NCBI GenBank assembly: GCA_001818495.1 | Contig: MHKS01000005.1 | Location: 12,288-76,287 of the forward strand | Source: Candidatus Komeilibacteria bacterium RIFOXYD1_FULL_37_29 | GTDB taxonomy: Bacteria > Patescibacteriota > Patescibacteriia > UBA1558 > GWA2-36-10 | DNA: 64,000 bases | Direction of reading: 5' to 3' | Shown: positions 1 to 64,000 of the stretch, in pieces | Layout of the letters: the number at the start of each line of letters is the position of its first letter | How positions within the stretch are numbered: position 1 is the stretch's first letter | Translations under genes and position numbers: made by a program | The notes under the pieces: generated by a model | The model's database searches: none | Seen by the model: the letters and a program-made list of their open reading frames with translations, nothing else | Told to the model about the DNA's origin: nothing

Positions 1-518
1 GGCTTACCAGTCACTACTCCCAAAGATGGTTTACCAACTAGTTTAGAAAATTCATCAGCCATCCAAGCCATAATTTGTGGCGTGGTATAAACATCGGGGG
101 CTGGAATATCTTTTTCCGGACCAATAATTTCCCGAAAAGCTCTAATCCAAGCGCGAGACAGTCTCTCTGTCTCGCCTAGAGATAATGCTTTGGGGTCAAC
201 AATCACCCCACCCTTACCACCACCCATGGGTATGCCCACTACCGCACATTTTATAGTCATCCAAAAACCCAGAGCCTTTACCTCGTCCAAATCCACTTGA
301 GGATGAAAACGAATCCCTCCTTTATAGGGGCCGCGGGCGCTATTGTATTGGACGCGATAGGCTTGAAAAATCTTTAAAGACCCATCATCCATGCGAATAG
401 GCAAAGAAGCCATCACTACTTTCTCTGGACTAGATAAACGAGCTAACACTTCTTTATCTAGATTAATTAAGTTTGCAGCTTTTTCTAGCTGCCTCAAAGC
501 ATTGTCGTATGCATTCAT
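1..518 (-). CDS. gdhA: NAD(P)-dependent glutamate dehydrogenase, N-terminal part (gene 3' end lies beyond the window start)
   Basis: The reverse-strand translation starts [14 protein letters not shown]... and carries the GGIRFHP and GGGKGG signatures of Glu/Leu/Phe/Val dehydrogenases; ATG at complement of 516-518. Confidence 0.8.
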
Positions 519-547
519 ATATTTATAGTCTAATTAATAACCACTAA

Positions 548-1504
548 TTATTTTTTGGGAGTCCAGTCTGGTGTCAAAGGTTTATCACCTTGTAAATAAC
601 GATAGGCCTGCAAAGCGGCCTTACAACCCTCACCAGCGGATATAACGGCTTGTTTATAGGTAATCTGAGTGATGTCACCAGCGGCAAAAATCCCCTTAAC
701 ATTTGTTTCATTATCAACGGTGATTTTTATTTCCCCCCGCTCAGTCAAATTTAAATTTAAATTTTGTAGCCACTTCGTGCTGGCCAAATGACCAATCTCC
801 ACAAATATTCCATCTACTGCTATTTCTTCTTTTGGTCCGTCAGTGATTTGATAAACCAAAGCCTCCACCCGACTGGTGCCTTTGACTTCAGTAACCGCAG
901 CGTTAAAAATGATCTTAATATTCTTGGCCGCTCGCACTTGATCAACCAAAACACTTTCACCACGAAATTTATCTTTACGCACCAATAGATACACCTGGTT
1001 GGCCAGTTTAGACATATATTCAGCGGCATCCAAAGCCGAATTACCACCACCAATTACCACTACATTTTTACCCCGATACAATGGACCATCACAAGTAGCA
1101 CAATAAGTCACTCCCTTGCCGGTTAATTCTTTTTCTCCTGGTACTTCTAGATTTCTGGGTGTCAAACCAAAAGCCAAAATAATAGTTTTAGCTTTAATCA
1201 ATTTTTTACTACCAGTTTGTACTACAAAATCTCCGGTGCTTTGTTTTTCTATCTGACAAACTTCTTCAAATAAATATTCCACACCGGTTTTGGCCGCCTG
1301 AGCTTGAAATTTTTGAGCCAAAGCTAAACCGCCAATTGATTCAAAACCCGGATAATTTTCTACATCTTCCGTCAAAGAAATTTGACCACCAATGTCTTTG
1401 GAAATAACCAAAGTCTTCATGGAGCGACGAGAAGTATAAATAGCGGCTGTCAGTCCGGACGGACCAGCACCCACTATCACTACATCATAAACTTTATCTT
1501 CCAT
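548..1504 (-). CDS. trxB: thioredoxin-disulfide reductase
   Basis: 318 aa; N-terminal FAD motif VVIVGAGPSGLTAA and redox-active CATCDG. Confidence 0.9.
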   Translation of the reverse strand: MEDKVYDVVIVGAGPSGLTAAIYTSRRSMKTLVISKDIGGQISLTEDVENYPGFESIGGLALAQKFQAQAAKTGVEYLFEEVCQIEKQSTGDFVVQTGSKKLIKAKTIILAFGLTPRNLEVPGEKELTGKGVTYCATCDGPLYRGKNVVVIGGGNSALDAAEYMSKLANQVYLLVRKDKFRGESVLVDQVRAAKNIKIIFNAAVTEVKGTSRVEALVYQITDGPKEEIAVDGIFVEIGHLASTKWLQNLNLNLTERGEIKITVDNETNVKGIFAAGDITQITYKQAVISAGEGCKAALQAYRYLQGDKPLTPDWTPKK

Positions 1505-1508
1505 GATT

Positions 1509-1835
1509 TTATTTTGAATATTTATTAATCAAAGCCAATAAGGCCTCCTTGCCTTGTAAGCCAATCATGTTTTCTACTTCTTGTCCGTCTTTAAACATTT
1601 TTAAAGTGGGAATACTCATGATTTGAAACTCACGCGAGGTAGCTTGGTTGTCATCAACGTTGAGTTTACCAATTTTTACATTGCCCTGACCTTTGGTGGC
1701 CTCAACAACCTCTTCGATAATCGGACCCTGCATCTTACATGGCCCGCACCAGGGAGCCCAAAAATCTACTAACGCTACTCCTTTAAATTGTTTTACTTCT
1801 TGATCAAAGTTTTGATCTGTTAATTCTAGTGCCAT
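1509..1835 (-). CDS. trxA: thioredoxin
   Basis: 108 aa with the WCGPC active site; 4 nt from trxB. Confidence 0.9.
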   Translation of the reverse strand: MALELTDQNFDQEVKQFKGVALVDFWAPWCGPCKMQGPIIEEVVEATKGQGNVKIGKLNVDDNQATSREFQIMSIPTLKMFKDGQEVENMIGLQGKEALLALINKYSK

Positions 1836-1856
1836 ATTTTTTACTTACTTAATTAT

Positions 1857-2117
1857 TTATGTGACGTCAAATAAGACGTCGATTAATTTTAATAATTCTT
1901 CTTTCTTGGCTACCCGGCCACTATCATAACAACCACCGACTTTATCATCTACCAAAAGTTTCATCACTGAATCAAGCGAGGCTCTGGCCGCTTTAACTTG
2001 GCACACAATATCTTCAATGCCTCTTTTGTCCTGATACATTTTTTCTACAGCGCGAATCTGCCCTTCAATCCGATGAAGCTGAGAAATAATGCGTTCTGGC
2101 TGACAAATTTTTTTCAT
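1857..2117 (-). CDS. CsoR/RcnR/CstR-family (DUF156) metal- or persulfide-sensing transcriptional repressor; start moved to the second Met
   Basis: HRIEGQIRAVEKM core typical of the CsoR family, with three Cys and no His at the Y position. The track start at 2147 would put the operator palindrome inside the gene, so the ATG at complement 2115-2117 is preferred. Confidence 0.7.
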   Translation of the reverse strand: MKKICQPERIISQLHRIEGQIRAVEKMYQDKRGIEDIVCQVKAARASLDSVMKLLVDDKVGGCYDSGRVAKKEELLKLIDVLFDVT

Positions 2118-2120
2118 ATT

Positions 2121-2142
2121 ATATACCCTCTGGGGGTATACT
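2121..2142 (-). promoter_or_regulatory. CsoR-type operator overlapping the -10 of the csoR-like/trxA/trxB promoter
   Basis: Inverted repeat ATACCC-tctgg-GGGTAT, close to the B. subtilis copZA CsoR site (ATACCCTACGGGGGTAT). On the minus strand a TTGACA-17-TAGTAT promoter sits immediately upstream. Confidence 0.5.
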
Positions 2143-2258
2143 ATCATTTTTAAAAATCCTTGTCAAATAAAATAATGCTCTATAAAAACTGCCCAAAAGA
2201 TATTTTTGGGCAGTTTTATTTGGCCAATATTAGATAAAAAAAGCTATTCCTGACAGAA

Positions 2259-3233
2259 TTAGCGGATGGTATGATCATCGCTCTCATCACGAATATCCCC
2301 CATGATCTCTTCCAAAATATCCTCCATGGTTACGAGCCCCAAAAGCTCCTCTTCCCGAAAAACCACGGCCATATGCCGATGCTTACGACGCATTTTATTA
2401 AAAACATTATTAATCTTTTCTTCTGGCCTTAAAATAATAATTGGCTGCATTATTTTCTTTAGGGGTGCTTCCCGATCTTCACTATTTAAAACCTTGATAA
2501 TATCAATCACATGGACATAACCAATAATATTATCTTTTTGATTATGATAAACAGGATAACGAGAAAATCCAGAATGGCCAATAAAATAAGCTACTTGATC
2601 AACGTCCGCATCATCGTTTAAAACCTCTATTTTATAACGCGGAGTAATAATATCTTTGACTTCTTTATCATTAAATTCCAAAACATTAATAATCATTTCA
2701 TGCTCTTCAAAATCAATGGTACCGCCCTCTACAGCCAAACGACTAAGTGCCCGAAATTCCATTTCTGATACCCCCTCGGCTTTCCGACCACCAGTTAAAA
2801 GCTGTAATAATTTTTCCAAAATATAAACTATCGGGAATAAAATTAGCTGTAAAAAATAAACAACGGGGACAAAAAATAAAGCAATTTTAGCGGCTCGTGT
2901 CTGAAAAAAGGCTTTGGGGTACATTTCTCCAAAAACCAAAATTAAGAAGGTCATTGTTCCGGTAGCTATTCCCGCTCCAGCCGTACCCCAAATACCAATG
3001 GCTGCCACAGTAGCCAAGGAAGCAGCACTAATATTAACTAAATTATTACCCAAAAGTAAAATAACCAATAATTTTCGCTTATTAGTTAAAAGTTTTTGCA
3101 AAAGATGGGCATTTTTTCTTTTTTGTAAAACCAATTCTTTTACTTTGGCTGAGGAAAGGGAAAACATGGCTATTTCCATACCGGAAAACCAAGCCGACAG
3201 ACACAATAAAACCACTAAACTTAAATAAATCAT
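2259..3233 (-). CDS. HlyC/CorC-family membrane protein (DUF21 TM domain + CBS pair + CorC_HlyC)
   Basis: 324 aa with an N-terminal four-helix TM domain, a CBS region and a C-terminal acidic transporter-associated domain. Confidence 0.8.
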   Translation of the reverse strand: MIYLSLVVLLCLSAWFSGMEIAMFSLSSAKVKELVLQKRKNAHLLQKLLTNKRKLLVILLLGNNLVNISAASLATVAAIGIWGTAGAGIATGTMTFLILVFGEMYPKAFFQTRAAKIALFFVPVVYFLQLILFPIVYILEKLLQLLTGGRKAEGVSEMEFRALSRLAVEGGTIDFEEHEMIINVLEFNDKEVKDIITPRYKIEVLNDDADVDQVAYFIGHSGFSRYPVYHNQKDNIIGYVHVIDIIKVLNSEDREAPLKKIMQPIIILRPEEKINNVFNKMRRKHRHMAVVFREEELLGLVTMEDILEEIMGDIRDESDDHTIR

Positions 3234-3245
3234 ACTGTTATAAAT

Positions 3246-3320
3246 TGGTGTCCTCGAGAGGAATTGAACCTCTATTTAAGCCTTAGGAGAGCCTTGTTCT
3301 ATCCGTTGAACTACGAGGAC
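3246..3320 (-). tRNA. tRNA-Arg (anticodon CCU)
   Basis: Cloverleaf folded by hand: acceptor GTCCTCG/CGAGGAC, D arm GTTC..GAAC, anticodon loop CTCCTAA, T arm AGAGG-TTCAATT-CCTCT, encoded CCA. Confidence 0.75.
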
Positions 3321-3383
3321 AAAAATATTTTATTTACTTTTTTAAACTAATATTAGAACAAATAGTGTGTCGTAATATATTAT

Positions 3384-3989
3384 CTATCTGCCAGCTAGCG
3401 GAACTTTAAACATACAACCATGACCAGGGATAATAAAATCAGCTAATTTTAATATCTTCTGCCTGCTTAGCTCATAAGCTTTTAAATCATTAAATAATAA
3501 TGGTTTTTTATCTAAATCCGCCAAACTAGCTGTGGCTATGGCGTCTCCAGCTATTATTATCTTGCCTTGAGCAGTTGTCACTAATAAAGAAATGTGGTCT
3601 TCGGTGTGTCCCGGGGTAAGCAAAAATTCTACATCTTTAGCTAATTTTAGACCATCTTTTATATCTACCCGCTTTAAATACCGTTCTGTTGGTACGTGGT
3701 ATTGTCCGGGATAATCAGCTTTGAGCTTGCAGTAAATTCGAGCTTTATTAAACAAGGCCACATTACTAGTATGATCAAGGTGTAAATGGGTTAAACAAAC
3801 AATATCAATGTCAGCTGGTTTTAAATTATTTTTAGCTAATTCTAGCAAAACTTCTTCTTGGTCGGGTAAATATCCTGGATCAACAATAATATTTTTATCC
3901 GTTTTAATTAAGGTCACGGTGGCACCAATAATCAATTTGTCATCAGCTACTTGATGACGACCCACTACCAATACTTTCACTTCCGCCAT
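3384..3989 (-). CDS. MBL-fold metallo-hydrolase
   Basis: 201 aa with the THLHLDH metal-binding motif. Confidence 0.75.
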   Translation of the reverse strand: MAEVKVLVVGRHQVADDKLIIGATVTLIKTDKNIIVDPGYLPDQEEVLLELAKNNLKPADIDIVCLTHLHLDHTSNVALFNKARIYCKLKADYPGQYHVPTERYLKRVDIKDGLKLAKDVEFLLTPGHTEDHISLLVTTAQGKIIIAGDAIATASLADLDKKPLLFNDLKAYELSRQKILKLADFIIPGHGCMFKVPLAGR

Positions 3990-4148
3990 ATTTTCATTTC
4001 AATAATTAAGCTTATCTATTGTAATATAAGCCCCTTTAAAAGTCTATATTTAACCACAAATTATACCCATTTTAAACTTTACATAAAGGGGGTTATTAGC
4101 TATTATTAAAGGACTGACATTTTTAATTTATCACTAAAATAAACACTT

Positions 4149-4571
4149 ATGTTTTCAAAAAATCAAACTACTACGCCATCTACCAAGGGCATCGAAACAA
4201 TCATTGGACCATCTGTCAAAGTAGAGGGCGATTTTAAAGGCGAGGGCGATTTGGTAATCGAGGGCGTCTTAATCGGCAATCTACAAACCAAAAATAACCT
4301 AAAAATAGGCAAAAATGCCATCATTGAAGCCAGCATTAAGGCCAATAATGCCTTTATTTCCGGTAAAGTCAAAGGAGATATCCTAGTTAAAGGCAAGGTG
4401 GAAATTACTGGTACGGCCATTATTTTGGGTAACATCAAAGCTCAAATTATCTCTATTGAGAGTGGCGCCTTAATAAAGGGTACTCTAGATATGCCGGTCG
4501 GTAATATTACAGTCGATGAACCACGTTTAGAACCCCACCAAGAAGCGCCGAGAGAAGACAAGGAAAAATAA
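4149..4571 (+). CDS. bactofilin-family cytoskeletal protein
   Basis: 140 aa of repetitive beta-helical bactofilin core (GDFKGEGDLVIEG..., ISGKVKGDILVKGKVEITG), followed by a proline/charged tail. Confidence 0.75.
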   Translation: MFSKNQTTTPSTKGIETIIGPSVKVEGDFKGEGDLVIEGVLIGNLQTKNNLKIGKNAIIEASIKANNAFISGKVKGDILVKGKVEITGTAIILGNIKAQIISIESGALIKGTLDMPVGNITVDEPRLEPHQEAPREDKEK

Positions 4572-4595
4572 TTTCTAAGCTAACTTCTGGAGTTT

Positions 4596-5336
4596 ATGTA
4601 CTTATATATTTACGACTCCTTTCTCAATGATAAAAAATACTCTGATCTTTTAATCAGTATTGAAAAAAGATTAACTGACCTTGGTATCAAAGGAAAAATT
4701 GCCCGCCTGTCCATTTTGAAAAATATGAAAGAGATGATAATGGACGGAGTCAAAGAGGGAGTACAAACTGTAGTGGCCATTGGCAACGCCCAAACTTTTG
4801 CCAAAGTCATCAATGTGGTGGCTGATTTAGATGTAGCATTGGGACTTATTCCGGTAGACAACAACAACCCCATTGCCAAAGTGTTGGGTATCCCTCCGAG
4901 AGTAATGGCCTGTGATGTCTTGGCTTCACGAATAATTAAAAAAATTGATTTGGGAAAAATAAATAATTATTATTTTGTAAATACTGCCCAGATAGAAAAC
5001 GGTGATGTCACCATCGAATACAAAGATTTTAAAATTTCACCCATTACTGAAAAAAGTAAAATTACCCTTTACAATTTCTCCAACAAATTTTCTAAATCAT
5101 CACCAGTCGACGGAATTTTAGAAGCCGTAATCACACCGATAAAATCCGGCCTGTTTGGTAAAAAAATGGTAGAACAAACTATTTTGCCCTTTACTAAGAT
5201 AAAAATTGGCAGTCGAGCAGAGGAGCAGGTGGCCATACTAACTGACGAACAAATCATCATGAAGACCCCGGCCGAGATTGTGGTGGTACCACAAAAACTA
5301 AAAGTAATTGTCGGTAGCGAAAGACATTTTGATTAA
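4596..5336 (+). CDS. diacylglycerol-kinase catalytic-domain-like protein (YegS/NAD-kinase fold) with a degenerate GGDGT motif
   Basis: The layout resembles DAGK_cat (..VVAIGNAQTFAKVIN.., LGLIPVDNNNPIAKVLGIP), but the GGDGT loop reads GNAQT. Confidence 0.45.
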   Translation: MYLYIYDSFLNDKKYSDLLISIEKRLTDLGIKGKIARLSILKNMKEMIMDGVKEGVQTVVAIGNAQTFAKVINVVADLDVALGLIPVDNNNPIAKVLGIPPRVMACDVLASRIIKKIDLGKINNYYFVNTAQIENGDVTIEYKDFKISPITEKSKITLYNFSNKFSKSSPVDGILEAVITPIKSGLFGKKMVEQTILPFTKIKIGSRAEEQVAILTDEQIIMKTPAEIVVVPQKLKVIVGSERHFD

Positions 5337-5346
5337 AGAAAACTAA

Positions 5347-5375
5347 CAAAAAACCCTATTTTATAGGGTTTTTTA
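5347..5375. terminator. bidirectional intrinsic terminator
   Basis: AAAAAACCCTAT-ttt-ATAGGGTTTTTT between convergent genes. Confidence 0.6.
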
Positions 5376-5409
5376 AATTTATTAAAAATAAGTGTATAAA
5401 TTATTTATT

Positions 5410-6129
5410 CTATTTTTTATCAACAATTTCTACCTCGTGTTTTTTTCGCCAGCCCAAAACTAGATACTGTTGAGCCACTGATAAGAGGGTGCTAAAAAAC
5501 CAATAAAAAGTTAAACCGGCTGGAAAACGCGAGCCAATAAAAATAGTTACAATGGGCATAATATAAGTCATCTGTGCACCCATACCAGCCATTCCACCGG
5601 CATTAGATTGTTTCTTACTCATTAACATCTTGGATTGCCAAAATTGTGCCGCACCAGCGAGCACTGCTAACCACCAGCTATTTTTTGCTAAATCTAGAAA
5701 CCCAAAGGCGATATGCTTTAATACTCCAGGATTATCTACAAAAGGATAAAGCGCCTGCATGGCATTGTCGTCAGTCAGGCCGTTGAAGAAAACTCTATAG
5801 ATAGCAAAAAGAAAAGGCAGTTGAATAAGCATGGGCATGCAAGAAGAAAATGGATTGATTCCTTTGCGCTTATAAAGAGCCATCAACTCCGGACCAAGTT
5901 GATCTTTGTTGTCTTTGTGTTTTTGTTTAAGTTCTTCTATTTCTGGTTGTAGAGTAGCTAATTCTTTTTGAGACTTAATGGCTTTTTTGGAAGGAATATA
6001 AAGAACTAATTTTATAATCACAGTGATAACAATAATAGCCACACCCAAATCGTGTCCGGGCAAAATATTATAAATATAAACTAGCAGGTTAAAAATCGGT
6101 TCGTAAAAGATTGTATTAAATATTCCCAT
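5410..6129 (-). CDS. yidC: membrane protein insertase YidC (short Gram-positive/CPR type)
   Basis: 239 aa multi-TM; position in the rpmH-rnpA-yidD-yidC block. Confidence 0.85.
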   Translation of the reverse strand: MGIFNTIFYEPIFNLLVYIYNILPGHDLGVAIIVITVIIKLVLYIPSKKAIKSQKELATLQPEIEELKQKHKDNKDQLGPELMALYKRKGINPFSSCMPMLIQLPFLFAIYRVFFNGLTDDNAMQALYPFVDNPGVLKHIAFGFLDLAKNSWWLAVLAGAAQFWQSKMLMSKKQSNAGGMAGMGAQMTYIMPIVTIFIGSRFPAGLTFYWFFSTLLSVAQQYLVLGWRKKHEVEIVDKK

Positions 6130-6169
6130 TTCTTTTTGTTATTGATTAATTAAAATTCTGCTCTTAAAA

Positions 6170-6406
6170 CTATATTAACGGATCATACCCACCTGACGAT
6201 AGGGGATGACAGCGCAATACTCTCCACAGGGCTTTGACCCCGCCTTTTAAAAAGCCATATTTAGCTATGGCTTGATAGCTATACTCTGAACAATGGGGAT
6301 GAAAACGGCAAAATCCATGTGGAAAATAAACCCTAAACCAACCCTGATCTGGCGATAGAGTCTTTTGATAAAGACGAATTATTTTTAAAATTATTTGTTT
6401 AAACAT
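6170..6406 (-). CDS. yidD: membrane protein insertion efficiency factor YidD
   Basis: 78 aa with the HPHCSEYSYQAI motif of the YidD family. Confidence 0.8.
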   Translation of the reverse strand: MFKQIILKIIRLYQKTLSPDQGWFRVYFPHGFCRFHPHCSEYSYQAIAKYGFLKGGVKALWRVLRCHPLSSGGYDPLI

Positions 6407-6754
6407 TTATTTCTTATAAATCAACCCTATTTTTTCCAAAGCAAAGGTCAGCTGTTTCTTTATGTTTTCAAAATCTAGGTCTAATAACTTTTTTTTAGCT
6501 ATTATTAGCACCAAATAGCCATTTTTAAATTGGGGGAACAGCAGTCTAGAAATTTCCCGCAAGTGTCTAGTAAGCTTATTTCTGACTACTGCTCTCTTGT
6601 CTACCCGCCCAGAAACAATAAAACCAATCTTAGTAGCCTCTGCCTGATTGGTCTTATACTTTATAGTCAGTTCTGGCAAAAAAAAGTTTCGGCCTGACCT
6701 GACCAAGTCTTTAATTTCTTTATCTTGGTGCAATCTGTGTTCCTTAGGCAACAT
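6407..6754 (-). CDS. rnpA: ribonuclease P protein component
   Basis: 115 aa basic protein between rpmH and yidD. Confidence 0.8.
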   Translation of the reverse strand: MLPKEHRLHQDKEIKDLVRSGRNFFLPELTIKYKTNQAEATKIGFIVSGRVDKRAVVRNKLTRHLREISRLLFPQFKNGYLVLIIAKKKLLDLDFENIKKQLTFALEKIGLIYKK

Positions 6755-6780
6755 AATATTTGCCCTAATATTAGCAAAAA

Positions 6781-6921
6781 TTAAACGGTTAAAATCTTAC
6801 GACCCCTTTTTCGACGACGGCTCAAAACTTTTTTGCCGTTTTTGGAAGCCATTCTAGCACGAAAACCGTGAGTCTTAGCTCTTTTTCTAGTATTTGGTTG
6901 ATAGGTTCTCTTAGTAGCCAT
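6781..6921 (-). CDS. rpmH: 50S ribosomal protein L34 (not in the ORF track, 46 aa)
   Basis: Reverse translation gives [46 protein letters not shown], a textbook L34. Confidence 0.9.
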
Positions 6922-7014
6922 ACATTCTTAAATTTCCCAATTAGATTAAATATTTTGACCATCAAACAATAACATATTATAAATATTTTTTCAAGGTTAA
7001 AGATCTTAAAAAAG

Positions 7015-7033
7015 TTATCCACAGTTATCCACA
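7015..7033 (+). promoter_or_regulatory. two tandem perfect DnaA boxes (TTATCCACA g TTATCCACA) just upstream of dnaA
   Basis: Exact consensus 9-mers read directly in the sequence; they fall inside the spurious N-terminal extension of the dnaA ORF. Confidence 0.65.
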
Positions 7034-7122
7034 TGCTATTCACACCATATCAACTACCACCGATATTTTATCTGTGGTATAGTTATACACAGCTAATTTT
7101 TAGACTAAAAATCGCTAAAAAA

Positions 7123-8508
7123 ATGGAAAATAATGACAAAATTTGGGAAAAAACTTTAGGAGAATTAGAGCTCTTAATTAGTAAGGCCAACTTTACCACT
7201 TGGTTTAAAAACACCTTTGTTGCTACTATAGAAAATAACGATATCACCGTGGGCGTACCAAATGCCTTTACTAAAGTTTGGCTAGAAAAAAAATATCATG
7301 ACCAAATTATAGCCGCCCTAGAAAATGTCTTGTCTAAAAATAATCTACAAATTATCTACAAGGTTATTACTAAGGATAGGTCTGCGAATATTAGCCAAGA
7401 AAATACAAAAAAAGTTAATATTAGTAACGGAAAAGAAACCGAAACAATCCAAACATCCACCGAAAACCGCCAGCCAACAGTGGCCCGCTTTGGCTTAAAT
7501 ACTCAATATGTTTTTGAAAGTTTTGTAGTTGGTCCGGGTAATGAATTGGCCCAGGCTGCTGCCCATGCTGCTGCCCAAAAACCAGGCCAAATATATAATC
7601 CGCTCTTTATTTATGGTGGTGTTGGTTTGGGCAAAACTCACTTAGTGCAGGCTGTTGGCAACTATATTTTAGCCAAAGATCCCACTAAAAAGGTAGTTTA
7701 TATTAATAGTGAAAAATTTACCAATGATTTTATTTTTGCTATTAAATCCGGTCAAACTGATAAATTCAAACAAACCTATCGTAATATTGATGTTTTACTA
7801 ATTGATGATATCCAGTTTATCGCTGGTAAAGAGCAAACCCAGGAAGAATTTTTCCATACTTTCAACGCTCTTCATCAAAACAATAAACAAATTGTTATTT
7901 CTTCTGATCGCCCACCCAAGGCCATTCCGGGTATAGAAAATCGATTAATTTCCCGTTTTGAGTGGGGGATGATTGCTGATATTTCCGCTCCCGATCTAGA
8001 AACCCGTATGGCTATCTTAGAAATTAAGGCGCAAGAAAAAAAATATAAACTTAATAAAGATATTATTCACTATGTAGCTGAAAATATCCAAAATAACATT
8101 CGCGAACTAGAGGGTGCTTTAAATAGAATTATTGCCTTTCATCAACTAAACAACACCACACCCACCCTAGATAGTGTTAAGGCTATTTTGGGTGGTCTAT
8201 CTGCCAATCATCGCCGGGCCGGATTAACCCCACGTAAACTTTTAGAATCCATCAGCGTCTTTTATGATATTAGTATGGAAAACTTGCTCGGTGCTAGCCG
8301 TAAAAAAGAGCTGGTGGTTCCTAGACAAATCGCCATGTTTTTAATGCGGGAAGAATTAAAGGCCTCTTATCCCAACATTGGTCAAGAAATTGGGGGCCGA
8401 GATCACACCACCGCCATGCACGCCTGTATTAAAGTTACTACCTTAATAGAAATGGACGAAAAAATAAAAAACGATATCTTAATATTACGACAAAAAATCT
8501 ATGAATAA
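7123..8508 (+). CDS. dnaA: chromosomal replication initiator DnaA
   Basis: AAA+ Walker A GGVGLGKTHL, box VII, and a C-terminal DNA-binding domain. Start moved to MENNDKIWEK because the DnaA boxes lie upstream of it. Confidence 0.95.
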   Translation: MENNDKIWEKTLGELELLISKANFTTWFKNTFVATIENNDITVGVPNAFTKVWLEKKYHDQIIAALENVLSKNNLQIIYKVITKDRSANISQENTKKVNISNGKETETIQTSTENRQPTVARFGLNTQYVFESFVVGPGNELAQAAAHAAAQKPGQIYNPLFIYGGVGLGKTHLVQAVGNYILAKDPTKKVVYINSEKFTNDFIFAIKSGQTDKFKQTYRNIDVLLIDDIQFIAGKEQTQEEFFHTFNALHQNNKQIVISSDRPPKAIPGIENRLISRFEWGMIADISAPDLETRMAILEIKAQEKKYKLNKDIIHYVAENIQNNIRELEGALNRIIAFHQLNNTTPTLDSVKAILGGLSANHRRAGLTPRKLLESISVFYDISMENLLGASRKKELVVPRQIAMFLMREELKASYPNIGQEIGGRDHTTAMHACIKVTTLIEMDEKIKNDILILRQKIYE

Positions 8509-8782
8509 GTTGTTTATAAATTTTTAATAAGTCTGTAGATAAAAAATTATAAATTGTTAACAAACCCCGGACTTATAAACAAAAAATGGACATTCAAAAA
8601 TCACTGGGGATTAAATGACACTTATAAACAAAATTATTCATAACTTACCCCCACATAAAATATAAATAAAAACATAAATTAACTAGAGTTTTTCTCAAAA
8701 AATTTCTCTTATCAACATACCCACAGGCTCTAATACTAATACTTTATTTATATTATAATAATAACTAGTAAATAATAATTAT
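8509..8782. other. candidate oriC / DNA unwinding region between dnaA and dnaN
   Basis: Strongly AT-rich 274-nt spacer with three copies of the box-like TTATAAACA and one TTATCAACA; position is conserved for oriC in many bacteria. Confidence 0.4.
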
Positions 8783-9883
8783 ATGAAAATCGTTTGCACG
8801 CAGGAAAATTTAAACAAAGGATTATCTCTGGTTTCTAATATTGCCAATAAGAGTTCTAATCTTCCTATTTTAAACAATGTTTTATTAAAAGCCGACAAAG
8901 AAGGATTAACTCTGATAACCACCGATCTAGAAATAGGTATTAAGGCTCTTGTGCGCAGCAAGATAGAGGAGCAAGGAGAATTTACCGTTGATGCTAAGCT
9001 ATTACACAATTTCGTTTCTTTCTTGCCCAAAGAAAATATCGAACTAAATTTACAAGAAGATAGTTTGGAAATAAAAAGTTCCAATCAAGAGACCTCTATT
9101 AAGGGTTTGGTGGCCGAAGATTTTCCTCTTATTCCAGACATGGAAAAAACCAATATGGTAGAATTGCCGGTGCAGGAATTTAAAAAAGGACTACACCAAG
9201 TTATTTTAGCGGCTTCTTTGGACACCTCTCGGATTGAGATAAATGCTGTAAATTTTGATTTTCAAAATAATAATTTAGTGTTGGCAGCCACCGACAGCTA
9301 TCGCCTGGCTGAAAAGAAATTAAAATTAGCCAATGGTCAAAAAACTAGTTTAATCATTCCTCTTAAAACCCTCCAGGAATTAAGTCGTATTTTAAACGAG
9401 CAAGCTGAAAAGAAATTAAAGATTTATTTTAATGATAATCAAATATTGTTTGAGTTTGACGGAGTAGAGTTGACCTCTCGAGTTATTGATGGAAAGTATC
9501 CAGACTATAATCAAATTATTCCCGCCCAATTTAAAACCGAAGCCAAGTGTGAAATTAATAAACTGGTTCCCGCTATAAAATCAGTGGCGTTATTTTGTAA
9601 ACAGGGTATCAACGATATTCGTTTGAGCTTAGACAGCAAGAAACAAAAAATAGTTATTGCCACCGCCTCTTCTCACACCGGCACTTCGGTAGCCAAGGTA
9701 GATGCTAAAATATCCGGTGAGGACAACGATATTGTTTTTAACTATCGCTATCTTTTGGATGGTTTGGCACAACTGGGCAGTAGTGAGGTTAATATAAAAA
9801 TGAACAACAACGCCTCTCCAGGATTATTACAGCCGGTCAATGATGATAAATATATTTATTTGGTCATGCCTATTAGGCAATAA
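8783..9883 (+). CDS. dnaN: DNA polymerase III beta sliding clamp
   Basis: 366 aa with three-domain clamp architecture, immediately after dnaA. Confidence 0.9.
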   Translation: MKIVCTQENLNKGLSLVSNIANKSSNLPILNNVLLKADKEGLTLITTDLEIGIKALVRSKIEEQGEFTVDAKLLHNFVSFLPKENIELNLQEDSLEIKSSNQETSIKGLVAEDFPLIPDMEKTNMVELPVQEFKKGLHQVILAASLDTSRIEINAVNFDFQNNNLVLAATDSYRLAEKKLKLANGQKTSLIIPLKTLQELSRILNEQAEKKLKIYFNDNQILFEFDGVELTSRVIDGKYPDYNQIIPAQFKTEAKCEINKLVPAIKSVALFCKQGINDIRLSLDSKKQKIVIATASSHTGTSVAKVDAKISGEDNDIVFNYRYLLDGLAQLGSSEVNIKMNNNASPGLLQPVNDDKYIYLVMPIRQ

Positions 9884-9904
9884 AAAGTCTAAAATAATCG
9901 CAAA

Positions 9905-9938
9905 GAAAAACAACTCGTCTTGGGGGGGGTTGTTTTTT
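9905..9938 (+). terminator. intrinsic terminator after dnaN
   Basis: AAAAACAAC-tcgtcttggggggg-GTTGTTTTTT. Confidence 0.5.
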
Positions 9939-10008
9939 AGTATTGACTTTGGCGCGTTGCCGTGTTAAGACTAGCCAAAAGTGTACCATAACAATTTAGG
10001 AGTAGAAT

Positions 10009-10851
10009 ATGCTAGATATACTAATGTTTTTAGTAGATTTGAGCTGGCATATTTTACAATATGTCTGGCAAGGGCTAGTGTGGTTTTTCCACCTGGAAGA
10101 ACGATTACTAATTTGGTTTGATGTTTGGGGTTGGTCAAACGCCTGGCAAATACCAATTATTTCTTTGGTTAATGCGGTGGTAATCGCTCTAGAGATTTTT
10201 GGCTATATTAATTTAGCTAAAATATTTAGAATTTTTAGAATCGTCAAATCTTTTTTTGGTCGTTTACTAGGTAGCCGACTACGCCGATTTTTCAAAAGAG
10301 TTATTCTCTTTATTAGAGAAAAGTTCTTTAGAAAAAAACCAAAAGATCAACCCTCTAAGGTTGCTAGACTACTAACCATTATTTCTCACGACAAGCCGAT
10401 TGGTTGTTTTGGTCTAGCCACCCTGACACTCATCCCCGAATGTCAAAAAGTTGCCTCCTTCATTTTTACTACTCAAAGAAAACGATTGGGACTTGGGGGC
10501 TACTTGTCTTTGTGTGCCGGTGGAACTACCCGTTTGACTTTGGTAGTTTATTTACCAATGGTTGTAGTCTGGTCAGTAATTGTCCTAGCTGTTAGCTGTC
10601 GGCTACTTAAGTGGTTAGTAGAAATTCGCTACGGATTTTTTAGCTGGCAACATCTTTTTGGTCAAGGCGTTTTGTTAATCAACCGTTTGAAGACAATATT
10701 TTTGTTTTCAATGCTAGCGATTTTTTTGCCCACTAGTTTTTTGTACCCAGTCGCTGGGTTATTGGTGTTTTGTCAGATCACCAAACTATTCATTGGTCGT
10801 CATTTTAGACAAAGACCACCAACAGTCACCTCCTCGGAGGAACAAGTTTAA
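10009..10851 (+). CDS. hypothetical multi-pass membrane protein (Arg/Phe/Trp-rich); GC-elevated
   Basis: An 843-nt ORF in about 42% GC DNA, followed by its own hairpin terminator; no family recognised. Confidence 0.5.
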   Translation: MLDILMFLVDLSWHILQYVWQGLVWFFHLEERLLIWFDVWGWSNAWQIPIISLVNAVVIALEIFGYINLAKIFRIFRIVKSFFGRLLGSRLRRFFKRVILFIREKFFRKKPKDQPSKVARLLTIISHDKPIGCFGLATLTLIPECQKVASFIFTTQRKRLGLGGYLSLCAGGTTRLTLVVYLPMVVVWSVIVLAVSCRLLKWLVEIRYGFFSWQHLFGQGVLLINRLKTIFLFSMLAIFLPTSFLYPVAGLLVFCQITKLFIGRHFRQRPPTVTSSEEQV

Positions 10852-10890
10852 CTGCGCTTTTTATCTTAGATAGGGGCGCAGTTTTCATTT
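10850..10890 (+). terminator. intrinsic terminator
   Basis: AACTGCGC-(18 nt)-GCGCAGTT followed by TTCATTTT. Confidence 0.55.
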
Positions 10891-10969
10891 TGATAACCCG
10901 CTTTACGTCACGTTTACTTGGTGGATAATGGGCTTTGCAATATTTTTTATTCTTTGTTATAATAGAAAT

Positions 10970-11062
10970 ACCTTTATTTAACTCTTGTCGAAGAGTTTTT
11001 GGAGGTAAAAACCTGTCTCATAGGACAGACCGGAAAACACTCTTGCGCGATTGGGGTGTTTT
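10970..11062 (+). ncRNA. candidate small structured RNA (unassigned family)
   Basis: Near-consensus promoter TTGCAA-17-TATAAT (10935-10963) with no ORF downstream on this strand. Three hairpins follow, two ending in U-runs (10979-11001 and 11035-11064). Confidence 0.25.
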
Positions 11063-11072
11063 TTGGTTATTT

Positions 11073-11098
11073 AAAAAATCCCGCTCGGCGGGATTTTT
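11073..11098. terminator. bidirectional terminator shared with the ferredoxin gene
   Basis: AAAAATCCCGC-tcg-GCGGGATTTTT. Confidence 0.6.
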
Positions 11099-11330
11099 AG
11101 TGGCTGATTCTAATAGTTGTTGTTGGACAGCTGGTGGCTATTTTTTGAAATTCCTCCAATTGGCTATCATTTATTTCTAGGACCCAGGCATTTCCTTCTT
11201 TCTTAGAGTTTTTCATTTGTACCAATCCATCGTCGCTATTGATGTCAAATATTTTTGGTAAGATATCAATACAGGTGCCACAGCCAATGCATTTACTTCG
11301 ATCTATATATATTTTATATTTTTTAGTCAT
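11097..11330 (-). CDS. 4Fe-4S ferredoxin
   Basis: 77 aa with CIGCGTC and a C-terminal CP cluster motif; overlaps the U32 gene by 8 nt. Confidence 0.75.
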   Translation of the reverse strand: MTKKYKIYIDRSKCIGCGTCIDILPKIFDINSDDGLVQMKNSKKEGNAWVLEINDSQLEEFQKIATSCPTTTIRISH

Positions 11331-12600
11331 AAATTTTTCTTGGTTTTATAATATAGAGGCCATCATTTTTTTTAACAGGTTTATCTACTGATATGGTAAT
11401 AGTTTGTCCAACCGGTGCTTCTGTGGTTTTTGATCCAGCGGCTAGGCGTAGAGATCTAACTTGTCCAAACAGCACGCCGGTGCTCGGCCCAGTAATAGAA
11501 TATTTGTCGTTTATTTTTATAGCTTGAGCATTGAGGAGTATCTCAGCCACTTTAATTTTGGGGAAATAATGTTGGACTGTGCCAGCAAAATATTTTTCTT
11601 CTGTGGCCTGACTATTTCCAGAAGCTGACCACTCATGGAGAGGCTTACCCAGATAATAGCCGTCGCTTAACCCGCGATTAAAAACTGTGCCCAACTTTTT
11701 TTCCCAGGCCAGAACCTTTTTTAAAGTATAAGTGTCAGAGTTAATGCTGTCTATAGCCTCTCGATAAGCTCTTACTACAGTAGCCACATATTCTGGCGAA
11801 CGACCTCGCCCTTCTATTTTAAGACTGCTGACTCCAGCGGCTAAAAAATCTTTTAAAAATCCAATAGCGCAGATGTCTTTGGGGCTCATGACAAATTCAT
11901 TATCCAAAACCATTTCTTTGTTGGTTTCTAGGTCGGTTACTCTGTAGCGGCGACGGCACATTTGACGACAAGCGCCACGATTGGCTGAAGAGTTCTCATT
12001 GTATAAACTCATCGAACAGCGGCCAGAAATACCAATGCACAGGGCGCCGTGGACAAAGGCTTCAATGGGAATTAAGTGGCCTGCGGGGTTAGTAATTTTT
12101 TGTTTGGTTATTTGCTTGGTAATTTCAGCAATCATTTTTAAGTTTAGCTCACGGGCCAAAACGATTTGATCAGCATATTGGCTAAAAAATTTTACGGCTT
12201 CAACATTGGAGACGGACAATTGGGTGGAAATATGAAGTGGCAGGCCAATCCGATGAGCATATTGGATAGCGGCCATATCAGAAACTATCACGGCGCTTAT
12301 TTTATTGACTTTGGCAGCATCAATTAAAGTACGCATCATTTTAAGATCAGTATCATAGAGCACTGTATTGACTGTCAAATAAGATTTTATTTTATGCTCT
12401 TGGCAAAGCTGGGCAATTTTTTTAAGATCAGCCAAATTAAAATTGGCTGCCGAAACAGAGCGCATGTTAATGTGGCCAACACCAAAGTACACTGCGTCAG
12501 CACCATTGTCTATCGCGGCCATTAGTGACTCATATGATCCGGCTGGAGCCAAGAGCTCCACTTGGTATTTTTTCTTTGGCATAATAGATATTTTTAGCAT
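11323..12600 (-). CDS. peptidase U32-family protein (TrhP/RlhA/UbiU-like Fe-S hydroxylase family); true start may be the Met at MPKKKYQVELLAPAG
   Basis: U32 signature EAFVHGALCIGISGRCSMS and the conserved N-terminal ELLAPAGS. Confidence 0.85.
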   Translation of the reverse strand: MLKISIMPKKKYQVELLAPAGSYESLMAAIDNGADAVYFGVGHINMRSVSAANFNLADLKKIAQLCQEHKIKSYLTVNTVLYDTDLKMMRTLIDAAKVNKISAVIVSDMAAIQYAHRIGLPLHISTQLSVSNVEAVKFFSQYADQIVLARELNLKMIAEITKQITKQKITNPAGHLIPIEAFVHGALCIGISGRCSMSLYNENSSANRGACRQMCRRRYRVTDLETNKEMVLDNEFVMSPKDICAIGFLKDFLAAGVSSLKIEGRGRSPEYVATVVRAYREAIDSINSDTYTLKKVLAWEKKLGTVFNRGLSDGYYLGKPLHEWSASGNSQATEEKYFAGTVQHYFPKIKVAEILLNAQAIKINDKYSITGPSTGVLFGQVRSLRLAAGSKTTEAPVGQTITISVDKPVKKNDGLYIIKPRKIYD

Positions 12601-12621
12601 ATATATTTTAACCCGTCCAGT

Positions 12622-12660
12622 AAAAAAAGAAAGCCCGCGCCCACACTAGGTGAACGCGGG
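12622..12660 (-). terminator. intrinsic terminator of the 12683-13519 gene (minus strand)
   Basis: On the minus strand CCCGCG-N15-CGCGGG is followed by CTTTCTTTTTTT. Confidence 0.6.
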
Positions 12661-12682
12661 TCGGGCCAAGGGCGTGATTGCC

Positions 12683-13519
12683 CTAGGATTGGTGAGTCGG
12701 GAGGAGCCAGTGTTTTCCCCGGCAAGCACCTTTCCATAGCCCTGCTATAACCAGGCATAGCAAAGTGATTAGTAACCCAGTGGCCACAAGAATGTTTATG
12801 GCCAAGGAAAGGGTCCATTGGCCGACTTGTCTAAGCAGTGGCCAGAAATATAAACGGCCGGTTGCCAGCAGGTGTTTGAGGCCCCTAGCAATTAGTAGTA
12901 GTAGCAACACGACCAAAGTCATCACGATGATGGAGACCGGATAAATTAGTGGAGTAAACAAGAAAATTAGTAGTGCCTGTTTAACCGAAAGGCTGGTAGT
13001 CAAGTTGGCTAGACCAGATAAAACAATAAGGGTGTAGAAAAACACCATCGTTGAACCAAAACCATAAGAAAAGGTATTTGGCACTTCATCATCATAAGTA
13101 CTAATCAGATAGTGACGTTTGGTGGCATCGAAATCAGAGGAAAAATAGGCCGATATGAAAACAGAAATTACGATGCTACTAATCACAAAAGTGTGTAAAT
13201 CGTAGCTAGACGAAAAGGCCGTGATAAACAGCGCTTGTAGAACAGCGCGTAGATAGCTGTGCCAGCGAGTTTTGTCCCAAAATGGTTGGAGGGCCAACGC
13301 GTTAGTTTTGACCCAGACGAAGATAAGCACCAATAAGCTGTTGGCTATGGGCCAAACTAACCAAGCTGGCGTGATCGGTGGGACAAGCCAAGGGGCCTGT
13401 TGGGGCAGAACTAAATTCCAAGGATGGAAAATAGCTACCAAGATTGAGAAAAGAAGAGAGACGAAAAAAGTCGTCGCACACCAGCGCCACATGATCATAT
13501 CCCTGATCGTGTAATTCAT
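12683..13519 (-). CDS. hypothetical polytopic membrane protein; strongly GC-shifted (about 48% against a 30-35% background)
   Basis: 278 aa with at least seven hydrophobic helices; no recognised family; has its own terminator. Confidence 0.55.
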   Translation of the reverse strand: MNYTIRDMIMWRWCATTFFVSLLFSILVAIFHPWNLVLPQQAPWLVPPITPAWLVWPIANSLLVLIFVWVKTNALALQPFWDKTRWHSYLRAVLQALFITAFSSSYDLHTFVISSIVISVFISAYFSSDFDATKRHYLISTYDDEVPNTFSYGFGSTMVFFYTLIVLSGLANLTTSLSVKQALLIFLFTPLIYPVSIIVMTLVVLLLLLIARGLKHLLATGRLYFWPLLRQVGQWTLSLAINILVATGLLITLLCLVIAGLWKGACRGKHWLLPTHQS

Positions 13520-13667
13520 TTTACTGCTCCTTGCGGTTTATATGTTATGTAATGAAACATCCTTGTTCAGAGTAATCTGACTATTTAAGGTTTACGACCC
13601 AATATACTATGATTAGCCAAATTTGTCAATTGAAAAAGCCGGGGTATTTTGATAGAATTAAGACATT

Positions 13668-14240
13668 ATGATTGCTTATCTAAAGGGGACAGTTATTAAA
13701 AAGCTTGATAAATCCATAATTCTTATAATTGGGGGTATTGGTTATGAGGTTTTTTTAAGTCGGCAAAATTTGGATAATATCAAAATAGATGAGGAAAGAG
13801 ATTTTTTTGTGCATTCTTATATCAAAGAAGATTTGTTTGATTTATATGGCTTTCCTTCTTGGGAGGAATTGAATTTTTTTAAAAAACTAATTGCTGTATC
13901 AGGTGTTGGTCCCAAGAGTGCTCTAAACGTTTTGGCGCTAGCCACAGTAGATGAATTAAAGCGAGCCATTACTAGCGGGGATTCTTCGCTTTTGCAACAG
14001 GTTTCGGGCATTGGTAAAAAAACCGCCGAGCGTTTGGTAGTAGAATTAAAAGAAAAATTTATCAGGGATTTATCAGAGGCCGGTTTAAAAATAGATGGAA
14101 ATAATCAAGTGATTGAAGCGTTGGTTTCTTTGGGTTATAAACAAATAGAAGCTCAAGAAACTATTAAGCATTTGCCAGTCGAAGAGAACGATTTGGCCAC
14201 CAAGATTAAACAAGCGCTCCAGTTAATTAATAAAAAATGA
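13668..14240 (+). CDS. ruvA: Holliday junction branch migration protein RuvA
   Basis: 190 aa with an OB-fold N-terminus, HhH pairs (GVGPKSAL, GIGKKTAE) and a C-terminal domain III. Confidence 0.9.
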   Translation: MIAYLKGTVIKKLDKSIILIIGGIGYEVFLSRQNLDNIKIDEERDFFVHSYIKEDLFDLYGFPSWEELNFFKKLIAVSGVGPKSALNVLALATVDELKRAITSGDSSLLQQVSGIGKKTAERLVVELKEKFIRDLSEAGLKIDGNNQVIEALVSLGYKQIEAQETIKHLPVEENDLATKIKQALQLINKK

Positions 14241-15250
14241 AATTAGTTTTAGATTATAAGCAGTATGATGATTTTTTAAAAGCCAGATTTGTTTCTGGCA
14301 ATTTTTTGCAGTCTAGTCTTTGGGAGGATTTTTTAAGTCGGCAAGGTTTAAAATTTTGGCGGGCGACGGTTTTAGAACAAGAAAAAAATATTGCCACCGG
14401 TCTTTTTTATGAAAAGAAATTACCTTTTAGTCGGGCCTATCTTTATGCTCCCAAGGGGCCGATTGTTGACTTGGGTATTTCTCAGACCGAGCAAAGGGAA
14501 GCACTAGAATTAATATTATCCAAAGCCAGAGATATTAGTATAGACACTAAAAAGCAAGAAGAGATATTTTTTAAGTTGGAATTAGAAAGCAGTAGCGGGC
14601 TTTTGAAAAATATAAAAAAATCAAAAGATATTCAGCCTCGCGACACCTGGGTTTTGGATTTGGATAAAGAGCAAAAAGATTTACTGGCCGTCATGCATCC
14701 AAAGACTAGATATAATATTGCCCTGGCTAATAAAAAAGGTGTCAAGGTCAGATTTTCTAAAAAAGAGGCAGACCTAAAATATTTTTTTCGTTTAAATAAA
14801 AAAACAGCTAGCCGCAATCAAATAACCACCCATCCGGATGATTATTATCAAAAATTATTTCAAGTACTAGTGGATAAAGATGCGGGAGAATTGGCTCTAG
14901 CGGAAATTGACGGGCAAATAGTCGCGGCCAATATATTGATTTATTTTGGCCAGTCGGCCACTTATTTACACGGCGCTTCTGATTATGCTTTTAGACAATA
15001 TATGGCCCCACAACTTTTGCAGTGGGAAAGTATCAAGCGGGCCCATAGTTTGGGAAAAAAGATTTATGATTTTTGGGGCATTGCACCCCAAGATGGTAGC
15101 AAGCCCAACTGGGAAGGCTTTAGTCGTTTTAAAAAATCTTTTGGCGGACGAGCCATTTATTCTCCGGGAGCCCATGATTTGATTTATGATTCTTTTTGGT
15201 ATACTCTCTATAATCTAAACACCAAAGTAAAATCTTTATTAAAAAAATAA
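14237..15250 (+). CDS. FemAB-family peptidoglycan interpeptide-bridge aminoacyltransferase
   Basis: 337 aa with the FemAB/GNAT-like fold; overlaps ruvA (ATGA) and sits beside a Mur ligase. Confidence 0.75.
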   Translation: MKLVLDYKQYDDFLKARFVSGNFLQSSLWEDFLSRQGLKFWRATVLEQEKNIATGLFYEKKLPFSRAYLYAPKGPIVDLGISQTEQREALELILSKARDISIDTKKQEEIFFKLELESSSGLLKNIKKSKDIQPRDTWVLDLDKEQKDLLAVMHPKTRYNIALANKKGVKVRFSKKEADLKYFFRLNKKTASRNQITTHPDDYYQKLFQVLVDKDAGELALAEIDGQIVAANILIYFGQSATYLHGASDYAFRQYMAPQLLQWESIKRAHSLGKKIYDFWGIAPQDGSKPNWEGFSRFKKSFGGRAIYSPGAHDLIYDSFWYTLYNLNTKVKSLLKK

Positions 15251-15257
15251 TATAGCC

Positions 15258-15986
15258 ATGATCAAAAAAGTCCTTATTTCAGCTGCTGGACGCGGCAGTC
15301 GGATGCTAGATTTATCCAAAGATAAGCCCAAGCATTTAATCGAAGCCAACGGTCGGCCGTTTTTGTATTATGTACTTAGTAATTTACAGGCTGCTGGTTT
15401 TGAAGAAATGATTATGGTAGTGGGTTACAAAAAAGAATTCATGGAGAATTTTTTGAAAACATATAAAAATGATTTTAAAATTACCTTAGTTAATCAGTTT
15501 GATATCTTAGGGGAAGATCGTTATGGTACGGCTTGCCCCCTAGAGTGTGCCAAAGATTTGTTAAAGGGAGAAAGTTTTTTGGCAATCTATGGTGACAATT
15601 TGTATGCCGTGGGTGATTTGAAAAGATTTAATATTGAAGACGACTATTCATATATAGCCGGCCTGCCCCATAATCATCCAGAAAATTATGGCGTTTTAGC
15701 AGTTGATAAAAATGGTTTTCTGGAAAGAGTGGTTGAAAAGCCAACTCATCCGATTGGTAACCTTATTAATACTGGTCTTTATAAATTTACGCCAGAAGTT
15801 TTTAAATATTTAGACAAGATTGATATTTCTCCACGTGGTGAATATGAGCTGACCGATGTGATAAATCTTTTGGCGTCTCAAGGAAAGGTCAAGGCCCTAG
15901 ATCTTCAAGATATTTGGTTGGATTTTGGTCGGCCGGAAGACATCAAAAAAGTAGAAGATTATTTAAACAGTCAGCCAAGTAAATAA
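15258..15986 (+). CDS. sugar-1-phosphate nucleotidyltransferase (GlmU N-terminal-like, no acetyltransferase domain)
   Basis: The N-terminal LISAAGRGSRM matches the (L)AAGKGTRM motif of NTP-transferase enzymes. Confidence 0.7.
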   Translation: MIKKVLISAAGRGSRMLDLSKDKPKHLIEANGRPFLYYVLSNLQAAGFEEMIMVVGYKKEFMENFLKTYKNDFKITLVNQFDILGEDRYGTACPLECAKDLLKGESFLAIYGDNLYAVGDLKRFNIEDDYSYIAGLPHNHPENYGVLAVDKNGFLERVVEKPTHPIGNLINTGLYKFTPEVFKYLDKIDISPRGEYELTDVINLLASQGKVKALDLQDIWLDFGRPEDIKKVEDYLNSQPSK

Positions 15987-15987
15987 A

Positions 15988-17295
15988 ATGGTTAAGCGGA
16001 TTTTGAAAAAATTTTTGGGAAGAAAGCTGTTGTTATTTTATCATTTGATTTTGGCCAAGCTGGCAGTTTTTTATTATCAAAAGCCCTCAGAGAAATTGTT
16101 AGTGATAGGAGTAACCGGTACCAATGGGAAAACGGCTACCGTAAATTTTGTGTCACAGTTTTTGGACAGCTTGGGACAAAAAAATGGCTTGGCTTCCACG
16201 GTCAATTTTAAAGTAGACGACAGACAGTGGCTCAACAAAAAGAAAATGACTATGTTGGGGCGTTTTCAAACGCAAAAACTTTTGGCTGATATGGTCAAAT
16301 CTGGTTGTCGGTACGCAGTGATTGAAACATCGTCTCAGGGAGTAGAACAATTTAGACACATTGGTATCAATTATGATTTACTGATTTTTACCAATCTTAC
16401 ACCCGAGCATATTGAAGCACACGGCAGTTTTGAAAATTATCGGATGTATAAAGAAAAATTATTTGAGCATTTGGTCCAGAGCCATATAAAAACTATCAGT
16501 GGCCAGAAGATAAAAAAAATAATTGTCTCCAACGCTGATGACATAGAAACAGAGCGCTTAAGAAAAATACCAGTCGATAAGTTTGTTACTTATTCCATTG
16601 ATCAGTCAGCTGATTTTCAGGCTACGGAGCTACAACTAGACAATGGAGTGACTTTTTCTGTTCATAATCAAAAAATAAAAACTAGCCTGATCGGTCGCTT
16701 TAATGTTTACAATGTTTTATCAGCCTTGGTTGCTGTAGTAACCTTGGGCTTTGATTTAAAAGTTTTATCTCAAACTAAACTTAGAGGTGTGCCCGGTCGT
16801 CAAGAATGGATTGATCAGGGTCAAGATTTTAAGGTGTTAATAGATTATGCTCCGGAGCCAGTGGGTTTAGAGCAACTTTATAAAACTTTGGAAAGGATAG
16901 AAAAGAATCGATTAATTCATGTTTTGGGTTCTTGTGGTGGTGGCCGAGACAAGGCTCGCCAGCCCATCATGGGGCAAATGGCCGGACAAAGGGCCGATAT
17001 AGTAATAGTCACCAATGAAGACCCCTACGATGATGATCCATTGGCTATTATTGATAATGTGGCCTCAGGAGCTATTAAAGCCGGCAAAACATTGGGTAAA
17101 AACCTTTTTAAGGTAAATGATCGATCAGGGGCTATTGGTCGAGCTATAGCTTTGGCTACTAAAAATGATTTGATTTTGATCACCGGTAAAGGAGCAGAAC
17201 AGTTTATTTGTGGACCCAATGGTCAAATGATGCCCCACGATGATAGGCTGGTTGTTCAGAAAGTTCTCAAAAACCTAATAAAATCTAGAAAATAG
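15988..17295 (+). CDS. Mur ligase-family protein, MurE-like (UDP-MurNAc-tripeptide synthetase)
   Basis: ATP-binding GVTGTNGKT and the Mur ligase central and C-terminal domains. Confidence 0.8.
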   Translation: MVKRILKKFLGRKLLLFYHLILAKLAVFYYQKPSEKLLVIGVTGTNGKTATVNFVSQFLDSLGQKNGLASTVNFKVDDRQWLNKKKMTMLGRFQTQKLLADMVKSGCRYAVIETSSQGVEQFRHIGINYDLLIFTNLTPEHIEAHGSFENYRMYKEKLFEHLVQSHIKTISGQKIKKIIVSNADDIETERLRKIPVDKFVTYSIDQSADFQATELQLDNGVTFSVHNQKIKTSLIGRFNVYNVLSALVAVVTLGFDLKVLSQTKLRGVPGRQEWIDQGQDFKVLIDYAPEPVGLEQLYKTLERIEKNRLIHVLGSCGGGRDKARQPIMGQMAGQRADIVIVTNEDPYDDDPLAIIDNVASGAIKAGKTLGKNLFKVNDRSGAIGRAIALATKNDLILITGKGAEQFICGPNGQMMPHDDRLVVQKVLKNLIKSRK

Positions 17296-17494
17296 GCGAT
17301 TTTTGGGTTTAAAAATGTGGCTTCTGTGGATAAACTGTAGGTAAATGGCTCTAGGTGTGCATAGAAAACCTTTATTTTTAAGGGAAAATAAACAATTTGA
17401 CAAAAAATTCCATTTGTATATAGAGACAATTTAGCTAAAATTAGCTATTTTTTGTTTTAAAAGCAACAGATTTATCAATTTTTGGTCAATACCC

Positions 17495-17523
17495 TTGACA
17501 ATGCTGTTCAAATTTGATAATAT
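17495..17523 (+). promoter_or_regulatory. sigma-70-like promoter of rpoB (TTGACA-17-TAATAT), giving a roughly 155-nt leader
   Basis: Hexamers and spacing read directly from the sequence. Confidence 0.4.
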
Positions 17524-17682
17524 TGGGCTATGAAATTTTTGGCCCCAAGCCTATTTTAAATAAAAATAAATATAATAACTGACCCGAAAATAGGGTGAGT
17601 TTATTTTTTGTGCCCACAATCTATCTTTAGATAATAAAGCCCCAAACAGGAGGCTAATTAAATAATATAATTAGCACTATTT

Positions 17683-20600
17683 ATGCCCCAAGTGAAAACT
17701 CCGACTCGCAAATATTTTACCACCCTGCGAGAAGCTATACCTCTAACAGATTTGGTCGAAATCCAAAAAAAGTCCTATCATTGGTTTTTTGAAGAGGGAC
17801 TCAAAGAACTTTTTGATGAGATTTCACCGATCACAGATTTTATCGGTCGCGATCTTCAGCTTTCTTTTGAAGATTATTATTTGGACGAACCAAAGTTTGA
17901 TGAAACTCAGGCCAAAAATAAGAATATTTCTTATGAAGCGCCGCTTAGAGTCAATGTCAGATTAGTAAATAAAAGAACCAACGAAGTCAAGGAACAAGAA
18001 ATATACCTTGGCGATTTTCCATTGATGACTGAAAGAGGAACTTTTATTATAAACGGAGTAGAGCGTGTTGTGGTTTCTCAGCTGATTAGATCAGCCGGTG
18101 TGTTTTTTACTTCGCAAGTTTTAAGAGGTAGAAAATATTATGGTGCCAAGATTATACCAAATCGCGGTGCCTGGCTTGAAATAGAAACGGATGTTAATGG
18201 CATTATTTATGTAAAGATTGATCGTAAAAGAAAGGTACCAGTCACTGCGCTGCTTCGCGCCTTTGGTTATTTTACTGATGAGGAAATAAAAAGTTTATTT
18301 AAAGACGTTGATACTCATCCAGAAGTAAAATTTATCGGTCGCACTTTGGAAAAAGATATTTCTAGCAATGAAGCGGAGGGTTTAAAAGAAATTTACCGTC
18401 GTATTCGTCCAGGAGATTTGGCCACTACTGACAATGCTCGAAGTCTTATTCATTCTATGTTTTTTGATTTTGATCGTTATGATTTTGGTCGGGTGGGTAG
18501 ATATAAAATAAATGCTCGTTTTAGTTTAGATATACCCAATAGTAAAGAGACCAGAGTTTTGCGCAAAGAAGATTTGATTTTAGTGGTTAAAGAAATTATC
18601 AAATTGAATCTTTCTCAACAAGAAGCCGATGATATCGATCACTTGGGTAATCGTCGGGTGCGCGCCATTGGTGAATTGGTTCAAAATAGATTTCGTATTG
18701 GTTTGGCTCGTATGGAAAGAATTATTAAAGACCGTATGAGTACTTTGGATATGCATAGTATTAATCCAAATCAACTTATAAACTCTCGGCCAGTGATTGG
18801 TGTGGTCAAAGAATTTTTTATGAGCTCACAGCTTTCCCAATTCATGGATCAGGTTAATCCTTTGGCTGAGCTTGAACACAAGCGACGTCTATCAGCCATG
18901 GGACCAGGTGGCTTGTCTCGAGAAAGAGCTGGCTTTGAAGTGCGTGATGTCCATCGCACTCACTATGGCCGTATTTGCCCGATTGCCACTCCCGAAGGAC
19001 CAAACATTGGTCTAGTTGGCCATTTAGCTTCTTACGCTCGGGTCAATGATTTTGGTTTTATTGAAACACCTTATCGTATTGTTTTGCATGATATAGACAA
19101 TGATCCCAAAATTACTACTGGTCAAATTGCTAGAAAAGACATTAAAACTCCCGATGGTAAAAAATTGATTATTGCTTCAGGGCAGACCATTAGCGCCACT
19201 CAAGCTAAAGAATTAGCCAAGTATAAAGAAATTGAAATTGTGGCTATTAAACCGGTGGTGACCAATGAAATTAGATATGTCGACGCCTTTGAAGAAGAAA
19301 AGTACAATACGGCGGCCGCCACTACACCAATTGATGAAAAGGGGTATTTTATTAATGATTTTGCGGAAATCAGAATTCATGGCAATCCGACTTTTGACAG
19401 AGTAGAAAAAATTGATTTTATGGATGTGGCTCCCAATCAGATTATTTCTATTGCCACCTCTATGATTCCTTTTTTGGAGCACGACGATGCTGTCCGCGCT
19501 TTGATGGGAACAAACATGCAAAGACAAGCAGTCTCTGTGATTAGACCACAAGCACCGATTGTTGGTACTGGTATTGAGGCCAAGGCTGCCATTGACAGTG
19601 GCCAGGTGGTAGTAGCCAAGGAAGATGGTGAGGTTACCTATGTAGATAGTCGCCGCATTGAAGTAACTAATAAGAAAAAAGAAACCATTATTTATCATTT
19701 GAATAAATTTGCTAGGTCCAATACTTCTACTAGTATGAATCAACATCCGATAGTAGATAAGGATGAGAAAGTCAAAAAGGGTACAGCTTTAGCTGATGGT
19801 GCCGCCACTGATCAAGGAGAATTGGCTTTGGGACAAAATATGTTGGTAGCCTATATGACTTGGGATGGTGGAAATTATGAAGACGCTATTTTGATATCAG
19901 AGCGGGTAGTAAAAAATGATAATTATACTTCTGTTAGTATTGAAGATTATTCTATTGATATTCGCGATACTAAACTTGGTCCAGAGGTTTTGACGCGGGA
20001 CATACCAAATGTTTCGGAAGAAAAATTAAAAGACTTAGACCGAGAGGGAATCGTGCGTATTGGTGCCAATGTTTCCTCTGGCGATATATTGGTTGGTAAA
20101 ATTACTCCCAAAGGAGAAACCGAATTGTCGGCTGAAGAAAAATTATTGCGGGCTATTTTTGGTGAGAAAGCCAAAGATGTTCGCGATACCTCTCTTTATT
20201 TAAAACACGGCGAAAGAGGAAAAGTAATTGGTGTCAAAGTATTTTCTCGTGATAAAGGTGATAAATTACCAGCGGGAGTAATCAAAACAATTCAAATTAC
20301 AGTTGCCCAACTTAGAAAAATTCAAGTTGGTGATAAAATGGCTGGTCGCCACGGTAACAAAGGCGTTATTTCCAGAGTGGTGCCAGCAGAAGATATGCCA
20401 TTTTTGGAAGACGGTACGCCAGTAGATATTATTTTGAATCCATTGGGTGTTATTTCTCGTATGAACCTCGGACAGCTTTTGGAGACTCATTTGGGATTAG
20501 CGGCCAGAACTTTAAATTATAAAGTAGCTAGCCCCCCCTTAAATGGTGTAGATGAAAAAATAATTAGAGATGAACTCAAAAGAGCTGGTTGGCCAGAAGA

Positions 20601-21123
20601 CGGTAAGTTGCAGCTTTTTGACGGTCGTACCGGTAAGCCATTTGATAATAAAACCACAGTGGGCGTGGCCTATATGTTGAAATTGAATCACTTAGTCGAA
20701 GATAAGATTCATCAGAGATCCATTGGTCCTTATTCTTTGGTTACTCAGCAACCGCTCGGTGGCAAAGCTCAATTTGGTGGCCAGCGTTTTGGAGAAATGG
20801 AAGTTTGGGCTCTCGAAGCTTATGGTGCTGCCAATACTTTGCAGGAAATGATCACTATCAAATCTGATGATGTGCCGGGTAGAGCCAAGGCTTATGAAGC
20901 TATTATCAAAGGCGAACCTATTAATCGATTAAATATTCCCGAATCATTTAATGTGCTGGTCAGAGAGCTCAAGGGCTTGGCTTTGGATGTCGAATTGATC
21001 GGTAAAAGAGAAACTGAAATCGAAGATATTGACAGAAGGACCAGGGAAGACCTAGCTGAACAAGCGTCGACAGTAGCCGATGCCAGCTCTGATAATTTGT
21101 CAGTTGAGGATTCTAAAGAATAA
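17683..21123 (+). CDS. rpoB: DNA-directed RNA polymerase beta subunit
   Basis: 1146 aa with conserved RpoB blocks throughout. Confidence 0.97.
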
Positions 21124-21152
21124 TTTTTGATCATATAAAATTATAAAAATAT

Positions 21153-24100
21153 ATGCCTACTCCTTCATCAACAAAAACCACTTTTATGGCCAGAGAAAAG
21201 ACTACTGTTTTGGAATTTGACGCTATAAAATTGCGATTAGCTTCCTCTGACGATATTCATAGATGGTCACATGGGGAAATTTTGAAACCAGAAACCATCA
21301 ACTATCGTACTCAGAAACCAGAAAAAGATGGTTTGTTTTGCGAAAGAATATTTGGTCCAACTAAAGATTGGGAATGTTATTGTGGTAAGTATAAAAGAAT
21401 TCGTTATAAAGGTATTACTTGCGATAAATGCGGTGTGGAAGTAACCAGAGCCGCTGTTCGTAGAGAAAGGATGGGACATATTGATCTAGCCGCACCCGTT
21501 TCTCATATTTGGTTTTTGCGTGGTATTCCTTCTAAAATCGGCTTGGTTTTAGATCTGAGCATCCAGGCGCTTGAAAAAGTAATTTACTTTGCTAGTTTTA
21601 TCGTTACTCAGGTTGATGAAGAAGCTCGTAAAGAAACCATTGAACAGATTAAAAATGAGTTAAAGAGTAAACGCAAGCAAATTGATAATGAGTTTAATCA
21701 AAGAAATCAAGAATTAAATAACAATAAAGTTAAATTACTGGCTGAGGGTAAGGAAAAGGAAAAAATCAATAAGCAAATTGAACAGGATTTGATGAATTTG
21801 AATGTTGCTAAAATTGATAAAATAAAAACTTTAGAAGAAGCGGCCGAGACTGCTCTAAAAGAATTGCGAGAATTAAAACTTTTGCAGATTATTTCTGAAA
21901 CTAAATATCAAGAATTGGCTTTGCGTTATGGACATGTTTTTGAAGCTGGTATTGGTGCCGAAGCTGTCCGAGACTTGCTTAAGAAAGTTAATTTAAAAGA
22001 GCTATACGAAGCTTTGGAAGAAGAAATTGGTGATTCCATTGCCTCCAAGAGAAAAAAATTGATTAGACGCTCCCGATTAATCAAGAGTTTAATGGTCAAT
22101 GGTATTCGTCCGGAATGGATGATCTTGACCGTTGTACCAGTAATCCCACCCGATCTTCGTCCCATGGTCCAACTTGATGGAGGGCGCTTCGCTTCTTCTG
22201 ATTTAAATGATCTTTATCGTCGCGTTATTAATCGTAATAATCGTTTAAAGAGATTAAAAGATTTAAATGCTCCAGAAGTTATTCAGCGCAATGAAAAAAG
22301 AATGTTACAAGAAGCGATTGATGCTTTAATTGATAACAATGCTCGTCAAGGAAAAACCGTTACGGCTTCTACTGGGCAAAAACGCTCTTTAAAGAGCATT
22401 GCCGATATGCTCAAAGGTAAGCAGGGTCGTTTTAGACAGAACTTACTAGGCAAACGCGTGGATTATTCTGGTCGTTCAGTTATAGTAGTGGGGCCTCATC
22501 TTAAAATTTATCAGTGTGGTTTGCCCAAGACCATGGCTTTGGAATTGTTTAGACCCTTTGTCATTTCTCAACTGATCAAACGGGAGTTTGTCCATAATGT
22601 TAGAAGCGCCAATCGTTTTATTGAAGCCGGTCATCCCGAAGTGTGGGCCATTTTGGAAGAAGTAATCGCCGGAGCCAATGTTATGTTAAATCGTGCACCG
22701 ACTTTACATCGTCTTGGTATCCAAGCTTTTCAACCAACTCTGATTGAGGGTAAGGCTATTCAACTTCATCCCCTAGTCTGCTCAGCTTTTAACGCTGATT
22801 TTGATGGTGACCAAATGGCTGTCCACGTGCCGTTAACCGAAGAAGCCAAAGAAGAGGCTAGAACCATTATGCTTTCCTCTAACAATTTGTTAAAACCAGC
22901 CACCGGTGATCCAGTCGCTGTACCTAACCAAGATATTGTTTGGGGTGGATATTATCTGACTTATATTTCTCCGGAAGCCAAGGCCAAAAAAGCCTTTGGT
23001 GATGAAGATGAAGCAGAAAAAGCTTTTGTCTTGGGAGTAATTTCTTTACAGGAACCTATTAAGGCTAGGGTAGCTCGAGCTAAGAATCAGATTTTAGACA
23101 CCAGTGTTGGTCGTATTTTGTTTAATAAGATTTTACCTGAGGAAATGACTTATGTGAACAAAACATTAGACAAAAAAGGTTTAAAAAATATTGTGGCCTT
23201 GGCTTTTAGAACTTTGTCTCACGATAAAACAGTGGCCTTACTGGATGATATTAAAGATATTGCTTTTAAATATATTACTACCTCTGGTTCTTCTTGGGGC
23301 ATGGATGATATTCCAAAATTGCCAGAGAAAAAAGAATTGATTAAAGAGGGCGAAAAGAGAGTAGAAGAAATTAAGGAACAATATAATCAGGGTCTTTTAA
23401 CCAACAATGAAAGGTATATTAAGGTAATTGAGGTTTGGAATGAAATCAAAAACAGGATTTATGATAAATCTCAAGGCACCTTTACTTCTAAAAATTCAGT
23501 GGCCAGTATTATTGAGTCCGGTGCTCGCGGTTCTTGGTCACAGATGATTCAGATTATGGGTATGAAAGGATTGGTTATCAATCCGGCTGGTGATATTATC
23601 GAATTGCCGGTTAAAGCTAATTTTCAGGAAGGTTTGGATGTTTTGGAATATTTTATTTCCACCCACGGTACTCGTAAGGGACTTTCTGATACAGCTCTTC
23701 GTACGGCCAATGCCGGGTATTTAACCAGACGTTTGGTCGATGTTTCACAAGATGTAGTGATCTTGGAAAGTGATTGTAAAGATAAAGAAGGATTGGTTAT
23801 TACTAAAGCCGAAAGTAAAGACATTAATGAAACATTATCAGAAAGAGCTATTGGCCGGATAATCTTGGATGATATTATTGATCCAAAAAATAAAAAAGTA
23901 TTAATCAAGAAACATACTTTAGTCACCAAAGAATTGTCGGAACAGATTGAAAAAGCCAACCCGGAACATATTAGAATTAGATCACTCTTATCTTGTAAAT
24001 CTATTAGGGGTGCTTGTCAAAAATGTTATGGTTTTGATTTGGGCTTTAATGAATTGGTAAAATTGGGTACAGCTGTTGGCATAGTAGCGGCTCAAAGTAT

Positions 24101-25040
24101 TGGCGAGCCTGGCACCCAGCTAACTATGAGAACTTTTCATACTGGTGGTGTGGCCGAAGGCGATATTACTCAAGGTTTGCCTAGGGTAGAAGAATTATTT
24201 GAAGCTCGCCAGCCCAAGAAGCAGTCAATTCTAGCGCCAATTTCTGGTCTGGTGCAAATTGATAATGACAATAAGCTGATTAGTAAGGAGCAGAGAATTA
24301 TTAAGATCAAGCCGCATGAAATCAGAATTGAAGAATACATACTAGAAGATGGCATGGAACCCAAAGTAAAGGATGGCCAGGAAGTAGAAGTTGATCAGGT
24401 CATTATTATGAATAAAAAGGACAAGGTTCGTACCAAGCTGGAAGGTTTGGTTAAACTAAAGGACAAGAGAATGACCATCGTCAGTCGAGAGGGTAGCATG
24501 CAGGATGTCATTATCCCAGCTGGTTACAATCTTTGGATCAAAGATAAAGATATGGTTGAGGAAGGTCAACAAATTACTGAGGGTAGTATTGACCTTAAAG
24601 AATTGTATGCTTTGAAGGGCAAGTTGAGTGTCCAAAAATATATTATCAAAGAAATCAAACATATTTACTCTTCGCAGGGACAAAATTTAAATGACAAACA
24701 TGTTGAGTTGATTGTCAAGCAGATGTTTTCTAGAATTTTAGTGAAAGATATTGGTGATACAGAGCTTTTGCCCGGAGAAGTAGTCACCTCTACCCAATTT
24801 GAAGAAGCCAACCGAGCTGTCAAAGGAGAAAAATCTACCGGAGACATTTTACTGCTAGGCATTACTAAAGCGGCCTTAACTTCAGATTCTTTCTTGTCCG
24901 CCGCTTCTTTTCAGGAGACAGCTCGCGTTTTAATTGATGCCGCTATTTCCGGAAAGGTAGATTATTTGAGAGGTCTCAAGGAGAATGTAATCATTGGTCG
25001 CAAGATTCCAGCTGGTACTGGTTTTAAGCAGAAAAAATAA
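21153..25040 (+). CDS. rpoC: DNA-directed RNA polymerase beta' subunit
   Basis: 1295 aa with the Zn-binding [19 protein letters not shown] and the catalytic NADFDGD. Confidence 0.97.
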
Positions 25041-25054
25041 AGATATTTTTAGCA

Positions 25055-25085
25055 AAAAAGCCCCCCAAAAGGGGGCTTTTTCTAT
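25055..25085 (+). terminator. intrinsic terminator after rpoC
   Basis: AAAAAAGCCCCC-caaaa-GGGGGCTTTTTT. Confidence 0.7.
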
Positions 25086-25152
25086 TTTGTTAGGGATTTA
25101 TTTTTCTAGATAAATATGATAAAATATAGATAGATTATTATTTTTTAAACTA

Positions 25153-27372
25153 ATGTCTAGACGAAAAACTAGTGTTAATTATCAGGAGGAAGAGTCCTTG
25201 GGACTCAAGCCAGAAACTAAACGCGCTATTTTTGTTATATTGTTATTTACCTTGGCTGCTTTAAGCGTTTTGTCTATATTTGATATGGCTGGATCTTTTG
25301 GCCGAGTTTTAAATTTCGCTCTCGCCTATATTTTTGGTTGGGGCATTTGGTTATTTATTTTGATTTTATTATGGTTGGTTTATATTTTGATGAAGAGTGG
25401 CATTTATGGAGTACGATTTGTTACTTATATTGGGCTATCCTTAATTTTATTATCATTTTCTGGTATTTTACATTTTTTTGTGCTGGATTTTAATTTAGAA
25501 GAAATTACCGCTGCTGGCAAAGGCGGCGGAGCCATTGGGTATTTTATTAGCGAAGCGGGGGTAAGTGCTCTGGGAGTTGGTGGATCGCTAGTGATACTTT
25601 TGGCCATATTATTTATTGGGGTATTCTTGGGTTTTAATACTTCTTTTTCCGCTTTGTTAGATAAAGCTAAAACTTTGGGTATTATTAAAGAAAAATTTTT
25701 ACCAGACAAAGGCACAGACGGAGAAGACGAGAATACGGAGGAGGAAAATGAATTTCAAACGGAGGATATTATTGAAGAAGATCAGATAGAAGAGCCAGTT
25801 GAAGAAGGTGGTCAAGAACCAGCCGGAGAAATAGCCTTGGCCGAGGGTAGTGTTGAGGAGGAAGAGCAAGTTATACCGGTTAAAAAAGTCAGAAAAAAAA
25901 TAGTTGTGCCAATAGAGCTGCTTTCTAAATCAACTAGCAAACCAGACTCGGGCGATGTCAATGCTAACATGAATAAAATTCAAAAGACTTTTGAAAATTT
26001 TGGCATTGATGTTACTATGGCCGAGGTCAATGTTGGTCCGACCGTTACGCAATATACTTTGCGACCAGCCGAGGGCGTCAGATTGTCTCAAATGTTGACT
26101 TTGCAAAATGATTTAGCCCTGGCTTTGGCTGCTCATCCCCTACGCATGGAAGCACCGATTCCAGGTAAATCATTGGTGGGCGTAGAAGTACCAAATCAAT
26201 CTGTTTCCACAGTTAAACTAAGAGAAATATTAGAAAGTGCTACTTATAAAAAGAGAAAAAATAATTTGTATTTATCCTTAGGTAAAGATGTAGCGGGAAA
26301 TGCCATTATGGCGAACTTAGCGACGATGCCCCATCTTTTAATTGCTGGAGCAACTGGTAGCGGTAAATCGGTTTGTATTAATAATGTTATTTTGAGTTTG
26401 ATTTATGAAAACTCGCCAGATGAATTGAAATTTATTTTAATTGATCCCAAACGCGTAGAACTTTCTTCTTATAATGATATTCCACATTTGTTAGCCCCGG
26501 TGATAAATGATACTGATAAAGCTATCAATGCCTTGCGTTGGGTAGTAAATGAGATGCATGGCCGATACAAATTGTTGCAAGCGGCTGGCAAAAGAAATAT
26601 TGAGGCGTATAATAAGGCGGTGATTGTTAATAAAATTCCTTATATTGTGGTCATTGTTGATGAATTTGCCGCTCTGATGTCTTTGGCTTCTAAAGAAATA
26701 GAAGCGGCTGTAGTATCTTTAGCTCAAATGGCTCGCGCCGTAGGTATTCATTTGGTTTTAGCCACCCAGAGACCATCGGTTGATGTGATTACGGGACTTA
26801 TTAAAGCTAACATTACTTCTCGCATTGCCTTTGCTGTCGCTTCCTCTATGGATTCTCGCACCATTATTGATACTTCAGGGGCAGAAAAATTATTAGGCAA
26901 AGGAGATATGTTGTTTATGACCGCCGAAGTTTCCAAACCGCGTCGTATCCAAGGTGCCTATGTATCGGATGAGGAAATAACAGCTGTTGTAGATTTTCTA
27001 AAAAGTAAAGCGGAACCAGAATATAATAGTAATGTTACAGAAAGGGCTAGCGGGCCAGTGGCTGGCTTTGGTGGCGGCGGAGATTTTGATGATGCCTTGA
27101 CTCAAGAGGCCAAGGAAGTAGTGATCAAGGCTGGTAAAGCTTCAGCTACACTACTGCAAAGAAGACTAAGAGTTGGCTATGCCCGAGCTGCTCGGCTATT
27201 AGATATTTTGGAAGAAATGGGAGTAGTCAGTGCTGCTGACGGGTCTAAACCTCGGGAAGTATTAATTTCTCAGGGGGATTTAGAAGAAAATTTTTCTTCC
27301 GTCTTAGATGAGGAAGAGATATCGGACGAAACTGACGAAGAAGACGATAAGGATGAGCAGCCCCGCTTTTAA
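25153..27372 (+). CDS. ftsK: DNA translocase FtsK/SpoIIIE
   Basis: N-terminal TM helices, an acidic linker, a motor with Walker A GATGSGKS, and a C-terminal gamma winged-helix. Confidence 0.9.
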   Translation: MSRRKTSVNYQEEESLGLKPETKRAIFVILLFTLAALSVLSIFDMAGSFGRVLNFALAYIFGWGIWLFILILLWLVYILMKSGIYGVRFVTYIGLSLILLSFSGILHFFVLDFNLEEITAAGKGGGAIGYFISEAGVSALGVGGSLVILLAILFIGVFLGFNTSFSALLDKAKTLGIIKEKFLPDKGTDGEDENTEEENEFQTEDIIEEDQIEEPVEEGGQEPAGEIALAEGSVEEEEQVIPVKKVRKKIVVPIELLSKSTSKPDSGDVNANMNKIQKTFENFGIDVTMAEVNVGPTVTQYTLRPAEGVRLSQMLTLQNDLALALAAHPLRMEAPIPGKSLVGVEVPNQSVSTVKLREILESATYKKRKNNLYLSLGKDVAGNAIMANLATMPHLLIAGATGSGKSVCINNVILSLIYENSPDELKFILIDPKRVELSSYNDIPHLLAPVINDTDKAINALRWVVNEMHGRYKLLQAAGKRNIEAYNKAVIVNKIPYIVVIVDEFAALMSLASKEIEAAVVSLAQMARAVGIHLVLATQRPSVDVITGLIKANITSRIAFAVASSMDSRTIIDTSGAEKLLGKGDMLFMTAEVSKPRRIQGAYVSDEEITAVVDFLKSKAEPEYNSNVTERASGPVAGFGGGGDFDDALTQEAKEVVIKAGKASATLLQRRLRVGYARAARLLDILEEMGVVSAADGSKPREVLISQGDLEENFSSVLDEEEISDETDEEDDKDEQPRF

Positions 27373-27383
27373 TTAAAGTTAAT

Positions 27384-28064
27384 ATGGCAAGTTTTAAACA
27401 AAAGAAGATTAGCCGATCACAAACTCTGGCTGATAAACTAAGACAATCTAGATTGGAACAAAATAAGACTTTGGCTGAAGCAGAGGCTGTTACCGGGATT
27501 CAAACCAAATATCTAGAAATATTAGAAGAAGGAAATTATCAGAAGTTACCAGGCAATATCTACGCCAAGGCTTGGCTTAGACTTTATGCTAATTTTTTGG
27601 GTTTACAAGCCAATGAATTGTTAGTTGATTATAAAATAGAAAAATCAATTAGTGACAGATTAGTTAAAGTAGATGTTCCCCAAGAGAAAAATAATAATAT
27701 TTTTGCTTATAGAATATTAAAGCCACGAGTTTTAAAATCTTTAGGCATTGGCTTGCTGATTGTTGCTCTATTTGCTTATTTGGGTTGGGAGGTTAATAAT
27801 ATAATTTCTCCGCCAGAGGTATTAATCTTTGAACCAACTAGTAATTTTAAGACCACCGATTCTAGTGTGGTTATCAAAGGTCAAACCAAACCAGAGGTGC
27901 AGTTGACTATTAATAATGAATTGGTATTATTGGATGAGGCAGGCTATTTTAGCCAGGAAGTAAATTTATTGAATGGGCTAAATAATTTAGAAATAAGTGC
28001 CAAAAAGAAACACAGTCGAATTCGAACCATAGAAATAGTAATTTTAAGAGAGTCATTAGAATAA
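27384..28064 (+). CDS. RodZ-like HTH (XRE) + single-TM morphogenetic protein
   Basis: The N-terminus (LADKLRQSRLEQNKTLAEAEAVTGIQTKYLEILEEGNYQKLPG..YAKAWLRLYANFLGL) matches the RodZ HTH region and is followed by one TM helix. Confidence 0.6.
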   Translation: MASFKQKKISRSQTLADKLRQSRLEQNKTLAEAEAVTGIQTKYLEILEEGNYQKLPGNIYAKAWLRLYANFLGLQANELLVDYKIEKSISDRLVKVDVPQEKNNNIFAYRILKPRVLKSLGIGLLIVALFAYLGWEVNNIISPPEVLIFEPTSNFKTTDSSVVIKGQTKPEVQLTINNELVLLDEAGYFSQEVNLLNGLNNLEISAKKKHSRIRTIEIVILRESLE

Positions 28065-28126
28065 TTAATAACATAATTAAGGCAAGCATAAACAGGCGGT
28101 TTGCTATTTAAGAAAGGATTATACAT

Positions 28127-29137
28127 ATGGTTAAGAAAACCAAAGAAGATTTTGATCCAGCTACCAGGAGTGCCATTGAGGAGATTAGGACGCGTTTTGG
28201 CGAGGGCGCTATTATGAATTTAGGCGACGCTAAAGCTATGAATGTAGAAGCAGTTAGTACAGGCTGTTTATCTTTAGATATTGCCTTGGGTGTGGGTGGT
28301 GTACCGCGTGGTCGGATTATTGAAATTTATGGACCAGAAGCCTCTGGTAAAACTACTTTGGCCCAACACATTGTGGCGGAAGTACAAAGGGGTGGCGGTA
28401 CAGCAGCTTTTGTGGATGCTGAGCATGCTCTAGATCCTGATTATGCCAAAAAAATTGGTGTAGACATTGATCATCTACTTATCTCTCAACCAGACACTGG
28501 TGAACAAGCTTTAGAGATTGTGGAGGCTTTAGTACGTAGCGGCGGAGTGGACGTGATAGTCATTGACTCAGTTGCTGCCTTGGTGCCCAAAGCAGAAATT
28601 GAGGGAGAAATGGGTGATTCTCATATGGGACTGCAAGCTAGACTGATGAGCCAAGCCCTTAGAAAATTAGCTGGTATTGTACACAAGAGCAAAACAATGG
28701 TGATTTTTATCAATCAGATTCGCATGAAAATCGGAGTGTTTTTTGGCAATCCAGAGACTACTACTGGTGGTAATGCTTTAAAATTTTATGCTTCGGTCAG
28801 AATTGAAGTCAGACGATCAGCCCAGATCAAGCAAGGAGAAAAAATTATTGGTAATCAGGTTAAAGCTAAGGTTGTAAAAAATAAAGTAGCAGCTCCTTTT
28901 AAAGGCACTAGCTTTGATATCATGTATAATGAGGGCATTTCAGTCTCAGGCGATCTTTTGGATACTGGTTTGGCCTTGGGGGTAATCACCAAATCGGGTA
29001 ACTCCTATAATTATGGAGATATGAAATTGGGAGTTGGTCGAGAAAACGCCAAAGCATTTTTGCGCGCTGATAAAACATTAATGGGTGAACTTCGACAAAA
29101 TATTTGGAAACAATACCGCTCTTCTGAGGAATTATAA
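28127..29137 (+). CDS. recA: recombinase RecA
   Basis: Walker [10 protein letters not shown] plus the L1/L2 loops. Confidence 0.97.
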
Positions 29138-29157
29138 ATAACATTAGATTATGAGAA

Positions 29158-29187
29158 AAGACTGGTCAATGACCAGTCTTTTTTTCT
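29158..29187. terminator. bidirectional terminator between recA and the convergent Cys-rich gene
   Basis: AAGACTGGTC-aat-GACCAGTCTT followed by TTTTTC. Confidence 0.6.
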
Positions 29188-29552
29188 TTGGGGGTGTTCT
29201 TGTTTTGTAGTATAAAATGTGCCAAGGCTTTGGCCAGTTCAAAGCGGATGCTATTACAGTTGTCTCCATCACCACAGGCCAAAGAATGTCTGCCCATACC
29301 AACGCCAGATAAACATGTACCGTCGTCTTTGGCAAGCATTGTAGCTAACCGAAGGGCTTGTTTATGAGTTTTGACTCGGTAGCGACACGCATCGGGACTG
29401 TATCCAGAATTTTTACATTTTTTGCCCTTACATTTGTGGTCAGGCAAGTAGCTTTTCCCTGGTTCGAGTTTTAGCCATTTTTGGCAGTCGGAGCAAAGAC
29501 CCTCCTCGGTCAAAAATGTCTTTTCGGCCAGCTCTAGCATGCTTCTATTCAT
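29166..29552 (-). CDS. hypothetical Cys-rich protein (possible zinc-ribbon / HNH-like); GC-elevated
   Basis: 128 aa with about ten Cys, including CSDC..DHKCKGKKCKNSG..CRYRVKTHK. About 45% GC; the only long ORF in this interval. Confidence 0.4.
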   Translation of the reverse strand: MNRSMLELAEKTFLTEEGLCSDCQKWLKLEPGKSYLPDHKCKGKKCKNSGYSPDACRYRVKTHKQALRLATMLAKDDGTCLSGVGMGRHSLACGDGDNCNSIRFELAKALAHFILQNKNTPKEKKTGH

Positions 29553-29685
29553 GGTCTTCCTCTTTCTTTTATTTGGATTGATAAGGACTATTTAATTAGG
29601 TAACTTTAGTACAGACCTAGGGTTGTGTCAATTGTTATTTTTTATTACTCTCAGTCTTGCTAGGGGCGGTTTTTATTAGTATAAT

Positions 29686-31116
29686 TTGAATATGTCAACA
29701 GCTAATAAAATATTTACCAATACTCTTTGGCAGGTTGTCATTAGAATCGTCAATGTTTTTATTGGCGTTTTTTCTTTGGCCTTGGTCACCCGCATGCTGG
29801 GTCAAGTTGGTTTTGGATATTATACTACTATCTTTGCCTTTGTTCAGATTTTTGCTATTTTGGCTGATTTGGGATTGTACATGGCTATGCTGAGGGAAAT
29901 TTCATCTGCCAAAGATAAGGAGAGTGAAAATAAAATTATCAATAATATTTTTACTATTCGGATCTTGTCTTCTTTTTTGATGTTGGTGTTGATTGTGGTG
30001 GCCATTCAGTTTTTTCCTTATGATAAAGTAGTTAAAACTGGCGTTATATTTTTTATGGGTACTTTCTTTTTTCAGACTTTGATTACTACTTTAACAGCGG
30101 TATTTTCCAAATATTTGGATATGGCCAAAGTAGCCTTGGTAGATTTCGCGAATAAAATATTATATGCTGGATTTTTGCTTTACCTTTTTGTTTATGGGTT
30201 TTCTTTAAAGGCTATACTGTTAGGAAATAGTTTTACTATGGCCGTTTCTTTTATTTTATTATTATTATTTTTTAAGCGCTACGGACGTTTATCTTTGTCT
30301 TGGGATTTTGGTTATTGGAAAATAGTTTTTAAACGTTCTTGGCCATTGGCTATTACGGTAGTTTTAAACTTATTATATTTTAAAGCCGACACCTTGGTTT
30401 TATCTGTTTATCGTCCACCAGCCGAAGTTGGCCTCTATGGTGCCCCTTATCGAGTATTAGAAGTGATGGCTACCTTTCCCCATATGTTTATGTCTTTAAT
30501 TTTGCCCATTTTTACTGCTCATTGGATAGCTAAAAAGAGTCAAGAGTTAAAGCAAAGTTTCCAGTATAATTTTGATTTTTTCAGCATTTTATCAGTGGCT
30601 ATGTTATTTAGCATCTGGTTAGTCAGTCGCCCGTTGATGATCAAATTGGCCGGTCCAGACTTTGCTCTTTCCGGGCCAATTTTGGATATTTTAATTGTCG
30701 CGACAGTCGGTATATTTTTTGGGACATTGTTTATATATATGGTTGTAGCTATTGATGCCCAAAAGCAAATGATTAAATATTTTTTCTTCGCAGCTGTGAT
30801 AGCTCTCGTTGGTTATTTTATTTTTATACCAATTTATTCTTACTGGGGTGCGGCTTATATGACGTTGTTTGTAGAGTGGCTAATAACTTTTTTTGCTTGG
30901 CGAGTTGTTTACAAAAACACTTCTTTGAGAGTAAATTTAAAAGTGTTTTATAAAAGTTTACTGGCCGGAGCAATAGCTTTTTTCGTAGCCAAGATGTTTG
31001 GTGCTTATAATATAATTTTTGTTCTCTTGGTGTCCTGGCTTTTATATCTAGTCGTTTTAGCATTACTAAAAACGGTCAGTCGTGCACAACTTAAAAATAT
31101 ATTTTTAGCTAAATAA
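29686..31116 (+). CDS. MOP-superfamily oligosaccharide flippase (Wzx-like)
   Basis: 476 aa with 12-14 TM helices and the polysaccharide-biosynthesis-protein family layout. Confidence 0.8.
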   Translation: MNMSTANKIFTNTLWQVVIRIVNVFIGVFSLALVTRMLGQVGFGYYTTIFAFVQIFAILADLGLYMAMLREISSAKDKESENKIINNIFTIRILSSFLMLVLIVVAIQFFPYDKVVKTGVIFFMGTFFFQTLITTLTAVFSKYLDMAKVALVDFANKILYAGFLLYLFVYGFSLKAILLGNSFTMAVSFILLLLFFKRYGRLSLSWDFGYWKIVFKRSWPLAITVVLNLLYFKADTLVLSVYRPPAEVGLYGAPYRVLEVMATFPHMFMSLILPIFTAHWIAKKSQELKQSFQYNFDFFSILSVAMLFSIWLVSRPLMIKLAGPDFALSGPILDILIVATVGIFFGTLFIYMVVAIDAQKQMIKYFFFAAVIALVGYFIFIPIYSYWGAAYMTLFVEWLITFFAWRVVYKNTSLRVNLKVFYKSLLAGAIAFFVAKMFGAYNIIFVLLVSWLLYLVVLALLKTVSRAQLKNIFLAK

Positions 31117-31128
31117 CAAAACAAACAT

Positions 31129-32394
31129 ATGATAAACATTTTTTTCTTACTGTTTTTAATAATTTTTATAATGGTGGCTTATCGCAATTTATTGTGGGGT
31201 ATTGGGGCGATCATAGTGCTTTTGCCTACTTATCTTTGGCGTTTTGAATTTATTATTTTTCCCACTAGTTTCTTGGAATTAATGATTATCGCTCTTTTTG
31301 TAATTTGGCTGGTTAAAGATAAAAGATATTCTCAAATAAATTTTTCTTTAAATAAAAAAACCAACAATGCTTTATCTGGGCCCCTCCAATATTTACTAGG
31401 GCTGTGGTTGATAGTCAGTGTCTTGGCTCTTTTGACTAATTTTACTTGGGGATCTCTGGGCCTATGGCGAGCTTATTTTTTAGAACCCATGATGTTCTTG
31501 TTAGTTTTTGTTTACTCCGTTAAAGGTATAAGGGATTTAAAATTTATTATTGTTTGTTTGATGATGCTTTTGTTGTGGCTATTTGAAATTGCCATGTATC
31601 AAAATTTTACTAATTATAATTATCTCTTAGCTTATAATTTTCCCCATATTAAGCGTCTGACTGGCCCATTCCTTTATCCCAATGCTCTTAGTCTCTTAAC
31701 AGCTCCGCTGGCAGCTTTATTTTCTGGTTTATGGATTTATAGTAAAGATAAGCTTCAAAATATTCATTATCTAGTTTTGGCTATCATGGGTGTGGTTTTA
31801 GCTGTTTTGTCAGTTAGTCAGGGGGCTATTTTAGCTATTGGGATATCTTTATTTTTATGTCTAATTTTAGCTAAAAAATGGTATAAATATGGGATAGCTA
31901 TTTTATTGGTTCTAGCTTTGGGTGTTTTACTGATAGTATCGACTCTAGATTTTAATCCGCGTTTAAATTTACAATCCAGCTCTTTAGATATTCGTTTTAA
32001 TCAATGGCAAGAAACCAGAACTATGTTATCTGATAATTTTGTCTTGGGTTCTGGTTTGGCTGGTTATCAGAACGCTTTAAAGCCCTACCATCAGACAGAT
32101 TGGTTAGAAATTTTCCTCTATCCCCATAATATATTTTTAAATTTTTGGACGGAATTAGGAATAATGGGGCTGGGAATTTTTATTTCTCTACTGGTCTATC
32201 TGGGCTGTCTGCTTAAAAAAATATTTAAATATAATTATAGTTTATTTTGGCCACTGACTCTGATGTGGAGTACCTGGTTAATACATGGCTTGGTGGATGT
32301 CCCTTATTTTAAAAATGATTTGGCGGTATTATTTTTTATAATGTTAGGTTTTACTTTTTTAGTATCTACTTATAAGAAAGATGTTAAAATTTAG
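31129..32394 (+). CDS. Wzy_C / O-antigen ligase-family membrane protein (polymerase, ligase or O-oligosaccharyltransferase-like)
   Basis: 421 aa polytopic protein with a periplasmic loop after TM9 and a YPHN motif, typical of the Wzy_C superfamily. Confidence 0.6.
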   Translation: MINIFFLLFLIIFIMVAYRNLLWGIGAIIVLLPTYLWRFEFIIFPTSFLELMIIALFVIWLVKDKRYSQINFSLNKKTNNALSGPLQYLLGLWLIVSVLALLTNFTWGSLGLWRAYFLEPMMFLLVFVYSVKGIRDLKFIIVCLMMLLLWLFEIAMYQNFTNYNYLLAYNFPHIKRLTGPFLYPNALSLLTAPLAALFSGLWIYSKDKLQNIHYLVLAIMGVVLAVLSVSQGAILAIGISLFLCLILAKKWYKYGIAILLVLALGVLLIVSTLDFNPRLNLQSSSLDIRFNQWQETRTMLSDNFVLGSGLAGYQNALKPYHQTDWLEIFLYPHNIFLNFWTELGIMGLGIFISLLVYLGCLLKKIFKYNYSLFWPLTLMWSTWLIHGLVDVPYFKNDLAVLFFIMLGFTFLVSTYKKDVKI

Positions 32395-32998
32395 TAAATT
32401 ATTATACCCCTCCGGCTTGATTTTAATCTTAGTTAATCTTACTCCCATTATTGGGCTATTATTTTGGGATTGGGATGTTTTTACTATTATTATTTTATAT
32501 TGGATGGAGTCAGCGGTAGTGGGGTTTTTCAATATTTTGAAAATGCAAAGGATAAACAATTATGTCTTTTCTCCAGCCCTGCCACTTTTTATTGTGCATT
32601 ATTCTATTTTTATGTTTGTTCATTTATTTTTTATTTTGCAATTTTTTAAACCAGACTTAGGAAGTGCCATCGAACAATTTGGAGCATTTAAAATAGTTTT
32701 TAAATATTTGGAAGGATTGCTTATCTCTTTGGCTTTTTTATTTTTAAGTCACGGCTTATCTTTTATTTTTAATTTTATAAAAAAAGAGGAATATAAAAAT
32801 AGCAGTCTAGTCAAGCAGATATTTTTTCCTTATCAGAGAATTATTATCATGCAGATAGTTATTTTTTTGATTGGCAGTGGAGTCTTTTATTATGGTTATA
32901 GCCAAGATTTGTCGGCCATAGCCTTTTTGGTTATTTTGAAAATATTTTTTGATTTAGTTGGCCATATTTTTGAACACCGTAAAAATATTTTAAGTTAA
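32381..32998 (+). CDS. hypothetical polytopic membrane protein
   Basis: 205 aa with six hydrophobic helices; 14-nt overlap with the upstream gene. Confidence 0.5.
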   Translation: MLKFSKLLYPSGLILILVNLTPIIGLLFWDWDVFTIIILYWMESAVVGFFNILKMQRINNYVFSPALPLFIVHYSIFMFVHLFFILQFFKPDLGSAIEQFGAFKIVFKYLEGLLISLAFLFLSHGLSFIFNFIKKEEYKNSSLVKQIFFPYQRIIIMQIVIFLIGSGVFYYGYSQDLSAIAFLVILKIFFDLVGHIFEHRKNILS

Positions 32999-33037
32999 TT
33001 TATTTACAAAAAGCTTAAATTTTAGTATAATATAGAC

Positions 33038-33901
33038 ATGAAAAAAGTTAAAAAAGCTATAGTAGCCGTGGCTGGATCCGGTACCAGATTGTTGCCAGCC
33101 ACTAAATCTATGCCTAAAGAAATGTTGCCGATAGTTGATAAACCAGCTATTCAGTGGGTAGTGGAAGAGCTAGTAGCTGGGGGTATAGAGGATATTATTT
33201 TGGTTACTAAATGGGACAAAAAGCCCCTGGAAGATCACTTTGATCATTCTTGGGCTCTAGAGAATGAATTGGCTAAGGCTGGCAAAAAAGATAAGCTAGC
33301 CGAGATTCGTAAGCTTTCCGAAATGGCCAATTTTATCTATGTTCGACAAAAGGGGCCCTATGGAAATGGTACACCAGTTTTGTCCGCTGCTAGTTTGGTA
33401 GACGATGAGCCTTTTATGTATGTTTGGGGAGATGATTTGGTTAAATCTAAGGTTTCTTTTACCAAACAAATGATCGACGAATACAATCGAACTGGTCATT
33501 TGATGATTGGCGTTCAAGAGGTGCCACGTGATCAGGTTAATCGTTATGGTATTGTTAGTTTAAAGGATAAAAAAACTATGCAATTAGACGGCATTATTGA
33601 AAAGCCAGATATCAAATCTGCCCCCTCTCGATTGGCCGATTTTGGACGCATGATACTCAATCAAGATATTATCAATGTTTTACGTAAAACAAAATTGGGT
33701 AAAGGCAAAGAACTTTGGATTGTGGACGCTATACGTGATTATATCAAAGCGGGTGGTGAATTTTATGCTAAGAAAATAGAAGACGGTCAGTGGTTGACTA
33801 CCGGGGACCCTTTAAATCTTCTTAAAGCCAACTTGGAATATGCCAAAGACAGAAAAGAATTGAGGAGTTTTTTAAAAAAATATCTCCAAAATTTAAAATA
33901 A
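33038..33901 (+). CDS. galU: UTP--glucose-1-phosphate uridylyltransferase
   Basis: N-terminal KAIVAVAGSGTRLLPATKSMPKEMLPIVDKPAIQ; predicted near-leaderless transcript from TTTACA-17-TATAAT. Confidence 0.9.
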   Translation: MKKVKKAIVAVAGSGTRLLPATKSMPKEMLPIVDKPAIQWVVEELVAGGIEDIILVTKWDKKPLEDHFDHSWALENELAKAGKKDKLAEIRKLSEMANFIYVRQKGPYGNGTPVLSAASLVDDEPFMYVWGDDLVKSKVSFTKQMIDEYNRTGHLMIGVQEVPRDQVNRYGIVSLKDKKTMQLDGIIEKPDIKSAPSRLADFGRMILNQDIINVLRKTKLGKGKELWIVDAIRDYIKAGGEFYAKKIEDGQWLTTGDPLNLLKANLEYAKDRKELRSFLKKYLQNLK

Positions 33902-33911
33902 TTTTTTAAAC

Positions 33912-35294
33912 ATGCTTGTAAAAAGAAAAATAAAATTATCAACCTTATGCTTATTGGTGATTTTAATAATTAACTCTGGTTTTAGTTGTAAATGGAATCC
34001 TTTTCGTTCTGATCCAGAGCTTTATGAGCCAGTCACTTTGGAATACTGGGGCGTTTGGGATACCCCAGAACAATTACAAACTTTAATTACTGATTATACT
34101 CAGTCTCATCCAACGGTTAAGGTGAATTATAGAAATTTTAGATACGAAGAATATGAAAGAAAATTGTTGGAAGCCTGGGCTGATGACAGAGGCCCTGATG
34201 TCTTTGCTATTCCTTCTACTTGGTTAAAAAGTTACAAGTCTCGTTTGGTTCCAATGCCCGATACTCACCAAATCCCGATTTATGAGCTACAAGGTACTCT
34301 TAAAAAAGAGCAAGTGACCGTATTGAAAACTTTCCGTGGTTTATCAGCCAACGAAGTAAAGAATCAATATGTTTCTGTGGTTTATGACGATGTGATAATG
34401 GATGGTCAGGTCTATGGTCTGCCCTATTATTTGGATACTTTAGCCACTTTTTATAACATTGATTTATTGACACAAGCCGGCATTGCTGAGCCAATTGATG
34501 ATTTTTTTGATTTGGTCGAGCAGGCACCTCGTTTGACTAAGGTTACCGATAGTAATCGTATTATTCAGTCAGCTGTAGCCTTGGGTGGTACTCAAAATAT
34601 TCCGCGTTTTTTTGATATTTTTTCTAGTATCATGCTACAAAACGGTGTAGAAGCCGACGGTAGTCACTTTGATCCTTTGGCTAGTAGGGAATCAGCTACT
34701 CGTTTGGCTCAGGCTTTTGGTTTTTATACGGATTTTTCTCGTCCTGGAAAGGCTAGCTATAGTTGGAACAGCGAAGCGGAAGATGCTTTGGAAATGTTTG
34801 CCAACGGTCGTCTAGCTTATTTTTTTGGTTATAGTTATCATGCTGACCAGCTTCGATCTAGAAATTTACAATTTGATTGGGATATTAAAAATTTTCCACA
34901 GACCCGTGGTGCCCAAGGCACCAAGTATTATGCCGACTACTGGATTAATGTAGTGGCTAAAAAATCCAAAAATACCGACGCAGCCTGGAATTTTATTCAA
35001 AGTACAGCCGCCGAAGATAAAGTAAAAATTTATTTAGAGGCCAATAAGAGGCCGACGGCTCTACGTTCTTTAATTGATGCTCAGTTGGAAGACTATGAGA
35101 TAGCCACCTTTACTTCCCAAGTTTTAACGGCCAGTAATTGGTATAATGGTTACAATATAGCTTTAGCGGAAAAATATACTCGGGAAATAATTGATGATTT
35201 GGTTTCTGGAAAAATGGTTATGGATAAAGAGGGAACGGTCTTGGAATTATTTGTTAATAAAATTAATCAGACCTATGTACCACCTAGCAACTAA
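33912..35294 (+). CDS. extracellular solute-binding protein (ABC-type sugar SBP family 1), probable lipoprotein
   Basis: Signal peptide ending NSGFSC, then an SBP_bac_1-like body; no permease or ATPase nearby. Confidence 0.7.
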   Translation: MLVKRKIKLSTLCLLVILIINSGFSCKWNPFRSDPELYEPVTLEYWGVWDTPEQLQTLITDYTQSHPTVKVNYRNFRYEEYERKLLEAWADDRGPDVFAIPSTWLKSYKSRLVPMPDTHQIPIYELQGTLKKEQVTVLKTFRGLSANEVKNQYVSVVYDDVIMDGQVYGLPYYLDTLATFYNIDLLTQAGIAEPIDDFFDLVEQAPRLTKVTDSNRIIQSAVALGGTQNIPRFFDIFSSIMLQNGVEADGSHFDPLASRESATRLAQAFGFYTDFSRPGKASYSWNSEAEDALEMFANGRLAYFFGYSYHADQLRSRNLQFDWDIKNFPQTRGAQGTKYYADYWINVVAKKSKNTDAAWNFIQSTAAEDKVKIYLEANKRPTALRSLIDAQLEDYEIATFTSQVLTASNWYNGYNIALAEKYTREIIDDLVSGKMVMDKEGTVLELFVNKINQTYVPPSN

Positions 35295-35387
35295 AATTTT
35301 GTAGGTAGGAATAGCCCTCAGTTCTTTTATCAAAATGTGGTTGACTGCCAAAACCTTAAATCATTTTTAAAAAATATTTTAAATATT

Positions 35388-35720
35388 ATGTTTATAAAAA
35401 AAATCATCTTAGCTGTTCTATTATTTCTTCCCAGCCTAGCTCAAGCTCAGGGCGGAGTGCCGTTACCCAATCCTTTGGAAGCTGAAAGCATACCAGAGTT
35501 GGCTGGGCAAATGATTAAAGGTCTTTTAGGAGTCACCGGGGCCATTGCCTTGTTTATGTTGGTCTGGGGAGGTATAGTTTGGATGACTTCTGGGGGTAAT
35601 TCCAATCGCGTAGAGCAGGGTAAAAATACTATTTTATGGGCTATATTGGGGATAGTTATTATATTTATGAGTTATATTATATTGAATTTTGTCTTTGATT
35701 TGATTGGTGGCAATGCCTAG
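35388..35720 (+). CDS. secreted two-TM small protein, paralog 1 (VirB2/TrbC pilin-like topology)
   Basis: Sec signal peptide ending LAQAQ, then TM1, a WMTSGGN loop and TM2. Start moved to MFIKKIIL. Confidence 0.6.
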   Translation: MFIKKIILAVLLFLPSLAQAQGGVPLPNPLEAESIPELAGQMIKGLLGVTGAIALFMLVWGGIVWMTSGGNSNRVEQGKNTILWAILGIVIIFMSYIILNFVFDLIGGNA

Positions 35721-35802
35721 ACACTGTTGATAAAGAATTGTAAAAAAGTGATTTTTGTTTTATACTTTAATTAACATTTTATATTAGAAAGGGGGTGAAA
35801 CA

Positions 35803-36162
35803 ATGAAAAAAATACTTACTTCTTTATTGCTTTTATTACCAGTAGTAGCCAATGCTCAAACAAACCTAGAGGATTGGGGATACAATGATTTTTCAGACAC
35901 TGACATTAAATTAGGATCAAGACCTCTAAGAGACACAATTGGTGGTGTAGTAAACATCATTTTGGGATTTTTAGGAATTTTGACAACTTTAATTATTCTA
36001 ATGGGCGGCTTTAAGTGGATGACTTCACAAGGTAACACTGAAAAAGTTGATGAGGCTAAAAAACTTATCGGCGCTGGTGTTGTCGGTTTAGTTATCGTAT
36101 TAACAGCTTACGCCGTATCTAGATTCGTATTAAGCGAATTATATTCACAAACTGTTGTTTAG
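35803..36162 (+). CDS. secreted two-TM small protein, paralog 2 (VirB2/TrbC pilin-like topology)
   Basis: Signal peptide ending VVANAQ, then TM1, a WMTSQGNTEKV loop and TM2; strong SD (AAAGGGGGTGAAAC). Confidence 0.65.
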   Translation: MKKILTSLLLLLPVVANAQTNLEDWGYNDFSDTDIKLGSRPLRDTIGGVVNIILGFLGILTTLIILMGGFKWMTSQGNTEKVDEAKKLIGAGVVGLVIVLTAYAVSRFVLSELYSQTVV

Positions 36163-36172
36163 TTGACCTATT

Positions 36173-36212
36173 TAGTCTAGACTATAGTAGGTCATTAACT
36201 AATGACCTACTA
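36173..36212. promoter_or_regulatory. two abutting perfect palindromes (12 nt TAGTCTAGACTA and 28 nt TAGTAGGTCATTA-AC-TAATGACCTACTA)
   Basis: Read directly from the sequence, between paralog 2 and 3; no U-run follows. Confidence 0.4.
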
Positions 36213-36238
36213 GAGCTTATACTACATGACAAAAATAG

Positions 36239-36619
36239 ATGTTAAAAAAATTTTATAAATTATCCTTAGCTTTATTTTTATTTTTTGTGCCAGTATTTTT
36301 TGCGTCTGCTCAAGTGATTGGTCAAGATAGTTTAGCTACTGCCGCTCAAAAAGCTGGTTTTGGTGGAGAGACAGATGTTTATGTAATTATTACTCGTTTT
36401 ATCAACGGTTTCCTATCCATTTTTATGATGGTTTTTTTGTATTTTATTATTGCGGCTGGTTTTACTTGGATGACTTCTGGAGGTAATGCTGAAAAGATAA
36501 ATACCGCCAAAGAGACCATTAAATATTCATTGATTGGCATAGTTGTAGCTTTAACTGCTTATTCTCTGGCGCGGTATGTATTATTTGCTATGGGAGCGAC
36601 CACTGGTATTGTCAGGTAA
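36239..36619 (+). CDS. secreted two-TM small protein, paralog 3 (VirB2/TrbC pilin-like topology)
   Basis: Signal peptide ending FFASAQ, then TM1, a WMTSGGNAEKI loop and TM2. Confidence 0.65.
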   Translation: MLKKFYKLSLALFLFFVPVFFASAQVIGQDSLATAAQKAGFGGETDVYVIITRFINGFLSIFMMVFLYFIIAAGFTWMTSGGNAEKINTAKETIKYSLIGIVVALTAYSLARYVLFAMGATTGIVR

Positions 36620-36639
36620 ACATTATTTTGACAAATTTG

Positions 36640-36662
36640 CTCCCCCTAAGGGGAGTTTTTTG
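36640..36662 (+). terminator. intrinsic terminator after paralog 3
   Basis: CTCCCC-ctaa-GGGGAG followed by TTTTTTG. Confidence 0.6.
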
Positions 36663-36701
36663 TTTTCTTTAAAAGATAATTTATGTGGTATAATTAATTT
36701 A

Positions 36702-38594
36702 ATGATAGAAATTTTTAGCAAATACGGCAGTAAATTTTTAGTGGCCTTAATGGGTTTTTATGCCTGTTTGTTTTCTTGGTTAAGCTGGAAAAAATATTAT
36801 AATTTTCATTATAATATTTTTGATTTAGCTATTTTTAATCAAGTTTTTTATAACACTACCCATGGTCGATGGTTTGAGATGACTTTTAATTTACATAATT
36901 ATTTAGCTGATCATTTTTCACCAATTATTTTAGGGTTGCTTCCATTTTATTGGTTGTGGCAGAGTCCGCAAAATTTGTTAATAATACAAAGTATTGTTTT
37001 AGCACTGAGTGGCTGGCCGATTTATTTAATCAGCCAACAAGTTATCGGCCAGAAAAATATTTCTTTAATTATAGTTTGTCTATGGTTTTTAAATTTTATA
37101 CTGCACAATGGTAATTTATATGAATTTCATCTTTTATCCCTGGCGGTATTTTTTGTATTATGGGCTTTTTATTTTTATCAAAAAAATAATTTTAAAATAT
37201 TTTTTCTGTTTTTTGTTTTGGCCTTATTGGTACGCGAAGACATATTCTTGTCTTTACTTGGTTTTTCAATTTTATCTTGTTTGGATAAAAAAGACTATCG
37301 GTGGCGTCTGGCTCCTTTGTTGGGGATTTTATATTTTTTAGGAGCTCTCAAGATAGTTAGTTTTTTCAATTTGGAGACAGAGAATAAATTTTTATTATAT
37401 TATGGTTGGTTGGGAGGAGATGACTTGCTTAGCATATTGTGGGCTTGGGGGACTAATTTTTGGCTATTTTTAGCTCATTTATTTAGTTTAGATAATTTTA
37501 TCAGCTCCCTAATCATTTTAGTTTCAGTGGGATTTTTGCCTTTATTAGCCCCTCGTTATTTGTGGCTTTTATTTTTTCCGCTCTTGCAATTTTTATTCAC
37601 TTCAACTGGGCTAAATAGTGTAGTTTATAGTACGCATTATGGCCTAATTTTTTTGCCGGGGTTGTTTGTTGCTAGTATTTTTGCCTGGAAAAATATATTG
37701 TCTAAAAAAAAGTTTATTTTCAGTTCGGTATTTTATAATAATTTAAATTTTTTTAAGGTCTTATTTATTGTAACAATATTTTATTTTTTTATATTTTTAT
37801 CACCAATTAAAAATATTTTATTTGCCCAGGGGAATTTATCTATAGATAATAATTTAGCCCAAATAAATAAAATTCTATCGCCGTCAGCTAGTTTAGTAGT
37901 TAGCGAAAGTTTGGCGGCGGCTTTTAGTAGTCGGCAGGCAGTTTATCCTTTTCAGTATAGTTATATGGGCCGGGGCCAGTTTTATTTGGAGGAGTTTAAT
38001 TTTCCCGAAGTAGATTATATATTGATTGATACCAACGACATTTTTGAAACACTGGCTTATGTTGATACCAGTAAAGTTATTTTTAATAAAAATTTTGAAC
38101 AAAATATACCCAAGGATTTTAGAGAGCGTTTGGACAATTATATTTTAATTTTTGCTCGCAATAATTTATTATTATGGCAAAATAAAACTATCAGTCAAGA
38201 CAAGGATGCTTTACTTTTGTATAAGTTTATTGACAATCCAGATTTATCTGATAACAGTTCTTTAATATCGGGCTTTGATTATTCTTTTGATTCAGCTGGC
38301 AGTATTTTAAATCTAACTTATCAAAAAACGCAGTTGTTAGAACATAATTATTTGCTACGTTTTTATGCTAAGGATTATTATTTTGATGTGCCTTTAGATT
38401 ATGGCTTATGGCCTCAAGCTGATTGGCCGGAAGATAAGCTTGGTAGTTTTTATTATTATTTAAATCCTGATATTACTGCTTACCAAATTTTTTCTTGGCA
38501 GGGCGAAGTAGCACTAGGACGGTATCGTCAGGCCGAGGTTGATTTTAATCTCAGAGAAATTACTCCTCGTTTGGAGATTGATGGAGCCCTCTAG
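36702..38594 (+). CDS. large polytopic membrane protein, DUF2079-like (putative GT-C-type glycosyltransferase)
   Basis: 630 aa; N-terminal block FDLAIFNQVFYNTTHGRWFEMT...HFSPIILGLLPFYWLW. Start moved downstream of the paralog-3 terminator (track start 36576). Confidence 0.5.
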   Translation: MIEIFSKYGSKFLVALMGFYACLFSWLSWKKYYNFHYNIFDLAIFNQVFYNTTHGRWFEMTFNLHNYLADHFSPIILGLLPFYWLWQSPQNLLIIQSIVLALSGWPIYLISQQVIGQKNISLIIVCLWFLNFILHNGNLYEFHLLSLAVFFVLWAFYFYQKNNFKIFFLFFVLALLVREDIFLSLLGFSILSCLDKKDYRWRLAPLLGILYFLGALKIVSFFNLETENKFLLYYGWLGGDDLLSILWAWGTNFWLFLAHLFSLDNFISSLIILVSVGFLPLLAPRYLWLLFFPLLQFLFTSTGLNSVVYSTHYGLIFLPGLFVASIFAWKNILSKKKFIFSSVFYNNLNFFKVLFIVTIFYFFIFLSPIKNILFAQGNLSIDNNLAQINKILSPSASLVVSESLAAAFSSRQAVYPFQYSYMGRGQFYLEEFNFPEVDYILIDTNDIFETLAYVDTSKVIFNKNFEQNIPKDFRERLDNYILIFARNNLLLWQNKTISQDKDALLLYKFIDNPDLSDNSSLISGFDYSFDSAGSILNLTYQKTQLLEHNYLLRFYAKDYYFDVPLDYGLWPQADWPEDKLGSFYYYLNPDITAYQIFSWQGEVALGRYRQAEVDFNLREITPRLEIDGAL

Positions 38595-38608
38595 CTAACA
38601 TTTTTAAA

Positions 38609-40189
38609 TTAGATAATCCTATATATTATTGTTTTATCATTTTGATAAACTTCTTTGGCTCCTTGATCTCTGAAAAGATTTTTTATCATTTGATCATGGC
38701 CAAATTTATCTACAAAGATATATTGAGCTTGGAAATATTTTTTTATGTAACTAGCTGGTTTGTAGCTAATATTACCATAAGTTAGCTCTCTATAAAGCCA
38801 GTGTAAATTAGCATCGTAATTTTCTATGAAAGTAGGGTCTAAACCTATAATGTAGTAGTTGTGCGAGCTGTTGTAAAAGAGAATAGGCCATTCATCCCAA
38901 TCACTGTGAAATACTATAGAGTTTTTTGGGGTATTTTTTTCTAACCACTGGCTAGCGGGAACAAATTGGTTTATTTCATAACGGCCTGATAAACGGACAT
39001 TTAATATTTTATCATAGGTTATGGGCATAATCATAATCAGCAAAAGAGTAAAGAATATCATTAAGTAAAGCCGCATTTTAGAAGAGAAATTTTGCCATTT
39101 TATTAAATATTTTTTCTTATCTAAAAATTTATTAATATCTTTGGTGGCACTAGCGGTAAATAGAAGAGCAAATGGTAAGCAATATTCTATATATCTTTTG
39201 GATTTTAGAGTTAAGAGGAAAAATCCCAAGGCCATTAAAAAACTAAAAATACTCAAGTGGCTGGTTTTTTTTATATTTAATAGTAAAACAGCCATGGCCA
39301 ATAGAGCCACAGCGAATAAGTGAGGAGCAGAAGAAACAATTTGACTCAAGGTAGCGCCATACCATTCGCTACCGACAGTAAATTTATCACCCATATTTAT
39401 CACCCCAATTTGTAAAAATTGCTGGTAGTAAAAATAAATATTTTGTGGCCAATAAGGATTGACTATTAATCCAGTGATTAATCCAGCTAATAGGTATGAG
39501 GCTGTTTTTAGCAATTTTGGCCTTTTTTTAAAATGGTCTAGTATTTCAATGCGTTGATTTATAAATATTTTTAACTTATGTTTACTTAATTGGCGATAGA
39601 TTTTTTCTGATAAAATGTAGACAGTTAGTATCACTAGAGCCATTGGCCACCCGCCATAGAGCCAAACAAATAAAATTCCCAGCAGAGTGCTCAGTAGATA
39701 TTTTTGTTTAAATAGAGCGTAAATTATTAGGTAGATAATTAAAAGAGATAAGCTGTTGACTTTGATCAAGGAGATGCGCCAATTAAGGCCATTGAGTATT
39801 AAAAAAGATAGAGCAAATATTAGAGGCCAAGGTATTTTAAATTTTTTCAAAAGCCAGTAAAAAATCAGTATCATAGCCATAGAAAAAAATACAGTAGCGA
39901 TTTTGACAGCTAGTAAAGGGTCCCAAAAAATAGTAAAAGGAGCTAGGAGAATATGATAAAGAAGTTGATGGTCTGTGAAGTTGTCTTTGAGGGTACTAAA
40001 TTGCATCCAGGGTAGGCTTTTTATAAATATACCTTGGCTAATCAGCTGGGCAAGCTTAGCATGATAAAAACCATCAGGATCACCTATAAAATTATTCCAT
40101 TGAATCTGGCCGTAGTAAATAGACATGGTGAAAGCTAGTAGCCAATAGTCTATTTTGTATTTTTCTTTTAGCTTTTTTATGTTAAGCAT
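38609..40189 (-). CDS. large polytopic membrane protein, GT-C fold-like (ArnT/PMT/YfhO-like)
   Basis: 526 aa with about 12 TM helices and an N-terminal DPDGFYHAKLAQLISQG loop motif. Confidence 0.45.
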   Translation of the reverse strand: MLNIKKLKEKYKIDYWLLAFTMSIYYGQIQWNNFIGDPDGFYHAKLAQLISQGIFIKSLPWMQFSTLKDNFTDHQLLYHILLAPFTIFWDPLLAVKIATVFFSMAMILIFYWLLKKFKIPWPLIFALSFLILNGLNWRISLIKVNSLSLLIIYLIIYALFKQKYLLSTLLGILFVWLYGGWPMALVILTVYILSEKIYRQLSKHKLKIFINQRIEILDHFKKRPKLLKTASYLLAGLITGLIVNPYWPQNIYFYYQQFLQIGVINMGDKFTVGSEWYGATLSQIVSSAPHLFAVALLAMAVLLLNIKKTSHLSIFSFLMALGFFLLTLKSKRYIEYCLPFALLFTASATKDINKFLDKKKYLIKWQNFSSKMRLYLMIFFTLLLIMIMPITYDKILNVRLSGRYEINQFVPASQWLEKNTPKNSIVFHSDWDEWPILFYNSSHNYYIIGLDPTFIENYDANLHWLYRELTYGNISYKPASYIKKYFQAQYIFVDKFGHDQMIKNLFRDQGAKEVYQNDKTIIYRII

Positions 40190-40416
40190 GCTTTTATTTT
40201 ATCAAAAATAGCCCTAATAAGAAAGCCCGAAAAACAAAAAATCTCCGCCAGGCACGGGTGCGGAGATTGGAGCTAGTTAATGAATACTTGTATCTTATTA
40301 TTTAAATTTTCATCAGTCAAGTGGATATCTATTTATTAGCTTAGGAGAGAATCTCAAGATTGATTTTTTGGTCTATTATTGCTAAGATATTACAAGAAAT
40401 CTATTAAATATTTTTT

Positions 40417-41124
40417 ATGAGTGGACACAGCAAGTGGGCAACAACCAAGCGCGCTAAAGAAGGTAAAGACGCTAAACGTAGTAGTTTATTTACCAAAATA
40501 TCCAAGATTATCAGTGTAGCGGCGCGCGATGGAGCTGATCCAGAGATGAATTTTAAATTAAGAATGGCCATAGACAAAGCTAAGACTTTTTCTATGCCCA
40601 AGGAAAACATAGACCGAGCCGTCAAAAAAGGCAGTGGGGATAGCGGAGAGACCAGAATAGAAAACTATATTTATGAGGGTTATGGTCCGGGCGGTGTAGC
40701 TTTGATTTTAGAGGTTTTGACCGATAATAAGAACAGAAGCGCTTCTAATATCAAACATATTTTTAGTAAATTCGGAGGCAATATGGGAGCAGAGGGCAGT
40801 GTGCGGTGGATGTTTGAAACCAAAGGGCAGATTACCTTGAAACAATCTCAGCTAACAGAAGAAGACGAATTAAAAATTATTGAGGCGGGCGCAGAGGATA
40901 TTGAAAATGAAGATGATAAAATAAAAGTAATCGTGGTTTTAGAGGAGCTAGAGAAAATAAAAAATAAATTACAGACAGTCGGATTTGCAGTGGAATCATC
41001 GGAGATGGTTTATCGGGCTAAGGATAAGGTAGTATCAGCCAAAGAAGAACAGCTTTTGAAACTCATGGATGCTTTAGATGATGATGACGATGTCAATAAT
41101 ATTTATACTAACGCGGATATTTAA
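40417..41124 (+). CDS. yebC: YebC/PmpR-family DNA-binding regulator
   Basis: MSGHSKWATTKRAKEGKDAKR is a hallmark N-terminus of this family. Confidence 0.9.
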   Translation: MSGHSKWATTKRAKEGKDAKRSSLFTKISKIISVAARDGADPEMNFKLRMAIDKAKTFSMPKENIDRAVKKGSGDSGETRIENYIYEGYGPGGVALILEVLTDNKNRSASNIKHIFSKFGGNMGAEGSVRWMFETKGQITLKQSQLTEEDELKIIEAGAEDIENEDDKIKVIVVLEELEKIKNKLQTVGFAVESSEMVYRAKDKVVSAKEEQLLKLMDALDDDDDVNNIYTNADI

Positions 41125-41618
41125 TGCTAAAAAAAGATAAAATAATTTTAGGTTTTGATCCGGGTATAGCAGACACCGGCTGGGGTTTGATATCAAAGAA
41201 TAACCAAAGCTTGCGGTTTATTGCGGCTGGTAGTATCAAAACAGCTAAAGGAAAGAAATTTTCTAGTCGTTTGGAGATTATATATCAAGAAGTAGATGAA
41301 TTGATAAAAAAATATCAGCCAGATATTGTAGCGGTTGAAAAGTTATTTTTTGCCAAAAATGCCAAAACCGCTCTAGATGTTGGTCAGGCACGAGGGGTTC
41401 TTTTATTAGCTATTATAAAAAATAATAAAGAAATATTAGAGTTTACCCCTTTACAGATTAAGCAGGCTGTTTGTGCCAATGGACAGGCGGCTAAGAAGCA
41501 GGTTGGTTTAATGGTTAAGGCCATTTTGAAGCTTACGGCAGTTCCTCAGCCCGATGATGCAGCTGATGGCTTGGCCACAGCTATTACCGCTTCATTTTTT
41601 AATAAAAATATAGCTTAA
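41124..41618 (+). CDS. ruvC: crossover junction endodeoxyribonuclease RuvC
   Basis: 164 aa with the N-terminal ILGFDPGIADTGWGLI catalytic Asp motif. Confidence 0.9.
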   Translation: MLKKDKIILGFDPGIADTGWGLISKNNQSLRFIAAGSIKTAKGKKFSSRLEIIYQEVDELIKKYQPDIVAVEKLFFAKNAKTALDVGQARGVLLLAIIKNNKEILEFTPLQIKQAVCANGQAAKKQVGLMVKAILKLTAVPQPDDAADGLATAITASFFNKNIA

Positions 41619-41620
41619 AA

Positions 41621-43096
41621 ATGAAAAAAAACCTTAAGATAGTTTCCATATCTTCAGAGGTTGATCCATATTCTAAAACTGGCGGATTGGCCGACGTGGC
41701 TCGCTCTTTGCCCAAGTCTCTTTTTCGTTTGGGTCATCAGGTAATTATTATTACCCCATTTTATGAAAAAGTGATTGATCAGGGAGCCTATAAGCTGGAT
41801 AAAATATATAGCGATGTTAGTTTGTATATGGATAGTGGAAGTGAAATTAAGGTCGCCTATTATCGGACAGAACTAGTGCCAGGATTATCAGTTTATTTTG
41901 TGGGCAATGAAAAATATTTTTCTCGTCGTAAGCAAATTTATGGATCAGACCATGAAAATGCTCGTTTTTATGTATTTTCAGTCGCCGCTTTAAAGCTGAT
42001 ATCTTTATTAAAGTTTGATGCTGATATCATACATTGCCATGATTGGCATACGGGGCTTATCCCTCATTTGAAGAAAACTCGTTTTAAAGATAGTCATACT
42101 TTGGCCAAAGCAGCCACTGTTTATACTATCCATAATTTAGTTTTTCAAATGGGGCGTCCCTGGTGGGAGGTCTCCAGTAAGAATAAAGATAATGGTAAAA
42201 AAGCTTTACCACTTTTATCCGATCATAGCTTAGAGTATTTCAATTTTGCTAAACGGGGTATTTTGGAAGCTGATGTCATAAATACTGTGTCAGAAACTTA
42301 TGCCCAAGAAATAATGGCCAAAGATTTTGGTCAAGACCTCCATCGTATTTTGCTCAATCGTCGTCACAAGTTATTTGGAGTAGTAAACGGCATTGATTAT
42401 AAAAATTATAATCCTAAAACCGATCGGGGTTTATATAAAAATTATACGCCCGACAAAATAGATTTGAAATTATTGAATAAAAGGTATTTACAAAAGTTTT
42501 ATCATTTACCGGTCAAAGATAATATCCCGCTGCTTGGTTTTACTTCTCGGATTGCTGAGCAAAAAGGCCTGGATTTAATTGTCGAGATACTTCCGACCTT
42601 ACTTTTGCGTGATGTGCAATTCATTATTATGGGGGATGGTGATAAGGAATATATTAATAAAATAAAAAAAATTCAGCGAAGATTTCCGTCTAAATTGGTT
42701 TGTGTGTCTTTTGACAGAAAAATGGAGACCTCTGTTTATGCTGGTGGCGATATGTTTTTACTACCTTCTCGTTTTGAACCATGCGGTATTAATCAGTTGA
42801 TTAGTTTCCGCTATGGCTGCGTGCCGATTGTCCGCAGTATCGGTGGGTTGTCTGATACAGTAGTAAATTTTGATCCCGAGACCAATTCTGGTAATGGTTT
42901 TACCTTTAAACATTATAATGCTAGTGAATTTTTAGTGGCTGTGACCAGAGCTCTGGAGACATATAAATATAAAACTGCCTGGAAGAAAGTAATTAGGAAT
43001 GGTATGGATGTTTCATTTTCTTGGGACTTGCCAGCTATTAAATATGTTCAATTATACAAGCGAGCTATAAAATTTAAGAAAGAAAATGGTAAATAA
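41621..43096 (+). CDS. glgA: glycogen/starch synthase (GT5), paralog 1
   Basis: N-terminal EVDPYSKTGGLADV, the K-x-GGL nucleotide-sugar motif. Confidence 0.85.
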   Translation: MKKNLKIVSISSEVDPYSKTGGLADVARSLPKSLFRLGHQVIIITPFYEKVIDQGAYKLDKIYSDVSLYMDSGSEIKVAYYRTELVPGLSVYFVGNEKYFSRRKQIYGSDHENARFYVFSVAALKLISLLKFDADIIHCHDWHTGLIPHLKKTRFKDSHTLAKAATVYTIHNLVFQMGRPWWEVSSKNKDNGKKALPLLSDHSLEYFNFAKRGILEADVINTVSETYAQEIMAKDFGQDLHRILLNRRHKLFGVVNGIDYKNYNPKTDRGLYKNYTPDKIDLKLLNKRYLQKFYHLPVKDNIPLLGFTSRIAEQKGLDLIVEILPTLLLRDVQFIIMGDGDKEYINKIKKIQRRFPSKLVCVSFDRKMETSVYAGGDMFLLPSRFEPCGINQLISFRYGCVPIVRSIGGLSDTVVNFDPETNSGNGFTFKHYNASEFLVAVTRALETYKYKTAWKKVIRNGMDVSFSWDLPAIKYVQLYKRAIKFKKENGK

Positions 43097-44243
43097 AATA
43101 ACTTGGGTAAATTTTTTGCATATTTATCAACCACCTTGGCAAAGCAAGGGGGTGGTTGAGCAAGTGGCTAGCGAAAGTTATGATTATTTGTTGACTTTAT
43201 TGGAAAAATATCCAAATTTTACAATAAGTTTGAATATTTCTGGATCTTTGGCCGAGCAACTAAATGTTTATCGTCCAGATTTATTAAAAAGATTAAAATC
43301 TTTAATTACTTGTGGGCAAGTAGAGCTGACTGGCAGTTCTCATTATCATGCTCTATTACCACTACTACCTAAAGTAGAGATAAAAAGACAAATACAGTTA
43401 AATCAGGAAGCCATAGATAAATATTTTGCCATTAAAAAAATGCAGGGTTTTTATTTGCCGGAAATGGCCTATTCTGATCAGATAGCAAAAATAATTAAGC
43501 AGCTGGGATTTCGGTGGATTATTTTAGATCCGATACATTGTCCAGATAAGATCCAACCAGGATTCAACTATATTCACAAATCAACCGGTCTAAAGGTAAT
43601 TTTTAGAGATCGTCAGATATCAAAGTCCTATCCAGCGGAGATTATTTTTAATAAATTAAAAGATAATCAGTCTAGCCAGACAATTATTAGTGCTACGGAC
43701 GGTGAAATTTATGGCCATTTTCATGAGGATTGGCAGGGCTGTTTGGAAAAGATTTTATTAAACAAAAATTTGAGCATGCCGACAGTTTCTCAGTATTTGG
43801 AAGTTTTTCGGCCAGTGAAAAAAATTTCTCTTCGGCCAGCTTCTTGGGAGAGTCTAGAGAGCGAAATAAAAAAAGGCATTCCCTTTGCTTTGTGGGATCA
43901 TCCCCAAAATAAGATTCATCAGCTATTGTGGTCTTTGGTAGCTTTGTCTATTAAACTAGTCAATAAGTATAAACGAGACAAAAATTGGTCTTGGGCCAGA
44001 CAGCACCTAGATCGTGGCTTGACTTCTTGCACTTTTTGGTGGGCCAGCGCTCAAAAACCATCAGATTTTTCCCCTCTAACTTGGAATCCAGACATGATAG
44101 ACAATGGTGCAGAGGAACTGATTAGATCGGTAAGGTCTTTGAGCTTAGCCACTAGCCCAGAAAAGATTAAAGCCGAGAAATTGTATATGGGTATTAAAAA
44201 AAATACTTGGTTTAATCATTGGAATAAATATAATAAAAAATAG
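43086..44243 (+). CDS. glycoside hydrolase family 57 protein (alpha-glucan branching / 4-alpha-glucanotransferase-like)
   Basis: N-terminal NFLHIYQPPWQ, the HxHQP-type motif of GH57. Confidence 0.7.
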   Translation: MVNKITWVNFLHIYQPPWQSKGVVEQVASESYDYLLTLLEKYPNFTISLNISGSLAEQLNVYRPDLLKRLKSLITCGQVELTGSSHYHALLPLLPKVEIKRQIQLNQEAIDKYFAIKKMQGFYLPEMAYSDQIAKIIKQLGFRWIILDPIHCPDKIQPGFNYIHKSTGLKVIFRDRQISKSYPAEIIFNKLKDNQSSQTIISATDGEIYGHFHEDWQGCLEKILLNKNLSMPTVSQYLEVFRPVKKISLRPASWESLESEIKKGIPFALWDHPQNKIHQLLWSLVALSIKLVNKYKRDKNWSWARQHLDRGLTSCTFWWASAQKPSDFSPLTWNPDMIDNGAEELIRSVRSLSLATSPEKIKAEKLYMGIKKNTWFNHWNKYNKK

Positions 44244-44246
44244 TTT

Positions 44247-45314
44247 ATGAAGTTATCAGAAACTACTAAACAAAAAATCGCTCAGCTAATAGCCAAAGAT
44301 TTTGTTTGTCATATTTTTAATGAACGCTTGAAAAAGTATTATTCGGATTTTAAAGAAGTTAAAAGTATTGAAACAAAGCCTTTTAAAAAACATCTGGGAT
44401 TAACTAGTGCCGTCTTTGTAGTGGAGTATCAGATTAAATATCTGAGCAGTCAGGGCGCTTTAAAAGATTTGGATATTTTTGTTTCAGCTCATTCTGATGG
44501 TTCTAGAAAGGGAGCTTATGAAAAAACCAAGACTTTGTATGAGCATGGTTTTGGCCAAGGAAAATATAGAGTAACCAAACCTTTGTTTTTTTTGGATGAG
44601 CAACAAGCTTTTTTTTATGTCTCTTCCCCCGGCCGAAGCTTTTTTAGTTTTTTTCTAGAAAATACCCAAGCTGATTTGACCAAGGCTATGGAATTAATGG
44701 CTGGTTGGCTTAAACAGTTACACAATTTTGATACAAAAATAGCAAATTTTAAGTGGCCAATTTTTAATATTTTAGATATGGTACCTACTCCGCAAAAATT
44801 CGTTAAGGATTTTTATAATAGTAGTGACAAATTAGGCCAACACATGGATAATTTAGTCAAAGACCTTCAGGCTTTGGATTTAGAGTATCGTCAGAAAAAT
44901 AAAGAGACTTTAGTTTATGGTGATTTTCATCCAGAAAATGTCATTATGCGTGGTCTAGATGTCCAGGACATTGAAATGATTGATTTTACCGACATTGCTC
45001 TAGGAGATCCGATGATGGATATTGGTGCATTTATTCAGCAATTTGATTTTATGGGTCACAATTTTATTTCTCGCCCAGAGATTGATAGACACAAACAATC
45101 TTTTGTGGAAATTTATTTTGGTCAAAAATTTGAAGAAATTGATATTGAATATATTAACCGTATCAATTTATATCAGTCTTGGACGGCTATGCGCACCGCA
45201 GTTTTTCTTTTTTATATGAAAAATGTTTTTAATCCTATTGATGATCTTTTGCTCGATAGCATCAAGTATTTAGACATGGCCAAAAATAGTCAGCGCGCTA
45301 TTAATATTAGTTAA
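44247..45314 (+). CDS. APH/choline-kinase-fold phosphotransferase (maltokinase-like?)
   Basis: Catalytic loop GDFHPENVI and the IDFTDIALGDPMMDIGAF metal-binding segment. Confidence 0.6.
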   Translation: MKLSETTKQKIAQLIAKDFVCHIFNERLKKYYSDFKEVKSIETKPFKKHLGLTSAVFVVEYQIKYLSSQGALKDLDIFVSAHSDGSRKGAYEKTKTLYEHGFGQGKYRVTKPLFFLDEQQAFFYVSSPGRSFFSFFLENTQADLTKAMELMAGWLKQLHNFDTKIANFKWPIFNILDMVPTPQKFVKDFYNSSDKLGQHMDNLVKDLQALDLEYRQKNKETLVYGDFHPENVIMRGLDVQDIEMIDFTDIALGDPMMDIGAFIQQFDFMGHNFISRPEIDRHKQSFVEIYFGQKFEEIDIEYINRINLYQSWTAMRTAVFLFYMKNVFNPIDDLLLDSIKYLDMAKNSQRAINIS

Positions 45315-45315
45315 T

Positions 45316-45894
45316 ATGAAAAAACTTAAATACAATATTATTTTTGAAGGAGCAGAGTTAGCTGGCAAAAGCTACTTAATGAGTCAGGTTTATGATTATT
45401 TGGAGCCCAAATACAATAGTGGAGGCAAGATTATGGATGGTTGTCATTGGTTCAATTGCGATGTGGGAATTTTTGGTACCAAATTTGGTCAAAAAGCCCT
45501 CGAACATTATTTAGGACTGTTGGAGGATATAACAGATGTTAGTGTTATGATAGAAAAATTTCACCTGACGGAAGCAGTTTATCAAAAATTGTATAATCAG
45601 AAAGATTTTAATTTTTCCAAGATGGAAGAGCGGCTTTATAAGATAAAAACTAAGATTGTTTTATTAATTTTTGATGAAGATGAAAAATTACTCCAGCAAA
45701 GATTGGATGATCGCTTAAAATTGTACCATCACTATAGTCGGATTGCCAGTCGTCCGGCAGATTATATCAAACAGCAACAGCTTTATTTGGAGTTTATAAA
45801 AAAAAGTAAGTTAGATTATTTGATTATCAACTCATCGAAGTTGCCCAATCCGTCTTTGGTAGCTAAGATTTTGGAATTTTTAGGAGAAAAATAA
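45316..45894 (+). CDS. P-loop NTPase, nucleoside/nucleotide-kinase-like
   Basis: 192 aa with Walker A FEGAELAGKSY. Confidence 0.45.
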   Translation: MKKLKYNIIFEGAELAGKSYLMSQVYDYLEPKYNSGGKIMDGCHWFNCDVGIFGTKFGQKALEHYLGLLEDITDVSVMIEKFHLTEAVYQKLYNQKDFNFSKMEERLYKIKTKIVLLIFDEDEKLLQQRLDDRLKLYHHYSRIASRPADYIKQQQLYLEFIKKSKLDYLIINSSKLPNPSLVAKILEFLGEK

Positions 45895-45910
45895 TATTTA
45901 GGATAATTTT

Positions 45911-46756
45911 ATGCGCCAAGCTTTTATTGGTTTTGATGTCGGTGGCACCAACATTGCCGCCGGAATAGTTTCGCCCCATGGTAGGATTTTAAAGTTTATT
46001 TCTCATCCCGCTGAAGCTAAAAAAGGAAAAAAACAAATTGCTCAAAATACTCTATTAGTTTTGGATAGTCTTTTAAAATCCAATATTAGCTGTTTGGGGC
46101 TATGTTTGGCTTGGCCTAGTCCAGCCAATATGCCGCTAACCTTAGAGGAAATAAAGGGTATTATAAACAAGAAATATCGTTATCCAATTTATTTTGAAAA
46201 TGATGCCAATTTGTTTACTTTGGCCGAGGCTTTAATTGGTCAGGGTAAGAAATATAAAACAGTAGTGGGGCTGACTCTGGGTACTGGTATTGGTTGCGGG
46301 GTAGTAGATAATAAAAAGATTTTCAATGGGCGTGGTTTAGCTTCTGAATTTGGTCATGTTTCATTAAATTTTAATGGACCAGTTTGTGTTTGCGGTCAGC
46401 GCGGCTGTTTTGAGGAATATGCAGGATCTAGGACTTTGCGGCGCTTGGCTAAAAAATATAAATTATCCAGTCAAACTGGTCGCGAGCTTTATGATTTAGC
46501 CAAAGGTGGAAATAAAAAAGCCTTAAAAGTTTGGCAGGACTTTGGTAAAAATTTAGGCCTAGGTTTAAATGGCGTAATCAAGGCCTATGATCCAGATATT
46601 ATAGTTTTGGGTGGTCAAATATCTCGGGCTTATCAGTTTTTCAAAGGAGCTATGTATCAAGAGTTACGCTACAGGCCATTTTTTAAACTACCAATCATTA
46701 AAGTGTCAAAGTTAAAAAACGCAGCCATTGTGGCAGCCGCTTTTATGGACAAATAA
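45911..46756 (+). CDS. ROK-family glucokinase
   Basis: N-terminal FIGFDVGGTNIAAG and the ROK zinc motif CVCGQRGCFE. Confidence 0.8.
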   Translation: MRQAFIGFDVGGTNIAAGIVSPHGRILKFISHPAEAKKGKKQIAQNTLLVLDSLLKSNISCLGLCLAWPSPANMPLTLEEIKGIINKKYRYPIYFENDANLFTLAEALIGQGKKYKTVVGLTLGTGIGCGVVDNKKIFNGRGLASEFGHVSLNFNGPVCVCGQRGCFEEYAGSRTLRRLAKKYKLSSQTGRELYDLAKGGNKKALKVWQDFGKNLGLGLNGVIKAYDPDIIVLGGQISRAYQFFKGAMYQELRYRPFFKLPIIKVSKLKNAAIVAAAFMDK

Positions 46757-46858
46757 ATTAAGCAAAGCTTTCGATTAAAAGCGTCTTTTTAGTAATAGTC
46801 TAAGGAGGCGTTTTTTGGTATAATGATGGTATTAAATATTATTTAAAAACTAGCAATA

Positions 46859-48343
46859 ATGGCCGATAATAAATTAGAAATAGTCATGACTGGAGCAGAG
46901 ATGTCGCCGTTTGTTAAGGTTGGTGGTTTGGGTGATGTAGCCGGATCATTACCTTTAGCTTTGGCTAAATTGGGTGTTAATGTTAAGTTTTTTCTGCCAC
47001 TTTATGGAGCCATTGATAGAAATAAATTTAAAATTAAACAGTTTAAAAAAGATTTTAGTGTCATAATACACGGACAAGAACATTTTTTTGATATTTATCA
47101 AACCAAATTGGCGACGGGCGTCAATGTTTTTTTTATAAAAAATGAGGTGTTTGATTTCGCGGATATTTATATTGGTGGTCGCAAATATCTGGACAAGAAT
47201 AAACAGGGGGTTTATACCCGTAAGCTCAGCGACATAAAAAGATTTGTCTTTTTTTCCAAGGCAGTAGTGGAAACCATAAAACAATTGAAATGGCAGCCAG
47301 ATTTGGTCCATGCGCATGATTGGCATACGGCTATGTTGCCAGCTTTTATTGATGAATATAGCCTAAAATATGATAATTTTAAAAATATTAAGAGTCTTTA
47401 TACTATTCACAATTTGGCCAACCAAGGAGTAGCTGGTTTGGATATCTTAGATTATGCTGGTTTGGATAAAGATTTGAGTCCAGCAGTTATGGAAGATTAT
47501 CATGATCAGGACGGTGGCAAAATCAATGCCATGAAATTGGGTATCTTATCAGCTGATTATATCAATACTGTCAGCCCCAGCTATGCTAAAGAGATCTTAA
47601 CCAAAGAATATGGTGCTCATTTAGAAGAGTATTTGAATCGCCGGAAAAAACATTTAGTGGGTATTTTAAATGGTTTGGATTTTAAGTTATTTGATCCAGC
47701 CAAAGATAAAAACATCGGGCAGAATTATTCAGTTAAAGATTTTTTAAAAGGTAAGGAGAGTAATAAACAAGTTTTACAAAAAGTTAGCCAATTACCAGTC
47801 AGAGATGTTCCGGTTTTTGGTTTGGTGTCTCGTTTGGTTGCCCAGAAAGGCCTAGATATTTTACTGGAAGCCCTAGAAGAAAGGATAACTCAGTTTGATT
47901 TTCAAATAATAATACTGGGCACGGGACAAAAATATTTCGAAGATCATTTTAGGTCCTTAGCGCAAAAATATCCAGAAAAATTCGCGGCTCACATTGGTTT
48001 TTCTCTGCCTTTGGCGCAAAAAGTTTATGCGGGAGCGGATTTTTTTCTAATGCCATCTCGTTTTGAGCCTTGTGGCTTGGGGCAAATGATAGCCATGCGC
48101 TATGGGGCTATACCAGTAGTCCGAGCTACTGGGGGGTTAAAAGATACAGTAGTCGATAATAAAACCGGTTTGGTCTTTAAGGCTTATAATAAACAGGAAA
48201 TGGGGAAAGTTTTGGATAGATCTTTGACCCTCTATAAAAATAAAGCCAAATTTGTTAAAATTTTAAAGGCTGGGATGGAACAAGATTTTTCTTGGGACAA
48301 ATCGGCTAAAGAGTATTTGAAGCTCTATAATAAATTGAAATAG
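46859..48343 (+). CDS. glgA: glycogen/starch synthase (GT5), paralog 2
   Basis: N-terminal MSPFVKVGGLGDV plus GT-B C-terminal motifs; roughly 30% identical to paralog 1 by eye. Confidence 0.85.
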   Translation: MADNKLEIVMTGAEMSPFVKVGGLGDVAGSLPLALAKLGVNVKFFLPLYGAIDRNKFKIKQFKKDFSVIIHGQEHFFDIYQTKLATGVNVFFIKNEVFDFADIYIGGRKYLDKNKQGVYTRKLSDIKRFVFFSKAVVETIKQLKWQPDLVHAHDWHTAMLPAFIDEYSLKYDNFKNIKSLYTIHNLANQGVAGLDILDYAGLDKDLSPAVMEDYHDQDGGKINAMKLGILSADYINTVSPSYAKEILTKEYGAHLEEYLNRRKKHLVGILNGLDFKLFDPAKDKNIGQNYSVKDFLKGKESNKQVLQKVSQLPVRDVPVFGLVSRLVAQKGLDILLEALEERITQFDFQIIILGTGQKYFEDHFRSLAQKYPEKFAAHIGFSLPLAQKVYAGADFFLMPSRFEPCGLGQMIAMRYGAIPVVRATGGLKDTVVDNKTGLVFKAYNKQEMGKVLDRSLTLYKNKAKFVKILKAGMEQDFSWDKSAKEYLKLYNKLK

Positions 48344-48347
48344 CCTT

Positions 48348-49286
48348 ATGTCTAAAATGAAAAAGCCAGAGTTAAGAAAAGATTATATTCAGGAGAAGTA
48401 TGTTATTATTGCACCCAAACGCGGTAAAAGACCGCATGATGTTATCAAACCAACAGATCATCATAAGCAAATGGTCTCTTCTTGTATATTTTGTCCCAAC
48501 AATATTAAGGAGGTTCGCAGTTTATATAAAAAAGGTGAGGGAGAAAATTGGGCTATCAATGTTATTGCCAATAAATATCCGGCGGTATCGCTAGATAATG
48601 ACAAAGCTTATGGTACCCAAGAAGTGGTGATAGAAACAGCAGATCATACTTTAGAACTGGAAGATTTGTCCATTGAGCAGATTGCTGATTTACTGGAAGC
48701 TTATGCCTGGCGTACTAAGGAAATATCCAAAGATGATAAAATTGATTATATTTTAATTTTTAAAAACGATGGTGGTGTAGCTGGTGCATCTTTACAACAT
48801 GCCCATTCTCAGATTTTTGCCACCAATTTTTTACCGCCGCATTTGGTAGACAAATCTCAGCGACAGCAGGCCTACAAACTGGAGCACGGTAATTGTGTTT
48901 ACTGTGATGTGCTAAAAAAAGAGTCCAAAGGACCCCGCTTAGTTTATCAAGATAAAGAAGTAATGGCTTTTACTCCTTACGCTTCTATGTTTAATTATGA
49001 AATATGGATTATGCCCTTAAAGCATCGGGATAATATCACTGAGTTATCAGCTCCAGAACGGCATTCTTTTGCTAAAATACTGAAGCATATTTTGATAAAA
49101 ATCGGTCAACTAGATTTGCCTTATAATTTTTATTTTCATCAGATCATCAATGATAATGATCAGCATCTTTATATGAAAATAGTGCCCCGCGGATCAGTCT
49201 GGGCTGGAGTAGAGATTGGTTCTGGTCTCATTATCAATCCGATTGATCCCGATGATGCTGCTGAATTTTATCGACAAGGATTATGA
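48348..49286 (+). CDS. galactose-1-phosphate uridylyltransferase-family (HIT-like GalT / ADP-glucose phosphorylase-like) protein
   Basis: Zn site CIFCPNN and the nucleotidyl-His motif HAHSQIF. Confidence 0.65.
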   Translation: MSKMKKPELRKDYIQEKYVIIAPKRGKRPHDVIKPTDHHKQMVSSCIFCPNNIKEVRSLYKKGEGENWAINVIANKYPAVSLDNDKAYGTQEVVIETADHTLELEDLSIEQIADLLEAYAWRTKEISKDDKIDYILIFKNDGGVAGASLQHAHSQIFATNFLPPHLVDKSQRQQAYKLEHGNCVYCDVLKKESKGPRLVYQDKEVMAFTPYASMFNYEIWIMPLKHRDNITELSAPERHSFAKILKHILIKIGQLDLPYNFYFHQIINDNDQHLYMKIVPRGSVWAGVEIGSGLIINPIDPDDAAEFYRQGL

Positions 49287-49924
49287 TCAAAGCTATTATT
49301 TTCGACATGGACGGAGTAATATCCGATACTCAACAAAATCATTCGCAAACCGAAGCGGCTATTTTAAATGATTGTGGAATAAAAATTACGGCTGATGAAG
49401 TAACGGCCAAGTATTCTAGCGTTAGGGTAGAAGATATTTTTAGAGATTTATTTAAAAAATATAATATTCAAGCCGATATTGAGGCTTTGGCTGTTAAGAA
49501 GAGAAAAATGGTTTTAGCTTCTTTAAAAAAAGAGGTTACACCAATAGAAGGAATTCATAATTTAGTAAATACTTTATATTCTGCCAAGTATGAGTTGGCT
49601 GTCGGGACTACCTCATCGGTAGCCAATGCTAATATTATCTTAAAAACTTTGAAGTTGTCTGATAAGTTTTCGTTTATTGCCAGTGGACATGATGTAAAAA
49701 ATGGAAAACCAGCACCTGATGTTTTCTTGCTAGCAGCCAAAAAATTAAAAGTAAAACCTCAAGAGTGTTTGGTAATTGAAGACGGTTTGGCGGGCATGCA
49801 GGCTGCTAAAAATGCTGGTATGAAGTGTATTGGTTTGGTTAAGACAAAAAATAAAAATTACCAAGCTGATATTTTGGTGAATAAATTAGGGGATATCTCC
49901 TTAGAGTTAATTAAGAAATTGTAG
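49283..49924 (+). CDS. HAD-superfamily hydrolase, beta-phosphoglucomutase-like
   Basis: N-terminal IIFDMDGVISDT, plus K and DD motifs. Confidence 0.8.
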   Translation: MIKAIIFDMDGVISDTQQNHSQTEAAILNDCGIKITADEVTAKYSSVRVEDIFRDLFKKYNIQADIEALAVKKRKMVLASLKKEVTPIEGIHNLVNTLYSAKYELAVGTTSSVANANIILKTLKLSDKFSFIASGHDVKNGKPAPDVFLLAAKKLKVKPQECLVIEDGLAGMQAAKNAGMKCIGLVKTKNKNYQADILVNKLGDISLELIKKL

Positions 49925-49926
49925 TT

Positions 49927-49958
49927 TTAAAACAGCCCTTCATCAAGGCTGTTTTAAA
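49927..49958. terminator. bidirectional terminator between the pgmB-like gene and tyrS
   Basis: AAAACAGCC-cttcatcaa-GGCTGTTTT. Confidence 0.7.
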
Positions 49959-49959
49959 G

Positions 49960-51168
49960 TTATTTTATTTTAGCAAATTTTCTTTTACCGGCTTGGACTA
50001 TATCACCAGATTTTATGTTTAGGTTTTCTTTCCAAGAGGACACTTTTTCGCTGTTTATTTTCATACCACCACCATCAATCAGTCGGCGGGCATCAGATTT
50101 TGAGGCTATTAGTTTTAGCGTTATCAGTAAATCAACCGGATTAATAGAACCAATATTGATATTGTGTTCAACGATTGCTTCTGGAGTTTCTCTTTGGCTA
50201 AATACTTTTATAAAATTAGTTTCAGCTTTGGTTGCTTCTTTAGCTCCGTAGTATAAAGTAACTATTTCTTTGGCCAACTGCAATTTAGCGTCGCGTGGAT
50301 TAGCACCAGTTTTGATATTTTTGGCAGTTTGATTGATTTGCTCCAATGGAACAGTCGTGCACAATTCAAAACCGTTTAAAATCATAGCATCAGTCCAAGA
50401 CATTACCTTGCCAAACATTTGTTCAGGCGTATCATTTAAGGCCAGCATATTGCCTTCGCTTTTACCCATTTTGGTACCGACCACATCAGTCAAAAGTTTC
50501 ATAGTTAGGACAAATTTGTCCTGACCCTTCAGAGATTTCATCAAAGTACGGCCAGCTAGCATATTAAAAGTTTGGTCATTGCCACCAATTTCGCCATCAA
50601 CATTCATGGCTACACAGTCTTGAGCTTGAAGCATCGGATACATAAATTCATGCAAGCCAATGGGCTTACCCGCTTTGATTCTTTGTTGGAACATGTCTCT
50701 TTCCAGTAGTTGTTGGACGGTAAAATTACTAGACAGTTTTAGGACATCAGCAAAATTCATTTTATTTAACCAACGACTGTTATATTTTAATTCGGCTTTG
50801 TTTGAGCCGGAGAAATTTAAAAATATAGAAGCTTGTTTTTTGTAATACTTGGCATTATTTAAAACCTCTTGTTTGCTCAGTGGTTTGCGAGTAGCCTGTT
50901 TGTCAGTCGGATCGCCAATGGTGCCGGTAAAATCTCCGATTAGTAGAATAATTTTATGTCCCAGCTCTTGAAATTGTTTTAATTTGGCCAAAATAATAGC
51001 ATGGCCCAAATGTAAAGTCGGTCCAGTGGGGTCAATGCCCAAATAGATAGATAATTTTTGGCCAGAACCTAGCCGTTTTTCTAAGTAGGATTTGTCCGGA
51101 TAGATGTTTTCTACGCCTCTTTCTAGTAATTCTTGAATTTTTTGCTGATCTGTATTAATCTTAAGCAT
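49960..51168 (-). CDS. tyrS: tyrosine--tRNA ligase
   Basis: HIGH-type HLGHAI, KMSKS-type KMGKS, and a C-terminal S4 domain. Confidence 0.95.
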   Translation of the reverse strand: MLKINTDQQKIQELLERGVENIYPDKSYLEKRLGSGQKLSIYLGIDPTGPTLHLGHAIILAKLKQFQELGHKIILLIGDFTGTIGDPTDKQATRKPLSKQEVLNNAKYYKKQASIFLNFSGSNKAELKYNSRWLNKMNFADVLKLSSNFTVQQLLERDMFQQRIKAGKPIGLHEFMYPMLQAQDCVAMNVDGEIGGNDQTFNMLAGRTLMKSLKGQDKFVLTMKLLTDVVGTKMGKSEGNMLALNDTPEQMFGKVMSWTDAMILNGFELCTTVPLEQINQTAKNIKTGANPRDAKLQLAKEIVTLYYGAKEATKAETNFIKVFSQRETPEAIVEHNINIGSINPVDLLITLKLIASKSDARRLIDGGGMKINSEKVSSWKENLNIKSGDIVQAGKRKFAKIK

Positions 51169-51235
51169 ACTTTTACTTATATTTTTTACTTATCATATTC
51201 AAATTATAGCTTATTTTTGCTATAATTTAAATACT

Positions 51236-54169
51236 ATGCCAATTCCCCAACTCAAGTCAAATTTTACTAAGCGACAAATCGGTGATTCTAGTCCGCAGTT
51301 TTCTCATCGGCCGATAGAGCCAGTTCAAGAACCAAAAAAAAGGATATTTGGCAGTCGTTTTATTTATCACAAAACTCCCCGTTTACCCAAGCCACAGATT
51401 TCTAAAACTTGGTTAAGAAAATTTATCAAGCGTTTTTGGAGACAGTTATTAGCCTTGGTGCTTTTGGGGGGTATTTTTATGATTGGATTATTTGCTTGGT
51501 ATTCTCGTGATTTACCAGAGCCAGGCAAGATTATGGATAGATCCGTAGCACTAAGCACCAAAATTTATGATCGGACTGGCGAGGTCTTACTCTATGAAGT
51601 CCATGGTCCGGAAAATAGAAGTTTAGTAAAAATAGATGATGTCCCTCAGCACGTGGTGGATGCTACTATTGCTATTGAAGACAAGGATTTTTATAATCAC
51701 GGCGGTATTTCCATTTGGGGTATTATCAGAGGACAGATAGTTCCTCGTCTCAGTGGTAACCGGTCTCAAGGTGGATCCACACTGACTCAACAATTTGTCA
51801 AAAATGCTATTTTAACTGACGAAAGAAAATTATCTCGTAAAATAAAAGAATGGATTTTATCTTGGCAGATTGAAAAGAAATATGATAAAAGACAAATTTT
51901 GGAATTTTATTTTAATGAAATTCCTTATGGCGGGTCAGTTTATGGTGTTGAGGCGGCCGCTCGGTATTATTTTGATAAATCAGTTAAAGATTTGACTATT
52001 GCTGAAGCCGCTGTATTAGCCTCTTTGCCGCAAGCACCCACTACTTATTCTCCTTATGGTAATAACAAAGATTTGTTAATCAACCGCCAGCATATCATTT
52101 TGGATTTGATGGTTGAACAGAAATATATTACTAAAGAGCAAGCCGAAATAGCCAAAGATCAAGAGCTAGTTTTCAAAAAAAGAGCCGAGCAGATCAAAGC
52201 GCCACATTTTGTGATGTATGTCAGAGAGCTGTTAGAGCAAAAATACGGAGCTAGCATTGTGGAGCAAAGCGGTTGGGAAATAAAAACCTCTTTAGATTGG
52301 ACCGCTCAACAAAAAGCCCAAGAAATTATTGATGACATCGCTCAGAAAAATTTAGAAAATTATAAGGCCAATAATGCCGCCTTAGTATCGATTGATGTAG
52401 AAAGCGGAGAGATATTGTCTATGATCGGTTCCAAGGATTATTTTGACGATAGTATAGACGGTCAGGTTAATGTCGCTTTATCTAGTCGTCAGCCCGGATC
52501 ATCATTAAAACCCCTGGTCTATTTAGCGGCGTTTAATAAAGGTTATCGTCCTGATACTATACTCTTTGACTTGGAAACAAATTTTGCTGCCTCTGGTGAT
52601 CCTTATAAACCGAAAAATTATGATGGCGGGCAGCGCGGACCAGTTTCTATGCGTAAGGCTCTGGCTGGCTCCTTAAATATTCCAGCTGTTAAAACTCTAT
52701 ATTTGGCGGGAATTTATACAGTCACTGATTTAGCTAGCCGTTTTGGCTATACCACCTTAAATGATCCAGATAGGTACGGTTTATCACTAGTCTTGGGAGG
52801 TGGAGAAGTAAAGCTTTTGGAGCATGTCAATGCTTATGCTACTTTTGCCAGAGAAGGGGTCTATAAAGACGCAGTAGCCGTTTTGGAGATAAAGGATAGT
52901 AAAGGTAAGATTATCGAGGAAAAGGATAATAATAAAGGACGTCGAGTATTAGAAAAAGAACCAGTTCGTTTATTGAATGATATTTTATCAGACAATGATG
53001 CTCGGTCTTATATTTTTGGAGCCAATAATTATCTGACCTTACCCGATCGTCCGGTAGCGGCCAAAACTGGTACTACCAATAATTATCACGATGCTTGGAC
53101 AGTAGGTTTTACACCACAGATAGCCACTGGTGTTTGGGTCGGTAATAATAATAATACCGAAATGTCTGCTGGAGCTGATGGATCGGTAGTAGCTGCTCCG
53201 ATTTGGCAAGGCTATATGAAAGAAGTGACCAAAAATTTGCCAGTAGTTGGTTTTAAAAAAGAAGAATTACCAAAATGTGATAAAGCTATGGTTTGTGGTG
53301 AATTGTCTTCTGGCCAGCCTATTAAAATTGATAAGCTATCGGGCAAATTAGCTACCGAAAATACTCCTTATACTACTATAGAAGAAAAGAAATATGTTGA
53401 AGTACACAATATTTTACATTATGTAAATATCAATGATCCACTAGGTGATCCTTTGGCTGATCCAACCAATGATCCGCAGTATAACCTGTGGGAGGCTCCG
53501 GTGGCCAAATATGCCGAGGAGCAGGGCTATATTAGTCAGATTTCGCCGACTGAATATGATGATATTCATAAGCCAGAAGACAAGCCTAGTCTCAGCTGGC
53601 AAGAGCCTTATAACAATCAAAATGTCACCAGTAGTCATTTGGAGCTGTCAGTTACCACCGATGCCCCTAGAGGAGTTGAGCGAGTGGAATATTTTTTGGA
53701 CAATGAACTTATTGGTACCAGCTACTTAAAACCTTTTGACTTTGTTTATCAAATCAGTCCTTTTATTAGCAATGGTGGTCATCAGCTCAAAGCTATGGCT
53801 TTTGATGACTTGGATAATTTCCGTGAAGAGAGTATTAATATAAATATCAATTTAGATAATGCCCAAAAAGATTTTAATTTAATTTGGCTTAGTCCATCTA
53901 GTGGTGCTACTCTCAATCTTTTAGATTTTCCCATTAATCTAGAACTCAGTTTAGATCAGCCAGCCAAAGTTAAAAAAATAGATTTTTATTATATTGATCC
54001 AGAAGAAAATTCTCGATGGTTTGCTTATATTGACTTACCAGCTGGTAATAAAATTTCTGTCCCCTGGAATAAGGACTTAGCTCCCGGGATTTATAAATTG
54101 TATCTGGTGGTCAAAAATCAATCGGACGATTTAATTACTATGCCTAGCATTATTGTCAATTTACAGTAA
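51236..54169 (+). CDS. class A penicillin-binding protein (PBP1A: GT51 transglycosylase + transpeptidase) with a C-terminal beta-sandwich repeat extension
   Basis: GT51 motifs (EDKDFYNHGG, GGSTLTQQ), transpeptidase SxxK (SSLKP), SxN and KTGT. Confidence 0.9.
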   Translation: MPIPQLKSNFTKRQIGDSSPQFSHRPIEPVQEPKKRIFGSRFIYHKTPRLPKPQISKTWLRKFIKRFWRQLLALVLLGGIFMIGLFAWYSRDLPEPGKIMDRSVALSTKIYDRTGEVLLYEVHGPENRSLVKIDDVPQHVVDATIAIEDKDFYNHGGISIWGIIRGQIVPRLSGNRSQGGSTLTQQFVKNAILTDERKLSRKIKEWILSWQIEKKYDKRQILEFYFNEIPYGGSVYGVEAAARYYFDKSVKDLTIAEAAVLASLPQAPTTYSPYGNNKDLLINRQHIILDLMVEQKYITKEQAEIAKDQELVFKKRAEQIKAPHFVMYVRELLEQKYGASIVEQSGWEIKTSLDWTAQQKAQEIIDDIAQKNLENYKANNAALVSIDVESGEILSMIGSKDYFDDSIDGQVNVALSSRQPGSSLKPLVYLAAFNKGYRPDTILFDLETNFAASGDPYKPKNYDGGQRGPVSMRKALAGSLNIPAVKTLYLAGIYTVTDLASRFGYTTLNDPDRYGLSLVLGGGEVKLLEHVNAYATFAREGVYKDAVAVLEIKDSKGKIIEEKDNNKGRRVLEKEPVRLLNDILSDNDARSYIFGANNYLTLPDRPVAAKTGTTNNYHDAWTVGFTPQIATGVWVGNNNNTEMSAGADGSVVAAPIWQGYMKEVTKNLPVVGFKKEELPKCDKAMVCGELSSGQPIKIDKLSGKLATENTPYTTIEEKKYVEVHNILHYVNINDPLGDPLADPTNDPQYNLWEAPVAKYAEEQGYISQISPTEYDDIHKPEDKPSLSWQEPYNNQNVTSSHLELSVTTDAPRGVERVEYFLDNELIGTSYLKPFDFVYQISPFISNGGHQLKAMAFDDLDNFREESINININLDNAQKDFNLIWLSPSSGATLNLLDFPINLELSLDQPAKVKKIDFYYIDPEENSRWFAYIDLPAGNKISVPWNKDLAPGIYKLYLVVKNQSDDLITMPSIIVNLQ

Positions 54170-54171
54170 TT

Positions 54172-54205
54172 AAAAAAACGCCCTAGCTATTGGGGCGTTT
54201 TTTTA
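54172..54205 (+). terminator. intrinsic terminator after PBP1A
   Basis: AAAAAAACGCCC-tagctatt-GGGGCGTTTTTTT. Confidence 0.7.
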
Positions 54206-54451
54206 ATAGCCTTCGTTAGCGTGAATGTGGTTGGCTTTTTCGGCGCTGAGCTCATCCTCATTTATTTTTTCATTAAGCGGATTAGCGGAGTTTAGAAAAA
54301 CTAAGAGCAGGCCCATAATTAAAGTAGTGATTGATAGCCACAGTGGCATAAAAATTTCCCAAATATTAAAAAAGGCCAAACAGGCTAAAATGACCATAAA
54401 AATACCCATAGTAACGTTAAAAACGGTTGGACAGTAGCAATATTTTCCCAT
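54203..54451 (-). CDS. hypothetical small two-TM membrane protein
   Basis: 82 aa with two hydrophobic helices; weak evidence. Confidence 0.35.
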   Translation of the reverse strand: MGKYCYCPTVFNVTMGIFMVILACLAFFNIWEIFMPLWLSITTLIMGLLLVFLNSANPLNEKINEDELSAEKANHIHANEGY

Positions 54452-54521
54452 ATTATCTACCCCCTTTCAATTTTTTAGTGATGCTTAATTACTCTTATAT
54501 TTTATCCACGATAGGCATTTT

Positions 54522-55649
54522 TTGTCAATTTTGCTTATTTGGTATAAGATAATCTTTGATATGAATAAAAAAGTTTTAGTTTTTGGAAAATTTGATATTT
54601 TTCATCCTGGTCATAAATATATCTTAACTGTGGCCAAAAAATTGGGTCAGGTCACGGTGGTTTTGGAGTCTGATCAAGCCATTAAGAAATGGGGTCATTA
54701 TCAACCATATCATGATCAGAATTTTAGAAAGCACAAATTGGAGAAACTCGGTTTTCGGGTTTTTGTCAGGCACTTGGAGCAGGGCGCTGATTATATTATT
54801 GATAGCCTTAGGCCAGATATTTTATGTTTAGGGGAGGATCAAAAACTTTTACAAAAAATATTTTCACCTTTTCCTAATATAAATTTGGAAATTATAAAGT
54901 TTATCAAAAGCAATTTATATAAGTCTTCACATCTTACGCCAATTTTAGAAGACCTCACGGCGGGGGTATATTTAATTGATAAACCCAAGGGAGTCAATTC
55001 TTTTCGGGCAGTAGCGGTTATTAGAAAAGTTTTAAATATGAGGCGAGTGGGTTTTTCTGGTACTTTAGATCCTTTGGCCTCGGGATTATTGATTGTCGCC
55101 ACTGGTCGAGCTACCAGATTATTAGATTGGTTTCATGATTTGCCCAAAACATATCAGGCCAAAATAGTTTTTGGGAAAGAATCGTCTAGTTATGATTTGG
55201 AAATGCCGGCATTAGAAAATAAATCAGCTAAATCTTTTACTAAAAAACAGCTAGAAAAAGTCCTAGCTGGTTTTATGGGTAAAAAAATACAAACCACGCC
55301 AATTTATAGTGCCAAAAAAGTACAGGGAGAGAAAGCCTATTTGCTAGCCCGTTCTGGTCAAAGTTTTAAGCCGCCTATTCAGGAGATAGAAATTTATAAA
55401 TTGAAAATAAATAAGTTTAATTATCCTTATTTAAGTTTAACAGCTACTGTTTCGGCTGGCACTTATATCAGGTCACTAGCCCATGATTTGGGGCAAGCGA
55501 TGAAAACGGGAGCAGTGCTGATTGATTTAGAGCGCATGGTCATTGGAGATTTTAAACTCAAAAAATCTTTAGCCCTTGAGCAGATTAACAAGGCTAGTTT
55601 GGCTAAGTATAAAATAGCGCCGGCTACTATTATAGAGCGCTTAAGTTGA
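54522..55649 (+). CDS. truB: fusion: HxGH cytidylyl/adenylyltransferase-like domain (archaeal RibL/TagD-like) + tRNA pseudouridine-55 synthase TruB
   Basis: The N-terminus VLVFGKFDIFHPGHKYIL..VTVVLESDQAIKK..PDILCLGEDQ matches the RibL/TagD nucleotidyltransferase core. The C-terminus LIDKPKGVNSF..GTLDPLASGLL is TruB. One uninterrupted 375-codon ORF; the start may be MNKKVLVF at 54561. Confidence 0.75.
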   Translation: MSILLIWYKIIFDMNKKVLVFGKFDIFHPGHKYILTVAKKLGQVTVVLESDQAIKKWGHYQPYHDQNFRKHKLEKLGFRVFVRHLEQGADYIIDSLRPDILCLGEDQKLLQKIFSPFPNINLEIIKFIKSNLYKSSHLTPILEDLTAGVYLIDKPKGVNSFRAVAVIRKVLNMRRVGFSGTLDPLASGLLIVATGRATRLLDWFHDLPKTYQAKIVFGKESSSYDLEMPALENKSAKSFTKKQLEKVLAGFMGKKIQTTPIYSAKKVQGEKAYLLARSGQSFKPPIQEIEIYKLKINKFNYPYLSLTATVSAGTYIRSLAHDLGQAMKTGAVLIDLERMVIGDFKLKKSLALEQINKASLAKYKIAPATIIERLS

Positions 55650-55878
55650 TATATTGACCAGTAATGTCTTTGATAAAACGCTCGATGTTTTCTTCTTTAA
55701 ATTCAGTTTCTTTCATTTTTTTGGCAAAATCATATAAACGCAGAGTTCTTTCACCCATTTCGCCTAGGCGTTCCTCATAGATTTTATTGAATTTTTCAGT
55801 GCTAGTTATAGAATCATTGGAATAATATAGTTTTTCTATAACCAACCTCTGCTCCTCGGGAGATATGTATTTATCCAT
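55630..55878 (-). CDS. hypothetical protein
   Basis: 82 aa charged ORF with no recognised motif; convergent with truB and overlapping it by 20 nt. Confidence 0.3.
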   Translation of the reverse strand: MDKYISPEEQRLVIEKLYYSNDSITSTEKFNKIYEERLGEMGERTLRLYDFAKKMKETEFKEENIERFIKDITGQYINLSAL

Positions 55879-55951
55879 AGTATTGACTAATTAGCTTTAT
55901 TATGTTAATATTTTAGCAGTTTTATTATAAATTTTAAAGGAACAAGTATTT

Positions 55952-56245
55952 ATGCCAAATAAGAAAGCAGCCATCAAAGATCTGAAGAAATCTAAAAAGC
56001 GTAGTGTGCGCAATTCTTTGATTAAGAGAAATATTAAAGAAATCATTAAAAAGGGTCAAAAAGCAGTGACTGAAGGAAAGCCAGTGGGTGATTTATCTAA
56101 ACAATTACAAAAAGCCGTCGATAAAGCCATTAAGAATAAAATTTTAAAACCCAATGCTGGTAATCGTAAGAAATCTCGTTTTGCCAAGATGATAAAAAGA
56201 GGGCCCGTAACCGAAAAATCAAAGAACAAAGCTAAAACAGAATAA
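55952..56245 (+). CDS. rpsT: 30S ribosomal protein S20
   Basis: MPNKKAAIKDLKKSKKRSVRN. Confidence 0.9.
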   Translation: MPNKKAAIKDLKKSKKRSVRNSLIKRNIKEIIKKGQKAVTEGKPVGDLSKQLQKAVDKAIKNKILKPNAGNRKKSRFAKMIKRGPVTEKSKNKAKTE

Positions 56246-56251
56246 TTTTTT

Positions 56252-56278
56252 AAAAGTCTCCTTGCGGGGACTTTTTTC
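56252..56278 (+). terminator. intrinsic terminator after rpsT
   Basis: AAAAGTCTCC-ttgc-GGGGACTTTTTT. Confidence 0.55.
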
Positions 56279-56296
56279 TTTTGTTAGAATTTAGCT

Positions 56297-57019
56297 ATGT
56301 CAGCAGAACAGTTAGTCAAACAATTAAAAAAATATTCTTCAGCCAAGCGGCAAAGAGCTAGTCAATGGTTTTTTAAAACTGCGCCGGGGCAATACGGCTA
56401 TGGCGATAAATTTTTAGGTGTCCGGGTGCCGGATATTAGAAGAGTAGCTAGACAATTTTTGAGCTTGGATTTTAAGGAGATAGTGCCTTTGATAAAATCA
56501 CCAATTCATGAGATCAGACTGGCGGCTATTTTGATTTTGGTAGAAAAAAACAAAGAAGCTATTAAAAATAAAAATGTAGCCTTAAGAAAAGATATTTTGA
56601 ATTTTTATATTAAGTATCGGCAGTGGGTCAATAATTGGGACTTGGTTGATTTATCAGTCCATCGTATTTTAGGTCAAGCCATTTTGGATAATTTACTAGG
56701 GAAGAAAATTTTGTATCAATATGCCAAAAGCCAAAATCTTTGGGAGCGGCGGATGTCTATTATTGCTACCGCCATGTTTATTAGTCAAGGAAAATTGGAT
56801 GATTGTTTGAAGATTTCAAAAATATTGTTAAAAGATAAGGAAGATTTGATGCATAAGGCGGTGGGCTGGATGCTTCGAGAGGCTTGGAAAAAAGATAGCC
56901 AAAGAGTAGAGGCTTTTTTGAAAAAATATTATCAAGCTTTACCGCGTACTACTTTAAGGTATGCCATCGAAAGGATCAAAGAACCCAAACGGAAGAAAAT
57001 TTTGCAAGGTAAGTTTTAA
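56297..57019 (+). CDS. DNA alkylation repair protein (AlkD/AlkC HEAT-like repeat glycosylase family)
   Basis: 240 aa helical repeat protein matching the DNA_alkylation family layout. Confidence 0.75.
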   Translation: MSAEQLVKQLKKYSSAKRQRASQWFFKTAPGQYGYGDKFLGVRVPDIRRVARQFLSLDFKEIVPLIKSPIHEIRLAAILILVEKNKEAIKNKNVALRKDILNFYIKYRQWVNNWDLVDLSVHRILGQAILDNLLGKKILYQYAKSQNLWERRMSIIATAMFISQGKLDDCLKISKILLKDKEDLMHKAVGWMLREAWKKDSQRVEAFLKKYYQALPRTTLRYAIERIKEPKRKKILQGKF

Positions 57020-57027
57020 GGAGCAAA

Positions 57028-57055
57028 TAAAATCCAGCTTTTTAGCTGGATTTTA
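57028..57055. terminator. bidirectional terminator between the alkD-like gene and holA
   Basis: AAAATCCAGC-ttttta-GCTGGATTTT. Confidence 0.6.
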
Positions 57056-58003
57056 TAGATCATTAATCATTTTAGCAAAGAGTACTCTTTCCTGATTAGT
57101 GCTGGACTTAAATTTTTCGTCAATATATAAAAGATATTTATAGATAATTTTTAATTGAGGCAATGTATATAATTTGCTTTGCACATAAGTTTTTTCGGCC
57201 ACTATTTTTGGTATTTTTAGAACTTGCATCAGGGCAAAGTAGTTTTTGGCTTTATCTCCCAAGGCCTTGGTTTTGATGATTAGTCTATATTGACGGATAA
57301 TCATCGTCAGGATGTACTGATGATTCACTCCGCTGTTTATTTTTTCTTCCATTAGTCTTAGAGCCAGAGATTTGTCTTTGTTACCTAAAGCGTCAATTAA
57401 ATTGAAGATATTGTCGTCTATTTTAGCTTGGACCAATTCTTTAACTTCTTTGGCTCCTATTTCTCCGCTAGCAAAGTTACTTAATTTATTTATTTCTTGA
57501 TGCATTTGCCACAAGTTGTTGCCCACATAAGCAATTAAAAGATCCAAAGCGTTTGGGGTGATTGTTTTGGAGTTATTTACAAATTGTTTGTGGGTCCAAG
57601 ATTTTAATTGAGTTAGGTTGAGTGGTTCAAATTCCTCGCTAAATTTTATTTGGGATAATTTTTTATAAAGTTTTAAACGGGTGTCTGGCTTGTCGGTTTG
57701 TAAAAAAACAATATAATTTTCGTCCTGGCTGTCTTTTTGGTTGTTTAAAAATTTTAATAACTGCTCCTGCCAGTCTTTTAATTTTTTGTTGTGGAAAATA
57801 TTTTTTATGATAATCAATTTTTTGTCAGCCAAAAAACCCATCACAGACACTGCTTGGAAAAAATCCTCCGGTCCAATAATTTCTCCGTCGAGGACTTGGA
57901 TATTGTGTCCATGGGGATCGATTTTATCTTTAAATTTGTTTTTAATGGCCTCAACTTTTTGGTTGGCTCTAAAAGAGTCTTGGCCGTAGTAAAAAAATAA
58001 CAT
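57053..58003 (-). CDS. holA: DNA polymerase III delta subunit
   Basis: 316 aa with the delta N- and C-domains; sits 0 nt downstream of polA in the same orientation. Confidence 0.75.
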   Translation of the reverse strand: MLFFYYGQDSFRANQKVEAIKNKFKDKIDPHGHNIQVLDGEIIGPEDFFQAVSVMGFLADKKLIIIKNIFHNKKLKDWQEQLLKFLNNQKDSQDENYIVFLQTDKPDTRLKLYKKLSQIKFSEEFEPLNLTQLKSWTHKQFVNNSKTITPNALDLLIAYVGNNLWQMHQEINKLSNFASGEIGAKEVKELVQAKIDDNIFNLIDALGNKDKSLALRLMEEKINSGVNHQYILTMIIRQYRLIIKTKALGDKAKNYFALMQVLKIPKIVAEKTYVQSKLYTLPQLKIIYKYLLYIDEKFKSSTNQERVLFAKMINDL

Positions 58004-60730
58004 TTAGATAGCGTAGTTTTTTAATTCACCCCAATTTTTACCAATCTCCAAGTCAACACTTAAAGGGACCGGTAACTGATAGACTGATTCCATGGTTTTT
58101 TTGACAAATGTGGCTACTTTGTCCAGTTCCTTTTCCGGTACTTCTAAGACCAATTCATCGTGAACTTGTAGGACTATTTTAGAGCCAGGGCTTAGTTTTG
58201 GCAAGTCCTGACTGATACTTATCATAGCGAGCTTTATGAGGTCAGCGGCTGTTCCTTGGACGGGCATATTGATAGCCATGCGCTCGGCAGCGGCTCGGAG
58301 CATCGGCATAGAGGAGTTGATGTCGGGCAGGTAGCGACGACGGCCAAAAATAGTTTGGCTATAGCCGTTTTGGTGGGCAAAATTTTTGGTGTAGTCTATG
58401 TATTGTTTGATTTTTTTGTAAACATTAAAGTATTTTTCTATAAAGTCTTTGGCCTCATTGCGACTAAGGCCGGTTCTTTGAGCTAGACCCAATGATCCCA
58501 GACCGTATAAAATACCAAAGTTTATTTCCTTGGCTGTTCGGCGAATATCTTTGGTCACTTGATCTAGTTCTATCTTGTGTATTTCAGCAGCCGTGCGGGC
58601 GTGAATATCTTCTCCTCTTTGGAAAGCGGCGATCATTTTGGGGTCATTGGACAAAGCGGCCGCTAGGCGCAATTCAATTTGGGAGTAATCGGCGGACAGT
58701 AATATATGTTTGTCTGGTGCCACAAAAGCTTGGCGTATTTTTTTGCCCAATTCCGTACGGATAGGTATATTTTGTAAATTGGGGTTAGAGGATGATAAGC
58801 GGCCGGTAGCGGTAACGGTTTGGTTAAAGCTGGTATGTAGTCTATGGCTATGGCTATTTATTAATTCTGGTAAGGCTTTGATGTAGGTAGATTGCAATTT
58901 ACTGAGCTCTCGGTATTCTACTAGTAACGATATGATGGGATGGACACCTTTTAATTTATCTAGCTCGGAGGCAGCCGTTGATAGGCCGGTTTTGGTTTTT
59001 TTAATGCCGGAAACGCTTATGGCCATATCTTCAAATAGCACTTTTTTAAGTTGGGCTGGGGAGGCAATATTAAATTCTTTACCAGCTAATTTGTATATTT
59101 TTTCAGTTAATTTTTCTAGATCTTTTTTAAATTGTAGCTCCATGTTAGCTAAGAATTTTTTATCCAAACATATGCCGGCTAGTTCCATATCAGCCAAAGC
59201 GGGGATGAGGGGGATTTCTATTTTTTGTAGCAGTTCAAAATTTTTATCATTTTTCATTATTGCATAAATCTTCTCATATAATCTAAAAGTAATGTCAGCG
59301 TCTTCTGCTCCATACCAAGCCAATTTATCCGGGGCTATCTTTAAAATATCAATATCATTTTTTTTCTTGGGCTTTTCTTCCAAGAGATCTTCCAATTTTA
59401 ATTTTTTATAACCCAAATAAGCAAAGGCTAATTCTTCCAATTTTAAGCCCCGGTCATAATTGATCAGATAAGCAGCCACTAAAGTATCAAAAGATAAACC
59501 AGTCAGTTTAATATCAAGTACTCTTAAAACTTTATAGTCAAATTTTATATTATGACCAACTTTGGCTATTTTTTCATCTTCAAAAATTGGCTTTAATTTT
59601 TCTAGTACCAAATCATTAAATTTTTTATCACCCATTTGTATATAATAGGCTTCCTTGGCCTGCCAGCAAAAAGATAGACCTAGTAATTTTTTAGTCAGAA
59701 CATCTAAACCAGTGGTTTCAGTATCAAAAGCAAATATTTTTTGAAGTTTTAGCTTGGCGTAAAAATTTTTAAAAACCTCTTCATCTTTAATGATGGTATA
59801 ATTGTTATCTTGATTTTGAGAAAAAGCATTATTATTGATGTCTGACTGATTGTGAGGAATTTTATTTAGTAATGATTTAAATTCTAATTTTTGAAACACT
59901 TTATAAACATCTTCACTGTCAAATTGAGAAAACCTAGCTTCTTCCAAGGTCCAGTCCAGCGGTACATTTCTGACAATAGTCACCAGAGTCCGACTATCAT
60001 AAGCTTGTTGCTTTTGGTCTAGTAATAATTGTTTAGTTTTTTCTTTGATATCAGCACTATCGATTTTTTTGTACAAATTATCTAAGGAACCAAATTTTTT
60101 TATTAGCTCGGCGGCACCCTTTTCTCCAATACCTTTAACACCTTTGATGTTATCGGAAGTATCACCTTGAATAGCTTTTAGGTCTATCAATTGTTCTGGT
60201 TTTAGATCATAGCGCTTTTTAACAGCTGCTAAATCATAAGTAACAGTATCATTAAAACCTCTTTTGAGTGTTAGTACCTTGACGCGGTCGTTGACTAGTT
60301 GTAGAGCATCTAAGTCACCGGTAATAATAATAATTTCCAAATCTTTATATTTTTGATAGGCCTCTTGGCTAATAGTTCCAATGATATCATCAGCTTCAAA
60401 ACCAGCTTTAGTTAGAATAGGAATATTAAAAGCCGCCAAGACTTCTTTACTCAAAGGGAATTGCTCGTAAAATTCATCGGCCTGTTTAATTCGCTGGGCT
60501 TTATAGTCTTTATATTGCTCATGACGAAAAGTTTTTCCGGCTATATCAAAAGAAGCAATAATATATTCTGGTTTTAATTCCCTGAGAATATTTAAAAGTA
60601 GTGAAGTATAACCAAAAACAGCATTGACCATTAAACCGTCTTTGGTTTTGAGTGGTGGTATAGCATGCCAGGCCCGATGAAGTAGGGCGTTACTGTCTAT
60701 TATTACCAATTTTTTTAGCTTTTTAGTCAT
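58004..60730 (-). CDS. polA: DNA polymerase I (5'-3' exonuclease + 3'-5' exo-like + polymerase domains)
   Basis: 908 aa with polymerase motifs A (DYSQIELR), B (RRxAKxxNFGxxYG) and C (VHDE). Confidence 0.95.
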   Translation of the reverse strand: MTKKLKKLVIIDSNALLHRAWHAIPPLKTKDGLMVNAVFGYTSLLLNILRELKPEYIIASFDIAGKTFRHEQYKDYKAQRIKQADEFYEQFPLSKEVLAAFNIPILTKAGFEADDIIGTISQEAYQKYKDLEIIIITGDLDALQLVNDRVKVLTLKRGFNDTVTYDLAAVKKRYDLKPEQLIDLKAIQGDTSDNIKGVKGIGEKGAAELIKKFGSLDNLYKKIDSADIKEKTKQLLLDQKQQAYDSRTLVTIVRNVPLDWTLEEARFSQFDSEDVYKVFQKLEFKSLLNKIPHNQSDINNNAFSQNQDNNYTIIKDEEVFKNFYAKLKLQKIFAFDTETTGLDVLTKKLLGLSFCWQAKEAYYIQMGDKKFNDLVLEKLKPIFEDEKIAKVGHNIKFDYKVLRVLDIKLTGLSFDTLVAAYLINYDRGLKLEELAFAYLGYKKLKLEDLLEEKPKKKNDIDILKIAPDKLAWYGAEDADITFRLYEKIYAIMKNDKNFELLQKIEIPLIPALADMELAGICLDKKFLANMELQFKKDLEKLTEKIYKLAGKEFNIASPAQLKKVLFEDMAISVSGIKKTKTGLSTAASELDKLKGVHPIISLLVEYRELSKLQSTYIKALPELINSHSHRLHTSFNQTVTATGRLSSSNPNLQNIPIRTELGKKIRQAFVAPDKHILLSADYSQIELRLAAALSNDPKMIAAFQRGEDIHARTAAEIHKIELDQVTKDIRRTAKEINFGILYGLGSLGLAQRTGLSRNEAKDFIEKYFNVYKKIKQYIDYTKNFAHQNGYSQTIFGRRRYLPDINSSMPMLRAAAERMAINMPVQGTAADLIKLAMISISQDLPKLSPGSKIVLQVHDELVLEVPEKELDKVATFVKKTMESVYQLPVPLSVDLEIGKNWGELKNYAI

Positions 60731-60836
60731 AAAAAGTCATTTTTTATCTTAGTTTATCATAGCATTTTTACAGGCTAATACCAAATAGTTTAAGCTTGAC
60801 TTTATGAGTATTTATTGTATAATACTTGTGTTTTAA

Positions 60837-60913
60837 GCGGGTGTAGTTCAGTTGGCTAGAACATTTCCTTGCCAAGGAAAAGGTCGCCGGTTCGAGCCCG
60901 GTCACCCGCTCCA
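60837..60913 (+). tRNA. tRNA-Gly (anticodon GCC)
   Basis: Cloverleaf: acceptor GCGGGTG/CACCCGC, anticodon loop TTGCCAA, T loop TTCGAGC, CCA encoded. Upstream promoter TTGACT-16-TATAAT. Confidence 0.85.
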
Positions 60914-60949
60914 GTTTATTATATTAATGTAGTTATATTTAACAGTTGC

Positions 60950-61036
60950 GCCGGCGTGGTGGAATTGGTAGACACGCAGGACTTAAAATCCTGTGGCCGT
61001 AAGGTCGTATCGGTTCAAGTCCGATCGCCGGTACCA
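60950..61036 (+). tRNA. tRNA-Leu (anticodon UAA), type II with long variable arm
   Basis: Anticodon stem-loop CAGGA-CTTAAAA-TCCTG, long variable arm, T loop TTCAAGT, CCA encoded. Confidence 0.8.
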
Positions 61037-61043
61037 GAGGATA

Positions 61044-61073
61044 AAAAATCAGCTTAAGTAAAGCTGTTTTTTG
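61044..61073 (+). terminator. intrinsic terminator after the tRNA pair
   Basis: CAGCTT-aagta-AAGCTG followed by TTTTTTG. Confidence 0.6.
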
Positions 61074-61234
61074 TTATCGAAATTATTTAAGAAATTTATT
61101 ATTTTCTTCTCTAATTGTTAATGACGGCTATTTGTCTTTGTAGAAAAATTTTGTAGGGACTATTGTTGAATTTTAGTAGCTATTGTATAATATGGGTAGT
61201 TGAGCAGTAATAAATATTAATAATCCGCAGATTT

Positions 61235-62038
61235 TTGGCTGTTGTATGTCAAAATTTACGGTATAAAAATTGTATGGAAATAGTTTTCATTTTTTGGCTA
61301 ATTTTAATTATCGGTTTCTTTATCCTCATTGGCCTGAGGATTGTCGATCAATATGAACGTGGTGTAGTGTTGACATTGGGAAAATATACCGGCACTCGTT
61401 CGCCTGGCCTAACTTGGATTTTTGTTGGAATTCAACGAATGATGAAAGTAGATTTACGTATTACAACGACCGATATACCGCAACAAGAAGTTATTACCAA
61501 AGATAATGTTCCCGTAGGTATAAATGCAGTGGTTTATTTTCAAGTGCAAAATGCTGAAAATGCTCTTTTGAATATCAAAGATTATACGACAGCCGTTTCG
61601 CAATATGCTCAAGCAGCCCTTCGCGATGTTATTGGTGCTATTGAGCTTGACCCTTTGCTTTCTGAAAGAGAAAAAATTGCTGAAGAAGTTCAAAAAATTG
61701 TCAGTGCCGCTACTCAATCATGGGGTATTTTGGTTACCGATATAAAAATTCAGGATATTGAGCTACCGGCCGACATGAAGCGTGTTATGGCTAAGCAAGC
61801 AGAATCAGAGCGAGAACGACGGGCTATTATTATTAGAGCTGAGGGAGAATTTCAAGCTTCTGAACGCTTGGCTCAAGCCGCTAAAGTGCTGGGCGCTACT
61901 CCAGGTGGTCTTTCTATGAGAACACTACAGACAATAGAAAAAATAAACCCAGACCCATCAAAGACTGTAATCTTTGCTCTGCCAGTTGAGGTGTTTGAGG
62001 GTATCAAAGCAATATCTCAAACAGTTAAATCTAAGTAA
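61235..62038 (+). CDS. SPFH/Band-7 (stomatin-like) membrane protein
   Basis: N-terminal TM helix, then RIVDQYERGVVLTLGKY... and a coiled-coil tail. Confidence 0.85.
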   Translation: MAVVCQNLRYKNCMEIVFIFWLILIIGFFILIGLRIVDQYERGVVLTLGKYTGTRSPGLTWIFVGIQRMMKVDLRITTTDIPQQEVITKDNVPVGINAVVYFQVQNAENALLNIKDYTTAVSQYAQAALRDVIGAIELDPLLSEREKIAEEVQKIVSAATQSWGILVTDIKIQDIELPADMKRVMAKQAESERERRAIIIRAEGEFQASERLAQAAKVLGATPGGLSMRTLQTIEKINPDPSKTVIFALPVEVFEGIKAISQTVKSK

Positions 62039-62049
62039 TAAAAAAGCTG

Positions 62050-62994
62050 TTATTTTATCTCTTTGAGGAAAGACTCAGCTAATTGAGCAGTTTCTGCGCT
62101 AGCTTGATAAAAGTTTTTCCAGACGACGACTATATCAGCATCATTAAAAGTCGCTCGTTGGACTTCTCTTATTGTATCTCCTCCGGCGATAGCTACTAAT
62201 ATATTATAGTTTCCCTTAATTTGTTTTATTTGATAGTAGGGAATTTGTTTTTCTTTAGAAAATTCAGTCTCATCAACTCCTCTATGAAGTATTACTACAT
62301 CGGGGAGTTTTTTTAATTTTTTTAAAACAACTATCGCACTTTCAACATTCATCATATCAATCATTGAATCAACGTTGAATTTTTGGCATTCCTCTATAAA
62401 ATTATCAATTGTTTCAATCGGCGCTACTCCTAGACATGTTACGGCATTAGCGCCGGCAGTAGCCATCATTTCTACTTCGCGGGCGGCTAAGTCGGCACAT
62501 TTACTATCGGCTACTATATATGCTCCAATCGGAGCCATTGCTTTTATCCGTGATACAGCTTCCGTTCCGTATATTTTTATTAAAGGTGTTCCCGCTTCAA
62601 TTAAAATTCTATCGGAAGTCGGTAGTTGCCAAATAATTTCCCTTGCTTCTTCCAGAGTACTATTGAGGGCTACCTGAAGATATTTTTTCTTTTTTTCTAA
62701 TCGGGTTGTTTTATTGAATAATAAGCTAGGAATTTGCAACGGCATAGCAGATTTGAGGGAGCTGATTTTTTCTAAAATTGGTTGAGTATTGTTAGCTAAA
62801 CTGTTTGGTAGTTTATTTACTGTCTTTAGATAATTGGCAAAATCGGGATTTAAATATTTTAATTTTTTTCTTAAGAAAATCATAAGGGCAATTATACCAA
62901 TAAATCCCAAAATTGGATTTCTGAGCAAAATAATAATAAGACCAACAATTATTAGGACTGCTAGGTTAAGATTTCGGGGTTTTTTATTTTCCAT
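62050..62994 (-). CDS. 3-hexulose-6-phosphate synthase / KGPDC-family (OMPDC suprafamily) protein with an N-terminal roughly 100-aa two-TM extension
   Basis: The C-terminal 210 aa align with HPS (YLQVALN.., EAGTPLIK, VADSKCADLA = AD-x-K-x-x-D, LHRGVDE, AGG). The N-terminus adds two hydrophobic helices. The ATG sits 2 nt after the upstream paralog's stop. Confidence 0.65.
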   Translation of the reverse strand: MENKKPRNLNLAVLIIVGLIIILLRNPILGFIGIIALMIFLRKKLKYLNPDFANYLKTVNKLPNSLANNTQPILEKISSLKSAMPLQIPSLLFNKTTRLEKKKKYLQVALNSTLEEAREIIWQLPTSDRILIEAGTPLIKIYGTEAVSRIKAMAPIGAYIVADSKCADLAAREVEMMATAGANAVTCLGVAPIETIDNFIEECQKFNVDSMIDMMNVESAIVVLKKLKKLPDVVILHRGVDETEFSKEKQIPYYQIKQIKGNYNILVAIAGGDTIREVQRATFNDADIVVVWKNFYQASAETAQLAESFLKEIK

Positions 62995-62996
62995 AG

Positions 62997-63665
62997 TTAT
63001 TTAACCAATTTCAAAAATTCTCGCGCTAAATTAGCAGTATTTTTAGGGTTTTCATAAAAAGACTTCCAAATAACCGTAATATCAGCGTCATTAAAAAAGC
63101 TTCTCACTACATCGCGTGGCATTTCTCCACCAGCCACTGAGATTAGAACATTGCCGTAAGTGCCTTTGATGCGGTGAATTTGATCGTGTGGTATTTTTTT
63201 TCCATTTTTATTTTCATTTTCATCTACTCCGCGATGTAAAACAACTACAGTTGGAAGTTTTTTTAATTTTTGTAAAATCTCAAAGGGAAATTCTATATTC
63301 ATCATATCAACCATTGAATCAATGCCGGCTTTTTCACACTCCTTGATAAATTCATTTATAGTGGCTATTGGTGCCAAACCTAAACAAGTAGCGGCAGAAG
63401 CGCCAGCAGTAGCTACTGCCTCAACTTCCCGAGATCCCCTATCCATACATTTTAAATCAGCCACAATATAACCCGGTTTATGTATTTTTTCACTCCACCA
63501 GTTTTTTAAGGTACTGATGCCACTCTGTCCATATTTTTTAATAAAAGGAGTACCGGCTTCAATAATTATTTTTTCCGAAGCCGGAAGTAGGGTAATCATT
63601 TCTCTGACATCAGCCAGAGAACGATTAAAAGCAATTTGTAGATATTTTGATTTGCGATTTAGCAT
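62997..63665 (-). CDS. 3-hexulose-6-phosphate synthase / KGPDC-family protein (soluble paralog)
   Basis: 222 aa with YLQIAFN, EAGTPFIK, VADLKCMDRG and LHRGVDE, the same family as the downstream paralog. Confidence 0.7.
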   Translation of the reverse strand: MLNRKSKYLQIAFNRSLADVREMITLLPASEKIIIEAGTPFIKKYGQSGISTLKNWWSEKIHKPGYIVADLKCMDRGSREVEAVATAGASAATCLGLAPIATINEFIKECEKAGIDSMVDMMNIEFPFEILQKLKKLPTVVVLHRGVDENENKNGKKIPHDQIHRIKGTYGNVLISVAGGEMPRDVVRSFFNDADITVIWKSFYENPKNTANLAREFLKLVK

Positions 63666-63742
63666 AGTATTATAGATTATTATATCTAATTTTTAATAAA
63701 TTGCCCAGCCATAGTAAAATTTTAAAAAATGAATTTTACTAT

Positions 63743-63768
63743 CTAAAAAATCGTCTAAAAAGACGATT
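63743..63768 (-). terminator. intrinsic terminator downstream of tRNA-Cys (minus strand)
   Basis: On the minus strand AATCGTCT-tttt-AGACGATT is followed by TTTTTAG. Confidence 0.5.
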
Positions 63769-63822
63769 CGATTGGACCAAATCCCTTTCTACCTACCGGC
63801 AGGTAGGGGTGAAGAGTTTGGT

Positions 63823-63897
<75 letters not shown>

Positions 63898-64000
63898 TTA
63901 GGTATGCTAATTTATCAAATTATTTTACTTTAGGCAAGCCTTACAATCAGGAAAATTTTTCTTTAAACTCATTGATTTCTCGGACGAAAAAACCATAACC

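Follow-up and report, generated by a model that had tools for sequence, protein, structure and literature searches.

What a minimal nucleotidyltransferase does at the front of a tRNA pseudouridine synthase is the question raised by a truB gene in the 64,000-nt stretch of DNA analysed here (the window), which comes from Candidatus Komeilibacteria, Patescibacteria with a tiny genome. An earlier note on this stretch had described an open reading frame at 54522..55649 on the forward strand (+) as an HxGH nucleotidyltransferase domain of the RibL/TagD type fused to the N-terminus of TruB. The fusion is borne out by a single uninterrupted reading frame, with no internal stops, and by matches to Pfam and TruB models. 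The stop-free reading stands, while the start at 54522 probably does not. The TTG at 54522, chosen by the ORF finder, belongs to the upstream hexamer of what looks like a promoter, TTGTCA-17-TAAGAT (54522..54550, +; a consensus match only), which ends 11 nt before an ATG at 54561. Since the homologues and the deposited protein start at MNKK, ATG 54561, 39 nt downstream of the TTG, is probably the true start, and residues are numbered from it throughout. The fusion CDS accordingly spans 54561..55649 (+) and encodes 362 aa plus a stop. Its product is identical in sequence to OGY94435.1 / UniRef100_A0A1G2BZ22 from Candidatus Komeilibacteria. This protein and its homologues have been deposited as "TruB" only, a name that gives no hint of the further enzymatic function predicted here.

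Across the NCBI, JGI, ENA and Logan assemblies, 15 contigs encode the identical 362-aa protein, which has three NCBI accessions from three Candidatus Komeilibacteria MAGs (OGY94435.1, OGY95146.1 and OGY96575.1). A survey of orthologs, which the earlier note had proposed, recovered approximately 50 homologues with the same fusion, at 33–86% identity. The junction between the domains (residues 124–133, HLTPILEDLT; 54930..54959, +) has a fixed length in 29/29 aligned fusions, and none of these 29 full-length homologues (33–86% identity) has an indel across it. The recurrence of the same protein on 15 contigs and the indel-free junction both speak against a stop or frameshift artefact between the domains. 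Stand-alone RibL-like proteins terminate a few residues past the KSS motif that precedes the junction. Mean pairwise identity across the fusions is 40% for the N-domain versus 53% for TruB, with a correlation of r = 0.80, a pattern that indicates purifying selection on the N-domain. As judged from these alignments, the fusion is both real and old.

The N-terminal domain (residues 1–125; 54561..54935, +) is assigned to the RibL family of HxGH nucleotidyltransferases and is a predicted FMN adenylyltransferase, on the combined evidence of PF01467, 3glv, RibL_METJA, AF2 and Foldseek. In the Pfam scan, CTP_transf_like (PF01467) matches residues 7–94 with 27.5 bits (cut-off 21). A family profile built from 20 fused N-domains matches the Thermoplasma structure 3glv over its full length in a search of the PDB (E 1.9e-26), followed by ECT (2e-18) and TagD (7e-16). 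The characterised RibL of M. jannaschii (Q58579) scores 103.7 bits against this profile, other archaeal RibL-type proteins 99–110 and 3glv 95.9. The scores of non-RibL subfamilies are 58–62 for TagD, 54 for Fom1, 47 for HldC, 39 for the best ECT domain, 27.5 for CCT, 25 for PPAT, 24 for the NMNAT/NadR type and 21 for the RibF type (3op1). Alignment with RibL_METJA by hhalign gives a probability of 99.8% (E 1e-28), and the two sequences are 34% identical over 122 aa by BLASTP (E 8e-17). AF2 models (pLDDT 89–90, pTM 0.81–0.82) show the N-domain (pLDDT 89) as a Rossmann-like fold of five beta-alpha units, and the best Foldseek matches of the N-domain model are nucleotidyltransferases, with E 4e-8 to 3glv, Fom1 CyTase and TagD. 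The minimal HxGH domain of the earlier note is thus confirmed, and the choice it had left between RibL, TagD, PPAT and NMNAT falls to RibL by both profile and hhalign. Because the profile scores RibL approximately 40 bits above the other subfamilies, sequence comparison clearly places the domain in the family of archaeal-type FAD synthases rather than with TagD, PPAT or NMNAT.

Other family identities were tried and rejected. TagD reached 29.4 bits (TIGR01518, cut-off 165.4) and HldE 39.8 bits (TIGR02199, cut-off 181.5), and model scores also led to the rejection of PPAT and NMNAT. Further models in the set covering TagD, HldE domain II and archaeal PPAT likewise remained below cut-off (NF001985, 34.4 vs 104; NF041124, 19 vs 290). 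A RibF-type domain or RibF remnant was rejected because PF06574 gave 15.4 bits where 27 are required, and NF004158 gave 14 where 396 are required. The Pfam scan found no Flavokinase match in the protein, in agreement with the earlier statement that it has no riboflavin-kinase domain.

The motifs previously quoted for this domain (G9-x-F11-D12-x-x-H15-P16-G17-H18 and L90-G-E-D93-Q94) are present. The HxGH signature H15-P16-G17-H18 (54603..54614, +) lies within G9-K-F-D-I-F-H-P-G-H, and its H15, G17 and H18 are invariant in 181/181 aligned family members. The LGxDQ motif L90-G-E-D93-Q94 (54828..54842, +) is typical of RibL, being LGPDQ in M. jannaschii, and family members show little or no variation at its D93 and Q94. 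The C-terminal serine motif Y120-K-S-S123 (54918..54929, +), a degenerate counterpart of ISSTxxR, corresponds in alignments to FHSS of RibL_METJA and to NSSSS of 3glv. All the family-invariant residues (G9, F11, D12, H15, G17, H18, R56, G91, D93 and Q94) are kept in the window protein, which shares GxFDxxH(P)GH, R56, P85, LGxDQ and the C-terminal SS with 55 fused domains. The subclade to which it belongs departs from the family at positions that are at least 85% conserved, with the substitutions T10K, A36E, R37S ("ARD" to "ESD"), K46G, G73R and R119I. The window residues at those alignment columns are K10, E36-S37, G45, R70 and I111. These non-canonical positions weaken membership of the RibL family as read from sequence, but do not exclude it.

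The remainder of the protein is the TruB domain (residues 134–362; 54960..55646, +), comprising TruB_N and a short TruB_C_2. Pfam places TruB_N at residues 155–303 (E 1e-44) and TruB_C_2 at 304–347, and the NCBIfam equivalog model TIGR00431 (cut-off 151.45) is matched with 185.5 bits over model positions 2–209 of 210. The codon of the catalytic aspartate D170, in G-T-L-D-P-L-A-S-G, is located at 55068..55070 (+). This residue is invariant in all fusions, as are K196, Y198 and R304 in the 29 that were aligned. The PUA domain found at the C-terminus of E. coli TruB has no family match in the Pfam scan of the protein, and the TruB_C_2 match is partial (positions 1–44 of 66), in a TruB part of approximately 229 aa. 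Unfused TruBs of Patescibacteria are similarly short, at approximately 250 aa. The earlier description of the remaining 240 or so residues as a canonical TruB therefore holds for its identity, given TIGR00431 and the active-site residues, and not for its completeness. By its sequence it is a minimal TruB, and still a member of the family.

It is reasonably likely that the fusion is bifunctional, acting as an FMN adenylyltransferase and, independently, as a tRNA pseudouridine-55 synthase. Residues 1–125 would act as a minimal ATP:FMN adenylyltransferase (EC 2.7.7.2), in which the phosphates of ATP would be bound by the histidine pair and the C-terminal serines, while the phosphate of FMN would attack the alpha-phosphate to yield FAD and pyrophosphate. 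FMN is the presumed substrate in view of the approximately 34% identity to RibL. Residues 134–362 would serve as the TruB of the organism, converting U55 of tRNA to pseudouridine via the catalytic Asp170. We infer that the two activities are most likely independent, the main effect of their fusion being co-expression, and that FMN is salvaged, so that the RibL-like enzyme would supply FAD from it to flavoenzymes such as TrxB. A thioredoxin-reductase-like pyridine-nucleotide-disulphide oxidoreductase (TrxB-like; 548..1504, reverse strand, −), which is FAD-dependent, is encoded in the window and is likely to use FAD. Nothing in the 64-kb window, its annotated ORFs included, was recognised as a riboflavin kinase, a flavin transporter or an FMN riboswitch. 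In Parcubacteria, ribF, ribK and ribL were reported as not found, while MurB and TrxB were found (Nelson and Stegen, 2015; PMC4508563), and orthologues of RibL have been described in the literature as restricted to Archaea. The RibL-family domain of Patescibacteria, both stand-alone and fused to TruB, is thus a candidate for the FAD synthase step that is reportedly missing. Literature searches on the fusion, and on how members of the candidate phyla radiation make FAD, turned up no description of the fusion. The earlier suggestion of a lineage-specific route to FAD gains support from the RibL-family match.

Of the other explanations, the one that survives best is that the N-domain, though active and of RibL lineage, has come to use a different substrate in the subclade of the window protein, where it would not be making FAD. 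Candidates would then be a different phosphorylated precursor of a cofactor, or the phosphate of a sugar or alcohol. The six changed positions would fit such a shift and could alter specificity, as the changes are themselves conserved within the subclade (GKFD, LESD). The serine at the "ARD" position of the window protein is shared with TagD, CCT and HldE. The genes neighbouring the stand-alone copies are often those of nucleotide house-cleaning enzymes (Ham1 with NUDIX, MazG, HD) and not flavin genes, and the reported absence of riboflavin kinase from Parcubacteria points the same way. However, the canonical G[TA]FD and ARD persist in members at the base of this fusion clade, from which it follows that the substitutions are later than the fusion. 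The RibL scores also exceed those of every other solved subfamily by approximately 40 bits, all the catalytic and family-invariant residues are retained, and the positional parallel with TruB-RibF fusions suits an FMN adenylyltransferase. A drifted substrate is therefore considered unlikely, and FMN adenylyltransferase remains the preferred assignment.

Stand-alone RibL-like homologues of 125–160 aa are abundant in Patescibacteria and common in DPANN archaea too. Some are named "FAD synthase" by NCBI/UniRef and many "FAD synthetase" by JGI, in both cases on the basis of homology. In neighbour-joining trees, which are crude, the N-domains of the main N-terminal fusion group form one clade. The truB-rpsT-holA-polA locus is conserved and its synteny is common to fused and unfused relatives, with close relatives carrying a TruB without the added domain at the identical locus. 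A convergent ORF of 82 aa with no family match (55630..55878, −) overlaps the truB stop by 20 nt in the window, and related loci have an ORF of similar size in the same position. In other Patescibacteria, the stand-alone ribL-like genes occupy a conserved lysS-ribL-serS site. A tblastn search of the 64-kb window for a second RibL-like copy, serS, lysS and greA found the fused copy only, and a contig scan found no stand-alone paralogue in fusion-bearing genomes among the 80 loci listed from at least 600 stretches. Of at least 120 stand-alone matches, the 120 listed likewise include none whose longest contig equals in length the long contigs that carry fusions. The fusion would have arisen once, in the ancestor of a clade of Patescibacteria and at the truB-rpsT-holA-polA locus, and would later have been lost in some descendants.

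The two domains have also been joined in the opposite order. Clustering at 50% identity leaves at least 10 representatives of TruB-RibL-like proteins in other Patescibacteria, examples being OGY76649.1 (Candidatus Jacksonbacteria), P0257–P0266 and P0372. They consist of the same two domains as the window protein, with both catalytic motifs intact, and come from related lineages. Their genomic surroundings are alike as well, one reverse-fusion locus (L093) having uvrB upstream and rpsT downstream, as in L091. By neighbour-joining distances, again crude, the RibL-like domains of these proteins fall outside the N-terminal fusion clade and nearest to stand-alone proteins, which implies that they were either fused separately or permuted. 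Pairwise identities favour neither of these two origins. A TruB-RibF fusion with a classical RibF (P0370), from a Firmicute-like genome, lies in a nusA-infB-rbfA operon, and a TruB-FAD_syn fusion was also found (P0278). In B. subtilis, truB is located directly upstream of ribC (PMC9820800), and ribF/ribC has been noted in the literature near truB in mycobacteria. The fusion in the window is best read as reproducing this widespread association of truB with ribF by means of an FAD synthase that is non-orthologous. The parallel with the truB-ribF arrangement, to which the earlier note had drawn attention, is strengthened by the reverse-order TruB-RibL-like and TruB-RibF fusions. Independent fusions of TruB with two families of FMN adenylyltransferase, and in both orders, open the long-noticed and unexplained truB-ribF linkage to experiment.

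That fusions with TruB have recurred, and in both orders, may alternatively reflect a real functional coupling rather than independence, with the RibL-like module serving TruB or tRNA metabolism. Such a module could deliver FAD to a flavin-dependent enzyme that modifies tRNA beside position 55, could sense ATP or FMN and so regulate the formation of pseudouridine-55, or could itself act on RNA. Apart from the repeated joins to TruB (a RibL-like domain at either terminus, and RibF at the C-terminus), this is favoured by a fusion of the RibL-like domain to the rRNA methyltransferase TlyA (L024) and by the position of stand-alone genes between lysS and serS. The pTM of 0.82 of the full-length AF2 model, together with the fixed linker length, also suggests a defined arrangement of the domains. 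Against it, TruB does not need the domain, as relatives have a TruB without it at the identical locus, and the domain is mostly stand-alone, being also fused to unrelated enzymes (NUDIX, D-Ala-D-Ala dipeptidase) that merely neighboured it. Fusion of neighbouring genes is moreover expected in compact genomes, and no flavin-dependent tRNA enzyme was seen within the 64-kb window. To our knowledge, no HxGH enzyme of this size acts on RNA, which is likewise counted against a coupling. The accessory domain for TruB that the earlier note had offered as its other possibility has thereby become less likely, and a coupled module is held to be decidedly improbable. The joins of TruB to a RibL-like domain in front, a RibL-like domain behind and RibF behind, and the widespread truB-ribF operon, can be listed together under a broader idea, that a previously unrecognised coupling of tRNA T-loop modification with flavin cofactor synthesis lies behind them. 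This idea is slightly more doubtful still. If true, it could take the form of FAD being handed over to a flavin-dependent tRNA- or rRNA-modifying enzyme, of pseudouridine-55 formation regulated by FMN/FAD, or of an RNA-directed nucleotidyltransferase activity.

That the gene is a product of frameshift or misassembly, or its N-terminal part a decayed remnant of the FMN adenylyltransferase of RibF, is scarcely credible. In its favour is a sub-threshold FAD_syn (PF06574) match on residues 3–30 only, and it is opposed by 15 independent contigs and three MAG accessions with the identical protein, by an indel-free junction and approximately 50 homologues, by the purifying selection on the N-domain, and by 21 bits for the RibF-type structure 3op1 against 104 for RibL.

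With the bifunctional reading preferred, the N-domain can be compared with known enzymes. TagD (glycerol-3-phosphate cytidylyltransferase), HldE domain II/HldC, ECT/CCT and archaeal PPAT belong to the same superfamily, share the HxGH motif and figure among the top Foldseek matches, with family models far below cut-off. The bifunctional riboflavin kinase/FAD synthetase RibF/RibC also has an HxGH FMN adenylyltransferase as its N-terminal module. The window domain, however, is not of RibF type, is accompanied by no flavokinase domain, and lies upstream of TruB instead of downstream. The closest counterpart is RibL, the archaeal FAD synthase of M. jannaschii (MJ1179, Q58579; Mashhadi et al., 2010, as cited in PMC5397151 and PMC8305020). 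Both have the same minimal HxGH fold and a size of about 130–150 aa, at 34% identity, and share GxFDxxHPGH, QR, PD-x3-LGxDQ and a C-terminal SS. Unlike RibL, the window domain comes from bacteria (Patescibacteria) and forms one polypeptide with TruB, and its subclade is changed at T10, R37, K46 and G73, its activity being a predicted one. It also lacks the conserved cysteine pair linked to the air sensitivity and metal binding of the M. jannaschii enzyme, having Cys89 as its sole cysteine, which is itself not a conserved one (kept in 14/29 fusions). This pair is not family-defining, since it is also missing from EhFADS of Entamoeba histolytica, a RibL homologue with a degenerate ISSTxxR that is nevertheless an active, ATP-specific FAD synthase (PMC11423594). 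EhFADS differs from the window protein in standing alone, with no TruB, and in being a eukaryotic protein that came from archaea; it provides a precedent for activity in divergent relatives of RibL outside Archaea.

The fusion gene occupies a forward-strand frame that is open without interruption from 54522 to 55649. The earlier note had started the gene at TTG 54522; the open frame stands, but translation most likely begins at ATG 54561, because the homologues and the deposited protein begin with MNKK. This TTG falls in the first hexamer of a TTGTCA-17-TAAGAT element that resembles a promoter by consensus match only. Counted from the ATG, the 362-aa protein carries a CTP_transf_like domain (PF01467, residues 7–94; Pfam, 27.5 bits against a cut-off of 21), TruB_N (residues 155–303; Pfam, E 1e-44) and TruB_C_2 (residues 304–347; Pfam). 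Both motifs previously pointed out in the N-domain, GxFDxxHxGH and LGEDQ, are present (G9-K-F-D-I-F-H15-P-G-H18 and L90-G-E-D-Q94), and the domain has a C-terminal serine motif, Y120-K-S-S. The TruB part had also been recognised correctly, as the fusion protein passes the NCBIfam TruB equivalog with 185.5 bits (151.45 needed). The protein is best described as a RibL-family predicted FAD-synthase domain joined to a minimal TruB.

Single-sequence searches with the N-domain were ambiguous between RfaE-II, TagD, PPAT and RibF-related enzymes. A profile built from 20 fused N-domains (A2) settled the question: among all PDB sequences it matched 3glv of Thermoplasma volcanium (143 aa) over its full length (E 1.9e-26, 95.9 bits). 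Scores were lower for TagD (58–62 bits), Fom1 CyTase (54 bits), HldC (47 bits), ECT (2e-18; best single domain 39 bits), CCT (27.5 bits), PPAT (25 bits), NMNAT/NadR (24 bits) and the RibF-type 3op1 (21 bits). RibL of M. jannaschii, a characterised FAD synthase (Q58579/WP_010870692.1, retrieved by exact look-up), reached 103.7 bits when scored with this profile at an equal database size, and further archaeal RibL-type proteins 99–110 bits. Comparison with M. jannaschii RibL by hhalign covered 126 columns (probability 99.8%, E 1e-28) and aligned its FHSS with the YKSS at the C-terminus of the domain, while BLASTP gave 34% identity (E 8e-17). Confident AlphaFold models of the full protein (pLDDT 89.6, pTM 0.82) and of the N-domain alone (pLDDT 89.2) adopt a five-stranded beta-alpha fold of the nucleotidyltransferase type that the earlier note had proposed, and the top Foldseek matches in the PDB are Fom1 CyTase, 3glv, TagD and HldC. 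Taken together, these scores, alignments and structural matches assign the N-domain to the RibL lineage. TagD, HldE, PPAT, NMNAT and a RibF remnant are rejected on model scores, and the choice previously left between RibL, TagD, PPAT and NMNAT falls to RibL; the original interpretation was largely right.

The subclade of the window protein departs from the rest of the RibL family at several positions with at least 85% conservation: T10K, A36E/R37S (“ARD” to “ESD”), K46G, G73R and R119I. The changed family positions in the window lie at 54588–54590 (K10), 54666–54671 (E36-S37), 54693–54695 (G45) and 54768–54770 (R70). Basal fusion members retain T10, A36-R37, K46, G73 and R119. Since these residues are so widely conserved elsewhere in the family, the changes may signal altered substrate binding, and a shift in the specificity of the subclade's N-domain is possible, if rather unlikely.

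An assembly or frameshift artefact is ruled out, as the identical 362-aa protein occurs on 15 contigs in public sequence collections (OGY94435.1, OGY95146.1 and OGY96575.1 at NCBI; UniRef100_A0A1G2BZ22) and the junction, (F/Y)KSSxLxxxLxDxxAGxxLIDKP, has indels in none of 29 aligned fusions. The protein has thus already been deposited, annotated as TruB only, and a literature search found no description of a RibL-like::TruB fusion. The survey of orthologues that had been suggested recovered about 50 full-length homologues with both Pfam domains (33–86% identity), one of them on a 1.04-Mb contig; their source labels, where given, are Patescibacteria or plain “bacterium”. The active sites of both domains are unchanged throughout the 29 aligned fusions: G9, F11, H15, P16, G17, H18, R56, G91, D93 and Q94 of the N-domain, and D170 (GTLDPLASG), K196, Y198 and R304 of TruB. 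Pairs of fusions share on average 40% identity in the N-domain and 53% in TruB, and the two values are correlated (r = 0.80); the two parts have therefore evolved jointly, as a single gene under purifying selection. The fusion is old and has been kept within a clade of Patescibacteria.

The closest unfused TruB (P0062, 261 aa, 54% identity) shares its gene order with the window: PBP1A, a small reverse-strand ORF, truB, a second small reverse-strand ORF, rpsT, a DNA-alkylation repair gene, holA and polA. The fused relative P0018 has the same synteny, and a fusion of 39% identity (P0084) keeps truB-rpsT-holA-polA. Neighbour-joining places the N-domains of the main N-terminal fusion group in one clade, nested among stand-alone Patescibacteria and DPANN sequences, and leaves the N-terminal fusion P0256 outside it. 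The TruB tree has fused and unfused proteins interleaved. Read most simply, the two domains were joined once, long ago, at the truB locus, and the RibL-like domain was then lost several times, although the trees are crude and the number of events is uncertain. TruB evidently functions without the RibL-like domain.

The first small ORF (54203–54451, reverse strand), between PBP1A and truB, encodes 82 hydrophobic residues with about two transmembrane segments; its Pfam matches are only faint, and the unfused relative at locus L004 has an 80-aa counterpart. The second (55630–55878, reverse strand; 82 aa) is convergent with truB, the last 20 nt of which it overlaps. Pfam finds no match to it; it is probably a genuine conserved small gene, with similarly sized counterparts at the same position in distant relatives (79 aa in L004, 75 aa in L091). 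Elsewhere, the window contains a replication-origin-type neighbourhood with yidC, rnpA, dnaA and dnaN (5410–9883), three tandem small genes matching T4SS_pilin/TrbC-type pilins (35337–36619, forward strand), and two adjacent genes each matching the OMP decarboxylase/HUMPS family (62050–63665, reverse strand). A glycogen or alpha-glucan cluster (41621–49286, forward strand) comprises two GT5 starch-synthase-like genes, a GH57 gene, an APH-like kinase, a ROK kinase and a GalT/HIT-like transferase, and is followed by a HAD hydrolase gene.

Searching 1.84 billion cluster representatives with a profile and then inspecting the sequences yielded three more architectures. In at least 10 representatives (P0257–P0264, P0266, P0372), TruB precedes a C-terminal RibL-like domain whose nearest relatives are stand-alone proteins rather than members of the N-terminal fusion clade. 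This reverse order is found in other Patescibacteria, among them Candidatus Jacksonbacteria (OGY76649.1), and at loci including L093 and L095; L093 resembles the N-terminal fusion locus L091 in its setting (ruvA, femAB and uvrB upstream, rpsT downstream). P0256, an N-terminal fusion apart from the main group, has a shorter junction. Lastly, TruB is joined to FAD_syn without a kinase in P0278, and to FAD_syn and Flavokinase, that is, a complete RibF, in P0370 (L096, 5001–6737), which lies in a nusA-ylxR-infB-rbfA-nrnA operon of a Firmicute-like genome. Several times, then, TruB has become linked to domains of two FMN-adenylyltransferase families, in both orders; this context suggests that the RibL-like domain is functionally equivalent to the adenylyltransferase module of RibF. 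In B. subtilis, truB is directly upstream of ribC (PMC9820800), and in mycobacteria it is near ribF; the fusion offers a handle on this unexplained association.

The RibL-like domain also has other partners: a NUDIX domain behind it (L014, 4010–4819; L026, 4007–4813), a D-Ala-D-Ala dipeptidase (Peptidase_M15) behind it (L048, 4001–4933), and the rRNA methyltransferase TlyA (S4+FtsJ) ahead of it (L024, 3269–4399). The NUDIX fusions are accounted for by a Ham1+NUDIX gene that neighbours the ribL-like gene in other genomes (L010, 4392–5423; L012, 4389–5345; L016, 4409–5449; L019, 4409–5428). In several Patescibacteria, this gene (Ham1 being an RdgB-type NTP pyrophosphatase) separates the stand-alone ribL-like gene from serS, sometimes with an HD-domain gene ahead of it. 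Some partners, at least, are simply adjacent genes that became merged in compact genomes. This, and the domain's loss from close TruBs, points to two independent, co-expressed activities; true functional coupling of the RibL-like domain and TruB is improbable.

The profile matched 577 clusters, the best being stand-alone proteins of 125–160 aa from Patescibacteria (Magasanik-, Parcu-, Buchanan- and Jacksonbacteria) and DPANN archaea, some named “FAD synthase” (NCBI/UniRef) and many “FAD synthetase” (JGI). In Patescibacteria, the usual setting is greA-lysS-[ribL-like]-serS-alr (at least 13 loci). Among the matches listed from GTDB species genomes, relatives are confined to two groups: records titled Patescibacteria, related candidate-phylum bacteria or mislabelled “uncultured Gammaproteobacteria”, and Archaea (Woese-, Nano- and Micrarchaeota, Methanobacteriota, Thermococci, Sulfolobales, Desulfurococcales and Asgard). 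Crenarchaeal RibL homologues from Sulfolobales and Desulfurococcales (L045, L049, L051, L053, L056, L059) have an extra N-terminal region of about 70–100 aa, and in a micrarchaeote (L077, 4001–5340) a convergent TruB/Cbf5-like gene comes after the ribL-like gene. At L069 (2071–4399), a stand-alone ribL-like gene is directly preceded by genes for a PNPOx-like FMN-binding protein, a MazG-like protein and an EamA-family transporter, which overlap its start; this single case could be a flavin-related cluster.

The presence of RibL-like proteins in Patescibacteria contrasts with the literature: one source confines RibL orthologues to Archaea, and another reports that Parcubacteria lack ribF, ribK and ribL, as well as riboflavin synthesis, transporters and FMN riboswitches, while keeping the FAD enzymes MurB and TrxB (PMC4508563). 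The window encodes a TrxB-like flavoenzyme (548–1504, reverse strand); its 64 kb show no riboflavin kinase, no second adenylyltransferase and no flavin transporter. The fusion offers a candidate for the FAD synthase that is “missing” from Patescibacteria. In Entamoeba, a RibL homologue that lacks both of the methanogen enzyme's cysteines acts as an ATP-specific FAD synthase (PMC11423594), and the N-domain of the fusion likewise lacks a conserved cysteine pair.

Follow-up and report, generated by a model that had tools for sequence, protein, structure and literature searches.

Enzymes of the OMPDC suprafamily are obligate dimers in which the active site borrows the last Asp of a D-x-K-x-x-D motif from the partner subunit. 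The pair of genes studied here, A and B, encodes members of this suprafamily. Archaeal Fae-HPS proteins share with A and B the barrel and the EAGTP, ADxKxxD, DMMN, HRGxDxE, and AGG motifs. They differ in that A and B lack the Fae domain, score below the 274-bit cut-off of the Fae-HPS model, and carry Asn instead of the strand-1 Asp and V-W-K instead of the strand-8 V-G-R. The A/B family is also an obligate duplicated pair in which B often has a membrane hairpin, and its neighbour is a stomatin gene rather than a C1 or pentose gene. The canonical 3-hexulose-6-phosphate synthases (HPS) HxlA and RmpA (TIGR03128; structures 3ajx and 3f4w, fusion 9lj9) have the same fold (TM-scores of 0.85–0.86, normalised to the target), the Mg-ligand and Lys/Asp motifs, and the HPS-type residues at KGPDC positions 112, 139, and 169. 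However, just 25–30% of residues are identical to those of the three solved HPS chains, and the canonical enzymes are soluble and usually encoded adjacent or fused to 6-phospho-3-hexuloisomerase (PHI), whereas A and B have no PHI nearby. The 3-keto-L-gulonate-6-phosphate decarboxylases (KGPDC) UlaD and SgbH (1kv8 and its mutants) belong to the same branch of the suprafamily and are a strong structural match, with the same dimeric barrel and enediolate/Mg2+ scaffold, but their specific Glu112 and Arg139 are HPS-type Asp and Val in A and B, which score 44–48 bits with their model.

Stomatins offer a second point of comparison. In both PH1511, with the NfeD-type protease PH1510, and E. coli QmcA, with YbbJ, the gene of a stomatin lies in tight linkage with that of a membrane-anchored partner, as is the case here. 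The partner at this locus is instead a sugar-phosphate TIM-barrel pair, whose genes converge on the stomatin gene and do not share an operon with it. A Pfam scan of B for an NfeD domain returned OMPdecase only.

Organization of the A/B gene pair

Gene A (62997–63665, minus strand) lies upstream in the pair and encodes an HPS-like TIM-barrel subunit of 222 aa without an anchor. Gene B (62050–62994, minus strand, stop codon at 62050–62052) encodes an HPS-like subunit of 314 aa with an N-terminal membrane hairpin. Both open reading frames are exactly where a sequence-only reading had put them, on the same strand, and the spacing it gave is also exact: the ATG of B (62992–62994) lies 2 nt past the TAA of A (62997–62999). 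The same reading estimated the identity of the two proteins at about 50%, close to the 55% obtained by BLASTP (121 of 221 positions, E=1e-80) between residues 99–314 of B and 2–222 of A. Orthologues of A have 219–224 aa and 71–100% identity (one of them is from Candidatus Komeilibacteria RIFOXYC1_FULL_37_11), and the full-length homologues of B show 59–81% identity.

The pairing is strict. An A-type copy lies upstream of B in all 41 related loci with enough flanking sequence, and neither gene stands alone in any locus with enough flank. Reciprocal phmmer scores identify one A-type and one B-type copy per locus. The start codon of B, extension included, lies −4 to +6 nt from the stop codon of A in 36 of the 41 loci, so the long version of the B reading frame is the real gene. 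Just upstream of A, two overlapping sigma-70-like matches (63669–63707, minus strand) mark a candidate operon promoter; each agrees with 10 of 12 consensus positions, and they are consensus matches only. We found no comparable promoter-like site at the A–B junction. A and B are predicted to form one transcript, with a spacing suited to translational coupling. An inositol-monophosphatase-family gene upstream of A was considered as a metabolic clue and dropped because it is not conserved beside A/B in other loci.

Family assignment

Both proteins match the Pfam family OMPdecase/HUMPS (PF00215) well above the gathering threshold of 27 bits (B, 68.2 bits over residues 105–302; A, 54.3 bits). The catalytic domain of B (residues 99–314; 62053–62700, minus strand) is predicted by AlphaFold to be an eight-stranded (beta/alpha)8 barrel with pLDDT >90. 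The Pfam score and the barrel together place the proteins in the OMPDC suprafamily. The best Foldseek matches are HPS (3f4w, 3ajx), KGPDC (1xbz), and an HPS-PHI protein (9lj9), with OMPDC structures ranking lower. The Pfam, curated-model, and Foldseek results agree with the earlier proposal of paralogues in the HPS/KGPDC branch: A and B are ancient TIM-barrel paralogues within it, and they were already distinct orthologue groups before the sampled CPR lineages diverged.

Within the branch, the best curated model is the HPS half of Fae-HPS (NF009833/PRK13307), with 189.9 bits for B and 167.3 for A. The match covers only model positions 161–379. A and B are not members of Fae-HPS, as both score below its cut-off of 274 bits and the N-terminus of B is a hydrophobic hairpin followed by a linker, not Fae. 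The TIGR03128 model (RuMP_HxlA) gives 103.9 bits for B and 98.6 for A, below its equivalog cut-off of 200. The UlaD model (NF009831/PRK13306) gives 44.6–48.1 bits, to be compared with cut-offs of 294 or 250, and the pyrF equivalog models match neither protein at E <= 0.01. In a neighbour-joining tree, the A/B clade, with its Asn and Trp-Lys residues, is sister to archaeal Fae-HPS-type sequences, whose HPS domains are the nearest relatives (40–44% identity). The A/B family forms a clade of its own, distinct from canonical HPS. Its members are labelled 'Fae/Hps' by JGI pipelines, and NCBI names some of them orotidine-5'-phosphate decarboxylase PyrF.

These data bear on the suggestion, made from the sequence, that one copy could be a KGPDC-like decarboxylase. 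Such an enzyme, of the UlaD/SgbH type, would use a 3-keto-acid sugar phosphate as its substrate. The shared branch and fold, and the presence of KGPDC structures among the best Foldseek matches, would fit such an enzyme. Yet the 44–48 bits obtained with the UlaD model are far from its cut-offs of 250–294 and from the 167–190 bits obtained with the Fae-HPS half, the family groups with archaeal HPS domains in the tree, and the positions of the KGPDC-specific Glu112 and Arg139 hold Asp and Val (D213 and V240 in B), as in HPS. We find this alternative barely credible.

Active-site residues

The metal-binding and catalytic motifs of HPS are present in A and B: the Glu of E-x-G-T-P, D-x-K-x-x-D, and the His of H-x-G-x-D. 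B retains E133, D163-x-K165-x-x-D168, D213, H237, V240, and A270-G271-G272, and has residues peculiar to the family at two places: N111 in strand 1 and W292-K293 in strand 8. All of these except D213 and K293 are invariant in an alignment of 73 B-type sequences. According to phmmer alignments, E133, D163, K165, D168, and H237 match the same residues of the HPS and KGPDC chains in the PDB. In the alignment with the KGPDC mutant E112D/R139V/T169A (1xbx), which was reportedly made to raise HPS activity, D213 and V240 fall on its D112 and V139, and A270 precedes G271-G272 just as an Ala precedes Gly-Gly in the solved HPS chains.

We compared these motifs against 100+ cluster representatives. The strand-1 Asp (LQ-V/I-A-L-D), found in the solved HPS and KGPDC chains and in nearly all outgroup representatives, is replaced by Asn in both A and B. 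The phosphate-binding loop of strand 8, V-G-(R/G/S), reads V-W-K in the CPR copies of A and B, whereas nearly all outgroup representatives have G-R, G-G, or G-S. Apart from a few exceptions, the CPR representatives of A and B carry N111 and W292-K293, and no outgroup representative aligned at these positions has both changes. Every motif quoted in the sequence-only reading is present, but one of them, YLQ[IV]A[FL]N, is not an HPS signature because canonical HPS, KGPDC, and Fae-HPS read AL-D and the Asn is specific to the A/B family. Papers on the HPS active site yielded no usable information about what the strand-1 Asp does. The Asn and Trp-Lys replacements seem to be kept under purifying selection, so the family may act in the cell on another substrate than canonical HPS, or on one with another phosphate handle.

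Both the strand-1 Asp and the phosphate-loop Gly have been lost, and the genomic partner is a scaffold protein rather than a set of metabolic genes. This could also suggest that A and B are pseudoenzymes, whose barrel only binds a ligand or regulates or occupies a stomatin assembly. Such a role is very improbable: none of the 73 sequences departs from the metal ligands E133 and D163, the K165/D168 dyad, H237, or the AGG loop, and the replacing N, W, and K are nearly invariant themselves, which resembles retuning rather than decay.

A more conventional reading, put forward from the sequence, is that an ordinary HPS and PHI together run the ribulose-monophosphate pathway in reverse and so supply ribulose-5-phosphate, as they do in many archaea. 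The duplication and the anchor would then be lineage quirks of no mechanistic significance. The nearest relatives are indeed archaeal Fae-HPS-type HPS domains (40–44% identity), the Mg ligands, D-x-K-x-x-D, the His, and the HPS-type D213, V240, and A270 are kept, and the JGI label also points this way. Against it, the scores stay below the curated cut-offs (104 vs. 200 bits for TIGR03128, 190 vs. 274 for PRK13307), and two canonical residues are changed: A and B carry Asn and Trp-Lys in CPR, and neither change is seen in the canonical representatives aligned there. The expected partners are also missing from the sequences searched. A single-sequence phmmer search, whose sensitivity is limited for that reason, found no PHI domain in the window (the whole stretch of DNA analysed, 64 kb) or in the reading frames within about 10 kb around each of 45 related loci. 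The same type of search found no Fae in the window or around these loci, and the Pfam tables covering the window list no SIS family. Finally, this reading leaves the strict pairing of A with B and the stomatin neighbour unexplained. We regard it as doubtful, albeit one to be taken seriously.

The N-terminal extension of B

Residues 1–98 of B include the hydrophobic segments LAVLIIVGLIIILL and ILGFIGIIALMIFL, with R-N-P between them. They make up a predicted helical hairpin (residues 10–45; 62860–62967, minus strand) of the form LAVLIIVGLIIILL-RNP-ILGFIGIIALMIFL, preceded by KKPR and followed by RKKLK. AlphaFold places the helices at residues 11–25 and 27–45, with a break at N26-P27 and pLDDT of 83–88. 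With only about 15 residues in each hydrophobic helix, the hairpin may either span the membrane twice or dip in and out of it. A flexible linker of about 55 residues (residues 46–98; 62701–62859, minus strand) joins the hairpin to the barrel. It is poorly conserved and probably disordered: its pLDDT is below 50 at residues 46–50 and 52–94, and its length and sequence vary across the alignment of B homologues.

The sequence-only reading proposed an anchor of two helices in about 100 additional residues, and held that such a long open extension would hardly arise by chance. Both points stand. The probability of 98 stop-free codons is about 0.0012 at the 36% GC of the window, and 105 of the 120 closest homologues keep the extension. 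The hydrophobic block in these 105 proteins has a median of 39 residues, with a Pro in the middle in 98 of them and NP in 85 (the commonest motif is NPILG). We rejected a chance reading frame or a gene-call artefact, as the extension is conserved, abuts the stop codon of A, and contains a confidently predicted hairpin. Nor does B start at the internal Met84 ('MPLQIPS') behind a small gene of its own: this Met is not conserved among homologues, and none of the relatives in the set of related loci has such a small gene before B. The extension is a genuine and conserved part of B, predicted to act as a two-helix hydrophobic anchor.

Conservation across orthologues, a check proposed in the sequence-only reading, holds for the closest homologues but not throughout the family. 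The extensions span 75 to 145 aa in the related loci that have them, and B has no hydrophobic extension in 19 of 42 loci. Tethering through B cannot therefore be essential to the module. The 218-aa homologues without it are not truncated gene calls, since their 'MILEK' start lies 1–24 nt past the stop codon of A, which leaves no room for an extension. A separate small transmembrane gene substituting for the missing anchor was rejected as a general pattern; only one locus (L039) has a candidate, a hydrophobic reading frame of 39 aa after B.

The stomatin neighbour

A stomatin-type SPFH/Band-7 gene (61274–62038, plus strand) converges on B, and 11 nt separate their stop codons. Its reading frame starts at a TTG (61235), and the ATG at 61274 gives the product of 254 aa found in the NCBI record, with one N-terminal transmembrane helix. 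This protein matches Pfam Band_7 (137 bits), human stomatin (9oh9, 188 bits), Pyrococcus horikoshii stomatin (3bk6, 173 bits), and E. coli QmcA (8z5g, 116 bits), and is a stomatin orthologue.

The SPFH gene adjoins B in 38 of 42 non-redundant loci, whereas every other neighbour family occurs in at most 8 of the 42, and we found no conserved metabolic neighbours of A/B among the related loci. Loci with A, B, and SPFH genes come from Komeilibacteria, Parcubacteria/Paceibacterota, Minisyncoccia, Shapirobacteria, Peregrinibacteria, Moranbacteria, Falkowbacteria, Staskawiczbacteria, Vogelbacteria, and Wildermuthbacteria. The stomatin gene is convergent with A/B in most of them, which argues against co-transcription. 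In a few it has been rearranged and shares the strand of A/B, upstream of the pair in L040 and L042 but downstream in L037. In some relatives B and the stomatin gene lie about 270 nt apart; these gaps contain a minus-strand gene of 85–89 aa that resembles EF-Tu domain 2, and no tRNA was found in them. A small beta-barrel protein is encoded directly after the stomatin in some relatives, recalling the beta-barrel C-terminal domain of NfeD.

The best explanation of this synteny is that A, B, and stomatin form a three-gene module that appears to be specific to CPR (Patescibacteria), of which the locus described here is the Komeilibacteria copy. Our literature searches (hexulose or HPS with CPR, Patescibacteria, or Parcubacteria; SPFH with CPR) returned nothing on it. 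The membrane-bound copy had been suggested to localise to a transporter complex. Since A and B are always paired and stomatin is the sole conserved neighbour, a membrane scaffold is the likelier partner.

Alternatively, A and B could be independent homodimers with different substrates, one soluble and the other membrane-bound, and the stomatin merely a stable neighbour. Their separation into orthologue groups before the split of the sampled CPR lineages makes subfunctionalisation plausible, and a stomatin gene that is convergent and not co-transcribed in most loci suits this view. It is nonetheless unlikely: A and B are never apart in loci with enough flank, their stop and start codons overlap or abut in 36 of 41 loci, as is typical of stoichiometric partners, and both copies have the same N and W-K changes along with all active-site motifs. 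The stomatin synteny also outlasts the turnover of the other neighbours and survives rearrangement (L040, L042, and L037).

A model for the module

We give about an even chance to a model in which A and B are a translationally coupled heterodimer that carries out HPS-type chemistry, is anchored at the cytoplasmic face of the membrane, and has a functional tie to stomatin. Gene order and knowledge of the family make a heterodimer with two hybrid active sites the most likely assembly, because dimers of the suprafamily share the active-site Asp and both copies keep every catalytic motif. With positive charges on both flanks of the hairpin, the N-terminus and the barrel would lie on the same, cytoplasmic side, so that the dimer would hang at the inner face of the membrane. 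Synteny suggests that it works with the stomatin oligomer and is possibly corralled by it. The reaction would most likely be a Mg2+-dependent, enediolate-based aldol/retro-aldol of the HPS type, interconverting a ketose phosphate with a ribulose-5-phosphate-like product and formaldehyde.

A bolder version, which we consider rather unlikely, is that A and B are a retuned lyase for a sugar phosphate (or a non-phosphate substrate) and a dedicated client of a stomatin cage at the cytoplasmic face, the hairpin and a tether of 55 residues holding the enzyme under the scaffold. Where B has lost the hairpin, an extra N-terminal helix on the stomatin may take over the contact. If this version is true, prokaryotic stomatin would have a defined enzymatic client, and the cage would possibly confine a reactive product such as formaldehyde.

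Significance

The labels 'Fae/Hps', 'KGPDC', and 'OMP decarboxylase' given by annotation pipelines can enter metabolic reconstructions, and A and B fall outside all three according to the curated models. Should the two assemble as a heterodimer in which Asn and Trp-Lys stand where the suprafamily has invariant residues, they would be a natural experiment in the change of specificity of a much-studied barrel. To our knowledge, few clients of prokaryotic stomatins have been described, and a conserved partner enzyme whose membrane hairpin is detachable would be a concrete one. CPR genomes comprise well under a thousand genes or so, and we know of little work on the central metabolism of these bacteria. 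Because these genomes hold so few genes and the module is nevertheless kept across many CPR classes, it is likely to matter to these bacteria.

The A/B gene pair and the N-terminal extension of B

The two paralogues lie exactly where the sequence-only reading had placed tandem ORFs of the hexulose-phosphate synthase (HPS)/3-keto-L-gulonate-6-phosphate decarboxylase (KGPDC) family: gene A, encoding 222 aa, at 62997-63665 and gene B, encoding 314 aa, at 62050-62994, both on the minus strand, with 2 nt from the TAA of A to the ATG of B. Both exceed the Pfam OMPdecase/HUMPS threshold, and residues 2-222 of A are 55% identical to residues 99-314 of B (E=1e-80), close to the value of about 50% judged by eye. 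On the strand of the two genes, the top-scoring pair of promoter-like matches is directly 5' of A (63669-63707, minus strand), which fits an A-B operon. A is 100% identical to a protein from Candidatus Komeilibacteria bacterium RIFOXYC1_FULL_37_11, and the contigs of that genome (GCA_001818445.1) also contain B.

The extension of B is real, and its conservation settles the question. At 36% GC, the probability of 98 codons free of stops is about 0.0012, in line with the earlier suspicion that so long an open stretch is unlikely to be chance; of the 120 homologues closest to B, 105 carry an extension of 60 residues or more. Relatives do not appear to start at the internal Met84, which is not conserved. 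Instead, the start of B abuts the stop of A in related loci (spacing -4 to +6 nt in 36/41), the extended ORFs beginning where A ends. The hydrophobic block of the extended homologues (median 39 residues) has a mid-block Pro in 98/105 and a central Asn-Pro in 85/105, most commonly as NPILG. AlphaFold, run on B with a 73-sequence alignment, predicts helices at 11-25 and 27-45 (pLDDT 83-88) with a break at N26-P27, disorder at 46-94, and a confident barrel at 105-313. The block is bordered on both sides by basic residues (KKPR on the N side, RKKLK on the C side), which suggests a hairpin of in-in orientation and a cytoplasmic barrel. With hydrophobic helices of only some 15 residues each, the hairpin may equally well be re-entrant (monotopic) or cross the membrane twice.

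Distribution of the pair and of the anchor

We compared 42 non-redundant loci (labelled L plus a number), from 39 species genomes identified by a genome scan and from further contigs found in other searches. Reciprocal phmmer scores separate the copies cleanly into A and B orthologue groups. Each sufficiently flanked locus has one A and one B, in the order A then B without exception, which indicates that the duplication predates the sampled CPR lineages.

A hydrophobic extension of B is present in 23 of the 42 loci. In 21 of these it is a two-segment block like that of the window, with a central Asn-Pro in most; L028 and L038 have a single hydrophobic segment, different from the window's. The two-helix anchor proposed earlier is borne out by the modelled helices, but B has no hydrophobic extension in the other 19 loci. 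In 15 of these, B begins with 'MILEK...' or similar directly after A, and the conserved K-Y-L motif at the start of the barrel follows within a few to about 20 residues. L037 has a non-hydrophobic extension of 55 residues, and the last three loci (B at L040:5995-6819, L041:5995-6789 and L042:5995-6804) have instead an insertion of about 50 residues within the barrel; this insertion is rich in charged residues and follows the IKIYG...I helix. The catalytic domains of some short forms are 84-88% identical to that of window B, pointing to a recent gain or loss of the anchor.

Enzyme family and active site

For B and A, respectively, the HPS half of the archaeal bifunctional Fae-HPS is the top curated model, at 190 and 167 bits, with HxlA next at 104 and 99 bits; the UlaD/KGPDC models reach only 44-48 bits, and all these scores are below cut-off. 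The best fold matches are solved HPS, KGPDC, and HPS-PHI structures (PHI being 6-phospho-3-hexuloisomerase). When 1.84 billion cluster representatives were searched exhaustively, just 58 clusters reached E <= 1e-30. Below the A-type and B-type clusters in score are proteins at 39-44% identity, several of which bear Fae domains and exceed the PRK13307 cut-off. In a neighbour-joining tree, the CPR sequences form a single clade, sister to the archaeal Fae-HPS-type group. Two very long proteins from the representative search, P0326 (992 aa) and P0329 (968 aa), fall outside this clade and were each matched over more than one HPS-like stretch; P0326, with an N-terminal aldehyde:ferredoxin oxidoreductase match (231 bits) and then two HPS-type stretches, looks like a formaldehyde-handling fusion.

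Residues E133, D163-x-K165-x-x-D168, H237, and A270-G-G (B numbering) are invariant across 73 sequences. The KGPDC mutant E112D/R139V/T169A, reportedly made in the work of Gerlt and Rayment to raise HPS activity, has its new Asp and Val at the positions aligned with D213 and V240. This match speaks for a specificity of the HPS and not of the KGPDC type. A KGPDC-like activity, which had been offered as an alternative for the membrane-tethered copy, has the least weight of the four rival explanations: KGPDC structures are among the fold matches, but the UlaD scores are low and D213/V240 are HPS-type.

The strand-1 Asp (LQVAL-D), part of a charged network conserved across the suprafamily, is Asn in A and B, and strand-8 V-G-(R/G/S), whose Gly-Arg helps hold the substrate phosphate, is V-W-K. 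Both replacements are close to invariant, and together they occur in no outgroup representative aligned at those positions. Such changes could be those of pseudoenzymes, the third rival by weight; since they are conserved and not decayed, the active site looks retuned, with function not lost.

The weightiest rival is that A and B are plain HPS enzymes of a reverse RuMP pathway. The HPS-type residues fit it, but the HPS+PHI route run in reverse, as first proposed, is not backed by the gene neighbourhood: the Pfam tables show no SIS/PHI or Fae gene in the 64-kb window, and none was found among the ORFs of 45 related loci. The window's only sugar-metabolism genes form a glycogen/sugar cluster at 41621-49924 (two GT5-type glycogen synthase-like genes, GH57, an APH-family kinase, a ROK kinase, a GalT-like uridylyltransferase, and a HAD hydrolase), with no pentose-phosphate or RuMP enzyme among them.

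The stomatin neighbour and genomic context

We clustered all genes up to 5 kb from B at the 42 loci. The A/B family is found at 42/42, SPFH/Band-7 at 38/42, a small EF-Tu-domain-2-like protein at 8/42, and any other family at no more than 4/42. Four loci lack an SPFH gene: in three the sequence stops at or just past B, and at L020 there is no match in the roughly 1.1 kb after B. The gene is usually convergent on B, with 11 nt between both stop codons in the window, and is still adjacent where rearranged: in L040 and L042, two of the three loci with the barrel insertion, it lies on the same strand and upstream, and in L037 it is again on the same strand but downstream. The window protein, a stomatin orthologue, scores 188 bits against human stomatin, 173 against P. 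horikoshii stomatin, and 116 against E. coli QmcA. Its plus-strand ORF, ending at 62038, may start at TTG 61235 (267 aa, the ENA call) or ATG 61274 (254 aa, the NCBI call); the ATG is favoured by the orthologues, in which a mere 20 or so residues precede the conserved R-I-V-D-Q-Y-E-R-G motif. Each solved stomatin entry contains 16 chains, and in published work SPFH proteins are membrane scaffolds in the shape of rings or domes (PMC12624060).

In at least eight loci, the gene that follows stomatin immediately downstream, in the same orientation, encodes a protein of 85-89 aa that matches EF-Tu domain 2 (Pfam PF03144, 45.7 bits) (L006:11422-11679, minus strand, and the B-stomatin gaps of L008, L010, L011, L019, L025, L033, and L034); the window has no such gene at that position. 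Such a small beta-barrel next to stomatin is reminiscent of NfeD partners and their C-terminal domain. In seven loci with hairpinless B (L011, L019, L023, L025, L026, L033, and L041), and in one with the hairpin (L029), stomatin has an additional hydrophobic helix at its N-terminus ('M-x-NRSSNPIGSLV...'); the association has a Fisher p of about 0.01 (scorable loci, strict sequence motif, phylogeny uncorrected). The NPIG of this helix resembles the NPILG turn of B, and the anchoring element may have been swapped between the partners.

Between B and stomatin, L024:5770-5885 (116 nt, 52% GC, in an otherwise AT-rich Falkowbacteria contig) has inverted GGGGGAGG/CCTCCCC-type repeats and could represent either a repeat element or a structured RNA/terminator. 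In the window's own genome, an inositol-monophosphatase-family gene (L001:8074-8862, 262 aa, Pfam 220 bits), about 0.7-1.5 kb past the right end of the window, lies past tRNA-Cys, two genes upstream of A, and is not kept beside the module in other lineages. Elsewhere, the window contains a replication-origin neighbourhood (6781-9883), with rpmH, rnpA, yidD, and yidC on the minus strand followed by dnaA (7123-8508) and dnaN (8783-9883) on the plus strand, and three tandem small genes with T4SS-pilin/TrbC Pfam matches followed by a 672-aa DUF2079 membrane protein (35388-36619).

A possible membrane-tethered complex

Enzymes of the OMPDC suprafamily have an obligate dimer architecture. Beyond the A/B pair, the hairpin of B, the stomatin synteny, and the clade-specific residues documented here, we propose that A and B would form a heterodimer, as suggested by these obligate dimers together with the strict co-occurrence, the coupled stop and start codons, and the intact motifs in both. 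The hairpin and linker of B would hold the dimer at the membrane's cytoplasmic face, where the complex may work together with stomatin; its chemistry is probably HPS-type, on an uncertain substrate. Second by weight among the rivals, two unrelated homodimers with an incidental stomatin neighbour sit less easily with the strict co-occurrence and the coupled codons. A literature search returned no description of these CPR proteins, nor of the stomatin link. Overall, the observation made in the sequence-only reading is confirmed and its interpretation partly supported. A and B represent a known kind of enzyme with an unexpected, conserved stomatin partnership, and the module would gain in interest if the idea of a stomatin client, or that of a new substrate, proves true.
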